From the NCBI RefSeq assembly GCF_008065095.1, contig NZ_CP042911.1:210001-242000 (forward strand): a stretch of 32,000 nucleotides of DNA, in the 5' to 3' direction. This document shows positions 1 to 32,000 of this stretch, in pieces. The position numbers were made by a program, and so were the translations under genes. How positions within the stretch are numbered: the stretch's first letter is position 1; each line of letters opens with the position of its first letter. A model generated the notes under the pieces. That model was not told where the DNA came from. It saw only the letters and a list, made by a program, of their open reading frames with translations, and did no database searches. Source of the stretch: Gemmata obscuriglobus (GTDB lineage: Bacteria > Planctomycetota > Planctomycetia > Gemmatales > Gemmataceae).

Positions 1-1
1 C

Positions 2-373
2 TTCAAGGGGCCGGACCAGCAGAAGCTGGTGGGCAACTGCTCGGGCGGCGAGCGGAACCGGATTCACCTCGCGAAGCTGTTGCGCAGCAACGGCAACCTG
101 CTGTTATTAGACGAGCCGACCAACGACCTCGACGTGGACACGCTCCGCGCGCTGGAGGAGGCGCTCCTGAACTTCGGCGGCTGCGCGGTGGTGATCTCGC
201 ACGACCGCTGGTTCCTGGACCGCATCGCGACCCACATCCTGGCGTTCGAGGGCGACAGCAAGGTGGTCTGGTGCGACGGCAACTTCCAGGTGTATGAAGA
301 GCAGCGCAAGGCCCGGCTCGGCGCCGCCGCCGAACTGCCGACCCGGATCAAGTACCGGAAACTCACGAACTAA
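2..373 (+). CDS. ettA: ABC-F ATPase, C-terminal fragment (EttA-like translational throttle); the 5' end lies outside the window
   Basis: The frame is open from the window edge. It carries an ABC signature '[15 protein letters not shown]', Walker B '[12 protein letters not shown]' and H-loop '[15 protein letters not shown]'. The tail '[15 protein letters not shown]...IKYRKL' is typical of EttA/ABC-F C-termini. Confidence 0.85.
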
Positions 374-545
374 GTTGCGGGTACAACGGAGACCGGCGTG
401 CCCGCGATCTTTACTGAAACGGTTCACGGCACCGCGGTCGAGGTCGCGCGACTGCTCAGCCAGCGATTGTGTTTGCCGGCTGAGCGACGCGCGAGCACCG
501 CGGCCCCGTGAATGACGGGTTCCGCGGGTGACGCTACGCAGAACA

Positions 546-779
546 ATGAGGTGCGGCATGTCGGGCAAGGCACCTGCCCTGAAAGGCGTCGTTCGTAACG
601 GCGTCGTGTTCGACGCGCCGACGAAGTTGCCGGATGGTACGGAGGTCGAAGTCATCGTCGCCCCACTCCCGTTCACGCCGGAGGAACAGGCCTAATTCGC
701 TGGTGGGGAATCGTTGGGCGACGAAGCCTGGGGCATGATTAACGAATGGGAGTGGGAGGGCGACCGTGCAACCGGGTGA
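546..779 (+). pseudogene. AF2212/DUF104-type antitoxin-like ORF. It reads 49 aa to a TAA at 693-695, and the same frame stays open to a TGA at 777-779.
   Basis: ATG at 546. 'GVVRNGVVFDAPTKLPDGTEVEVIVAPLP' parallels the intact antitoxin at 12765-13046 ('GIIRDGKVVLDGPVTLPEGTQVTIATPLP'). After the TAA the same frame reads 'FAGGESLGDEAWGMINEWEWEGDRATG*' and overlaps the GTG of the downstream toxin remnant. The 49-aa form could itself be full length. Confidence 0.4.
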
Positions 780-1019
780 GGTGTACTGGGTCGAGTTCCT
801 CCGAGCGGTGGACACGTGCCTGCCGGTCGCAGCCCCGGCGTCATCCTCCAAAACCATACAGCCGCCGCGGCCAATGTGCTGACCGCCGATTCTTACGCTC
901 TCGCGTTCCAGTTCGGTGCGACCAATCGGCTGCGGTTGGGTGACAAACTCGGCGACGTGTCGGCTGCGATTCTTGCCGAAATTTACAAGGCCCTCGACGC
1001 ACTCACTGGATCCCCATGA
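766..1019 (+). pseudogene. Degraded MazF/PemK-like toxin remnant (frameshift near 798 and a shortened core)
   Basis: Frame 1 from GTG 766 gives 'VQPGEVYWVEF'. Frame 0 from 798 gives 'PPSGGHVPAGRSPGVILQNH...DSYALAFQFGATNRLRLGDKLGDVSAAILAEIYKALDAL'. Joined, these resemble the MazF N-terminus (GxxYWVDF..G.E..G.RP.V.L) and C-terminus (RLG.kiG.ls...l.ei..AL), with about 30 aa of core missing. The stop overlaps the ATG of the next gene (ATGA at 1016-1019). Confidence 0.4.
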
Positions 1020-1699
1020 TCGAACTCCTCGACGCCGTGAAGACCTACACGCAGGGGCGGCGCACGGTGAACGCGGTTCGCGGGGTCACGCTCCGCGTCA
1101 ACAGCGGCGAGTTCGTGACCATCATGGGACCGTCCGGGTCCGGCAAATCCACCCTCATGCACCTGATGGGCGCGCTCGACACGCCCTCCGGCGGCCGGGC
1201 CGTGTTCCACGGGCAGGACCTGCAAACCATGTCCGACCGGCAGCGGTCGCTCTTGCGCCGCGACCGCATCGGGTTCGTGTTCCAGGCGTTCAACCTGTTG
1301 CCCACGCTCACCGCCGCCGAAAACGTTGCGCTGCCCCTGCTGCTCGCCGGAACGAACCGCCGGCAGGCGCTCCACCGCGCGGCCGAGTGCCTGGAGCGAG
1401 TGCTGCTCGCCCACCGGGCCGAGCACTTCCCCGACGAGATGTCCGGCGGGGAGATGCAGCGCGTCGCCGTGGCCCGCGCGCTCGTGGCCGACCCCGAGGC
1501 GGTGCTGTGCGACGAGCCCACCGGGAACCTCGACACCGCCGCGAGCCGCGAAATCCTGACGCTGCTCTCGAAGCTCCCGGAGCCGGGCAAGCGGGCGGTC
1601 ATCATGGTCACCCACGACCCCAACGGGGCGTCTTACGGCACCCGCCTCGTGCGCATCCGGGACGGGTTGCTCGAGTCGGACGAGGCGGTCCGCAAGTGA
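1016..1699 (+). CDS. ABC transporter ATP-binding protein (MacB/LolD/FtsE family)
   Basis: Walker A 'GPSGSGKST', Q-loop 'FVFQAFNLLP', signature 'MSGGEMQRVAVARAL', Walker B 'VLCDEPTGNLD' and H-loop 'VTHD'. Confidence 0.95.
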   Translation: MIELLDAVKTYTQGRRTVNAVRGVTLRVNSGEFVTIMGPSGSGKSTLMHLMGALDTPSGGRAVFHGQDLQTMSDRQRSLLRRDRIGFVFQAFNLLPTLTAAENVALPLLLAGTNRRQALHRAAECLERVLLAHRAEHFPDEMSGGEMQRVAVARALVADPEAVLCDEPTGNLDTAASREILTLLSKLPEPGKRAVIMVTHDPNGASYGTRLVRIRDGLLESDEAVRK

Positions 1700-1806
1700 T
1701 CCGGCCCGCCTGCCGCGCGGCCGGCGCCGCCTGTGAAGACAGCAACACTGGTCCGCACCGGGCCGCCGCGCGCCGGTGCCCGTGACATCCATTCAAGGGC
1801 CGCCGC

Positions 1807-4545
1807 ATGTCGGTGTACCGTCTGCTGGCCGTGCGCTACCTGTTCCAGCGGTGGGACCGGGCCGTGCTCATCATCTCGAGCATCGCCCTGGGCGTCGCCA
1901 CGCTCGTGTCCGCGCGCATCCTCAACCAGTGCTTCGAGATCGCGGCCCAGGGCACCACCACGCCCGCCGGCAGCGCCGAGCTGTACGTCACCAACGGCGA
2001 GGCCGGCGTCGCCCGCGCGCTCGCGGACGAGCTCCGCGCGGCCAAGGTGCCGGGGGTGAAGTCTGTTCAGCCGCTGGTGGTCGAACGGGTCTCGCTCCCC
2101 GACCTCGACGGGCGGGTCGCGGTTCTGGTGGGCGCGGAGGTGTCGTCCCAGCTCCTCACCGACAACAACTCCCTCAAGGTGAAGGTGACCCCGGTCGGCG
2201 ACATCCCGAAGTGGCAGCTCCTCCCGGTGCTCGCCGCGGTTAAGGACGGCGACCTCACCAGGGCCGGCGATTTGTGGGACCGCATCCCGGCGCGGCTGGC
2301 GATGGTCAGCCGGTCGATCTACGAGGACTGGAACGGCCGGTGCCAGACCGCGCTCGCCGCAGGCCAGCCTGCGCCGCCGTTCGTGGTGCGCCACGCCAAC
2401 CGCGACGCCGTGTGCCTGCCGATCGGCGTCGTGGACTTCGAAGCGGACTCCCCGCTCGCCCCGATGGGCAAGAGCTTCATCGGCATGAGCGTCGGCCAGG
2501 CGCTCGGCGTGGTGCGCCCCGCGCCGCCCTACGCCGCGGTCGGCGGCGCCGCGGGCGCGGGCGCGGCGGAATCGCCGTACCCCCCGAAGGTGAACCGCAT
2601 CGACCTCTTTTTGGAGCCGGGCGCCGATCCGGAAACCGTCCTCGCCGCCGCGGCCCAGGTGGTCGGCCGCCGTGCGGAGGTCCGCACCCCCGACGCCCAG
2701 CGCCGCAGCACCCAGGAGATCGTCACCGGGATCCAGGTGGGCGTGCTGATGTGCTCGCTGGGGGCGATGATTATCGGGCTGTTCCTCGTGTACAACGCGA
2801 TGTCGGTCACCGTCGCGGAGCGCAGGGCGGACATCGGCGTGCTCCGCTCCATCGGGGCCACGCGCACGCAAATCGTGGTGCTGTTCTCGGCCGCGTCCGC
2901 GGCGCTTGGGTTCGTCGGCGCGGTGCTCGGGGTGCCGCTCGGCATGCTCCTCGCGGAACTCACCGTCCGCCAGTTCCGCAGCGAACTGGAGTCGATGTTC
3001 CTGAACCCCGAGGTGCGGCTCACACACCTCTCGTGGGCGACCGCCGCCGCGGCCGTGGCCGCCGGGACCGGGACCGCCGTGTTCGCCGCGCTGGTCCCGG
3101 CGCTTCAGGCCGCCGGCGACGACCCGGCGCACGTCGTCCGCCGCTCCACGGGTAGCGTCAAGGGCATCTGGAACGTGCTCCACCGCTCCGCGTGCCTCTC
3201 GCTGATCGTGACCGGGGCGGCGATGATTCTCCTCCGGTTCAACCTGCCCTCTCGCGTGGGGTCGGTCGGTGGGCTCACCCTCGTTCTGGTCGGGCTGCTG
3301 CTGGCGTCGCCGATTCTGGTCGCGGTGATGGTTCGGCTGGCGCGGCCGGTCGTGCGCGCGACGGCCCCGTTCACGCTCCGGCTCGCGTTCGACAACCTGT
3401 CCCGCGCGCCGGGCCGGACGGGCGTGGTGATCGGCGCGCTGGGGGCCGGGGTCGCGCTGATGTTCCAGACCGCCGGCGTGGGCCGCAGCAACGAGGAGCC
3501 GATTCTGTCGTGGATCGAGCAGGTGGTTCAGGCGGACCACTTCGTGTTCAACGGGAACATGACCTCCGCGAACAGCTCGAACAGCCCGATGTCGGCGAAC
3601 GTCGCCGGCGACCTGAAGGGGCTGCCCGGGGTCGAGGACGTGATGAGCATCCGGTACTTCCGGCCCGAGTACAACGGGACCGTCGTGTACCTCGTGGCGC
3701 TCGACGTGAAGACCTACGCGGGCACGATGCGGCACCGCGCCCCGGAACTGGCGTCGGACCTGGAGGTGTTCCCCGAACTGGACGACACCCACCCCGACCA
3801 CAGCGGCGCGAACAAGGTACTGGTGAGCCACAACTTCGTGGAACGGCACAAGGTGAAGGTGGGCGACACCATCCTCGTCCCCGGCCCGCGCGGCCCGGTG
3901 CCGCTCGTCATCGTCGGGGCGGTGCGGGACTACTCGTGGAGCCGCGGCACCATCTTCCTCGACCGCGCCCGGTACGCCAAACTGTTCGGGGACAACCTGA
4001 TCGACATCTGCCACGTGTTCGTGAAGCCCGGCGCGACCGCGGGCGCGGAGCCCGCGCTGGACCGGTACGCCGCGGACAAGGGGCTGTTCGTGACCGACCG
4101 GTTCTCGCTCCGCAAGTTTCTCTCCGAGCTGTTGAACCGTGTGTACGTCCTGGCGTACATGCAGCAACTTCTGGTGGGGGTGGTGGCGGCGCTAGGAGTG
4201 GTCACCGCGCTGCTCATTTCGGTGCTCCAGCGCAAACGTGAACTCGGGCTGCTGCTCGCGGTGGGGGCCACCCCGGGCCAAGTGCTGCTGTCGGTGCTGG
4301 CCGAAGCGTTTCTGATGGGCGCGTTCGGCACGGTCCTCGGCGTCCTTATCGGGCTGCCGATGGAATGGTACGTTCTAAAAGTGATGTTCGTGGACGAGTC
4401 CGGCTTCAACCTCGACATGCTGATCCCGTGGAAGGCGACCCTGGGCATCGCGAGCGCATCGATTACGCTCGCGACGCTCGCGGGATTGCTCCCGGCGTGG
4501 CGCGCGATTCAAACTCGCATCCCGGACGCCATGCAATACGAGTGA
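1807..4545 (+). CDS. Duplicated FtsX/MacB-type ABC transporter permease (912 aa)
   Basis: ATG at 1807. There are two FtsX-like 4-TM modules ('...RRADIGVLRSIGATRTQIVVLF...' and '...KRELGLLLAVGATPGQVLLSVL...'). Each is preceded by a large extracytoplasmic domain. The gene follows the ABC ATPase. Confidence 0.9.
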   Translation: MSVYRLLAVRYLFQRWDRAVLIISSIALGVATLVSARILNQCFEIAAQGTTTPAGSAELYVTNGEAGVARALADELRAAKVPGVKSVQPLVVERVSLPDLDGRVAVLVGAEVSSQLLTDNNSLKVKVTPVGDIPKWQLLPVLAAVKDGDLTRAGDLWDRIPARLAMVSRSIYEDWNGRCQTALAAGQPAPPFVVRHANRDAVCLPIGVVDFEADSPLAPMGKSFIGMSVGQALGVVRPAPPYAAVGGAAGAGAAESPYPPKVNRIDLFLEPGADPETVLAAAAQVVGRRAEVRTPDAQRRSTQEIVTGIQVGVLMCSLGAMIIGLFLVYNAMSVTVAERRADIGVLRSIGATRTQIVVLFSAASAALGFVGAVLGVPLGMLLAELTVRQFRSELESMFLNPEVRLTHLSWATAAAAVAAGTGTAVFAALVPALQAAGDDPAHVVRRSTGSVKGIWNVLHRSACLSLIVTGAAMILLRFNLPSRVGSVGGLTLVLVGLLLASPILVAVMVRLARPVVRATAPFTLRLAFDNLSRAPGRTGVVIGALGAGVALMFQTAGVGRSNEEPILSWIEQVVQADHFVFNGNMTSANSSNSPMSANVAGDLKGLPGVEDVMSIRYFRPEYNGTVVYLVALDVKTYAGTMRHRAPELASDLEVFPELDDTHPDHSGANKVLVSHNFVERHKVKVGDTILVPGPRGPVPLVIVGAVRDYSWSRGTIFLDRARYAKLFGDNLIDICHVFVKPGATAGAEPALDRYAADKGLFVTDRFSLRKFLSELLNRVYVLAYMQQLLVGVVAALGVVTALLISVLQRKRELGLLLAVGATPGQVLLSVLAEAFLMGAFGTVLGVLIGLPMEWYVLKVMFVDESGFNLDMLIPWKATLGIASASITLATLAGLLPAWRAIQTRIPDAMQYE

Positions 4546-4563
4546 GCAGAACGCGGAATGCGG

Positions 4564-4619
4564 AACGCGGCGTTGCAGACCGTAACCACCTCGCTGGTTA
4601 CGGTCTGCAACGCCGCGTT
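4564..4619 (+). terminator. Intrinsic terminator after the ABC permease
   Basis: Perfect 24-bp stem (4564-4587 'aacgcggcgttgcagaccgtaacc' pairs with 4596-4619) and an 8-nt loop, followed by 'ttgtgtt'. Confidence 0.8.
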
Positions 4620-4763
4620 TTGTGTTCCGTACTTCGCACTTAGCTGGTGCGCGTTTCCTGAGCTAGATCTATGGCACTTTCAGGCACGGCATGATACTCT
4701 GTTATTGTGCGGAGCAAGTTCTAAACGGCGATCGCGGCTTCCTCTCCCGGAAGCGTTTACTCA

Positions 4764-5870
<1,107 letters not shown>

Positions 5871-5945
5871 GGTCGCTCCCGCAGCGTCCGCTCCGCCGGC
5901 CCGCGGTAGAATCACTTCGGCCGTCGAACCGGTGGGAGGGGCGTC

Positions 5946-6401
5946 ATGCGTTGCGGGGCAGCCTTCGTGCTTGTAGTGGCTCTGTGTGTCGCGCTGCGCG
6001 GCACCGCGGACGACAAAAAGGGTGAGAAGCCACTCGATCCCGAGCTGAAGAAGCTTCAAGGTCGGTGGGAGCTGACGTACCACGAGACCGCAGGGCAGGA
6101 AGACACCAAAGAGTGCAAATGGGTGATGGTGGTGGACGGTGATCGGTGGACGGTGACGGACGGGGACGGCGGCACCTCGAAGGGAACACTTCGCCTGGAT
6201 CCGGCCAAGAAGCCCAAACAGCTTACGTACACAATCACCGGGGCCGACGGCGATCAGGAGTTCATTGGCATCTACGAACTGGACGGAGACACGTACAAGA
6301 CCTGCGACGTGGCCAAGGGCAAGGAGCGGCCGACCGAGTTCGCGACGAAGGAAGAAACCGGTCAGGTCGCGGCCTGGAAGCGCGTTAAGGTGAAGGACTG
6401 A
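5946..6401 (+). CDS. Secreted TIGR03067-type (Planctomycetes-specific, lipocalin-like) domain protein
   Basis: SD 'gggagggg' and ATG. Signal peptide 'MRCGAAFVLVVALCVAL'. 'LQGRWELTYHETAG...' and 'KPKQLTYTI...GIYELDGDTYKTC...RPTEF' match the family pattern as I recall it. Confidence 0.7.
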   Translation: MRCGAAFVLVVALCVALRGTADDKKGEKPLDPELKKLQGRWELTYHETAGQEDTKECKWVMVVDGDRWTVTDGDGGTSKGTLRLDPAKKPKQLTYTITGADGDQEFIGIYELDGDTYKTCDVAKGKERPTEFATKEETGQVAAWKRVKVKD

Positions 6402-6406
6402 GCGCC

Positions 6407-7006
6407 GTGTTCCCCGTTCTCCTCGATCTGACGGACAGACGGACGGTCGTCATCGGTGGCGGCGCCGTCGGCGCACGAAAGGTGTCGGCGCTCCTCGCCG
6501 TGGGGGCGGCCGTATGTGTGGTTGATCCGCGCGGTGCTCTCACGCTCCCGCCCGAAGTGGTTCACATTGGCGAAGCGTATCGGGCCGAACATCTCGAAGG
6601 TGCGGCTGTGGCGTTCGCGTGTGCGACTCCCGAGGTGAACGCCCAGGTCGTCGTGGACGCCAAGAAGCGGGGCGTATGGGTTAACGCTGCCTCTTCCCCT
6701 CATGAGGGCGATTTCACGCTGCCCGCGGTGGTGCGCCGCGGCGAGTTTACGCTGGCGGTGAACACCGGCGGGGCGTCGCCGGCGCTGGCCCGGCGGGTGC
6801 GCGAACGGCTCGAAGCCGAATACGACGCGGCGTTCGGGGAGTGGGTGCGGGTGCTCGCCGAGCTGCGCGCCGAGGTGCTGGCGCGGGTGCCGGATGAGGC
6901 CCGGCGGCGGGAACTACTCGACGGGTTCGCGGATTGGAGTTGGCTGGAGCGGTTGCGGACCGAAGGGGTCGGACCGGTGCGCGAGGCGATGCTCGCGCGG
7001 TTGTAG
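6407..7006 (+). CDS. Precorrin-2 dehydrogenase / sirohydrochlorin ferrochelatase (siroheme synthase N-terminal type; SirC/CysG-N/Met8-like)
   Basis: The GTG start lies 5 nt after the upstream stop. Rossmann motif 'FPVLLDLTDRRTVVIGGGAVGARKVSALL'. Size is about 200 aa. Confidence 0.85.
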   Translation: MFPVLLDLTDRRTVVIGGGAVGARKVSALLAVGAAVCVVDPRGALTLPPEVVHIGEAYRAEHLEGAAVAFACATPEVNAQVVVDAKKRGVWVNAASSPHEGDFTLPAVVRRGEFTLAVNTGGASPALARRVRERLEAEYDAAFGEWVRVLAELRAEVLARVPDEARRRELLDGFADWSWLERLRTEGVGPVREAMLARL

Positions 7007-7023
7007 AACTGGCTCTCTACCGC

Positions 7024-8061
7024 CTACGATTCGGGCAGCACCTTCCCGCGGGCCGCGAGCAACCTACCGAGCTGGTCGGCGCTCAGCCGCGGGTCGTCGG
7101 TCAGCAGCGTGCCGAGTTCGGTAAGGATAAAGTCTTCCAGCTCTTCGCCGTCCCACCCGTCCGCGATCAACTTTCCGCCGATGTGCTCGAGCGCGCGGTC
7201 GCGGAGCTTGTCCGTGCGGCGGGTCAGGGTGCCCTCGTTCAGCCCGAACAGCTTCGCCGCCTCGCGCTGGCTCAACCGGTAGCGCCACCGCAGCCCGAGC
7301 AGCAGGCGCTCGTCGTCGTCGATGGTGCCGAGCCACTCGCGGGCCGCCGAGACGAACGTCTCGTGCCACCGGTCGGAGGCGTTCGCCTTCGGCCCGGTGT
7401 TCATCGGCAGCGCGATCTCGTCGTCGGGCAGCGCGGTCACCCCGGCGTGCTGCCGGAGCTTCGACAGGTGCCAGTTCTGGAACACGCGGATCAGCCAGGG
7501 CGCCAGCGGGCGCTGGCCGTCGTACCGCGCCAGCACCGGGAGCGTGCCCTCGCTCTCGGGGGCGATCAGGTTGCTCCAAAACTCGGACACGGCCGTTTCC
7601 TGGCGCTCCTCGTTCCGCGGGTACAGGCGCACCGCCCGCGCCCGGAACGCGTCCACGAGCAAGCAGTCGCTCCGCCCTGTGCGGGCGTTGAACAGCGACT
7701 CCCACGCGGCGCTCTGCCCCTCCAAACACCCGACACACACCAGCCAGTCCACCGCGTACAGCCCTTCGAGGTACGCGGCCCAACTGACCGCCCCTTCGGC
7801 CTTGGGCAGAAAGATGCCGAACGTGCGCCGGAGGTGGGCGAGGAACGTACTTTCCGAGAGCTTCACTGCAGGTAACTGCAGACGGGTGAAGTGGTAAAGT
7901 ACCGTGACCCGGCCGCGGTCCGCGGGGCTGAGCGTCGGCGGGTCCGCGGGTGGCGTCGATGAACTCACGTGACCGGTCCGGTGCGGATGAATCCAGACTC
8001 TCTTATGATACGCATTTCGGCCCGGGGTTCGCATACCGCCCGGGCGCCGGGGCCGGTTCAC
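7024..8061 (-). CDS. Sigma-70 family (ECF-like) RNA polymerase sigma factor; start uncertain (GTG 8061, ATG 8034 or GTG 7968)
   Basis: Region-2-like 'LARYDGQRPLAPWLIRVFQNWHLSKLR'. Region-4 HTH 'LLLGLRWRYRLSQREAAKLFGLNEGTLTRRTDKLRDRAL'. The GTG at 8061 overlaps the stop of the upstream MCE gene (GTGA). Confidence 0.75.
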   Translation of the reverse strand: MNRPRRPGGMRTPGRNAYHKRVWIHPHRTGHVSSSTPPADPPTLSPADRGRVTVLYHFTRLQLPAVKLSESTFLAHLRRTFGIFLPKAEGAVSWAAYLEGLYAVDWLVCVGCLEGQSAAWESLFNARTGRSDCLLVDAFRARAVRLYPRNEERQETAVSEFWSNLIAPESEGTLPVLARYDGQRPLAPWLIRVFQNWHLSKLRQHAGVTALPDDEIALPMNTGPKANASDRWHETFVSAAREWLGTIDDDERLLLGLRWRYRLSQREAAKLFGLNEGTLTRRTDKLRDRALEHIGGKLIADGWDGEELEDFILTELGTLLTDDPRLSADQLGRLLAARGKVLPES

Positions 8062-9275
8062 CGCGGGGTGAACGTTAAAATCTGAACGTTGGACGGCGCG
8101 TCCGGTGCCGGCTCCGCGGGCGACAGGCCGGTGCCCATCCCCAGCGGCGTGACCTTCCGCCGGCTGAACGTACCGAGCTTCGTCGCCCCCGCGCTCTTGA
8201 GGTGTTCGGCCACGACTTCCGCCTGCTTGCGGGTCAATTCCAGAGCCACCGCCGGGACGATGTGCTTGTCCCGCGGGTCGTGGAAGGCGGCCACGATCAC
8301 CTCGGACCCCGCGACCCGGTTCTGGTTGAGCCAGTCGGCCACGCCATCCATGTGCCGCCGGCCCTCGGGCGTGAGCGTCGCGGTGCCGGGCTCGAAGATG
8401 TCCTTGGATTGGAAGAGCGCCTGGTGCCGGTTCATTGTCGGGCGGACGAGCAGCGCGACCGAGTCCTCGACGTAGCTGCGCACGATTGGCATCTTGCTGA
8501 GCGCGTCGGCCCCCTGTCTTACGGACCGGAGGGTGTCGCGGCCGTCGGAGACGAACCCGTTCAGGTTGCCCATCTCGGCTTCCATACCGACCAGCACCTT
8601 GCGCAGCGTTGCCAACGTGCCCCGCGCGTCCTCGTACAAGGCGTCGTCGCTGACGAGCTTCGCCAGCGTTCCGTTGCTGTCCTCGACGCCCTTGATGAAG
8701 CTCTTCGCCGCCGCGACCGTTTCGCGCGACTCGGCGGCGAGCTGTTTGACTTCCGCCGCGGTGCCCTTGGCCTCTTTTGCGAGATCGCGCACCTCAGCGA
8801 CGGCCTCTTCGATCTGGAAAGGCTTTACTCCGCGGAGCCGGCCGCCCGCCAGAACGCCCTTTGTCGGGTCGCCGGGGCGAACGCTGATGACTTTCGATCC
8901 GAGCAACCCGGTGCCGTGGACCTGCGCGTCCGCGTCGGCGTACAGGCGGCTCGCGTACCGCGCCTGGATCTTCATGCGAACCGTGACCTCGGCGCCGGGG
9001 CCGTCGTGGTCCGGGTACTCGACCGCGACCACTTGGCCGGCGTCGACGCCGCGCAAGCGGACCGGCGTTCCCGGGGTGATGTCGTGAGCTTCGGGAAAGC
9101 CCGCGGTCAGTTCGACCGTGTCGGCCCAGACACCCTGTTTGTCGGCAATGCAGGTAATACCGTACCCGCCGAGCGTCAGGGCCACCAAAACGACCAGCCC
9201 CAGAGCAACAGCCTGCCGGCGCGACAGCGATTGTGACACGGGAACGCGCTCCGTCGGTGTGCAACGACGCGACAT
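8058..9275 (-). CDS. MCE/MlaD-domain protein with a C-terminal OmpA/MotB-like domain
   Basis: N-terminal TM 'AVALGLVVLVALTLGGYG'. MlaD core 'ELTAGFPEAHDITPGTPVRLRGVDAGQVVAV...LGSKVISVRPG'. A helical middle follows. C-terminus 'IFEPGTATLTPEGRRHMDGVADWL...VIVAAFHD...LELTRKQAEVVAEHLKSAG' is OmpA_C-like but lacks the canonical GHTD. Confidence 0.8.
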   Translation of the reverse strand: MSRRCTPTERVPVSQSLSRRQAVALGLVVLVALTLGGYGITCIADKQGVWADTVELTAGFPEAHDITPGTPVRLRGVDAGQVVAVEYPDHDGPGAEVTVRMKIQARYASRLYADADAQVHGTGLLGSKVISVRPGDPTKGVLAGGRLRGVKPFQIEEAVAEVRDLAKEAKGTAAEVKQLAAESRETVAAAKSFIKGVEDSNGTLAKLVSDDALYEDARGTLATLRKVLVGMEAEMGNLNGFVSDGRDTLRSVRQGADALSKMPIVRSYVEDSVALLVRPTMNRHQALFQSKDIFEPGTATLTPEGRRHMDGVADWLNQNRVAGSEVIVAAFHDPRDKHIVPAVALELTRKQAEVVAEHLKSAGATKLGTFSRRKVTPLGMGTGLSPAEPAPDAPSNVQILTFTPR

Positions 9276-9328
9276 TATACCCTTCGCTGTGTCCTCGATC
9301 GTCTTGTGCTTTTACTCCGAAGTGAAAA

Positions 9329-9368
9329 CGCGAGGGGGCGATGGGTTTCAGCCCGCCGCCCCCTCGTG
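9329..9368 (-). terminator. Intrinsic terminator of the small sigma-54-driven gene
   Basis: Stem 'cgagggggcg' (9331-9340) pairs with 'cgccccctcg' (9357-9366), with an inner ggg/ccc pair. On the minus strand it is followed by 'cgTTTTCactt'. Confidence 0.6.
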
Positions 9369-9399
9369 AAAAATCTTGCGCGGTTGCGCGCGACCGGTG

Positions 9400-9663
9400 T
9401 CACACGTCCTCGCCCTGCTCGAACCCCACACGGACGGCCGCACGAACCCAGTCCCATTCGGTGGTTTCGCCGCGCTGATACCAGCCGGAACTCAGTTCGG
9501 CTTCCACAGCTCGAAACGACATCCCCCAGAACTGTTCGCGGGCGCGCTCGCCGTACCGCATCGCGCGCCGCAGGGCGGCCGGATCGACCGATTGCGGCTG
9601 AGTTGCCGCCCCGCCAAACAAATTGGTGCTCAGATCGGTCGCATCATCGGAGCGGTCGCGCAT
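9400..9663 (-). CDS. Hypothetical 87-aa protein with no recognisable domain
   Basis: ATG at 9663 with SD 'acGGAGAaccggcg'. It sits between a consensus sigma-54 promoter and a terminator. The track's longer start at 9720 (GTG) would overlap the promoter. Confidence 0.55.
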   Translation of the reverse strand: MRDRSDDATDLSTNLFGGAATQPQSVDPAALRRAMRYGERAREQFWGMSFRAVEAELSSGWYQRGETTEWDWVRAAVRVGFEQGEDV

Positions 9664-9704
9664 CGCCGGTTCTCCGTAGCTTCTGGGGCAACGTAAAGTT
9701 GTGA

Positions 9705-9719
9705 GCAAGAAAAGTGCCA
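9705..9719 (-). promoter_or_regulatory. Sigma-54 (-24/-12) promoter
   Basis: The minus strand reads gTGGCACttttcTTGCt, a perfect TGGCAC-N5-TTGC with GG-N10-GC spacing. The -12 GC lies 41 nt upstream of the ATG at 9663. It is the only perfect match I found. Confidence 0.65.
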
Positions 9720-9925
9720 CAAAAGATGGGCGATTGGTATCCCGTTCGCACTAGGGACTAACGGAGCTGCAGTTCGCGCCCAGGTTACACAGACACCGCG
9801 GATGCGAACTTTCTCCTCAACACACAGAGAAATGGGAAGCGCCGGTCTGGCCCGCCAAAAGAATCGGAAACCAGAGTGGCGGCCTCACGCGTTTCGTTTC
9901 TCAGACTTCAATCGGGGGAAAAGTC

Positions 9926-10153
9926 ATGCGGTTACTGAGCGCACTGTTCTTGATCGCCCTCGTCGGCGGCGTGGGATATCTGACGTACGTAAACAACCAC
10001 ACCACGGCCGTCAGTGCCGGAACCTGGCACGGCGACCTCCCGCTGCCGGCACTTGTGATCGGGGTATATGTGCTCGGGATGGTCAGCGGGTGGTGGTTGA
10101 TTGGGCTTACGAAGCGATCCTGGCAGCGGGTTACCGAACCCGAACGGGTGTGA
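9926..10153 (+). CDS. Small two-TM membrane protein, LapA/DUF1049-like
   Basis: ATG with 'ggggga' upstream. TM1 'LLSALFLIALVGGVGYL', then 'NNHTTAVS...', then TM2 'LPALVIGVYVLGMVSGWWLIGL'. Confidence 0.55.
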   Translation: MRLLSALFLIALVGGVGYLTYVNNHTTAVSAGTWHGDLPLPALVIGVYVLGMVSGWWLIGLTKRSWQRVTEPERV

Positions 10154-10163
10154 GTGCGGACGC

Positions 10164-10211
10164 GCGCGAGGGCGGGCGACCAAATCGAGATTTGGTCGCC
10201 CGCCCTCGCGC
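10164..10211. terminator. Bidirectional terminator hairpin between convergent genes
   Basis: Perfect 21-bp stem (10164-10184 'gcgcgagggcgggcgaccaaa' pairs with 10191-10211) and a 6-nt loop 'tcgaga'. It lies between the LapA-like gene and ligA. Confidence 0.8.
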
Positions 10212-10229
10212 ACTTTCGTACCTGAGAAC

Positions 10230-12764
<2,535 letters not shown>

Positions 12765-12768
<4 letters not shown>

Positions 12769-13046
12769 TGCCACGGCCCACTCCCCCCGCGGGACCATTT
12801 CTCCCATTGCGATAGTTGAAACGCCTTATCTTCCGCTCGCACGCGTTCCCAAGCGGCGAGTTCGTCCTCCGACATCCACGCCCCGAACGCGTCCATCAGG
12901 ACGAGGCGTCGTTGGATCGCTTCGGGGCTGTTGTCATCATCTGCTGGGAGCGGCGTTGCGATCGTTACCTGCGTCCCTTCCGGTAAGGTGACCGGCCCGT
13001 CAAGGACTACTTTGCCGTCCCGGATTATGCCACGAATCGTGCTCAT
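12765..13046 (-). CDS. AF2212/DUF104-type antitoxin (93 aa)
   Basis: ATG at 13046 with SD 'GGAGGG'. 'IRDGKVVLDGPVTLPEGTQVTIA'. It is overlap-coupled to the PIN gene. Confidence 0.7.
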
Positions 13047-13103
13047 CGGAATGCCCTCCGCCGGCTGGTATCCGTCATTGTAACACGGGCCGGCGTGGCT
13101 CGA

Positions 13104-13379
13104 TTAGCGGCGAAAAACGCCGGTGCCGAACTGACCCGAGATCGGGTTGTACGTGCCGTAACTGTATTTCGCCTTGTGCGTGAACGGGTTCGTGAAGTGA
13201 CTCGTCCGGCGCACCGAACCCACAATCGGTTGCAACTGCCCGACCGCCGGTGCCGGAGTCACGCTCAGCGGGTTGACAGTCGCGGTCGGAACGGTTGTGC
13301 CGCTTTTCTTCACCCATTCCGCGTTCACGTGCCCCGCGACCAATACCTGCACCAGCACCGCAATCAGGATGCGCTTCAT
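13104..13379 (-). CDS. Small secreted hypothetical protein (91 aa)
   Basis: ATG at 13379 with SD 'GGAGAG'. Signal peptide 'MKRILIAVLVQVLVAGHVNA'. No recognisable domain. Confidence 0.5.
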   Translation of the reverse strand: MKRILIAVLVQVLVAGHVNAEWVKKSGTTVPTATVNPLSVTPAPAVGQLQPIVGSVRRTSHFTNPFTHKAKYSYGTYNPISGQFGTGVFRR

Positions 13380-13557
13380 GTTCGCTCTCCGTGAAATCTT
13401 GCCCAGTCCAGCCATCTTTTCGGCTGCGGTCCGGGCCGGAGAGGAATTGAACACACGGCGGATGTCAGCGTGTGAGACGTGAAGGCCGGTTTACGCCGGT
13501 TGTGCGCGAGTGCCGGGCAGACGCCGGATTGTGCGTGTGCCCGGCGCTTGGAACGCG

Positions 13558-14010
13558 TCACGCGACCCAGTTGGCGTCGGTTGAGGTGAAGCTCACCAGT
13601 TCCTCGTCCTTGAACCACAGCGCGATTTCGATCGCCGCGTTTTCCAGGCTGTCGCTGCCGTGAACGAGGTTGTTCTGCACGCTCAGCGCGAAATCGCCGC
13701 GGATCGTGCCCGGGGGGGACTTCGCGCCGTCGGTCATGCCCATCAGCGTGCGGCACACCGCGACCGCCTCACGCCCTTCCCACACCAGCGCCACCGTCGG
13801 GCCGCTGGTGAGGAACGTGAGCAGGCTCTCGTAGAACGGCTTACCCTTGTGGACCGCGTAGTGCTTCTCGGCCAGTTCGCGGGACACCTGCACCAGCTTC
13901 AGGCCCGCGAGCCGCAACCCCTTGCGCTCGAAACGGGCGGTGATCTCGCCGACCAGACGGCGCTGAACGGCGTCGGGTTTCAGGAGGATGAGAGTACGCT
14001 GCGTCGTCAT
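13558..14010 (-). CDS. ndk: Nucleoside diphosphate kinase
   Basis: ATG at 14010. '[19 protein letters not shown]', '[10 protein letters not shown]', 'TIRGDFA', and active-site 'NLVHGSDS'. Confidence 0.95.
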
Positions 14011-14170
14011 GAACCACCGATAAACGGGTAACGGGTTCCGGTCATGGTGCGGAACCGGTGCGGGTTCGTCTACTGCCGGGCGCTCGGGTGCAGACCGGCG
14101 TGTACTCTTTCGGCGGGACCGGGTACGATTTCGGCACCGGGCGCCCGTTACTCCCGAACTGCTGCCCACA

Positions 14171-14608
14171 ATGGCAATTACGCACAGTCACAAGCTGGTC
14201 TTACCGGCCGACGCGAACCACCACGGCACGCTCTACGCCGGGGCGATGCTCCGGCTGGTGCTGGAAGCCGGGTACGCGACCGCGTGGAAGCACATCGGCC
14301 CGGAAGCGAACCTGGTGCTCCGCCGGGTGTTAAACATGGAATGCCTGCGCCCGGTGCCGGTGGGCGTAGTGGTTGAGATCCAGGGTGCGGTGCTCCACCG
14401 CACCTCCGCGTACCTCGTGTGCGGGCTGGTCGGGATGCCCTGGGACGACGGCACGCAGTGGGCGGAGGCGCTGTTCGGGTTCGCCCAGGTGAGCGCGGAC
14501 GGCAAACTGACCCACTTTCCGGACCACCTGCCCGCCGTGAGCCGACCGGCCGGCGAGGTGTGGGAGCGGCTCGAAAAGCGGATGAACAAGCTCCTGCGCC
14601 TGCGGTGA
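14171..14608 (+). CDS. Hotdog-fold acyl-CoA thioesterase
   Basis: '[30 protein letters not shown]' matches the YciA/BFIT-type thioesterase N-terminal motif. Size is 145 aa. Confidence 0.7.
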
Positions 14609-14610
14609 GT

Positions 14611-14760
14611 TCAGAGAAGCAGAAAAGGCGGTTTCACCGCAGAGGGCTCAAGAGCGCGCAGAGAGAACGAAGGCACCAAGGCGGAATTGCTCACTCCTTG
14701 GTGTTTGTTTCTCTCTGCGTACTCTCGTGCCCTCTGCGGTGAAACCGCCTTTGTTCTTGA
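14611..14760. repeat. ~150-bp composite palindrome filling a convergent intergenic gap (probable bidirectional terminator or structured element)
   Basis: Perfect 23-bp outer stem (14625-14647 pairs with 14729-14751). Inner stems are 11 bp (14657-14667 with 14709-14719) and 8 bp (14674-14681 with 14696-14703). Confidence 0.8.
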
Positions 14761-14766
14761 GACGTG

Positions 14767-15702
14767 TCACTTTCCGAGCTTGCGGCGGAAGAAGTCCATC
14801 GTCCGCTTCAGCCCCTCGTCGCGGCCCACCTTCGGCTCCCAGCCCAGCAGTTGCCGGGCGCGCGCGATGTCGGGCTGGCGCACCTTGGGGTCGTCCTGCG
14901 GGAGCGGCTTGAACACGATCTCGCTCTTGCTCCCCGCGAGCTTCTTGATCTCCTCCGCGAACTCCAGGATCGTGATCTCCGCTGGGTTCCCCAGGTTCAC
15001 CGGGTCGTGGTGGTCGGTGGGCAGCAGCCGCCAGATCCCCTCGACCAGGTCCGACACGTACTGGAAGCTCCGGGTCTGGTCGCCCTTACCGTAAACGGTG
15101 ATCGACTCGCCCATCAGCGCCTGGTACATGAAGTTCGGCAGCACGCGGCCGTCGTTCAGCCGCATGCGCTCGCCGTAGGTGTTGAAGATGCGGATGATGT
15201 GCGTGTTCACCCCGTGGACCCGGTGGTACGCCATCGTGATCGACTCGGCGAACCGCTTGGCCTCGTCGTACACGCCGCGCACGCCGACCGGGTTCACGTT
15301 GCCCCAGTAGCTCTCCTTTTGCGGGTGCTCGAGCGGGTCGCCGTACACCTCGCTGGTGCTCGCCAGCAGGTACCGTGCGCCGTGCGCCTTCGCCAGCCCC
15401 AGCGTGTTGTGCGTGCCCAGCGACCCGACCTTGAGCGTGGGGATCGGGTGCTCCAGGTAATCGACCGGGCTGGCCGGGCTGGCGAAGTGCAGCACGTTGT
15501 CCAGCTTCTCGCGCACCTTCAGCGGGTTCGAGATGTCGTGCCCGATGAACCGAAACTTCGGGTTCACACGGAGGTGGTCCAGGTTCGCCAGGTCGCCGGT
15601 GATCAGGTTGTCCACTGCGATGACTTCGTGCCCCTCGGCCAGGAACCGCTCGCACAAGTGTGAACCGATGAACCCGGCCCCGCCGGTGATGAGGGTGCGC
15701 AC
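14767..15702 (-). CDS. UDP-glucuronate decarboxylase (UDP-xylose synthase), SDR family
   Basis: '[12 protein letters not shown]', '[10 protein letters not shown]', 'YDEAKR', '[10 protein letters not shown]'. Start set at GTG 15702 (SD 'tGGAG'); GTG 15735 is also possible. Confidence 0.9.
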
Positions 15703-16121
15703 GCTGTGAACTCCACAGATGTCTTGGGGAAGCACACAGAAGGAGATATGAACCGGGCCGGCCGCACGACACCAAAGTTATGACGGATGCCGAAGAAATC
15801 GCACTCGTTTGTGAGGTACCGCCAAAAAGGTGAATGTATTGTCTTATTCTGGATCGTTTTCAATCGCGGCACGACTTGCCACTCGTTCTTCAAACTGTTA
15901 GCGTTCCCCTTCTCGCCGCGACTTCCCACCGAGCCACCCTTGCGGCTCACCGCCGTTCGAGTGTGACAGATCATCCGGTGTATGTTGTGGCCGATCCCAG
16001 GCGCCGATCAGGGTTGCTCGGACGGCGTGCGATCAAGTACAAGGAACATCAAGTCTACGTCTAAGTGATGTGTCGGAAGGCGCTCCACGTTAAGGAGCAG
16101 GTACGAGAAGGAGTCCGTCAC

Positions 16122-16991
16122 ATGCGCGACGCGTTGCGTCCGGGCCTGTCGCTGCTGGAACTGCTGGTCGTGGTTGCCATCGTTGGGGTTTTGATCGGGT
16201 TGTTGTTGCCCGCGGTTCAGAAGGTGCGGGAGGCGGCAGCCCGGTTGCAGAGCCAGAACAACCTCAAGCAGATCGGGCTCGCACTGCACACCCGCGCGGA
16301 AGCCCGATCTGGGCGATTGCCTGAGATCGATGGTGGGCTCAGCCATCGTCGATTCGGTCCAACCCCGCACATGGCCGCGGCGAAAGGTATGGACGGCGCC
16401 GTGCTGCACCCGAGCATAGGTTACCCAACCGGGTACTTTCGAATGCTCGTCAGCCCAGCAGACCCGACGCTCGCGGCCCGCCGCGCGCCGCTCGACGGTT
16501 CTGATCCAACGAGTGGCGCGCCGTTGGTGCTGGACCGGTCGGACGACCCGGCTACAAGTTACTGTTCCAACGCTTTCGTGTTCACCAACCGCCCGACCCT
16601 CAATACCGGCTTTCCAGACGGGCTCTCCCAGACGATATGGTTTGCGGAGAGGTACGCCCAATGTCGTGGTTCGGCATCGGACTACACCAACACCATATTT
16701 GGCCGGGCAACGTTTGCTGACGGGGGACCAGTTCTCGGCGGTGACAACCTCGGGCACGTGTACCCCGTCAGCGCCCCGCCCGGCGTGAGCCCCAGCCGGC
16801 CGGGAGCGACCTTTCAAGTGCGACCAACTTCAGAGAACTGCGACCCGTCCGTACCGCAGACGCCGCACATGGGCGGGATGCTAGTTGGCCTGGGCGACGG
16901 TTCGGTACGCACGGCCGGCGCGGGCATCCGGGCCGAGGTGTTCTGGGGGTTGGTGACGCCGGCCGGTGGCGAGGTGCTCGGGGACTGGTAG
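16122..16991 (+). CDS. DUF1559 protein with a prepilin-type N-terminal methylation motif and a C-terminal H-X9-DG motif
   Basis: ATG at 16122 with SD 'gaaggag'. '[49 protein letters not shown]'. C-terminal '[12 protein letters not shown]' is H-X9-DG. Confidence 0.9.
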
Positions 16992-17104
16992 TCGCGCCGG
17001 GCAGGCCGTAGACGCCGAACACGGCGCGGTGGACGACGAGCCGCGACGTACCCTGCCGATGGGTTCGTAATTCGGCGGAAGCCTTCCGAGGCACGGAGGT
17101 TTAG

Positions 17105-17467
17105 ATGGGCGCGTGGGGCGGGGCGGCCTGGGACAACGACGATGCGGCCGACTGGTTCGGCGATCTCTTCGCGGCCACCAAACTCGCGCAGCGGGTCGAA
17201 AAGGCGCTCAAGACCAAAGACGTCGAGGAATACGCCGGCAAGATTCGGGCGGCGGCGTACATGCTCGTCGCCCTCGGCCGGGTCTACATCTGGCCGGTCG
17301 AGGACCTCGACCGCCACCTGCGGTTGGCCATCGAAAAGCTGGATGCCATCAGCCGGTTGGAGGACTACGAGGGCGACGAGAACATTGCCGCCGAGATCGC
17401 GGAACTGCGGTCGCGGCTGAAAACGCTCGGCGCCGAACCGGGCGCCGCAGATGATGACGCTCCGTAG
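17105..17467 (+). CDS. DUF4259-like protein
   Basis: SD 'GGAGG' and ATG. The N-terminus 'MGAWGGAAWDNDDAADWFGDL' is characteristic of DUF4259. Confidence 0.7.
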   Translation: MGAWGGAAWDNDDAADWFGDLFAATKLAQRVEKALKTKDVEEYAGKIRAAAYMLVALGRVYIWPVEDLDRHLRLAIEKLDAISRLEDYEGDENIAAEIAELRSRLKTLGAEPGAADDDAP

Positions 17468-17775
17468 CGGTTCGTGACTTCCCGACACGAGCAACCGGGG
17501 CCGATGAGACAGTCGTTCGGCCACAGAGAGCAAAGCGCTGGGGATGCAGAAGGAAGCTACACTTTGGTCGCCGTCGCCCCGAGTTGTATGAACGCGTTCC
17601 TGATCCCATCAGCCTCGGTGGGTGGGTTTGTACTCCGGGCAGCGGAGGGCGCCAGCGGGCTCGTCGCTGGCGGTCGGCTGGTAGTTCGCTGGTGCATCGC
17701 TACCACACGAGCGACCCGTTTCGTACCCTCGGTATCGGTCGAGAACTAACGGATGTAGCGGCAATCGGGGTTTAC

Positions 17776-18717
17776 TCAATCGGCAGCGAGCGAAAAATCG
17801 AACACCTGGTAGCGGTGGTCACTGCTACTGTTTAGCCCGCCAAGTCGGTACCGGACGGGAGTTATCCGCGGGCCGTGCAGACAGTGATCGAGGTCGTAGA
17901 TCGGCACCGGAACGGGCCAAGTTGCACCCCAACCGCCACCGGCAGTGTAATAGGCGTGAGCGTAACCGGCCGGTAGCTCCGTCAGGGCACGGGACCGGCG
18001 CGGGGCATTGAAGTCGCCGACGATCAGGTCCGGTCGGTGTCGCTCGATCAGCGCATTCACCTCGCGCAGCAACGGGTTACGAGCGACCCACACGCTAGAC
18101 GGCAGATCGAGTACGAACAGAGTGATCGGGCACCCGTCCGGCGCCCAGGTCACGGCCTGGACTTCGAATCCGTCCCGGTCAACCAGCCATCCGTCTGCGC
18201 GCAAGTTGCCCCGTCCGACCACGGCCAGGTTCGCAAAAGTGGCCGCTCGGTATTCGGCTCCGAGTTGATCACGCAACACCCCGACGTGGGCGGCGTTGAC
18301 CGCGTCCGTAAGCACGTACAGATCCGCACGTTCTGCCAGGAGGTGTTCACCGACACCCGATCGGGCCGGGCGCCCGGCCGTGTTCCAGTGAACGACTCGA
18401 AATCGGCCCGTGCCATCGGCCGGAATGTACTCGGCGCGGTTCTCGATCAGGCCGACGAACGCGACCACCGGAAGCGCGCCGCCGGCAGCCAGGAGCGCCG
18501 CCCGTCGTCTTCCAGTCGCGGCGTACATGAACGCGATGGCGACCAAAACGGCGGCCACGACGACCGACGGGATGTAGAAGCAGACGCCGGTGATCCAGGT
18601 GGTATCGCGAGCAAGTTGGCCGACGCCCCAGGCGGCGAGAAGGCACACTGCTCCGGGCGCCACTGCGGTGTACCCACGAGCGAACAGAGACCGAGCGGTT
18701 GATTGCGAGGGCGACAT
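17776..18717 (-). CDS. Membrane-anchored endonuclease/exonuclease/phosphatase (EEP) family protein; cluster gene D
   Basis: ATG at 18717, 13 nt after the stop of gene C. About three N-terminal TM helices. EEP core 'FRVVHWN', 'DLYVLTD', 'LIVGDFN' and terminal 'SDHRYQVFDF'. Confidence 0.8.
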   Translation of the reverse strand: MSPSQSTARSLFARGYTAVAPGAVCLLAAWGVGQLARDTTWITGVCFYIPSVVVAAVLVAIAFMYAATGRRRAALLAAGGALPVVAFVGLIENRAEYIPADGTGRFRVVHWNTAGRPARSGVGEHLLAERADLYVLTDAVNAAHVGVLRDQLGAEYRAATFANLAVVGRGNLRADGWLVDRDGFEVQAVTWAPDGCPITLFVLDLPSSVWVARNPLLREVNALIERHRPDLIVGDFNAPRRSRALTELPAGYAHAYYTAGGGWGATWPVPVPIYDLDHCLHGPRITPVRYRLGGLNSSSDHRYQVFDFSLAAD

Positions 18718-18730
18718 GGCGAATTCACTG

Positions 18731-21457
18731 CTATGGACCAGAAACGGCGAACAGGAACACGATGAACACAACCGTGAACAGCACCAACCCCAGGCACCCG
18801 CTCTTCTTCGCCTTCTTGTGCCGCTTTTTTCGGCCCTTCGAGTGCCGGTCGTCCTCGTCGTCATCAGACGATTGCTCTTCGCGGTCGGGCACAAAAGCCG
18901 ATCGGGAGGCATTCTTTTGAGGTCGCGAGATTTGCCGGCGCAGCCGCTCTACCGCAAGCGGGTCCAGCGCCGTCGACTGCGACGCGCTCTCGATCAGCGC
19001 CGCGAGGTTCATGTCCGGCACGCATGCGAGAATCAGGTGCGCTTGCAGCGCGCCGCGTGCGCGGGTGGGGCCGTCGTCGGAAAGGCGCACCGCCTCACTC
19101 GCGACCCGTCGAGCGGCGTTAAACGTCCCGTCCGTCGGGAAGCACACCCGGAACAGTTCGACGACCGGCGCCAGTTCGTCGGCCCCGTCGGGCAGGGCGA
19201 GGTCGGCGCCGCCGAGTTGCTTGTACACGACCCGCACAAGGTCGATGCGTTCCACCCCGAACGTGTCGCAGGCCTGCGGGACTTCGTCCGGGGTATCGAG
19301 CGGAATCGCAGTCGGGTCATTCACCCACCTCACCAGCGCGTTCGCCGCGAACAGTCGCGCAACGCCACCCGGGGGCAGCGCCTGCACCAGCCGCGCGCCG
19401 CTGGCGGTCAGCCGTTCGGCGGCGAGACGCAGGTGGGCCTGGACCTTTCGTTCCCAGCGGTGGATGACCACCGTTTCGTCCCCACTCGCAGCTCCGAGCA
19501 GGTCCGGCGACAGCAGCGCCGGGCTGAGCAGTTCCAGGTACCCGGCCCACACGTCGCGACCGGCGCCGTCACCGCCGAACCCGACCAGCAGGTGCGCGAG
19601 CCGGTTGTTCTCCAGAAGGAAATCGCCCCACGCGCCCTGGAGCATTTCGACGATGTGGCACAGCTTCAACCAGTCGCCCGGTTCGAGAGCGCCGGCCGCG
19701 AGCAGCCGGTCCATCAGTCCGGCGGCTGCGGGTGTGTACGGCGCGAACAGCGTCGTGAGCAGGGCGGGCTCGGTATCGAGGAACGGCCCCGCGGCGCGCA
19801 CGTACGCCGCGGCCGCGGCCGGAGGGGCGGCCAAGAGGTACTCGCGGGCGTGGGTCCGCATTGTGTCGCGATCGGGCGGCGGTACATGCGCGAGCCAGTC
19901 GAACCGATCGTCCGCGAGTACCACGAACGCAACGTACCCGGCCCAGTCCGGTTGCGTGTGGAGCAGCGGCTCCAGTTCCCCCGCCGTAACGGGCACCAGC
20001 AGCGCGCGGGGCGGGAACTGGTTCACGTCCGCGCAGGCGGTCCGCAACTCGGACCGCGCGGCGACGGGCAACCGGGACAGCTTCGCTTCGTTCTTCTCGC
20101 GGCCCACCAGCTTGTCGAGCAGCCGTCGCGCCTCGTCCGCGCCGACCGACTCGCGCAGCGCCGACCAGCACGCGCCCCAGCGGCGGAGGTCGTCCCGCAA
20201 AAGCGCGGCGATCGCGTCTTCCCAGAGCTCGCGGGCGTGCTCGGGCCGGGCGATCAGTTCGCGGAACGCGGCCCTCACGTCGGGACGCGCCAGCGCGGGT
20301 TCCTTCACCACGGCCCACACGCGCGTCACTCGCGCGGCCAGCTCCTCCCGCGCGAGCGGGTCGGCCTGGAGCGCGAGCAGGTCGCCGACGCTGGCGGTTC
20401 CGGCGTCGGTGCGGGCCAACCGGCGGGTGCGGGCGAGCGCGGCGCCGGCGCGGGGCAGCCCGCTCGGGTCCGGCCCGACCGCTTGCCGCACCGCGGGTAA
20501 CAGGCCCCACTCGCCGGCCGCCGCCAGTTCGACCAGCGCGGCGAGGCCAGTGCCGGCATCGCCCCCGTCCGGTGCGCGCAGCTCGGGCGACGAACGGGCG
20601 GGCGCGAAGGTGTCGAGGGCGATGCCGCGGGTGGTGCCGAGGTCCGGTTCGAGCCCGCGCTCGGGGCTACCGGTGTACGTGCCGACCACCTCCGCGAGCT
20701 TGTAATCCCGCAGGTTCCGCTGGTGCGGCTCGAACGTGCTGAACGTCAGGTCGTCGGTGACGGCTGGCGGGAGCAGCCGCACCGCACCGTAGAGGAGCAG
20801 GGCCACCAGACCGGGCTCGGCGTGAACGAACAGCCGGCGGCGTGCGGCGTCCTCCTCCTCGGCAAGTAGGAGCATCGCGCGGAGCATACGGGCGAACAGC
20901 GCGCGGCGCTCGGGCGCAGAGGCGCGGAGGCGCGAGGGGCACACGGTCCGGCTCAGTTCGGTCGGGCCGGAGGCACCGTCGTTCAGGAACGCGGCGAGGG
21001 CGTCGTCGTTCACCAGTTCGCCAGGGGGCAGCCCGGCGTTGCGCGGCAGTGCCTTCGATTCTGCGGGCGGGTAACTTGTCACCCACTCCTCGCTCCCCCA
21101 GGAGCGCAGCACCTCAGCGGGCTCGGCAGCGGGGAGCAGGAGCAGGTGCGAGAAGTACGAGCGGTCGCGGCCGACGGTGTCTTTTGCGAGGTACGCCGAG
21201 TGAACGGCCCACACGCGACCGCCCCTCGGGACTTTGGTGCGGGCCAGCCGACGTGGCGCGAACTCGGGCGCCGGCGGGTCGCGCCACAGTTCGAGGGGCA
21301 GTTCGTAGGGCGGGTACTGGAACGCGGCGTCGAGCGCGGCCGGGTCGGTGACGGACGCGGCGCGGACGGTGTACCCGGGGTCGTTCCGGACGCTGTCCGC
21401 GACGGCGCAGTGGGTGACGTAGAACTGGTCACCGCCCGCTTCCGGCACGCGCCCCAT
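18731..21457 (-). CDS. 908-aa tail-anchored protein with a GAP1-N2-like N-terminal Cys/His domain; cluster gene C
   Basis: ATG at 21457 with 'AGGGGA' upstream. 'DQFYVTHCAVADSVRNDPGYTVRAASV' (Cys17), 'GRDRSYFSHLLLL' (His104) and 'LRSWGSEEW' resemble, from memory, the GAP1-N2 pattern 'QLYYTSC..G..G..GFQ..A.S' / 'GNYFAH' / 'LW.s..W'. The body is Ala/Leu/Arg-rich and helical. The charged tail 'SSDDDEDDRHSKGRKKRHKKAKK' is followed by a C-terminal TM 'CLGLVLFTVVFIVFLFAV'. I am confident of the CDS; the family assignment needs an HMM check. Confidence 0.7.
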   Translation of the reverse strand: MGRVPEAGGDQFYVTHCAVADSVRNDPGYTVRAASVTDPAALDAAFQYPPYELPLELWRDPPAPEFAPRRLARTKVPRGGRVWAVHSAYLAKDTVGRDRSYFSHLLLLPAAEPAEVLRSWGSEEWVTSYPPAESKALPRNAGLPPGELVNDDALAAFLNDGASGPTELSRTVCPSRLRASAPERRALFARMLRAMLLLAEEEDAARRRLFVHAEPGLVALLLYGAVRLLPPAVTDDLTFSTFEPHQRNLRDYKLAEVVGTYTGSPERGLEPDLGTTRGIALDTFAPARSSPELRAPDGGDAGTGLAALVELAAAGEWGLLPAVRQAVGPDPSGLPRAGAALARTRRLARTDAGTASVGDLLALQADPLAREELAARVTRVWAVVKEPALARPDVRAAFRELIARPEHARELWEDAIAALLRDDLRRWGACWSALRESVGADEARRLLDKLVGREKNEAKLSRLPVAARSELRTACADVNQFPPRALLVPVTAGELEPLLHTQPDWAGYVAFVVLADDRFDWLAHVPPPDRDTMRTHAREYLLAAPPAAAAAYVRAAGPFLDTEPALLTTLFAPYTPAAAGLMDRLLAAGALEPGDWLKLCHIVEMLQGAWGDFLLENNRLAHLLVGFGGDGAGRDVWAGYLELLSPALLSPDLLGAASGDETVVIHRWERKVQAHLRLAAERLTASGARLVQALPPGGVARLFAANALVRWVNDPTAIPLDTPDEVPQACDTFGVERIDLVRVVYKQLGGADLALPDGADELAPVVELFRVCFPTDGTFNAARRVASEAVRLSDDGPTRARGALQAHLILACVPDMNLAALIESASQSTALDPLAVERLRRQISRPQKNASRSAFVPDREEQSSDDDEDDRHSKGRKKRHKKAKKSGCLGLVLFTVVFIVFLFAVSGP

Positions 21458-21619
21458 GTGCTGTCCCCTGTGTTCAAGTGCCAGGTTCCGAATCCGATGG
21501 GGAGCGTTCGGTGATTACAGCCGCTGATGTCGTTCTGGTCCGGTGCGCGGCCCGCTCGCGGCGCGAACAGTGCGTTGAGCTTCAGGACCACTGCTCTCAT
21601 TCATGGTCCGGTTGCGGAT

Positions 21620-21717
21620 GTCTGTTTATGGCCCATGTCTTTGTGGCACAGGCATTCCTGCCTGTGCAGCCATTTCGCACCGCACAGACAGGAATGTCTG
21701 TGCCACAAGAAACAGAC
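21620..21717 (-). other. Large imperfect hairpin in the B-C intergenic region
   Basis: The core arms 21640-21667 and 21682-21709 pair over about 28 bp with one mismatch and one G-U pair, around a 14-nt loop. A 7-bp outer stem (21620-21626 with 21711-21717) lies across an internal loop. No U-tract follows on the minus strand. Confidence 0.7.
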
Positions 21718-21795
21718 GCAACTAACCGGATCGTGGATCAGCAAGCCTGGGTGCTTTCGCACCGACTCGCGGGCCGCACACCGGACCGGAGCCGG

Positions 21796-24726
21796 TCACC
21801 AGCGGGTGCCGGTCGGGCTCGCGGTGCCGGAACCGACCGGGACCGGTCCGATGTTGAGCGCGGGTCCGTAGATCGTCTTCCAGCCCAGCTCCACCACCGG
21901 CCACACGGTGACGTAGGCGTGCGTGGCGCCGGCGGGCGGCACCAGCGTGACGCCGCCGCCCTCGCGCTGGTGGTTCTCGGCCAGGCAGTTGAGGCGCGAG
22001 TACGGGTCCGCTTCCGCCGGGTCGGTGAGGAACCGCCGGGCGTCCACCGCGACGACGCAGTGCGCGATCAGCCCGTGCCCGCCCCACGACCAGCACGCCT
22101 TCACCAGCCCGCCGCGCTTGCCCGTGATCGTGTACGCGGGGTACGCCGGGACCAGGCGCGCGTCGCCCGCGAGCCGGGCGCGCACCTGCGCTTCGATGGC
22201 GGCCCTCGTCCCGGCGTCGAACGCGTCGTGGTGCTCGCGCAAGAGGGCCATGTCTTCGGGGGCGAGCGGGCTGCCGGTCGTGATCCGCTGCCGGATGGCG
22301 ACCACCCGCTCCGCGCGCGCCAGCAGGTCCCCCACCTCGGCCGCCCGCGCCACCAGCGGCGGGTAGTCCGTGAGGTCCGGCCCCGGCGCGCCGAGCCGCG
22401 CGAGCAGCGTAAACATGTCGCGCGCCTTGAGCGCCTCGGACACCTTGGCCCACTTCTCGAGCCGGTCGCGGGCCAGCGTGAGCCGCTCGCGCAGCTCCTC
22501 GCGGTCCACGCACCCGGTGAGCAGCTTCCCGTGTTCGCCCCACAGCGCCAGCCACTTCTGGTCCTGCCGGTCCTTGCGCCGCTCTTCGCGATCGATGCTC
22601 GCGAACCGGTCGAGCAGCTTGCGCCGCACCACCGCCTCCTCGGCCCGCCGGAACAGCCCGGGGTTCACCTTGTCGAGGCGGGCCGCGAACCGGAGGTTCC
22701 GCGCCTTGAGGCGGTCGTAGGCGGTCGCGATGGCCCGGTCCGACGGCTGCGGCCGGTCCGCCTCGCGGCGCAGCTCGGCCAGCAGTTGCACCGACTCGGA
22801 GCCCTCGAGCACCCGGACGGTGTGCGGGTGCGGGTAGTTCGGCGGCAGCTTGCCCGCCGCGGCGAGCACCGCCTCCTCCGGGCCGCCCTGTTCGGCGCTC
22901 CGGATCGCCCGGTCCAGCGCCTCGACGAGGGCGAGCCGGGCGCGGGCCTCGGTCACGCGTGCGGCGAACGGCGCCGCCTCGCCGCACCCGCCGAGCCCCG
23001 CCCCGTCCCCCCAGGCGGCGACCAGCTTGGCGTCGTTCTCGTGGGACGCGACGGCGGGGACGCGGCGCAGCTTCTCCAGCGCCGGCCACCAGCGGGCCGC
23101 GTTCTCGCCGCGGGCGCGGTGTATGGGGGTGAGAGACGGGTGCGGCGGGCCGGCCGTGAGCACCCCCTGCCACGCGTCGGCCAGCTCGCGCTCGACTTGC
23201 GGGTTCTTGGCGCACGCCGCCAGGAACGCGTCGGCGGCGCGGATGCGGATGCGCCAGCCGTTCGCGGCGGCCTCGTAGGCGCGGGCCTCCGCGGCGCCCG
23301 ACAGTTTTGGGGCCGAGTCGCTCCAGAGCTTCACGAGCGTGCGCCCGTCGCCCGGGTTCACGGTCGCGGCCTTCAGCGCGTCGAGCAGCGCGACCTGTCC
23401 GGCCGCGGCCCGCGCGGCGGTCAGGACTTGGGGCTCCAGCCAGTCGTCGAGCAGCGCGGGCTGGTACGCGGCGGCGGCCGCTCGCGGGTTCCGCTCGTCG
23501 AGCGCCCGCTTGAGCGCGTCGCGGGCGGCGACCCGCTGGCGCGCGGCGTCGCAGGTGACGCGCACGTCGGGCGGAAGGGCACGCCCGGCGGCCGGCAGCC
23601 GTTCGCACTCGGCCGCGATGCGGGGCCAGTCCTTGACTCGCGCGTCGCACAGCTCCTTCAGCGCGGCGACGGGATCGGCGCCGCCCCTGAGGTCCGCGGG
23701 CAGGTCCTTCCCGGCGCGCTGGAGCCGGACCGTCTCCGTCTCGATCTGCGCCCAGTCGCGCGCGGACACCGTGAGCAGCGCCCGGAGCCGGGCGAACGGG
23801 TCAAGGGTGAATGGCGGGATCTGGGCGAACGGCTTGTTGAGCGACGCGCGGAGGTTCCGCGCCCACTCCGCGACCTCGGGGTCCTTCGACCGCATCAGGT
23901 CCGGCCAGAGCTGCGACTTCGCGGGCCGCTCCATGTCCGCGGGGGTGAACAGCAGATTCTCGTTGTCCGTCTTGAGGACGTACTTCACGTACAGTTGCGG
24001 GTCCGCGGCGATCGCGCGGAGTGCGACCAGGACGACCCAGGCCGAGAAGTGGTCGAGGTCAGCGCCGAGCCGCTCCGCGGCCCGCGCCGGGTGCTGGTAC
24101 GCGGGCTTGCCGAACTCCAACTGGTCGAGCCGCTGCTTCGGGTCGGCGGGGGCCAGCGCCGGGACGCACATGCCGTCGTAGTCGACCAGCACCGGGGCGT
24201 CGTTGACCACCAGCACGTTGTCGTGCTGGAGGTCACCGTGCGCAATCTGCGTCGCCTGGAGCTGCTGCACCAGCCCGACCCAGCTCTCGGCCATCCGCTT
24301 CAGGGCTGCGACGTCGGGCACCTTCCGTTCCGTCGTTTGGCGCACCCACTCGCCGAGCGCGACCCCCTTCACCCAGGCCATCGTGAGGGTCGGGTACCAC
24401 GCCTTCCCGACGCGGATGCCCTCGGTGTGGTACTGGAACTTGACCACGCACGGCGGCTTCTTCGGCCCGAGCGTCCGCTCGAGGTAGTCGGACACCGCCT
24501 TATACCGCCGGGCCCGGTCCTCGTTGGGGAAGTTGAACAGTTTGAGCGCGACGACCCCTTTAGGGCCGGTCATCTTGTACACGCTGGCGAACGCGCCGCT
24601 GCGGGCGCGGGGCACGCCCATCGGGCTGCGCTCCGCCTGGCTCTGCCGCAAATCCGGGTCGCGGAACGCGGTGTCCGGGTTCTGGAGCGAGTCCTTGTAG
24701 TCGGACTGTGTGGGCCAGCTCGCCAT
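21796..24726 (-). CDS. Protein-kinase-fold protein (976 aa) with a long degenerate helical-repeat region and a distinct C-terminal module; cluster gene B
   Basis: ATG at 24726 (the track's start at 24798 is GTG). 'SGAFASVYK' (glycine-loop equivalent), 'VALK' (Lys62), catalytic loop 'IAHGDLQHDNVLV' (Asp165, Asn170) and 'VDYDG' (DFG equivalent). About 8-9 degenerate ~50-60-aa units follow (e.g. 'ALKRALDERNPRAAAAAYQPALLDDW', 'LLDALKAATVNPGDGRTLVKLW', 'LVEALDRAIRSAEQGGPEEAVLAAA'). The last ~110 aa read 'ACWSWGGHGLIAHCVVAV...YVTVWPVVELGW'. Confidence 0.85.
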   Translation of the reverse strand: MASWPTQSDYKDSLQNPDTAFRDPDLRQSQAERSPMGVPRARSGAFASVYKMTGPKGVVALKLFNFPNEDRARRYKAVSDYLERTLGPKKPPCVVKFQYHTEGIRVGKAWYPTLTMAWVKGVALGEWVRQTTERKVPDVAALKRMAESWVGLVQQLQATQIAHGDLQHDNVLVVNDAPVLVDYDGMCVPALAPADPKQRLDQLEFGKPAYQHPARAAERLGADLDHFSAWVVLVALRAIAADPQLYVKYVLKTDNENLLFTPADMERPAKSQLWPDLMRSKDPEVAEWARNLRASLNKPFAQIPPFTLDPFARLRALLTVSARDWAQIETETVRLQRAGKDLPADLRGGADPVAALKELCDARVKDWPRIAAECERLPAAGRALPPDVRVTCDAARQRVAARDALKRALDERNPRAAAAAYQPALLDDWLEPQVLTAARAAAGQVALLDALKAATVNPGDGRTLVKLWSDSAPKLSGAAEARAYEAAANGWRIRIRAADAFLAACAKNPQVERELADAWQGVLTAGPPHPSLTPIHRARGENAARWWPALEKLRRVPAVASHENDAKLVAAWGDGAGLGGCGEAAPFAARVTEARARLALVEALDRAIRSAEQGGPEEAVLAAAGKLPPNYPHPHTVRVLEGSESVQLLAELRREADRPQPSDRAIATAYDRLKARNLRFAARLDKVNPGLFRRAEEAVVRRKLLDRFASIDREERRKDRQDQKWLALWGEHGKLLTGCVDREELRERLTLARDRLEKWAKVSEALKARDMFTLLARLGAPGPDLTDYPPLVARAAEVGDLLARAERVVAIRQRITTGSPLAPEDMALLREHHDAFDAGTRAAIEAQVRARLAGDARLVPAYPAYTITGKRGGLVKACWSWGGHGLIAHCVVAVDARRFLTDPAEADPYSRLNCLAENHQREGGGVTLVPPAGATHAYVTVWPVVELGWKTIYGPALNIGPVPVGSGTASPTGTRW

Positions 24727-24833
24727 TGTCCTGCTACGTTCCTTTGGCCTGGCGAGCGGGGGCTCACGCCCCAACGTCACGCGAATGCAACCAGCCACCG
24801 GGCGTTCAGTCGTTTCAAGTTCGTTATGCGTGC

Positions 24834-24899
24834 CACCCGCCCGCTGACGCAGGCGGTTCGACCGCAGTTCGTCGAACCGCCTGCGTCAGCGGGCGGGTG
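24834..24899 (-). other. Perfect 29-bp-stem hairpin in the A-B intergenic region (terminator or attenuator candidate)
   Basis: 24834-24862 'cacccgcccgctgacgcaggcggttcgac' is the exact reverse complement of 24871-24899. The loop is 8 nt. No U-tract follows on the minus strand. Confidence 0.8.
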
Positions 24900-24985
24900 T
24901 AACCTCGGCGCGTCTCGATCCCGCGACCGATCTCATCAGCACCTTACCTCCTTGAAACCACTGGCATTCGTTCGACCTGTAGGGC

Positions 24986-27196
24986 TCACTCTCTCCGCTC
25001 ACCGGCGAAAACCTCGTACCCGTGCATGTGGAGCAGCCACAAGAAAGGCTCCGCTACCCCAAACGGCGCGATCGTGCGTTTCGACAGGTCCTCAACCCCC
25101 AGTTCGTTCTCGAACAGGCTCACCGACGACACTGGGAAGAACAGCACCTGCCTCCCGAAGTAGCTCTCCACGACGGCCCGCACGTCCACGCCGCGGAATA
25201 TCAACTCTAACATGTCCTCGACCAGATCGCTGCGCTCCCGCACAAGGTCCAGGGTGGTGCGCTTCGGCTGCGCCGGCGTCAGGTCGCCCAACAACTTGCG
25301 GACGAACTGCACCGACTGGCCCGCGATCGGGTTGCGGGTCACCAGCAGGTCGAACTTCGGGATCACCACCGCCACCGGGACCGGGATCACGTCCCCGGGC
25401 GCCACCCGGCGCGCCTCCCGCATGTCGGCCATAAACTCGTTCAGTGCCGCCAGTTGCCGGTCGAGCGTCACCCCGCCCTTGCGCCCGTCGAGCTGGGTCG
25501 GGTCGAGGAACAGCATGAACCCGTCCATTTTAACCGCCTGCTTCTTCAGGCGGTCCACGTCGATCTTCTGGTTCACCAGCTCGCCCGAGTAGTCGAACAG
25601 GTTCACTAGCGCGGTGTTGGCGCCCGCCGGATCGATATCCCGGACGTGCATCATAACCGGGTCCGGCGGGGTGTTCACGTCGTGCAGGGTGTTGCCCGCG
25701 TCGCGCTTCAGGTTCAGGATGAGGTCGATGTAGAGGTCGAACCGCTCGTCCCCGAGCGAGGGGGCCGCAATGATGGTCGCGGCCGTCGGGGCCACCTGCT
25801 TACGGACCTTGTCGTAGGCGGTCGCGAGCAGGTGCGTTTTGCCGCTGTTCCGCACGCCCACCACCGGGAAGCAGAGCCGGCGGACGCGCTGGTAGCTGCG
25901 CAAGAACCTGAATCCGCAAGTCTTGCACTCGACGTATCCCGATTCGGTGGGCTCCGCCGTGGCCGGCCCGGGTTTGCGTTTCGGCTGCGGCGGCTTTCGG
26001 TTCGCGGCCCGGTAGCGCGGGCGTGTCGCGGCCTCGTCTTCTGCGGCGAACCCCTCGGGTGCGGAAATCGTGCCCGTTTTCTCGACCACGAGCTTTTCGC
26101 TGAAGCACCGGGGGCACTTCTTCGCGTCCGCTTTGATCCGGGCGGCCTCTGTGCGCACTGCGTGCCGATAGGGCAGAACCGCCAGCCCGAACAGCAGCGC
26201 GGCCGCGCCGCACCGAACCGCCGCGAACCCGATCGCCCGCCACCGGGCGCCGCCCCGGAGTTCATCGAGTTTGGCTCGGTCGATCGCGAGCTGGGCCTGA
26301 TCGGTTTCCGCTTCCTGCGTGAACCGGACGGCAAGCCGCGCGTCGCGCGCCGCGGATCGGAGCCGCTCCCAAACGAGGGATTCGCCCTCACGCACCACCT
26401 TTTCGGCGGATGTCCCGGGTGCGGCGACCAATTTCGCCCACGAGTCGGCCGCGGCCGCCCACTTTTTGTCCGCCTCGGCTTCCGCCGCCTCGGCCCGTGC
26501 GGTCGCTTCCTTCGTGCTGGCGGTCAGTTCGCCTTCTTCACGCACGGCCCAGACGGCGAAGCCCGGGTCGAAGGAGGGCGAGCACCCTGAGACAGCGGGG
26601 AGCACCAGCACCAGTGCCACGCCCGCGGCACGCCGCAAGCGGCGAAGCGACACCCGCTGCGCCCGCGCGCCCAACCCGCGCGCCACCGCGAACACGACCG
26701 CCGCGCACACCAGCAGCCCGACATCGGCGGGGGTGAGCTGAAATGAGCGGTGCGTACCGGCCTCGAGGTCGAACCCGTAGGCCGTCTGCTGCTGGTCCGC
26801 GTACCGGTGGAACGCGACCTTTTGCTTGTACACCTCTTCCCACTCGCGCCGCGCGGCGTCCGCCCGCGCCCGCGCCGACTCCGACATCCTCAGCGCGGCG
26901 TCGCGGAGTGCGTCGTAGTCTCTGCCGAGTATGGGGACCAGTTCGTTGACCAGCACCGACGGGTCTTGCGTCTGCCCGACCGATCGGTCGACCGGGCGCG
27001 GGGGCGAAATGAGGTCGGCCTCCCACCCGGCGGCCTCCCGCCGGGCGTGCTGCCGGTGCCAGTCGTACCGCAACCCGGCCAACCGCTCCGCTTCGGGGAG
27101 CGGTTCGGCACGGGCCGGCCCGCCGATCGCCAACACAGCCAGCACGGCACCGAGCATCAGGGCGCGGCGGCGGGGCCGGCAGTAAGATTCGGCCAT
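24986..27196 (-). CDS. Multi-pass membrane protein with a zinc ribbon and a C-terminal P-loop GTPase-like domain (736 aa); cluster gene A
   Basis: ATG at 27196 (the track's start at 27232 is ATT). Signal peptide 'LMLGAVLAVLAIGGPARA'. Three TM helices: 'VGLLVCAAVVFAVARGL', 'AGVALVLVLPAVSG' and 'AIGFAAVRCGAAALLFGLAVL'. Zn ribbon 'CPRC'...'CKTC' (residues 361-427). Walker A 'GVRNSGKT' (nt 25835-25858). G3/Walker B 'LVNLFDYSGE'. NKxD-like 'VVIPKFDLL'. Confidence 0.85.
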   Translation of the reverse strand: MAESYCRPRRRALMLGAVLAVLAIGGPARAEPLPEAERLAGLRYDWHRQHARREAAGWEADLISPPRPVDRSVGQTQDPSVLVNELVPILGRDYDALRDAALRMSESARARADAARREWEEVYKQKVAFHRYADQQQTAYGFDLEAGTHRSFQLTPADVGLLVCAAVVFAVARGLGARAQRVSLRRLRRAAGVALVLVLPAVSGCSPSFDPGFAVWAVREEGELTASTKEATARAEAAEAEADKKWAAAADSWAKLVAAPGTSAEKVVREGESLVWERLRSAARDARLAVRFTQEAETDQAQLAIDRAKLDELRGGARWRAIGFAAVRCGAAALLFGLAVLPYRHAVRTEAARIKADAKKCPRCFSEKLVVEKTGTISAPEGFAAEDEAATRPRYRAANRKPPQPKRKPGPATAEPTESGYVECKTCGFRFLRSYQRVRRLCFPVVGVRNSGKTHLLATAYDKVRKQVAPTAATIIAAPSLGDERFDLYIDLILNLKRDAGNTLHDVNTPPDPVMMHVRDIDPAGANTALVNLFDYSGELVNQKIDVDRLKKQAVKMDGFMLFLDPTQLDGRKGGVTLDRQLAALNEFMADMREARRVAPGDVIPVPVAVVIPKFDLLVTRNPIAGQSVQFVRKLLGDLTPAQPKRTTLDLVRERSDLVEDMLELIFRGVDVRAVVESYFGRQVLFFPVSSVSLFENELGVEDLSKRTIAPFGVAEPFLWLLHMHGYEVFAGERRE

Positions 27197-27337
27197 GGTG
27201 GTCCGGATGGCGGTTGAGGCAACGGCGCCCAATTTAACCTAAGGACCGGTCACAGCGGCCGCAAGCCATTTCGCCCCTGCCATCCCGGTCCGTCGCCGGC
27301 GCTATCCGGGCGCGGCGTTAAGCCGTATCTTCTCCGC

Positions 27338-28672
27338 ATGAACGACACTCCCCCCGCGGCCCCCGCCCCCGGCGCCCCGGCCCGCCCTGTCCCCAACCGG
27401 GGCGCGCTCGGCATCGTCTGGCTGGTCGTGTTCATTGACTTGCTCGGGTTCGGCATCGTCCTGCCCGTTATGCCGCGCCAAGTGGAGCCGTACCTGGCTC
27501 ACCTCGAACTGGCCGCGGCCGCCCGCGGTGCGGTGATCGGGGTGCTGTTCGCTGTCTTCTCACTGATGCAGTTCGTGTTCAGCCCGGTGTGGGGGCGCGT
27601 CTCGGACCGGATCGGCCGGCGCCCGGTGCTGCTCCTCAGCCTCCTCGGATCGGTAGTTTTTTACGCCCTGTACGGGTTCGCGGTGACGCTCGACTCGGCC
27701 CGCGCGGAACTGGCGCTCGGGCTCATGCTGCTGTCGCGGGTCGGGGCCGGGATCGCCGGCGCGAGCGTCGGCACCGCCGCGGCTGTGATCGCGGACTGCA
27801 CGCCGCCCGAGAAGCGCGCGAAGGGGATGGCGCTGATCGGGATCGCGTTTGGAGCGGGGTTCACGTTCGGACCGCTGGTCGGCTTTTTCGGGCTGGAGCT
27901 GTTCGACGAGCAGCCGTGGGGCGTCGGGGTGCTCGCGTCCGGGCTGTCACTCGTCGCGCTTCTGGTCGCGGTACTCGCGTTCAAGGAGACGCGGAACCCG
28001 GAGCATAAAGCCGGCAAAGACTTTTTCAGCGTGGCGCGGTCCGTTGAGGTGCTGAAGATGCCGACCGTGGGCGCGCTGGTGCTGATCTACTTCATGGCCA
28101 TATTTGCGTTCGCGAATTTCGAAGCCACGCTCGCGCTGCTGACCCGCGACGCCCTCGGGATGACCAACATCCGCGAGAACCTTTTGGTGTTTGCGGCGGT
28201 GGGCGCGGTGCTCACGTTCGCGGGCGGCGCGTACCGCCCTATGGTGAAAAAGCGGTCCGAGGAGGCGCTGCTCCGGTTCGGACTGGTGCTGATGGTCGCG
28301 GGGTTGGGCGCGGTCGGGCTGGTCGCGTTCGCGGCATACCAGTGGAAGGCCGACGGCACCGTCTCGGCCGCCCAGCTAACGGTCGGGTTCTATCTGTCGA
28401 TCTCGCTCGCCGTGATCGGGTTCGCGTTCGTGAACCCGTCGGTTTCGGCGCTGGTGTCGAAGCGATCCGATCCGACGCGGCAGGGCGAGGTGCTGGGGGT
28501 GAACCAAGCGTTCGCGTCCCTGGGGCGCATCTTGGGGCCGTTCTTCGGGTCGATTCTGTTCCAGACGGAGCCGTCGCGCACGCTGCCCTATGCGGTCGCG
28601 GTGGTCACGCTGGTGCTCGTCGGAGTGCTGTTGCTGCCGAAGGCGAAACAGCACCCGGCGGGCGCGACGTGA
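27338..28672 (+). CDS. MFS transporter (12-TM drug/H+ antiporter-like)
   Basis: 'LGIVWLVVFIDLLGFGIVLPVMP' and MFS motif A 'GRVSDRIGRRPVLL'. There are about 12 hydrophobic segments. Confidence 0.9.
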   Translation: MNDTPPAAPAPGAPARPVPNRGALGIVWLVVFIDLLGFGIVLPVMPRQVEPYLAHLELAAAARGAVIGVLFAVFSLMQFVFSPVWGRVSDRIGRRPVLLLSLLGSVVFYALYGFAVTLDSARAELALGLMLLSRVGAGIAGASVGTAAAVIADCTPPEKRAKGMALIGIAFGAGFTFGPLVGFFGLELFDEQPWGVGVLASGLSLVALLVAVLAFKETRNPEHKAGKDFFSVARSVEVLKMPTVGALVLIYFMAIFAFANFEATLALLTRDALGMTNIRENLLVFAAVGAVLTFAGGAYRPMVKKRSEEALLRFGLVLMVAGLGAVGLVAFAAYQWKADGTVSAAQLTVGFYLSISLAVIGFAFVNPSVSALVSKRSDPTRQGEVLGVNQAFASLGRILGPFFGSILFQTEPSRTLPYAVAVVTLVLVGVLLLPKAKQHPAGAT

Positions 28673-28691
28673 ACCGCTGGCCGACGGACAA

Positions 28692-29180
28692 TTACTTGTT
28701 GGCCTTCTGGTTGATCCCGCGCTCCGCGAGCGCGGTCAACTTTTGGTCGATGCGCTTTTCCTCTTCGAGCGTCTCGTGCAGCAGCGCAGCGGCGTCAGTA
28801 TGGCCGAGTTGTTTAGCGAACGTGCACAGCGTCCCGTACAGCGCGATCTCGTAATGCTCGACCTTCTGCGCCGCGGCGATCAGGCCCGCGTCTTGGGTCT
28901 GGGCCTCGAGACCCAGGCCCATAATCTCCTCGCCTTCTTCGATCAGTCCCTCGGTCGCCTCGCACGTGTTCGAGCCGGTCTTGCACCCCACCATCGCGCA
29001 CACGCGCTCGAGCCGGGCGAGTTGCTGCTTGGTCTCCGTCAGGTGGTGCTCGAACCCGGCTTTGAGTTCGGGCGAGGTCGCAGCTTTTGCCATCTTCGGT
29101 AGTGCCGCCGTGATTTGCGTTTCGGCGCTGTAAGCGTCTTGGAGCTGATCGTGAAACAAGTCGGTAAGTGTCTTCGCCAT
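28692..29180 (-). CDS. Ferritin-like DUF892 protein (YciE/YciF family stress protein)
   Basis: 'LFHDQLQDAYSAETQITAALPKMAKAA', 'FEHHLTETKQQLARLE' and 'QKVEHYEIALYGTL' are typical of YciE/YciF. Confidence 0.85.
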   Translation of the reverse strand: MAKTLTDLFHDQLQDAYSAETQITAALPKMAKAATSPELKAGFEHHLTETKQQLARLERVCAMVGCKTGSNTCEATEGLIEEGEEIMGLGLEAQTQDAGLIAAAQKVEHYEIALYGTLCTFAKQLGHTDAAALLHETLEEEKRIDQKLTALAERGINQKANK

Positions 29181-29419
29181 GTAGTGACTCCGGTTGAATA
29201 GCGCCGCCCTGCGCGGGCGATCGGTTTTGCTTTACGCGTCACTGCCGTGGCAATTTCCTCGCCGTGGACCCGCCGCTTCTTCTCTACCGTGCCTGATTGT
29301 CGGCCATTCCCGACACTTGGTGCCATGGCCTGTTACTCGGCGAGCACCGGCGTGCGCGGATACGGGAACACATCACCCCGGCACGCGGGTTGCCCGGCGC
29401 TCGGCAGGAGGAGGTCGCA

Positions 29420-30136
29420 ATGCCCGCTTTTAACTCCCCGGACTGGGCACAAGTGCTGATCCCTGATGCCGCACTCGCGGAGTCGTTCCTCCGCGGCTCG
29501 GTGATTTACCTCTCGCTGATCGTACTGTTTCGGGTCGCGCTCAAACGCCAGGGCGGATCGATTGGGCTCCCCGACGTGATGCTCGTGGTGCTAGTGTCCG
29601 AGTGCGTTTCTAACGTCCTGTCAGCCAACGCGAACTCGGTCCCGAACGGGTTAGTGACCGCAAGCGCGTTGCTGTTTTGGAACTACGTCCTTGACCGCTT
29701 GGCGGGACGATGGCCGCGCCTCCGACGGCTGCTCGAACCCGAACCGGTCCAGATCGTGAAGGACGGCAAGCCCGTTCGCGAAAACCTCGACGCGGAAGGG
29801 ATCACCGGTGACGAGCTGAGTGCCCAACTCCGTGAGAACGGCGTCGATGATGTGACGCAGGTGAAGTCTGCATTCGTCGAATCGGAAGGGTGCGTGAGTG
29901 TGATCAAGAAAGAGGAAAATTCACCGGCTCCCGCCCCGGAACCGTCCCCGCGCGGCTGCGGAACAGTCGACGGAGCACCGAACGAAGAGCAGCTCATCCG
30001 ACAGTTTCTCGCAGCCGCAGAGGAACTACGCGGGGTGTTAGAGTGGCACGAGTTGCGGGCCGCAAAGCACCAGACGGCCGCCCGGTCCGTGCGCGCGCTC
30101 CTTGCAGAGCGGGGCGTGCGCATGCCGCGCAAATAA
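29420..30136 (+). CDS. DUF421 (YetF-like) membrane protein
   Basis: ATG at 29420 with SD 'ggaggagg'. 'RGSVIYLSLIVLFRVALKRQGGSIGLPDVMLVVLVSE' and 'PVQIVKDGKPVRENLDAEGITGDELSAQLRENGVDDVTQVKSAFVESEGCVSV'. Confidence 0.85.
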   Translation: MPAFNSPDWAQVLIPDAALAESFLRGSVIYLSLIVLFRVALKRQGGSIGLPDVMLVVLVSECVSNVLSANANSVPNGLVTASALLFWNYVLDRLAGRWPRLRRLLEPEPVQIVKDGKPVRENLDAEGITGDELSAQLRENGVDDVTQVKSAFVESEGCVSVIKKEENSPAPAPEPSPRGCGTVDGAPNEEQLIRQFLAAAEELRGVLEWHELRAAKHQTAARSVRALLAERGVRMPRK

Positions 30137-30205
30137 GGGTTGGCACCACACGGAACGGCTTCTGTCTTCCAGGCATCAACCGGCGGAAAGCGAACGCTCA
30201 GCGGC

Positions 30206-30856
30206 TCATGTGGTGACGAGCCACCCGCGGCGGGCGGCGTACTGGACGATGTCCACCCGGGTGCGCACCCCGAGCTTTTCCATCGACCGCGTCTTGTACG
30301 TCTCGACGGTCTTCACCGACAGCTTGAGCCGGCCCGCGATCTCCTTGTTACTGTACCCCAAGGCAATGAGCCGCACCACTTCGGTCTCGCGCTCGCTCAG
30401 GTCGGCCCCTGTGCCGCCGGCATCGCGTGCCGGATCGTTGACCTCGCTCAATTCCCCGGTCGCCAGCGCCGGGTCCAGGTAGGTGCCGCCGCCGGCGACC
30501 GCTCGAATCGCCTGCACCAGTTCGGACGGGGCGGCCCGCTTGAGCACGTACCCGGCGGCCCCGGCCTCGAGCAACCGCCGCATGTACCCGCGGTCCTCGT
30601 GTACCGTCAGTGCGAGCACCTTGCGGTCCGGCCGCTCGGCCCGCAGGTGTGCGGTTACCTCGGCCCCGTTCAGCTCGGGCATCGACACGTCCACCACCAC
30701 CACATCCGGGTCCAGTTCTGTGGTGAGCGTAACGGCCGCACGGCCGTCGCTCGCCTCGCCCACGAGTTCCATACCGGGCTCGGCGCTGATGAGCGCCTTC
30801 AGCCCCTCGCGCACGACCGCGTGGTCGTCGGCCAGCAGCACGCGGATGTTGTCCAT
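30206..30856 (-). CDS. NarL/LuxR-family response regulator (REC + HTH) with no adjacent histidine kinase
   Basis: ATG at 30856. 'IRVLLADDHAVVREGL', 'VVVVDVSMPELNG' (phospho-acceptor Asp) and LuxR HTH 'LSERETEVVRLIALGYSNKEIAGRLKLSVKTVETYKTR'. Confidence 0.95.
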   Translation of the reverse strand: MDNIRVLLADDHAVVREGLKALISAEPGMELVGEASDGRAAVTLTTELDPDVVVVDVSMPELNGAEVTAHLRAERPDRKVLALTVHEDRGYMRRLLEAGAAGYVLKRAAPSELVQAIRAVAGGGTYLDPALATGELSEVNDPARDAGGTGADLSERETEVVRLIALGYSNKEIAGRLKLSVKTVETYKTRSMEKLGVRTRVDIVQYAARRGWLVTT

Positions 30857-31103
30857 CTGGCGGTTCCTCGTTCTGGGCGAACCGGGCAGCTCCGGTTCCG
30901 GCTTCCGCACGGAACACAAGTCCGAGTTGGACCAATAAGATTTTAGCTTCATTTATAAGCAAATCATGTGCCGTTAGTGCAGATCTCGCGAAATTGAAGT
31001 CCATGAAACCCCGCTGTCGTACATACGCGACTTGCGGGCGCTGCGATCGGATGGTTTTCACCGCGGCTGGTTGCATCGTGAAATGCGGCCCACGATCGCA
31101 TCT

Positions 31104-31118
31104 TGGCCCGCGGCTTGC
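31104..31118 (+). promoter_or_regulatory. Candidate sigma-54-type promoter (9 of 10 core positions)
   Basis: TGGCCC-gcggc-TTGC with correct GG-N10-GC spacing. The -12 GC is 44 nt upstream of the ATG at 31163. There is one mismatch in the -24 box, and C follows TTGC instead of A/T. Confidence 0.35.
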
Positions 31119-31162
31119 CTCTTATTTCCACCCGCGCCCTACGGACTTTTGAGGAGAGCGTC

Positions 31163-31474
31163 ATGCCACGCGGCAGCAAGGACAAATACACGGACAAACA
31201 GAAGCGAAAAGCCGAACACATCGCGGACACCTATGAGGAACGCGGGGTGCCGGAAGACGAGGCGAAGCGCCGTGCCTGGGCAACTGTAAACGCGGACTCG
31301 GGTGGCGGGAACAAATCGGGCAGCGGGCGTGGGGTGCCCGACACGAACGCCGCGGCCCGCCGGGGGGGAGTGAAGGGCGGAGCAGCATCGGCCGGGCGCA
31401 GCGCCGCACAGCGATCAGAAAGCGCCAAGAAGGCCGCGGCCACACGAAAACGCAACGCCGCTCGCGCGAAGTGA
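31163..31474 (+). CDS. Small basic conserved protein (103 aa), stress-associated type
   Basis: ATG at 31163 with SD 'gaggagag'. 'MPRGSKDKYTDKQKRKAEHIADTYEERGVPEDEAKRRAWATVN' is a widely conserved N-terminal module as I recall it. The tail is Gly/Ala/Lys-rich. A weak hairpin at 31486-31510 follows. Confidence 0.65.
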   Translation: MPRGSKDKYTDKQKRKAEHIADTYEERGVPEDEAKRRAWATVNADSGGGNKSGSGRGVPDTNAAARRGGVKGGAASAGRSAAQRSESAKKAAATRKRNAARAK

Positions 31475-31617
31475 GAAGCAACTTGCCGGGGCGAGTCATT
31501 CGCCCCCCCGGCTACCGACAGCACGGGGGTTCAACTTCAAGCGGCCCAGCAGACCAGCGATACCGTAGCACGCATTTCGATACGCGGGTAACGACGGAGC
31601 ACCGTTACGGCGCTCGG

Positions 31618-32000
31618 CTACGGGGCCAATTCGAGACAGATTACCGCCCCGCTCCCCCGAAGGTACATGCGAGTACCGACAAACGCGGGATGGGCGTAGA
31701 CGCCCTTGTCCGTCCCGCCGAAGGTCGAGAGCCGGCCCAGTTCCGTGTACTCTCGCGCAGCGGCGTCGAAGAGGATCAGGTCACCGGATCGTGAGACGAT
31801 CAGAACACGTGCGTCGGTTGCGACGGCCGCGCAGTAGCCCGAGAACGCGGTCCCGTCCTCGTCGTACACGCCCTTCAAACCGTCCGTCAGACTCAAGCAG
31901 TGGAGCCGGTTCCACACTCCGAACACGTGCGCCCCCGCGACCACCGGCGTGTGTGTGTCCGGAGCCAGCTTCTTGTTCACCGCAACCGGCTTCGGGTCGA
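31618..32000 (-). CDS. PQQ-like/BamB-like beta-propeller repeat protein, C-terminal part; the 5' end lies outside the window
   Basis: The frame stays open to the window edge (the GTG at 31980 is internal). 'VATDARVLIVSRSGDLILFDAAA.EYTELGRL...HPAFVGTRMYLRG' resembles terminal blades of PQQ-like propellers. Confidence 0.5.
   Translation of the reverse strand, partial: DPKPVAVNKKLAPDTHTPVVAGAHVFGVWNRLHCLSLTDGLKGVYDEDGTAFSGYCAAVATDARVLIVSRSGDLILFDAAAREYTELGRLSTFGGTDKGVYAHPAFVGTRMYLRGSGAVICLELAP

What the first reader, a model, noticed from the sequence alone, without database searches (positions are those of the whole stretch)
17776..27196. Four-gene membrane-anchored GTPase / kinase / GAP1-like / EEP cluster: candidate uncharacterised NTP-dependent conflict or signalling system
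Four large genes run co-directionally on the minus strand. A (24986-27196) has a signal peptide, 3 TM helices, a zinc ribbon and a P-loop GTPase. B (21796-24726) has a protein-kinase fold with intact K/D/N/D catalytic residues, about 9 degenerate helical repeats and a beta-looking C-terminal module. C (18731-21457) is a 908-aa tail-anchored protein whose N-terminal Cys17/His104 domain resembles the GAP1-N2 domain that the Aravind group described next to GTPases in NTP-dependent conflict systems (this is my recollection, not verified). D (17776-18717) has 3 TM helices and an EEP nuclease/phosphatase fold, and starts 13 nt after C. An NTPase switch, a kinase, a giant helical adaptor and a hydrolytic effector follow the general logic of anti-phage and conflict systems. 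Three of the four proteins are membrane-tethered with predicted cytoplasmic catalytic domains. I do not recognise this combination as any named defence system. The single (not double) GTPase fused to a Zn ribbon and a periplasm-exposed N-terminal region also differs from the GAP1 systems I remember. Caveats: there are no flanking mobile-element or defence genes, composition looks like the rest of the window, and a housekeeping envelope-signalling role is equally possible.
Basis: partly seen in the sequence, partly recalled or inferred. Interest (0 to 1): 0.88.

Follow-up and report, generated by a model that had tools for sequence, protein, structure and literature searches.

The report
Truncated GAP1-N2 GTPase–kinase system, Gemmata
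Three of the four genes form an already-catalogued but never-tested bacterial "GTPase + GAP1" conflict/signalling module whose kinase is of the anti-phage TerY-P type; this Gemmata copy has lost the module's other genes, and the fourth gene (a membrane phosphoesterase) is only a lineage-specific neighbour.

Summary
The four ORFs and their domains are real. Pfam places A in DO-GTPase2, C in GAP1-N2 plus GAP1-M, and D in Exo_endo_phos, all above the curated cut-offs. The kinase domain of B matches the PADLOC model STK_OB, the TerY-P kinase, at 2.6e-54.

In 17 planctomycete loci the order A-B-C is conserved. D is absent from all 28 GAP1-selected loci (L001-L028). C is usually followed there by two unknown proteins, a TerY-like vWA protein and a PP2C phosphatase, so the full module is DO-GTPase/GAP1 plus a TerY-P triad. 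None of these extra genes is in the window.

D belongs to a large family of stand-alone membrane EEP proteins that sits in unrelated contexts elsewhere. Only the closest relative, Gemmata sp. JC717, shares D, and that genome has cleanly lost C. Gemmata SH-PL17 has B alone.

A, B and C are intact and under purifying selection (dN/dS 0.16-0.31). The flanks are housekeeping genes in every genome examined.

Verdict: this is a truncated planctomycete variant of a known, computationally defined system, and its function is untested. One lead remains: the AF2 model of GAP1 has a longin-like N-domain, an alpha/beta domain and an alpha-solenoid, possibly a DENN-like GTPase regulator.

The parts
24986..27196 (-). 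Gene A: membrane-anchored DO-GTPase2. The TM/periplasmic-loop region is about nt 26177-27163, the Cys4 zinc ribbon about nt 25916-26116, and the GTPase domain about nt 24989-25876.
   Evidence: Pfam DO-GTPase2, 34.4 bits against a cut-off of 27. Motifs and hydrophobic segments. ZnR cysteines, Walker A, Walker B DxxGE and [PT]KxD are conserved in 16 orthologues. Orthologue upstream of B in 17 loci.
24834..24899 (.). Perfect 29-bp-stem hairpin in the A-B intergenic gap. It occupies the position where six related loci carry a small 23S_rRNA_IVP-family gene.
21796..24726 (-). Gene B: soluble TerY-P-type Ser/Thr kinase (about nt 23827-24726), a roughly 540-aa helical array (about nt 22168-23799) and a C-terminal beta domain (about nt 21838-22152).
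   Evidence: PADLOC STK_OB 2.6e-54 over aa 3-316. AF2 model, pLDDT 86.6. Foldseek hits to kinases. Catalytic residues invariant. It is the best-conserved of the three proteins in most loci.
21641..21708 (.). 27-bp-stem hairpin (93% complementary) in the B-C intergenic gap.
18731..21457 (-). Gene C: tail-anchored GAP1. GAP1-N2 is about nt 21041-21430, GAP1-M about nt 20708-20923, the alpha-solenoid about nt 18923-20545, and the TM anchor about nt 18743-18799.
   Evidence: Pfam GAP1-N2 36.5 bits and GAP1-M 26.8 bits, both against a cut-off of 24. AF2 model, pLDDT 87.1. Foldseek hits to ARM/HEAT/karyopherin-like solenoids, plus DENND10. Named GobsT_02150 of Gemmata obscuriglobus.
17776..18717 (-). 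Gene D: stand-alone membrane EEP phosphoesterase (EEP domain about nt 17815-18387). It is probably co-transcribed with C but is not part of the conserved system.
   Evidence: Pfam Exo_endo_phos 26.8 bits against 24.5. 13-nt gap to C with no hairpin. Absent from 28 GAP1 loci. The family has 147 representatives at E<=1e-30, and among the best 150 listed nearly all full-length ones are about 290-390 aa. Homologues in L029 and L034 have no A/B/C nearby.

Best explanation
A, B and C are a truncated planctomycete copy of the GAP1-N2-type, DO-GTPase-centred system of Kaur et al. 2020.

In its complete form in relatives, the order is DO-GTPase2, an optional small four-helix-bundle gene, the kinase, GAP1-N2, two unknown proteins, a TerY-like vWA protein, a PP2C phosphatase and one further gene. 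That form joins the GTPase/GAP1 switch to a TerY-P-like kinase/phosphatase/vWA triad.

The proposed mechanism is inferred, not shown:
1. A sits in the inner membrane with two periplasmic helical loops and a cytoplasmic zinc ribbon plus GTPase. It acts as a GTP-dependent switch.
2. The tail-anchored GAP1 binds and regulates the GTPase through its conserved N2 and M domains. Its long alpha-solenoid serves as a scaffold.
3. The catalytically intact kinase B phosphorylates partner proteins to set or relay the switch state. In complete systems the PP2C phosphatase reverses this.

In G. obscuriglobus the vWA/PP2C half has been lost, leaving a GTPase-kinase-GAP1 core that is still under purifying selection. 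D is an unrelated, probably periplasm-facing membrane phosphoesterase. It became the downstream neighbour only in the obscuriglobus/JC717 lineage.
For: Shown:
- Family membership of A and C, above the Pfam cut-offs.
- B's kinase domain matches PADLOC STK_OB at 2.6e-54. In related loci the downstream genes match PADLOC TerY (3.2e-77) and PP2C (2.1e-26), which have consecutive model numbers.
- TerY-P is described as a vWA + PP2C + STK triad, with the OB-fused-kinase version acting as a stand-alone anti-phage system (PMC11090510; PMC7699616).
- A-B-C is collinear in 17 loci from Gemmata, Frigoriglobus, Isosphaera and other Planctomycetia MAGs.
- E, F, G and H follow C in most of those loci but are absent from the window.
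- No G orthologue on a ~9-Mb contig appears among the 120 best G homologues.
- Catalytic motifs are invariant, and dN/dS is 0.16-0.31.
- The published description covers ZnR- and TM-bearing DO-GTPases, tail-anchored GAP1, presence in planctomycetes and a kinase/PP2C/vWA theme.
- D is absent from all 28 GAP1 loci. It belongs to a large stand-alone family, and its homologues lie in unrelated contexts.
Against: - No member of this system class has been tested experimentally, so the switch/scaffold/kinase roles are inference.
- The FNIII-repeat protein said to typify GAP1-N2 systems was not detected in the window, nor in E/F of relatives by Pfam.
- Only the kinase part of STK_OB is matched (profile positions 2-298 of 562), so an OB fold in B is unproven.
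- Flanks are housekeeping genes in every genome examined, and no mobile or defence genes are nearby. This fits a cellular signalling role as well as a conflict role.
- C and D are 13 nt apart, and D stays next to B in JC717, so a functional link to D is not excluded.
- The absence of E-H elsewhere in the 9-Mb genome rests on a listing of cluster representatives, not on a genome scan.
Confidence: 0.6

Rival explanations
1. The module is a lineage-conserved cellular signalling device of Gemmatales/Isosphaerales, acting in envelope, division or development, and not an immunity or conflict system. A membrane GTPase would sense a periplasmic cue, and a kinase/PP2C pair would relay it.
For: - The flanks differ between genomes but are always housekeeping: LigA, NDK and MFS in the window; DnaA/DnaN/GyrB and MoaA/MoaE elsewhere.
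- There are no integrases, transposases or known defence genes nearby. Only B gives any PADLOC hit in the window.
- Gene order is conserved across divergent genomes.
- Some components are unusually well conserved. The vWA protein G is 79-89% identical across most loci where GAP1 is 40-57% identical, and the kinase domain of B averages 67% identity.
- A has two periplasmic loops.
Against: - The module is dispensable and eroding within one genus. C is deleted in JC717, B stands alone in SH-PL17, and E-H are lost in G. obscuriglobus and L001.
- TerY-P-like triads defend E. coli against T7-like phages.
- One B-family member is fused to a TIR domain.
- GAP1-N2 paralogues in the same genomes carry variable vWA or FGE-type C-terminal domains, as expected for effector swapping.
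Confidence: 0.3
2. One reading: A-B-C-D is one four-gene unit in which the EEP protein D is the hydrolytic effector, released or activated by the GTPase/kinase/GAP1 machinery. D would have replaced the usual downstream genes as a newly captured effector.
For: - D starts 13 nt after C on the same strand with no intervening hairpin, whereas A-B and B-C are separated by long hairpins.
- D remains directly downstream of the kinase in JC717.
- A D homologue in L029 is preceded by an FHA (phospho-Thr-binding) gene, which hints at a link to Ser/Thr phospho-signalling.
- Kaur et al. describe effectors that vary between close relatives and are encoded downstream of GAP1.
Against: - D is absent from all 28 GAP1-containing loci, including L001, which is 76-82% nt identical to the window across A, B and C.
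- JC717 keeps D although GAP1 is deleted.
- D-family proteins form a large stand-alone family.
- In the two other contexts with enough flank, no GTPase, kinase or GAP1 is present.
- The positive-inside rule puts the EEP domain on the periplasmic side, away from the cytoplasmic catalytic domains of A, B and C (inference).
- EEP is not among the effectors named in the text of the 2020 paper.
Confidence: 0.1

Closest known systems
GAP1-N2-type GTPase-centric (DO-GTPase/GAP1) conflict systems (Kaur, Burroughs, Iyer & Aravind, eLife 2020; Pfam PF19993, PF20013, PF20014)
   Same: - A DO-GTPase2 with a zinc ribbon, N-terminal TM helices and a Glu in Walker B.
- A GAP1 with N2 and M domains and a C-terminal TM, encoded downstream of the GTPase.
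- Membrane-proximal organisation and occurrence in planctomycetes.
- In relatives, a kinase + PP2C + vWA 'third theme'.
   Different: - The paper states that the kinase/PP2C/vWA theme is restricted to actinobacteria; here it is widespread in Planctomycetes.
- The kinase lies between the GTPase and GAP1. It carries a roughly 540-aa helical array plus a beta domain rather than a zinc ribbon or TM helices.
- No FNIII-repeat protein was detected.
- There is only one GTPase.
- The G. obscuriglobus copy lacks the vWA, PP2C and other downstream genes.
TerY-P triad (Anantharaman et al. 2012; anti-phage version of Gao et al. 2020; PADLOC models PP2C/STK_OB/TerY)
   Same: The kinase domain of B matches STK_OB at 2.6e-54. 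In related loci the same operon encodes TerY-like vWA (3.2e-77) and PP2C (2.1e-26) proteins.
   Different: - In the window only the kinase is present, so by PADLOC logic this is not a TerY-P system.
- The OB or ZnR part of the profile is not matched. B instead has a long helical array and an unassigned beta domain.
- The triad is embedded in a DO-GTPase/GAP1 operon rather than standing alone or attached to CoCoNuT/McrBC systems.
Eukaryotic DENN/longin-domain regulators of small GTPases, such as DENND10 (a structural resemblance only)
   Same: - In the AF2 model of C, aa 9-118 have a beta-beta-alpha-beta-beta-beta-alpha order, followed by an alpha/beta domain and a helical region.
- Foldseek lists DENND10 (8p0v_M): probability 0.97, 333 aligned columns, TM-score 0.34 normalised to the target.
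- The protein is genetically coupled to a GTPase.
   Different: - The hit is weak (E 0.058) and ranks 35th, behind generic solenoid matches.
- There is no sequence similarity.
- The individual domains were not searched separately.
- The partner GTPase is not a Rab/Arf-type GTPase.

Membership tests
GAP1-N2-type DO-GTPase system (Kaur et al. 2020) | A DO-GTPase of type 2: TRAFAC GTPase with a conserved Glu in Walker B, often with an N-terminal ZnR and TM helices | tested here: met
   Pfam PF19993, 34.4 bits against a cut-off of 27. GVRNSGKT, DYSGE, a Cys4 ribbon and four hydrophobic segments are present and invariant in 16 orthologues.
GAP1-N2-type DO-GTPase system (Kaur et al. 2020) | A GAP1 protein with GAP1-N2 and GAP1-M domains, encoded downstream of the GTPase | tested here: met
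   PF20013 36.5 bits and PF20014 26.8 bits, both against a cut-off of 24. C lies downstream of A, with B in between. The order is conserved in 17 loci.
GAP1-N2-type DO-GTPase system (Kaur et al. 2020) | A GAP1-C domain | tested here: inconclusive
   No Pfam hit C-terminal of GAP1-M. The AF2 model shows a well-predicted alpha-solenoid at aa 305-844. It was not compared with a GAP1-C profile.
GAP1-N2-type DO-GTPase system (Kaur et al. 2020) | An associated protein with rapidly evolving FNIII repeats | tested here: not met
   No fn3-type Pfam hit in A-D, in the other window ORFs, or in E/F of related loci even at E<=5. A divergent Ig-like fold, for example the beta domain of B, cannot be excluded without domain-level structure searches.
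GAP1-N2-type DO-GTPase system (Kaur et al. 2020) | Two paralogous GTPases (present in 38% of systems, so not obligatory) | tested here: not met
   There is only one DO-GTPase hit in the window and in the related loci.
GAP1-N2 'third theme' (kinase + PP2C + stand-alone vWA) | A catalytically active protein kinase linked to PP2C and vWA genes | tested here: not met
   The kinase is present and intact. PP2C and vWA genes are absent from the window, although they are present in 10-11 related loci.
TerY-P anti-phage system (PADLOC/Gao 2020) | All three genes together: TerY (vWA), PP2C and STK | tested here: not met
   In the window only STK_OB is matched, by B at 2.6e-54. There is no TerY or PP2C homologue in the 32 kb.
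TerY-P anti-phage system (PADLOC/Gao 2020) | A kinase fused C-terminally to an OB fold (or a zinc ribbon) | tested here: inconclusive
   Only profile positions 2-298 of 562 align. B has a beta domain at aa 859-963 with a strand/helix order compatible with an OB-like barrel. It could not be searched on its own.
EEP (Exo_endo_phos) superfamily, for D | A profile match with conserved catalytic Asn/Asp/His motifs | tested here: met
   PF03372, 26.8 bits against a cut-off of 24.5, covering profile positions 3-225 of 225. The motifs VHWN, GDFN and SDH are visible in the sequence.

The most novel reading that the evidence does not exclude
GAP1 (gene C) may be a bacterial counterpart of eukaryotic longin/DENN-type GTPase regulators. 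It would have a longin-like N2 domain, an alpha/beta M domain with the invariant HAEPG motif, and a karyopherin-like alpha-solenoid, all tail-anchored to the membrane. It would act as the exchange factor or GTPase-activating platform for the membrane DO-GTPase, while a TerY-P-type kinase writes the switch state. If so, the A-B-C core retained in Gemmata would be a self-sufficient membrane GTPase-regulator-kinase machine, in a phylum noted for its endomembranes, rather than a decayed defence operon.
Probability: 0.2. Interest if true: 0.7.

Novelty: new variant of a known kind. Interest (0 to 1): 0.35.

Why it matters
- DO-GTPase/GAP1 systems were predicted in about 1,100 organisms, but none has been tested.
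- This work shows that in Planctomycetes the GTPase/GAP1 pair is joined to a TerY-P-type kinase/phosphatase/vWA triad, the only part with a demonstrated anti-phage relative.
- It defines a conserved 7-9-gene module.
- It documents natural 'deletion mutants' within one genus: no vWA/PP2C half in G. obscuriglobus, no GAP1 in JC717, and the kinase alone in SH-PL17. These tell an experimenter which parts are separable.
- G. obscuriglobus is culturable and genetically tractable, so the A-B-C core here is a practical entry point.
- For the scan itself, the main result is corrective. The cluster is a known family, and the EEP 'effector' should be dropped from it.

Tried and rejected
- PADLOC and NCBIfam on A, C and D gave no hits.
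- The supplement of Kaur et al. 2020 has no mention of Gemmata, GAP1-N2 or DO-GTPase in the one file held.
- A literature search for 'STK_OB' found nothing. Its meaning was inferred from the consecutive PADLOC models PP2C, STK_OB and TerY, and from descriptions of TerY-P.
- PDB sequence searches gave only noise for D, only generic kinases for the B profile, and nothing for F.
- Pfam on E and F at E<=5 showed no FNIII or any other convincing domain.
- Rfam over the whole window found nothing.
- The promoter/terminator consensus scan was not above shuffled expectation.
- BLAST of B against itself detected no repeats.
- tblastn of E, F, G, H, the IVP gene and the gene after PP2C against the window found nothing.
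- The idea that D is a recurrent GAP1 effector was rejected on synteny.
- The idea that the Cys17/His104 pair marks a thiol peptidase was not pursued. The fold search gave no peptidase hits.
- Full-length Foldseek searches were dominated by the kinase domain (B) and by the solenoid (C). The beta domain of B and the N2/M domains of C could therefore not be assigned.


Full report
**What is in the sequence**

The window comes from Gemmata obscuriglobus: gene C is 100% identical to GobsT_02150. Four minus-strand ORFs lie at the stated coordinates. Their GC pattern by codon position is that of real genes in this ~66% GC genome.

- **A (736 aa).** It has four hydrophobic segments at aa 12-30, 159-177, 191-209 and 322-340. 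It also has a Cys4 zinc ribbon (CPRC361, CKTC424), Walker A GVRNSGKT447, Walker B DYSGE535 and PKFD613. The basic N-terminus and the basic loop at aa 178-190 imply two periplasmic loops of about 128 and 112 residues and a cytoplasmic ribbon plus GTPase. This topology is inference from the positive-inside rule.
- **B (976 aa).** It has no TM segment. It carries HGD165...N170 and D182-Y-D184.
- **C (908 aa).** It ends in a basic stretch followed by a single TM helix at aa 887-905, so it is a tail anchor.
- **D (313 aa).** It has 2-3 N-terminal TM helices and EEP motifs, and starts 13 nt after the stop codon of C.

**Family assignment**

Pfam places A in DO-GTPase2 (34.4 bits, cut-off 27). It places C in GAP1-N2 (36.5 bits, cut-off 24) and GAP1-M (26.8 bits, cut-off 24), and D in Exo_endo_phos (26.8 bits, cut-off 24.5). 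B gets only sub-threshold kinase hits there. In PADLOC, however, aa 3-316 of B match model PDLC02223 'STK_OB' at 2.6e-54.

The DO-GTPase and GAP1 families were defined by Kaur, Burroughs, Iyer and Aravind (eLife 2020, PMC7159879). They describe the following:
- GTPases with a Walker-B glutamate; 60% carry zinc ribbons and 13% carry N-terminal TM segments.
- GAP1 proteins that often have C-terminal TM helices.
- Occurrence in planctomycetes.
- A 'third theme' combining a kinase, a PP2C phosphatase and a stand-alone vWA protein, said to be restricted to actinobacteria.

The cluster is not an unnamed system, and its single ZnR/TM GTPase lies inside the published description.

**Synteny**

An alignment of GAP1 homologues retrieved 28 loci from GTDB species genomes. 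tblastn with A-D against them shows the order A-B-C on one strand in 17 loci. These come from Gemmata, Frigoriglobus, Isosphaera, Gemmataceae and other Planctomycetia MAGs. Identities are 37-82% for A, 38-79% for B and 37-73% for C.

D has no homologue in any of the 28 loci, even at E<=10. In most loci C is instead followed on the same strand by four genes:
- E, about 500 aa, no Pfam hit.
- F, about 700 aa, no convincing Pfam hit.
- G, about 300 aa, a vWA protein.
- H, about 610 aa, a PP2C phosphatase.

PADLOC identifies G as TerY (3.2e-77) and H as PP2C (2.1e-26). Together with STK_OB these are the three consecutive PADLOC models PDLC02222-02224. The TerY-P triad is a TerY-like vWA protein, a PP2C phosphatase and a Ser/Thr kinase fused to a zinc ribbon or an OB fold. 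The OB version is a stand-alone anti-phage system active against T7-like phages (PMC11090510; PMC7699616).

The complete planctomycete module is thus a DO-GTPase/GAP1 pair fused in one operon with a TerY-P-like triad plus two unknown proteins. Two more genes recur. A further same-strand gene follows PP2C in several loci. A small 23S_rRNA_IVP-family gene lies between A and B in six loci.

None of E, F, G, H, the IVP gene or the gene after PP2C is present in the 32-kb window.

**The copy in G. obscuriglobus is truncated**

Nucleotide homology with the relatives L001, L002 and L008 stops inside the 3' end of C and just upstream of A.

Among the 120 best homologues of G (identity 47% or more), none sits on a ~9-Mb contig or is named G. 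obscuriglobus, whereas C itself is recorded on a 9,032,617-nt contig. A close G orthologue therefore seems to be missing from the genome. This rests on a listing of cluster representatives, not on a genome scan.

The closest relative is Gemmata sp. JC717 (L030). Its sequence is collinear with the window through YetF, DUF892, MFS, A and B. It then jumps from 15 nt after the stop codon of B to the last 15 nt of C and continues into D. GAP1, window 18747-21780, is cleanly absent there.

Other relatives differ again:
- Gemmata sp. SH-PL17 and a second assembly carry B alone, between a Uma2 gene and a histidine kinase.
- In L009 and L019 a TPR gene and miaA are inserted between A and B.

The module is thus being dismantled in different ways within one genus. 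The retained genes are nevertheless intact:
- dN/dS is 0.16-0.31 for A, B and C against four relatives.
- dN/dS is 0.22-0.27 for A, B and D against JC717, with 0.14 for the neighbouring MFS gene as a comparison.
- The ribbon cysteines, Walker A and Walker B DxxGE of A are invariant in 16 orthologues.
- HGD, N170, DYD and K51 of B are invariant in 38 homologues.

**Gene D**

An exhaustive HMMER search finds 147 representatives at E<=1e-30 and 531 at E<=1e-10. Among the best 150 listed, nearly all full-length ones are stand-alone proteins of about 290-390 aa, collinear over the TM region and the EEP domain.

In the two independent contexts with usable flanks there is no GTPase, kinase or GAP1:
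- L029 (67% identity): an FHA gene upstream, with WD40, Uma2 and GH63-like genes around it.
- L034 (46% identity): DUF1559 and an unrelated 972-aa protein.

The RRR loop between the second and third hydrophobic segments, together with the basic N-terminus, places the EEP domain outside the cytoplasm. This is inference.

D is probably co-transcribed with C. The gap is 13 nt with no hairpin, whereas 29-bp and 27-bp hairpins follow A and B, like those after other genes in the window.

The evidence says D is a lineage-specific neighbour, not a component. The residual case for D as a newly captured effector rests on three points: the tight spacing, its persistence next to B in JC717, and the FHA neighbour in L029. 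I rate that case at about 0.1.

**Structures**

- **B.** The AF2 model (38-sequence alignment, pLDDT 86.6) has a kinase domain at aa 1 to about 300, a continuous helical array at aa 310-853 and a beta domain at aa 859-963. The PDB Foldseek hits are all protein kinases, including JAK2, LIMK1, PknB, PknG and LanKC, at E about 2e-6. The helical array shows a recurring x-x-W motif roughly every 40-55 residues but no detectable self-similarity. Average identity to the query is 0.67 for the kinase, 0.44 for the array and 0.53 for the beta domain.
- **C.** The AF2 model (41 sequences, pLDDT 87.1, pTM 0.68) has an N2 domain with strand/helix order beta-beta-alpha-beta-beta-beta-alpha at aa 9-118. An alpha/beta M domain follows, containing the invariant HAEPG212-216. 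Next come an alpha-solenoid at aa 305-844, a disordered basic linker and the TM helix.
- **Foldseek on C.** Only weak hits were returned (best E 0.008), to ARM/HEAT/karyopherin solenoids. At rank 35 is the DENN protein DENND10 (E 0.058, probability 0.97, 333 aligned columns, target-normalised TM-score 0.34).
- **The DENN-like lead.** The beta-beta-alpha-beta-beta-beta-alpha order is that of longin domains; this is my own knowledge. The 2020 paper does not mention longin or DENN. I treat a DENN-like reading of GAP1 as a lead, not a result.

**Context and function**

The window has no mobile-element or defence genes around the cluster. Its other genes are:
- an ABC/FtsX transporter
- a sigma-54 activator
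- MlaD/OmpA
- LigA
- a PIN-domain gene
- NDK
- an epimerase
- DUF1559
- MFS
- DUF892
- YetF
- a LuxR-type response regulator

In other genomes the module sits beside DnaA/DnaN/GyrB or molybdopterin genes. Composition is unremarkable. This does not look like a defence island, and a cellular signalling role remains a serious rival (about 0.3). Three things favour a conflict role:
- The demonstrated anti-phage activity of TerY-P relatives.
- The patchy erosion of the module.
- A B-family protein fused to TIR, and GAP1-N2 paralogues with swapped vWA or FGE-type C-terminal domains in the same genomes.

**Verdict**

- The locus is a truncated planctomycete variant of the GAP1-N2 DO-GTPase system with a TerY-P-type kinase.
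- It extends the published kinase/PP2C/vWA theme beyond actinobacteria and supplies natural partial versions.
- It is not a new kind of system, and its function remains untested.

Noticed in passing
L030 (Gemmata sp. JC717) 12931-12993, against window 18747-21780: The closest relative has a clean deletion of the whole GAP1 gene and the B-C spacer, leaving B directly followed by the D homologue. A and B remain intact there.
   Followed up: yes
L001 1566-1958; L014 6468-6875 (same contig as L038 9477-9884); L015 5728-6120; L018 6506-6898; L030 9561-9911: A small 23S_rRNA_IVP-family (four-helix-bundle, PF05635) gene sits between the GTPase and kinase genes in six related loci. It is absent from the window, where a 29-bp perfect hairpin occupies the gap.
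   Followed up: partly
window 24834-24899, 21641-21708, 14624-14752, 4554-4629, 10154-10221: Long, near-perfect inverted repeats with 27-44-bp arms lie in intergenic gaps at gene ends across the window. They may be terminator- or stabiliser-like hairpins, or a dispersed palindromic element. Their sequences are not alike.
   Followed up: partly
L031/L032 10001-12922 (Gemmata sp. SH-PL17 and a second assembly): A full-length B orthologue (67% identity) stands alone with no DO-GTPase or GAP1 nearby, between a Uma2 gene and a histidine kinase. The kinase-repeat protein is therefore kept without its partners.
   Followed up: partly
L009 2804-6671 and L019 2894-6730: A TPR protein (opposite strand) and miaA are inserted between the GTPase and kinase genes, so A is separable from B-C.
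   Followed up: partly
L029 9547-10924: The 67%-identical homologue of D is immediately preceded on the same strand by an FHA-domain gene. This hints that this membrane EEP family may be linked to Ser/Thr phospho-signalling.
   Followed up: no
P0239 / L037 10001-14263: A B-family protein (36% identity over 99% of B) carries an extra TIR domain (1420 aa). It sits next to giant proteins without annotation and an S1-P1 nuclease gene, with no GAP1 or DO-GTPase Pfam hit nearby.
   Followed up: partly
one search hits P0069, P0077, P0087, P0102, P0104; loci L022-L025: Gemmata and Frigoriglobus genomes hold shorter GAP1-N2/M paralogues whose C-terminal part is a vWA domain, an FGE-sulfatase-type domain or HEAT repeats. 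These are second GAP1-N2 systems in the same genomes.
   Followed up: no
window 12352-13103 (-): A PIN-domain (VapC-like) ORF has a small overlapping upstream ORF. This is a likely toxin-antitoxin pair just upstream of ligA on the minus strand.
   Followed up: no
B aa 51 and 62 (window ~24541-24576): The canonical beta3 lysine (K62) is Arg in 5 of 38 homologues, whereas K51 in the glycine-rich-loop strand is invariant. This is reminiscent of WNK-type kinases, which place the catalytic lysine in beta2.
   Followed up: partly
L010 19153-19941, L019 19378-20079, L009 19467-20156: A further conserved same-strand gene of about 780-870 aa with no Pfam hit follows the PP2C gene. It may be a ninth component of the complete module.
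   Followed up: no

Follow-up and report, generated by a model that had tools for sequence, protein, structure and literature searches.

The minus-strand gene at positions 18731 to 21457 of the window, by which we mean the whole 32,000-nucleotide stretch of Gemmata obscuriglobus DNA analysed here, encodes a protein of 908 aa that is, as its profile matches show, a member of the GAP1 (GTPase-associated protein 1) family of the N2 type. On balance, we read this protein as a tail-anchored, DENN-like docking or regulatory subunit of a system centred on a DO-GTPase rather than as an enzyme. The family was already described computationally in 2020 and its members are known to carry tail anchors, so the surprise is limited; the DENN-like fold is the only point that is possibly new. 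To our knowledge, no member of the GAP1 family and no DO-GTPase has been studied experimentally, which makes it worthwhile to state a clear and testable hypothesis of what the conserved N-terminal module does. We propose that the GTPase is docked or regulated through a longin/DENN-like fold with Cys17 and Arg32 as the key patch.

Identification of the gene and its family

The reading frame begins with an ATG at 21457 and ends with a stop codon at 18731-18733; the plus-strand frame over 18731..21457 is interrupted by stops. The earlier note had listed a 908-aa frame over this interval, which does exist and lies on the minus strand, as do all the features described below. The GC contents of the three codon positions (0.77/0.52/0.86) in a genome of roughly 67% GC are consistent with a real gene. 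A word-indexed database search recovered 132 relatives at E<=1e-3 and an exhaustive HMM search 866 cluster representatives, indicating that the frame is not due to chance. An identical protein was also called on Gemmata obscuriglobus contig ABGO01000279. Hence, the frame was confirmed as a real gene.

Assignment of the N terminus to a GAP1-type domain, previously made from the conserved positions, was upheld by the Pfam models, two of which scored above their gathering thresholds. The GAP1-N2 domain (aa 9-139; 21041..21433), delimited by PF20013 and the AF2 model and predicted to be a longin-like alpha+beta domain with the element order b-b-a-b-b-b-a, gave 36.5 bits against a gathering score of 24 (E 6e-9; aa 10-139; profile positions 3-135 of 139). 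The GAP1-M domain (aa 179-295; 20573..20923), delimited by PF20014 and AF2 and predicted to be Rossmann-like alpha/beta, gave 26.8 bits against 24 (E 6.4e-6; aa 179-250). No Pfam model matched aa 300-845 and there was no match to a GAP1-C profile; the position of GAP1-C, the third and C-terminal globular domain, is taken in the predicted structure by a confident helical domain at aa 300-845. NCBIfam and PADLOC had no model for the GAP1 protein. GAP1 proteins have been described as co-evolving partners of DO-GTPases, with membrane association noted (Kaur, Burroughs, Iyer, Aravind, eLife 2020, PMC7159879). The two Pfam domains, together with a DO-GTPase2 gene two genes upstream, place this locus among the GAP1-N2 GTPase-centric "conflict systems" of Kaur et al. 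2020.

Gene neighbourhood

The DO-GTPase2 gene (24986..27232), on the same strand as GAP1, encodes 748 aa from a TTG, with a possible ATG at 27196, and matched PF19993 at 34.3 bits against 27. Four TM segments are predicted in the N-terminal part of its product, which also has a zinc ribbon (CPRC, aa 373-376; CKTC, aa 436-439), a P-loop (GVRNSGKT, aa 459-466) and the motifs DYSGE (aa 547-551) and PKFD (aa 625-628). Between the two lies a gene (21796..24726) for a 976-aa protein with an N-terminal Ser/Thr-kinase-like domain (PADLOC STK_OB, E 2.6e-54, aa 3-316), a long helical region and a beta-rich C terminus. Kinase-like motifs (VALKLF, HGDLQHDN and DYDG) were present, and all 42 of its weak matches among PDB sequences were protein kinases. 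The trio of DO-GTPase, kinase-like protein and GAP1 recurs in loci L003 and L004, with the DO-GTPase again two genes upstream on the GAP1 strand. Relatives with 40-47% identity retain this linkage of GAP1 to a kinase-like protein and a DO-GTPase of type 2.

A fourth gene (17776..18717), beginning 13 nt past the GAP1 stop codon, encodes a membrane protein of 313 aa that contains an endonuclease/exonuclease/phosphatase (EEP) domain (PF03372, 26.7 bits against 24.5) and two predicted TM segments (aa 45-63 and aa 73-91). This gene was called in L001 and L002 and had no counterpart in L003-L005, ruling it out as a fixed, conserved component of the system; its product is a candidate variable effector. 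Scanning the cassette for promoters and terminators was uninformative.

Several features are shared with the GAP1-N2 systems of Kaur et al.: N2 and M domains above the Pfam cut-offs, location of GAP1 downstream of a type-2 DO-GTPase whose N-terminal part has four TM segments and which carries a zinc ribbon, a TM at the C terminus of GAP1, a planctomycete host and a linked protein-kinase-like gene that matches the "third theme" of that study (PMC7159879). The Gemmata cassette differs from them in that the kinase theme, reported only in actinobacteria (PMC7159879), here occurs in Gemmataceae, that a membrane EEP enzyme gene follows GAP1 and that the C-terminal part of GAP1 is a 550-aa helical solenoid without a Pfam model. 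FNIII-repeat proteins, which form part of the described systems, were not detected by Pfam among the cassette proteins at E<=0.01; these repeats are described as rapidly evolving (PMC7159879).

Tail anchor and predicted topology

By its sequence, the protein is tail-anchored, with a single C-terminal TM following a strongly basic stretch. The C terminus reads ...EEQSSDDDEDDRHSKGRKKRHKKAKKSGCLGLVLFTVVFIVFLFAVSGP and contains the acidic run, basic run and single TM helix that had been noted earlier. Both charged runs, the acidic one at D865-D870 and the basic one at K874-K885 (9 K/R in 12 residues), lie within a disordered linker (aa 846-886; 18800..18922; pLDDT below 50 at aa 849-888). The TM helix (aa 887-905; 18743..18799) is followed by three residues and is the only 19-residue window of GAP1 with a mean Kyte-Doolittle hydropathy above 2 (2.88); AF2 likewise predicted a helix at aa 890-905. 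No signal peptide and no other TM was found in GAP1, the sole TM lying within about 30 residues of the C terminus. The 9 K/R in the 12 residues preceding the TM, against three neutral residues after it, form a positive-inside charge pattern, and a cytoplasmic N terminus is predicted on this basis. Its partners are membrane proteins as well, with four predicted TM segments in the DO-GTPase and two in the downstream EEP protein.

Bacterial tail-anchored proteins such as TssL, ElaB and YqjD lack a signal peptide and carry a single TM, which lies in the C-terminal 25 residues and is flanked by basic residues on the cytoplasmic side. GAP1 shares the terminal TM, the absence of a signal peptide and the basic flank but has a far larger cytoplasmic passenger (about 885 aa) and an anchor that is conserved family-wide. 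A single C-proximal TM was found in about 64 of 68 orthologues. The tail anchor proposed earlier was, therefore, supported, but it is nothing exceptional in this family, C-terminal TM helices being frequent in these GAP1s (Kaur et al. 2020, PMC7159879).

Predicted fold and structural matches

AF2 modelled the full-length protein with a pLDDT of 89 and a pTM of 0.71 as three successive parts, a longin-like alpha+beta domain, a Rossmann-like alpha/beta domain and a 550-aa helical solenoid. The solenoid (aa 300-845, at the GAP1-C position; 18923..20560) was predicted to be all-helical, with >30 helices and a pLDDT mostly above 90, and to be followed by disorder at aa 849-888, in agreement with the helical body that had been noted from the sequence. 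As Foldseek searches with the full-length model were swamped by armadillo/HEAT-type repeat proteins matching the helical body (E about 0.01), with TagF 9t0n also present, aa 1-300 were modelled alone (pLDDT 95.4, pTM 0.93). The predicted elements of the N2 domain (E9-17, E28-34, H39-46, E70-75, E82-92, E98-108 and H113-118) follow the longin-type b-b-a-b-b-b-a order at a pLDDT of 95. Those of the M domain were H181-200, E209-212, H215-228, E239-243, E257-260, H271-277 and E279-282, E239-243 being called in the full-length model only; aa 181-295 would thus form four b-a units (b-a-b-a-b-a-b) followed by helices, while the DENN core sheet is described as five-stranded (PMC3521125).

Eleven of the top 14 Foldseek PDB matches to aa 1-300 were DENN or longin-type GTPase regulators or TagF. 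DENND10 (8p0v_M) matched over 317 columns with an E value of 8.8e-3 and a probability of 0.82, and TagF (9t0n) had the highest probability and TM-score (E 1.1e-2, probability 0.92, TM 0.38); the others included FLCN-FNIP2 (6nzd, 6ulg and 8dhb), TagF (6iz8) and GATOR1 (9v0j). The matches were weak, with TM-scores of 0.31-0.38 and RMSD of 7-9 Å (E 0.009-0.02 and TM 0.2-0.38 for the top matches of DENN type), and no match of aa 1-300 against PDB reached E<=1e-3. PAS and roadblock folds, which are similar to longin-like sheets, also appeared lower in the list. At the sequence level, the family profile had zero matches to PDB sequences even at E<=10, and the Pfam DENN, uDENN and longin models did not match GAP1 at E<=10.

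The predicted order of longin-like, alpha/beta and helical parts is that of eukaryotic DENN modules (DENND10 and DENND1B) and of the longin-DENN GAP complexes (FLCN-FNIP2, C9orf72-SMCR8 and GATOR1 Nprl2/3), which are the top structural matches of GAP1 and are, as GAP1 would be, coupled functionally to a GTPase at a membrane. They differ in lacking sequence-level similarity to GAP1 (TM-scores 0.2-0.34), in that the GAP1 partner is a TRAFAC "double-GTPase" and not a Rab, Arf or Rag, and in that the GAP1 host is bacterial. GAP1 also lacks the "GP" motif that characterises GAP-type longins (PMC12290439), its equivalent loop before strand 2 carrying [PS]-G-[FY]. TagF, which represses type VI secretion post-translationally, shares the two-domain architecture of alpha+beta plus alpha/beta and is a bacterial protein at a membrane-associated machine, but has no known GTPase partner, lacks a helical solenoid and a TM and is about 11% identical in sequence.

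In the reading that we favour, the bulk of the protein would be cytoplasmic and tethered to the membrane through a flexible linker of roughly 40 residues, and the longin-like and Rossmann-like domains would together form a DENN-like module. The docking site of this module would be the GTPase domain that the membrane-embedded DO-GTPase has on its cytoplasmic side, as suggested by gene linkage and fold analogy only, and the module would read or control the nucleotide state of the GTPase in a GAP- or GEF-like manner. The helical solenoid may act as a scaffold that recruits the kinase-like protein and, with it, the membrane EEP enzyme to provide the output.

An alternative is that GAP1 is a passive scaffold and sensor outside the nucleotide cycle, connecting the DO-GTPase with a variable module for sensing or effector function, with its likeness to DENN proteins and TagF being convergent or merely topological. 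Such a role, which Kaur et al. outlined in a general form (PMC7159879), fits the large helical solenoid, a typical scaffold trait, the highly diverse C-terminal additions of GAP1 relatives (vWA, FGE-sulfatase, HEAT and WD40) and the weak scores of the structural matches. However, conservation is strongest in the N2 and M domains and weaker in the solenoid, and the matches recur specifically among longin/DENN proteins that regulate GTPases; we consider a purely passive role rather unlikely.

A bolder version of the DENN-like reading is that GAP1, with its N2, M and helical regions, is truly related to the tripartite DENN module and represents it in bacteria, with TagF in the same fold group, that DO-GTPase and GAP1 are a prokaryotic, membrane-anchored counterpart of the pairs that small GTPases form with DENN or folliculin-type regulators in eukaryotes and that Arg32 or Arg97 has a catalytic or nucleotide-sensing function. 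This we hold only tentatively, as a possibility that is more doubtful than not. The DENN module of eukaryotes is described as the sole known setting of DENN and d-DENN domains (PMC3521125), the tracing of GAP-type longins has so far reached only Asgard archaea (PMC12290439), and literature searches found no published link of TagF, GAP1 or bacterial proteins to DENN. If the DENN-like relationship holds, the DENN/longin GTPase-regulator architecture would reach bacteria, with a bearing on the origin of eukaryotic GTPase regulators.

Conservation of Cys17, Arg32 and His104

The earlier note had drawn attention to a Cys and a His as a potential thiol-hydrolase active site. The segments that it quoted were found in the translation where they had been placed: QFYVTHC at aa 11-17, ending in Cys17, GYTVRAASV at aa 28-36 and GRDRSYFSH at aa 96-104, ending in His104. 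As expected from that note, few positions in the family are conserved as highly as these two. At the position of Cys17 (codon 21407..21409), all 122 aligned cluster representatives have C, as do 48 of the 64 more distant relatives whose N terminus is complete, the other 16 having Pro or Gly. His104 (codon 21146..21148) is H in 118/131 cluster representatives, with Q, R, D, Y or L in the remainder, and in all 67 sequences of a second, more distant set. Arg32 (codon 21362..21364) is R in 126/126 cluster representatives.

The exceptions separate these residues. In the 13 sequences with Q, R, D, Y or L at position 104 (~10% of the first set), Cys17 is retained, while the 16 members of the Cys-less clade, with Pro or Gly at position 17, keep His104 and still score for GAP1-N2 and GAP1-M. 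The N-terminal sequences of this clade (n = 16) have K (12), R (3) or T (1) at position 32; Arg32 is, thus, invariant alongside Cys17 and mostly lost with it, and the pair appears to act as a unit. Given this independent loss, Cys17 and His104 do not behave as a dyad.

Contacts were approximated by mutual information with APC correction over 231 sequences, a proxy that gave a plausible strand register and is weak evidence. In this register (pairs 13-102 and 9-108), Cys17 would face residues 98-100 and His104 would face Gln11/Tyr13, leaving the two residues offset by 4-6 residues along the sheet; the b4-b5 register (i+j=190; pairs 92-98 and 83-107), equally weak, would make His86 and His104 cross-strand neighbours.

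A GAP1-N2 domain acting as a membrane-held thiol hydrolase, such as a peptidase or amidase, in which Cys17 would be the nucleophile, His104 the general base and a partner or invader protein the processed substrate, would account for the high conservation of both residues and would suit the signalling peptidases that are often part of related conflict systems (PMC7159879). It is, however, at odds with the natural variants described above and, more weakly, with the inferred offset of the two residues. In the AF2 model, Cys17 ends a beta-strand of the longin-like sheet, and no cysteine-hydrolase fold occurred in the top 50 Foldseek PDB matches of either model. Those who defined the family also described GAP1-N as a constant, non-enzymatic element (PMC7159879). 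The active site proposed earlier was, therefore, not supported, and we regard a hydrolase as improbable. The conserved polar residues do not resemble the active centre of a Cys-His hydrolase, and the variants separating Cys17 from His104 steer experiments away from such a model.

The high conservation of Cys17, His86 and His104 and the inferred cross-strand pairing of the two histidines could also be explained by binding of a metal such as Zn2+, with Asp93 or Asp21 as a further ligand, in a site that stabilises the sheet or serves as a redox or metal sensor gating the GTPase switch. His86, however, is replaced by Q, K, S, C, P, N, R or Y in about 13% of sequences and His104 varies in about 10%, each independently of the other and of Cys17, and it is because the three positions vary independently that this site was down-weighted. 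In addition, Cys17 would lie several residues off along the sheet, and AF2 folds the domain confidently without a ligand. A metal site is, in our assessment, highly improbable.

Under the docking or regulatory reading that we favour, Gln11, Thr15, Cys17, Arg32, His86, Asp93, Arg97, His104, Trp120 and Trp125 would form an interaction or regulatory surface on the longin-like sheet. The invariance of Cys17, with no exchange for Ser or Ala in 122 sequences, is unusual and counts against a pure docking surface.

Gene, family and cassette

The GAP1 reading frame occupied 18731-21457 of the minus strand (ATG at 21457, stop at 18731-18733, 908 codons). On the plus strand across this interval stops break the frame, and the codon-position GC content of the GAP1 frame (0.77/0.52/0.86) matched that of real genes of the window. 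An identical protein was annotated on contig ABGO01000279 of assembly GCA_000171775.1, which we take to be Gemmata obscuriglobus UQM 2246, and the relatives bearing names were from Gemmata, Gemmataceae and other Planctomycetes. An earlier note had picked out three motifs, all of which were found (QFYVTHC, aa 11-17; GYTVRAASV, aa 28-36; GRDRSYFSH, aa 96-104), with Cys17 and His104 correctly numbered; except for the strand, every detail of that observation was confirmed.

Searches of Pfam detected GAP1-N2 (PF20013) at aa 10-139 with 36.5 bits and GAP1-M (PF20014) at aa 179-250 with 26.8 bits, each against a cut-off of 24, bearing out the GAP1-N2 identification made from the sequence; NCBIfam and PADLOC gave no match to this protein. 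GAP1, hence, belongs to a family already known from computational work and described there as the co-evolving partner of 'double-GTPases' (DO-GTPases), with N, M and C domains and occurring in GTPase-centric GAP1-N2 systems of planctomycetes among other phyla (Kaur et al. 2020, PMC7159879). A literature search found no subsequent publication on these proteins.

Arranged head to tail, four minus-strand genes encode a DO-GTPase2, a 976-aa protein, GAP1 and an endonuclease/exonuclease/phosphatase (EEP) protein, and this cassette is a 'GTPase-centric' system of the GAP1-N2 type as defined by Kaur et al. The DO-GTPase2 (24986-27232, minus; 748 aa; PF19993, 34.3 bits versus 27) has four predicted N-terminal transmembrane (TM) segments, a zinc ribbon (CPRC...CKTC) and the motifs GVRNSGKT (P-loop), DYSGE and PKFD. 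Its TM segments are spaced by ∼110 to 130 aa and there is only one zinc ribbon; the start listed is a TTG (27232), with a possible ATG at 27196. The 976-aa protein (21796-24726, minus) has a Ser/Thr-kinase-like N-terminal domain with the motifs VALKLF, HGDLQHDN and DYDG, matched the PADLOC model STK_OB (E = 2.6e-54) and gave 42 weak PDB sequence matches, all of them to kinases; beyond this domain come an extended helical part and a C terminus rich in beta structure. Linkage of GAP1 to the membrane-embedded DO-GTPase and the kinase-like protein is conserved, the trio recurring at orthologues of 46% and 40% identity (database loci L003 and L004, respectively). The kinase theme of GAP1-N2 systems was reported as restricted to actinobacteria (PMC7159879), whereas here it was conserved in Gemmataceae.

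The EEP-domain gene (17776-18717, minus), starting 13 nt after the GAP1 stop, encodes a 313-aa membrane protein with two TM segments. As no counterpart was present in the related loci L003 to L005, it is a candidate effector of the system, possibly specific to this strain. The gaps at 21458-21795 (338 nt) and 24727-24985 (259 nt) are unusually long non-coding stretches compared with the 13-nt GAP1-EEP junction, and a consensus scan of both for promoters produced nothing useful. The kinase-like gene of L003 is in two frames (556 and 367 aa; 6548-9335), and a dual-specificity phosphatase gene lies directly upstream of the GTPase in L004 (3839-4300). This phosphatase gene and the vWA-type genes downstream in L003 (19102-21654) and L004 (21226-22841) echo the kinase/phosphatase/vWA theme of Kaur et al. 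The remainder of the window was housekeeping in nature (FtsX-type permease, sigma-54 activator, MlaD, LigA, NDK, epimerase, MFS transporter and response regulator).

Conservation of Cys17, Arg32 and His104

The aa 1-275 profile, searched exhaustively at E ≤ 1e-3, retrieved 866 cluster representatives; the top 150 of these, including 137 new ones, were aligned. Among these, Cys17 and Arg32 were invariant (122/122 and 126/126 aligned sequences), Gln11 (98%), Arg97 (96%), Trp120 and Trp125 (97 to 98%) nearly so, and His86 was conserved at 87%; His104 was H in 118/131 (90%) and otherwise Q, R, D, Y or L, and His16 was not conserved. A second search, from the distant member P0253, added 67 proteins, with names including Patescibacteria, Rickettsiales, Kentrum, Pirellulaceae and Thermoguttaceae. 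Here, His104 was H in all 67 and His86 in 66, while Cys17 was C in 48, Pro or Gly in a clade of 16, and three sequences had truncated N termini. The Cys and His named as conserved in the earlier note were, therefore, correctly chosen.

The 16-member clade, with the N terminus 'MKQLYS.GPL' and K (n = 12), R (n = 3) or T (n = 1) at position 32, still matched the GAP1-N2 and GAP1-M models. Its members (P0307-P0321, P0323 and P0324; ∼815 to 832 aa) keep His86, His104, Trp120 and Trp125 and show that a Cys-less form of the domain occurs naturally.

Every His104 variant retained Cys17 and every Cys-less protein retained His104, while loss of Cys17 tended to accompany loss of Arg32. As Cys17 and His104 were lost independently, the pattern in these alignments is not that expected of a catalytic Cys-His dyad. 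The thiol-hydrolase-like active site suggested by the two residues was left unsupported by this pattern and by the lack of any cysteine-hydrolase fold among the top 50 Foldseek matches, and a Cys-His hydrolase is improbable.

Predicted structure and fold matches

The full-length AlphaFold2 model (67-sequence alignment) had a mean pLDDT of 89 and a pTM of 0.71, and that of aa 1-300 (101-sequence alignment) had values of 95.4 and 0.93. Strands were predicted at 9-17, 28-34, 70-75, 82-92 and 98-108 and helices at 39-46 and 113-118, and the modelled order, b-b-a-b-b-b-a, is that of a longin. A poorly structured stretch was followed by a Rossmann-like alpha/beta domain (helix 181-200, then four b-a units to residue 295) and, as far as residue 845, by >30 helices. 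Covariation analysis (231 sequences, effective number ∼198) gave weak signals for pairs 13-102 and 9-108 between strands 1 and 5 and for 92-98 and 83-107 between strands 4 and 5. This weak register would place His104 beside Gln11/Tyr13 and His86, and Cys17 opposite residues 98-100, implying an offset of 4 to 6 residues between Cys17 and His104 along the sheet.

Foldseek gave no match at E ≤ 1e-3. The full model matched armadillo/HEAT-type solenoids (E ∼0.01) and the type VI secretion repressor TagF (9t0n, probability 0.98). For aa 1-300, the ranking was led by DENND10 (8p0v_M; E = 8.8e-3, probability 0.82, 317 columns, TM score 0.34) and TagF 9t0n (E = 1.1e-2, probability 0.92, TM score 0.38), then the folliculin-FNIP2 complex (6nzd_H, 6ulg_L/N, 8dhb_J), Pseudomonas aeruginosa TagF (6iz8) and longin subunits of GATOR1 and SEAC. 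DENN/longin-type proteins or TagF made up 11 of the first 14 matches, the others (GFP-like and hot-dog folds) being taken to be noise. The DENN module, in which alone DENN and d-DENN domains occur together, is ordered longin, alpha/beta three-layer domain and helical d-DENN (PMC3521125). For TagF, the authors of the crystal structure distinguish an alpha+beta domain and an alpha/beta domain (bioRxiv 10.64898/2025.12.08.692957). These weak structural scores suggest a DENN/TagF-like architecture for the N2 and M domains, which was not found in the literature and is the one point here that might surprise a specialist.

The Pfam DENN and longin models did not match GAP1, nor did the domain sequence profile match the PDB. 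GAP-type longins, which have been followed back no further than Asgard archaea (PMC12290439), carry a 'GP' motif, whereas GAP1 has [PS]-G-[FY] in the loop before strand 2. That GAP1 is a bacterial DENN-type GTPase regulator is a tentative reading, less likely than not; a passive scaffold resembling DENN in topology alone, a rival to the mechanism proposed below, is unlikely.

C-terminal anchor and proposed mechanism

The acidic run (D865-D870), basic run (K874-K885, 9 K/R in 12) and single C-terminal TM helix claimed earlier were all present. The hydrophobic segment, aa 887-905, was the sole 19-residue window of GAP1 with a mean Kyte-Doolittle hydropathy of >2 and is followed only by Ser-Gly-Pro. 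The predicted anchor is a conserved family property and no peculiarity of the Gemmata gene, since ∼64 of 68 orthologues have a single TM segment near the C terminus; it ends ≤12 residues from the terminus in 23, as in Gemmata GAP1, and most others bear a Pro/Lys-rich tail of 20 to 70 residues beyond it. The anchor noted earlier is, hence, real but not an oddity, being already documented as a trait of the GAP1 family. Close orthologues have K-K-S-G-C-[LA]-G at the cytoplasmic edge of the helix (aa 882-888; 18794-18814, minus), and a Cys was present in this region in ∼15 of 68.

With nine basic residues ahead of the helix and just three neutral ones behind it, the positive-inside rule predicts a cytoplasmic location for the 885-aa body; in the model, a 40-residue low-confidence linker (aa 849-888) joins body and helix. 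We lean slightly toward a mechanism in which this body would be tethered to the membrane, the longin-like and alpha/beta module would dock on the GTPase domain and read or control its nucleotide state, and the solenoid (aa 300-845) would recruit as output the kinase-like protein and, in the present strain, the membrane EEP enzyme. The working surface would be a conserved polar patch centered on Cys17 and Arg32, with His86, His104 and Arg97; a metal site in this domain is very improbable, even more so than a hydrolase.

The N2 and M module was also observed in paralogues (P0069, P0077, P0087, P0102, P0104, P0105 and P0161; locus L005) in which fused vWA, FGE-sulfatase (formylglycine-generating enzyme-like), HEAT or WD40 domains replace the helical body and TM segment. 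A kinase-like gene lies near the vWA paralogue of Frigoriglobus (L005), but no DO-GTPase is present within 10 kb of it.

Follow-up and report, generated by a model that had tools for sequence, protein, structure and literature searches.

A predicted membrane-integrated zinc-ribbon GTPase of the DO-GTPase2 family, linked to a kinase-fold gene and a GAP1 gene in Gemmata obscuriglobus

The stretch of Gemmata obscuriglobus DNA analysed here (the window; 32,000 nt, contig NZ_CP042911.1, positions 210,001 to 242,000) contains an operon read from the minus strand, the genes of which, in the order of transcription, are as follows.

24986..27196, minus strand: gene A, membrane-integrated zinc-ribbon DO-GTPase2, 736 aa (ORF, translation, Pfam PF19993)
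21796..24798, minus strand: gene B, kinase-fold protein with a long C-terminal region (PADLOC STK_OB)
18731..21457, minus strand: gene C, GAP1 protein (GAP1-N2 + GAP1-M) with a C-terminal tail-anchor transmembrane (TM) segment (Pfam PF20013, PF20014)
17776..18717, minus strand: gene D, membrane-bound endonuclease/exonuclease/phosphatase (EEP) fold with three N-terminal TMs (Pfam PF03372)

The stop codon of gene A occupies 24986-24988 (minus strand), and the ATG at 27196 was favoured as the start over an upstream TTG at 27232 because an identical 736-aa protein is already on record and the homologues begin at the same Met-Ala. The protein search returned 108 full-length homologues, and conservation was counted over 45 full-length homologues with identities down to 29%. 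Five cysteines (C205, C361, C364, C424, and C427) were invariant in all 45, as were G447, G452, K453, D535, G538, E539, K614, and D616; because this invariance extends to 29% identity, the features described below are not attributed to chance. An earlier reading of the same DNA, made from its letters alone (the sequence-only reading), had listed the ORF and a series of motifs, all of which were recovered in the 736-aa translation: ARA/EP at residues 28-32, LPAVSGC at 199-205, CPRC at 361-364, CKTC at 424-427, GVRNSGKT at 447-454, DYSGE at 535-539, and PKFD at 613-616. A scan of 17500-27500 for promoters and terminators gave nothing relevant to the operon above shuffled expectation.

Gene B, the next gene downstream of A, matched STK_OB over residues 27-340 (PADLOC, E 2.7e-54), probably starts at Met25 (nt 24726), and has HGDLQHxN and DYD motifs that were at least 90% conserved in 42 loci; a literature search for STK_OB returned irrelevant papers only. 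Both GAP1 domains of gene C scored above the cut-off of 24 (PF20013, 36.5 bits; PF20014, 26.8 bits), and its tail anchor corresponds to a hydropathy peak at residues 887-905 of 908. Gene D likely starts at the ATG at 18717, 14 nt past the GAP1 stop; the EEP gene is common to the nearest relative only and is possibly a lineage-specific output. Among 59 related loci, the order A-B-C was found in most of those sufficiently long, spanning Gemmataceae, Isosphaeraceae, Pirellulales, and Planctomycetaceae, and gene B followed A in nearly all loci long enough to show it. In Gemmata algarum, the interval from B to the EEP gene yielded no GAP1 gene, which means that A and B may not need a GAP1 beside them. 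The core of the related loci contained no conserved nuclease, toxin, pore, or other toxic effector, and the operon in the window is flanked by genes for an MFS transporter, LigA, and a sugar epimerase, which do not have the look of a defence island or a mobile element.

Across the G. obscuriglobus genome (9.0 Mb, 99.5% complete), one PF19993 match and no PF19975 match were found, and a search of proteins found no paralogue of gene A; the 'double' GTPase pairing is thus absent. A second GTPase was considered beside the other GAP1-N2 gene of this genome and rejected, that gene being an orphan GAP1-vWA fusion between transposases. Gene A was found in 16 of 20 sampled genomes of the genus and in 4 of ~115 from the family's other genera, but in none of 15 genomes of the sister family and none of the 300 in a phylum-wide sample, yet it is present in scattered other orders. 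Its distribution is patchy and accessory-like.

The features of the gene A protein, with topology as predicted, are given below from the N-terminus.

27107..27196, minus strand: Sec-type signal peptide, residues 1-30 (RPRRR n-region, hydrophobic core, ARA/E; hydropathy, conservation)
26732..27106, minus strand: first extracytoplasmic segment, residues 31-155 (AlphaFold2 models)
26660..26731, minus strand: transmembrane helix 2, residues 156-179, outside to inside (hydropathy, models)
26630..26659, minus strand: Arg-rich cytoplasmic loop, residues 180-189 (charge, conservation)
26582..26629, minus strand: third hydrophobic segment, ending VSGC, residues 190-205 (conservation, motif counts)
26582-26584, minus strand: codon of Cys205, invariant in 45 homologues
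26237..26581, minus strand: second extracytoplasmic segment, residues 206-320 (composition, AlphaFold2 models)
26117..26236, minus strand: transmembrane helix 4 with its cytoplasmic continuation, residues 321-360 (hydropathy, models, charge)
25901..26116, minus strand: one split zinc ribbon, CPRC...CKTC, residues 361-432 (conservation, model strands)
25946-26080, minus strand: ribbon insert, Pro/Lys-rich, disordered, and variable, residues 373-417 (pLDDT <50)
25007..25888, minus strand: Ras-like G domain with inserts, residues 437-730 (Pfam, fold matches, motifs)
25835-25858, minus strand: G1, GVRNSGKT, residues 447-454 (conserved across orders)
25580-25594, minus strand: G3, DYSGE, residues 535-539 (conserved across orders)
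25349-25360, minus strand: G4, PKFD, residues 613-616 (Lys and Asp invariant)

Hydrophobic peaks of the protein lie at residues 12-30, 159-177, 187-209, and 322-340, and the spacing of these four segments ahead of the CPxC motif was kept even at 12-18% sequence identity. At the first, the signal-peptidase site is retained (Ala at -3 in 35 of 45 homologues and at -1 in 40 of 45), and cleavage would be expected after ARA. The segment that follows was modelled by AlphaFold2 as a helical hairpin (helices 35-62 and 79-140) with a small beta-hairpin. TM2 has a hydropathy peak of 2.16 and is present as a helix at 156-179 in both AlphaFold2 models; in the short loop behind it, R181 is invariant in 99 sequences and R185 is at least 90% conserved. 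Segment 206-320 (Ala 27%, Glu 12%) opens with a Gly/Ser/Pro tether and continues as an Ala/Glu-rich helical hairpin (216-256 and 264-320), the second arm of which belongs, in both models, to a single unbroken helix (264-360) that spans the stalk and TM4 and ends at the zinc ribbon. Across the 45 homologues, the loop between TM2 and TM3 carries a net charge of +4.6 and the region past TM4 one of +4.0; the flanks proposed to lie outside have values of -1.3 to +1.5. The hydropathy, the conserved AxA site, the positive-inside charge bias, conservation, and the structure model of the N-terminal module (pLDDT 88.4, pTM 0.78) all agree, and they support the arrangement that the sequence-only reading had proposed, in which the G domain would be cytoplasmic and loops 31-155 and 206-320 periplasmic.

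The outer module, ~350 aa long, matched no Pfam family and is less conserved (mean identity 42-43%) than the G domain (68%), and conserved Trp, Arg, and Glu positions (W46, W119, W216, R219, and E220 among them) occur in both of its loops in the alignment of 45. When the model of residues 1-361 was compared with ~48,000 PDB representatives, no convincing match was obtained (best Z 7.3), which does not imply a novel fold; the matches were to generic long helices, such as those of MscK, SNAREs, and Beclin. A comparison of residues 31-345 with the ESM Atlas gave no usable feature match, with structural TM-scores <=0.30. Across the PDB comparison, Pfam, and the ESM Atlas, the module thus showed no recognisable ligand-binding fold, and the description of this region as a sensor, which the sequence-only reading had adopted, has the standing of a prediction.

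Behind TM4, the CPRC and CKTC cysteines form, as judged from their conservation and the modelled strands (369-371, 421-424, and 430-432), one four-Cys zinc ribbon packed on strand beta1 of the G domain. C364 and C424 are separated by 59 residues, and the insert between the two knuckles (373-417) has a mean identity of only 27% among homologues. The first knuckle, CPxC, is retained across all orders; the second is CxxC in most Gemmatales/Isosphaerales rows, whereas its two Cys are more widely spaced in other groups, as C-x(10-13)-C in Pirellulales/Planctomycetales. The ribbon does adjoin the Walker A motif, as had been noted, but not immediately, as a beta-hairpin and strand beta1 (19 residues) lie between. 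It had also been suggested to bind nucleic acid, to which we found no pointer: the ribbon is a trait of the family, and the only hit of the 45-homologue profile among PDB sequences, a faint similarity to the eL42/L44e ribbon, is not significant (E 0.02).

Sequence family and modelled fold place the P-loop domain among the Ras-like TRAFAC GTPases, in the DO-GTPase2 family, as the note's TRAFAC-like assignment had anticipated. PF19993 (DO-GTPase2) scored 34.4 bits with the whole protein and 35.9 bits with residues 355-736, above the gathering cut-off of 27, although the match spans profile positions 4-164 of 226 only; a precomputed PF19993 match is present on many of the homologues. At E <=5, hmmscan of residues 355-736 gave only DO-GTPase2, DO-GTPase1, and Lar, and not the YcjX family, and the 45-homologue profile matched no GTPase among PDB sequences. 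Structural comparison (Foldseek, VIA-align) superposed whole chains of Rap1, Ras, and Rab (Z 13-14, rmsd 2.7-3.0 A, 160-177 residues), and the longest structural alignment was to YcjX (6nz4_A; 242 residues, Z 14.0, rmsd 4.0 A). The top fold matches were all GTPases, and an unrelated ATPase family, the outcome named beforehand as contrary to the GTPase claim, was not among them. Four planctomycete orders share G1, the switch-I Thr (T503, at least 90% conserved), G3, and the G4 Lys and Asp; the model has a beta2-beta3 hairpin at 514-537, and G5 is probably S690-S691. E539, the Walker B Glu of the DxxGE motif, is invariant in the 45 homologues, and Q, A, R, or D stands in its place in a few distant members; the position corresponds to the catalytic Gln61 of Ras. 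G4 begins with Pro in the Gemmata clade and with Ser or Thr in sister clades, whose S/TKxD is a known form of NKxD. K614 and D616 are predicted to confer guanine specificity.

In the third hydrophobic segment, the sequence-only reading had pointed to a lipobox-like Cys, and the motif proved to be real and deeply conserved: besides the invariant C205, G204 is nearly invariant in the 45 homologues, and [LVAF][PSA]GC[GSA] was found in 141 of 207 full-length homologues. The narrower form [LVA][PS]GC was present in 30 of 31 Gemmatales/Isosphaerales sequences, as against 0 of 17 from Pirellulales/Planctomycetales. In 87 of 134 homologues, 15 aa separate the Cys from the nearest preceding charged residue (15-16 aa in 108 of 134), and the median number of Lys or Arg in the region before the motif is 6. 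Gly occupies position -1 in 120 of 141, and a small residue (Gly, Ser, or Ala) occupies +2 in 110 of 141. The gene A segment fits a PROSITE-style lipobox pattern, and of the 141 homologues with the motif, 65 fit it strictly; among the others, the most frequent departure is apparently Pro at -2 (59/141), a residue also seen there in 12 of the 208 sequences that a crude screen of the G. obscuriglobus genome gave as N-terminal lipoprotein candidates. Both AlphaFold2 models have low pLDDT at residues 190-205. The segment looks like an internal lipoprotein signal, with the Arg-rich loop 180-189 having the form of an n-region; the signal-like element as a whole (178-205) lies behind the Sec signal peptide and TM2 and so is not the signal of an N-terminal lipoprotein.

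Lgt (PF01790) and LspA (PF01252) are both encoded in the genome. That this element works as an internal signal in Gemmatales/Isosphaerales, with Lgt acylating Cys205 on the outer side of the cytoplasmic membrane and LspA possibly cutting the chain just ahead of this Cys, is a doubtful reading. If it held, an N-terminal stalk half (residues 31-204) would be separated from a second half, anchored by lipid and crossing the membrane once, to which the second hairpin, the zinc ribbon, and the GTPase belong; the two would be held together solely through the periplasmic helical bundle, and the assembly or disassembly of this receptor-GTPase could itself be the signal. Natural genes split at the lipobox would have favoured a working signal, but the candidates were rejected: three short proteins that stop just past the motif (P0173, P0228, and P0182) carry tails from outside the family and look like frameshift artefacts. 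A lone metagenome protein, P0102, begins with a Met just ahead of the n-region. An intramolecular disulfide of Cys205 was discarded, as there is no second conserved extracytoplasmic Cys; an intermolecular disulfide in a homodimer is possible. A conserved lipobox in the interior of a polytopic bacterial protein is not known to us from earlier work, and the phrase 'internal lipobox' had 0 occurrences in the literature searched.

We consider it probable (about 0.7) that gene A encodes the membrane-integrated GTPase switch subunit, of the DO-GTPase2 family, of a GAP1-N2-type 'GTPase-centric' system. In the mechanism that we infer, the Sec signal peptide would export the N-terminus, and loops 31-155 and 206-320 would form a periplasmic stalk of ~9 nm (estimated from helix lengths), the last helix of which would continue through TM4 to the zinc ribbon on strand beta1 of the G domain. 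A change in the envelope, for which a ligand, a perturbation of the cell wall or membrane, or an invader are candidate triggers, might be relayed down helix 264-360 to the G domain and shift its nucleotide state or its homodimerisation. Protein B, with its kinase fold, and the tail-anchored GAP1 would then sense or control the GTP state and relay it to outputs. To this model belong the topology in vivo, sensing, dimerisation, the direction in which signals pass, and gene A's biological role, and switch, sensor, and conflict roles alike are predictions, since no experimentally tested member of the DO-GTPase/GAP1 family was found in the literature searched.

The trio might instead serve envelope stress or membrane maintenance and not conflict with invaders. 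It would then work like the psp-linked YcjX with its membrane partner YcjF, and would monitor or remodel the planctomycete cytoplasmic membrane or cell wall. We hold this proposal less probable. YcjX gave the longest alignment to the G domain, a survey of PSP systems assigned the GTPase of the psp operon to the DO-GTPase family and predicted a membrane-stress role for it, and three of the proteins (A, C, and D) are anchored in the membrane; the absence of a conserved nuclease, toxin, or pore effector from the core and the character of the flanking genes are likewise in its favour. However, the patchy distribution is unlike that of a housekeeping function, the outer module diverges fast, the YcjX Pfam family is absent from the sequence matches, and no psp genes adjoin the operon.

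Another alternative, which we find unlikely, keeps the GTPase and takes the outer module for a structural tether or spacer, holding the enzyme at one particular place in the membrane or connecting it with peptidoglycan or the outer membrane, with regulation coming wholly from the cytoplasmic GAP1 and kinase-fold proteins. A module composed entirely of long helices, lacking a recognisable pocket domain and conserved in length and segment spacing but not in sequence, is consistent with such a role, and the conserved lipobox-like Cys could attach the protein to the membrane a second time; however, the unbroken helix from stalk through TM4 to zinc ribbon resembles those of transmembrane signalling receptors, and the conserved Trp, Arg, and Glu in both loops suggest a specific interface. 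Finally, it is very improbable that the P-loop domain is a functional ATPase or a nucleotide-independent scaffold, as the Pro at the first G4 position of the Gemmata clade (PKFD, without the canonical Asn or Thr) and the partial Pfam match might suggest, given the invariant G4 Lys and Asp, the S/TKxD of sister clades, the conserved G1, switch-I Thr, G3, and candidate G5, and the GTPase identity of all top fold matches.

If gene A is the switch subunit of a GTPase-centric system, it belongs among modules that are widespread and predicted to act in regulation or conflict, and it combines on one polypeptide a stalk on the outside, an uninterrupted transmission helix, the zinc ribbon, and a switch of the Ras type. 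For that reason it would be a clean model for the question of whether bacteria signal across the membrane through receptor-coupled GTPases, beside histidine kinases and chemoreceptors, and its compact, conserved set of partners (a kinase-fold protein and a tail-anchored GAP1) would suit reconstitution. The internal lipobox-like motif raises a separate question on the substrate range of Lgt and LspA and, if real, would broaden the definition of a lipoprotein.

DO-GTPase/GAP1 systems were predicted computationally as 'GTPase-centric' systems by Kaur et al. (2020, PMC7159879), who found N-terminal zinc ribbons in ~60% and N-terminal TM segments in ~13% of DO-GTPases, included a Walker B Glu in the definition of the family, and suggested that the cell wall or extracellular ligands are contacted. 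The design of gene A, which had been called unusual in the sequence-only reading, is thus less so, as ribbon- and TM-bearing DO-GTPases were already described there. Gene A resembles those systems in being a TRAFAC GTPase with a Walker B Glu, an N-terminal zinc ribbon, and TM segments, in its linkage to a TM-anchored GAP1-N2/GAP1-M protein, and in its membrane-proximal design, planctomycete occurrence, and accessory-like distribution; the text of the supplementary file of Kaur et al. names no planctomycete genera. Two paralogous GTPase copies, optional for the family, occur in 38% of systems (PMC7159879), and in contrast to the form with four N-terminal TMs, which has two GTPases and a C-terminal TM, a single GTPase gene is present here. 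GAP1-N2 systems usually have two zinc ribbons and are typified by a rapidly evolving FNIII-repeat protein (PMC7159879), whereas gene A has one ribbon and no FNIII-repeat protein was detected in the operon, with no FN3 family in protein B or its C-terminal 700 aa (Pfam, E <=5). Further differences are the two helical loops of ~115-125 aa, without a Pfam model, between the hydrophobic segments, the kinase-fold protein as a constant third partner (the kinase theme of Kaur et al. being restricted to actinobacteria), and the internal lipobox-like motif of the Gemmatales/Isosphaerales clade.

The stress GTPase YcjX (structure 6NZ4; Tsai et al., 2019, as cited in PMC11237479), a structure that the PSP survey cites, shares with gene A a Ras-like core with large inserts and a linkage to membrane proteins, and is associated with membrane stress. 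Unlike gene A, YcjX is soluble and has neither TM segments nor a zinc ribbon, and its gene context is psp/ycjF; the resemblance is structural only. With Rap1, Ras, Rab28, and RagA-like GTPases, the whole Ras fold superposes and the G1-G4 logic is common, but identity is 13-19%, the gene A domain has ~120 extra insert residues, and Glu replaces the catalytic Gln.

Bacillus CtaC and QoxA are lipoproteins that also span the membrane. Gene A is like them in its Arg-rich n-region, short hydrophobic core, [LVA][PS]GC motif with a small +2 residue, Gly/Ser/Pro tether, and later TM helix, and differs from them in that its signal lies ~175 residues from the N-terminus, after a signal peptide and a TM helix, and in that Pro at -2 is common in its family. 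Set against all of these systems, the features not previously described are the ~350-aa N-terminal module with two predicted periplasmic helical hairpins, the planctomycete core of one GTPase with a conserved kinase-fold partner, and the third segment resembling an internal lipoprotein signal.

The open reading frame of gene A (24986-27232, minus strand) starts with TTG, and the ATG at 27196 yields a 736-aa protein that is identical to an existing database entry and shares its Met-Ala start with homologues. The window has a G+C content of 62-76% and sits at 210001-242000 of one single 9.0-Mb contig. Translation and hydropathy placed every motif of the sequence-only reading where it had been claimed, and genes B, C, and D were found 3′ of gene A on the same strand:

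24986-27196 (-), gene A, membrane protein with a zinc ribbon and a DO-GTPase2 domain
Protein A residues 28-32, signal-peptidase site ARA/EP, with ARA before the cut
Protein A residues 12-30, 159-177, 187-209, and 322-340, hydrophobic peaks
Protein A residues 199-205, LPAVSGC
Protein A from residues 361 and 424, zinc-ribbon knuckles CPRC and CKTC, with 59 residues between C364 and C424
Protein A from residue 447, P-loop GVRNSGKT
Protein A from residue 535, DYSGE
Protein A from residue 613, PKFD
21796-24798 (-), gene B, 1000-aa kinase-fold protein matching PADLOC model STK_OB (2.7e-54)
18731-21457 (-), gene C, 908-aa protein with GAP1-N2 and GAP1-M domains and a C-terminal tail anchor
17776-18717 (-), gene D, endonuclease/exonuclease/phosphatase (EEP) fold with three N-terminal TM segments

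A word-indexed search recovered 108 full-length relatives of protein A (30-100% identity), assigned, where names were given, to Gemmata, Gemmataceae, Fimbriiglobus, Isosphaera, and Planctomycetes, and an exhaustive HMMER search of 1.8 billion cluster representatives returned 384 matches with E ≤0.001; of the 150 listed from that search, the majority were 650-780 aa long, the shorter ones including partial and frameshifted sequences. In an alignment of 45 homologues, C205, the four ribbon cysteines, G447, G452, K453, D535, G538, E539, K614, and D616 were invariant. The four cysteines belong to one split zinc ribbon. In the AlphaFold2 model, a strand (369-371) lies just past the first knuckle and the second knuckle falls within a β-hairpin (421-424/430-432), while the insert between them is disordered (pLDDT <50) and variable in both length and sequence (27% mean identity). 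The CPxC knuckle is conserved in all planctomycete orders; the second is CxxC in most Gemmatales/Isosphaerales rows, with the cysteines wider apart in a few, and C-x(10-13)-C throughout the Pirellulales/Planctomycetales clade.

Residues 437-730 matched the Pfam family DO-GTPase2 (34.4 and 35.9 bits versus a gathering score of 27), with DO-GTPase1 as a weak second match. The top Foldseek matches of this domain were Rho and Ras chains, VIA-align superposed Rap1b over 167 of 167 chain residues (Z 14.1, rmsd 2.7 Å), and a search independent of Foldseek gave Rab28 (Z 14.2); no solved GTPase was detectable by sequence with the family profile. Motif comparison across planctomycete orders identified a conserved P-loop GK[ST], the switch-I Thr (T503 in protein A), FDYSGE with Glu in place of Ras Gln61, [PST]KxD with invariant Lys and Asp, and a likely G5 (S690-S691). 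Family match, Ras-like fold, and motifs together identify the P-loop domain as a TRAFAC GTPase, as had been proposed, and not as a member of an unrelated ATPase family; judging from sequence, it is most probably guanine-specific.

Topology was assigned from three lines of evidence, namely the signal-peptidase site, charge bias, and AlphaFold2 models. The signal-peptidase I site is kept among the 45 homologues, with Ala at -3 in 35 (otherwise Val, Gly, Ser, or Thr), Ala at -1 in 40, and mainly Gln, Glu, or Asp at +1. Mean flanking charges over the same sequences obey the positive-inside rule: +1.7 ahead of the first hydrophobic core, +4.6 in the loop between the second and third hydrophobic segments (TM2 and TM3), and +4.0 following the fourth (TM4), versus outside values of -1.3 following the signal peptide, -1.2 ahead of TM2, -0.5 following TM3, and +1.5 ahead of TM4. 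The full-length model (pLDDT 78.9) and a model of the N-terminal 361 residues built from 99 sequences (pLDDT 88.4, pTM 0.78) both contain helices at 35-62, 79-140, 156-179, and 216-256 and an unbroken helix, 264-360, that includes TM4 and stops one residue ahead of CPRC. By these three lines, two large loops are on the outside of the cell, with P-loop domain and zinc ribbon on its inside, which agrees with the orientation first suggested. From the modeled helix lengths, the outer part would be ∼9 nm tall. This outer module, which is absent from the published family description, matched none of the Pfam families up to E 5; its best fold match, at Z 7.3, was not convincing, and the Atlas search gave no lead. 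The sequence of the module diverges more quickly than that of the G domain (42-43% versus 68% mean identity to homologues).

The third hydrophobic segment reads, in sequence, like a lipoprotein signal peptide inside the chain, a feature likewise absent from the published family description; the phrase 'internal lipobox' did not occur in the literature searched. The pattern [LVAF][PSA]GC[GSA] is present in 141 of 207 full-length homologues (Gly at -1 in 120 of the 141), preceded by an n-region with a median of 6 Lys/Arg per 13 residues; the last charged residue precedes the Cys by 15 residues in 87 of 134 homologues and by 16 in 21 more. The stretch after the Cys is Gly/Ser/Pro-rich and of low model confidence. 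On a tree built from zinc-ribbon and GTPase columns only, excluding the motif's own, the motif occurred in 30/31 Gemmatales/Isosphaerales rows versus 0/17 Pirellulales/Planctomycetales rows, requiring two changes versus about 15 in shuffles. The genome encodes Lgt and LspA, and in a crude list of its N-terminal lipoprotein candidates (n = 208) Gly is the predominant residue at -1 and 6% have Pro at -2, a composition with which the family motif is compatible; about half of the 141 motif-bearing homologues fail the strict lipobox pattern, commonly by Pro at -2. That this signal is used, so that Cys205 would carry an acyl group and LspA would perhaps cleave the chain into two halves that stay associated, is a tentative and rather doubtful proposal, and no trustworthy natural split form was found among the homologues. 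An alternative to lipidation is a homodimeric disulfide via Cys205, besides which the 45-homologue alignment holds no conserved extracytoplasmic Cys.

Scanning one genome for each species recovered 59 related loci, every one planctomycetal; the order A, B, GAP1 was kept in nearly all those of sufficient length, a pattern that extends over Gemmataceae, Isosphaeraceae, Pirellulales, and Planctomycetaceae. The arrangement of protein A, four hydrophobic segments with ∼130-150-aa loops before CPxC, is kept even at 12-18% N-terminal identity. Across 42 planctomycete loci, HGDLQHxN (187-194) and DYD (206-208) of protein B are at least 90% conserved; in a quick alignment, the expected ATP-binding Lys of VALK was <90% conserved. 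The C-terminal 700 aa of protein B matched no Pfam family. The C-terminus of protein C (18731-18790) carries a Lys-rich stretch and Ser-Gly-Cys at the cytoplasmic face, ahead of the tail anchor, and just three residues beyond the TM helix. The likely start of gene D is the ATG at 18717, 14 nt past the GAP1 stop, rather than 18912; among related loci its EEP gene is common only to Gemmata algarum, and conservation in the closest relative only is as expected for a variable output component. In the nearest relative, G. algarum JC673 (L006:12609-16605), the EEP gene (85% identity) comes immediately after genes A (87%) and B (91%), and no GAP1 was detected between B and the EEP gene; GAP1 may thus not be required, or its gene may lie at another locus. 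Two Gemmata MAG loci (L015 and L017, about 12150-16190) have ∼4 kb between genes A and B, so that extra genes appear inserted within the operon.

Gene A was found in 16/20 same-genus genomes, 4/about 115 from other genera of the family, 0/15 of the sister family, and 0/300 in an even sample of the phylum, which, with scattered matches in other orders, amounts to an accessory-gene pattern. The G. obscuriglobus genome encodes one DO-GTPase. It also holds a second, orphan GAP1 gene (G000:C1:5132392-5134446; L065:6393-8447, minus strand), a 684-aa GAP1-N2, GAP1-M, and vWA fusion flanked on both sides by a DDE-transposase ORF, with no GTPase adjoining; its product might pair in trans with the sole DO-GTPase. 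Elsewhere in the window lie a sigma-54 activator (4764-5870, plus strand) with AAA+ and HTH_8 domains, in which Pfam matches start as early as residue 14, leaving it without a receiver or other sensory domain, and a MlaD-OmpA fusion protein (8058-9275, minus strand).

We consider protein A, in identity and general mode of action jointly, to be a receptor-like DO-GTPase (probability roughly 0.7). A periplasmic helical stalk would be joined to the zinc-ribbon G domain through one continuous helix, and GAP1 and the kinase-fold partner would read or regulate the nucleotide state or dimerization of the G domain; we infer that the stalk acts as sensor and that the GTP state leads to output. A YcjX-like role in envelope stress or maintenance, not in anti-invader conflict, is possible although unlikely. 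In the Foldseek-independent search YcjX (6nz4_A; Z 14.0) gave the longest alignment, 242 residues, which agrees with a PSP survey that cites the YcjX structure and describes a GTPase linked to psp as 'of the DO-GTPase family' (PMC11237479). It is improbable that the outer module is purely a structural tether, and a non-GTP NTPase is very unlikely. The receptor-like DO-GTPase owes its value to a clean receptor-GTPase layout and a conserved internal lipobox-like motif, both testable by ordinary experiments.

Genes A-C constitute a GAP1-N2 type 'GTPase-centric system', in which it is proposed that the DO-GTPase is the switch, that GAP1 coordinates it with sensing, and that extracellular parts of DO-GTPases contact cell wall or ligands; this kind of GTPase has so far been described by computation alone (Kaur et al., 2020; PMC7159879). 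With zinc ribbons in ∼60% and N-terminal TM segments in ∼13% of DO-GTPases (PMC7159879), the design is less unusual than originally supposed. A core with one GTPase and a kinase-fold protein between GTPase and GAP1 is, however, absent from the published description. There the kinase theme is confined to actinobacteria, whereas here a planctomycete core carries a conserved kinase-fold protein, and the form with four N-terminal TM segments is described for two-GTPase systems, whereas the present system has one GTPase (Kaur et al., 2020; PMC7159879).
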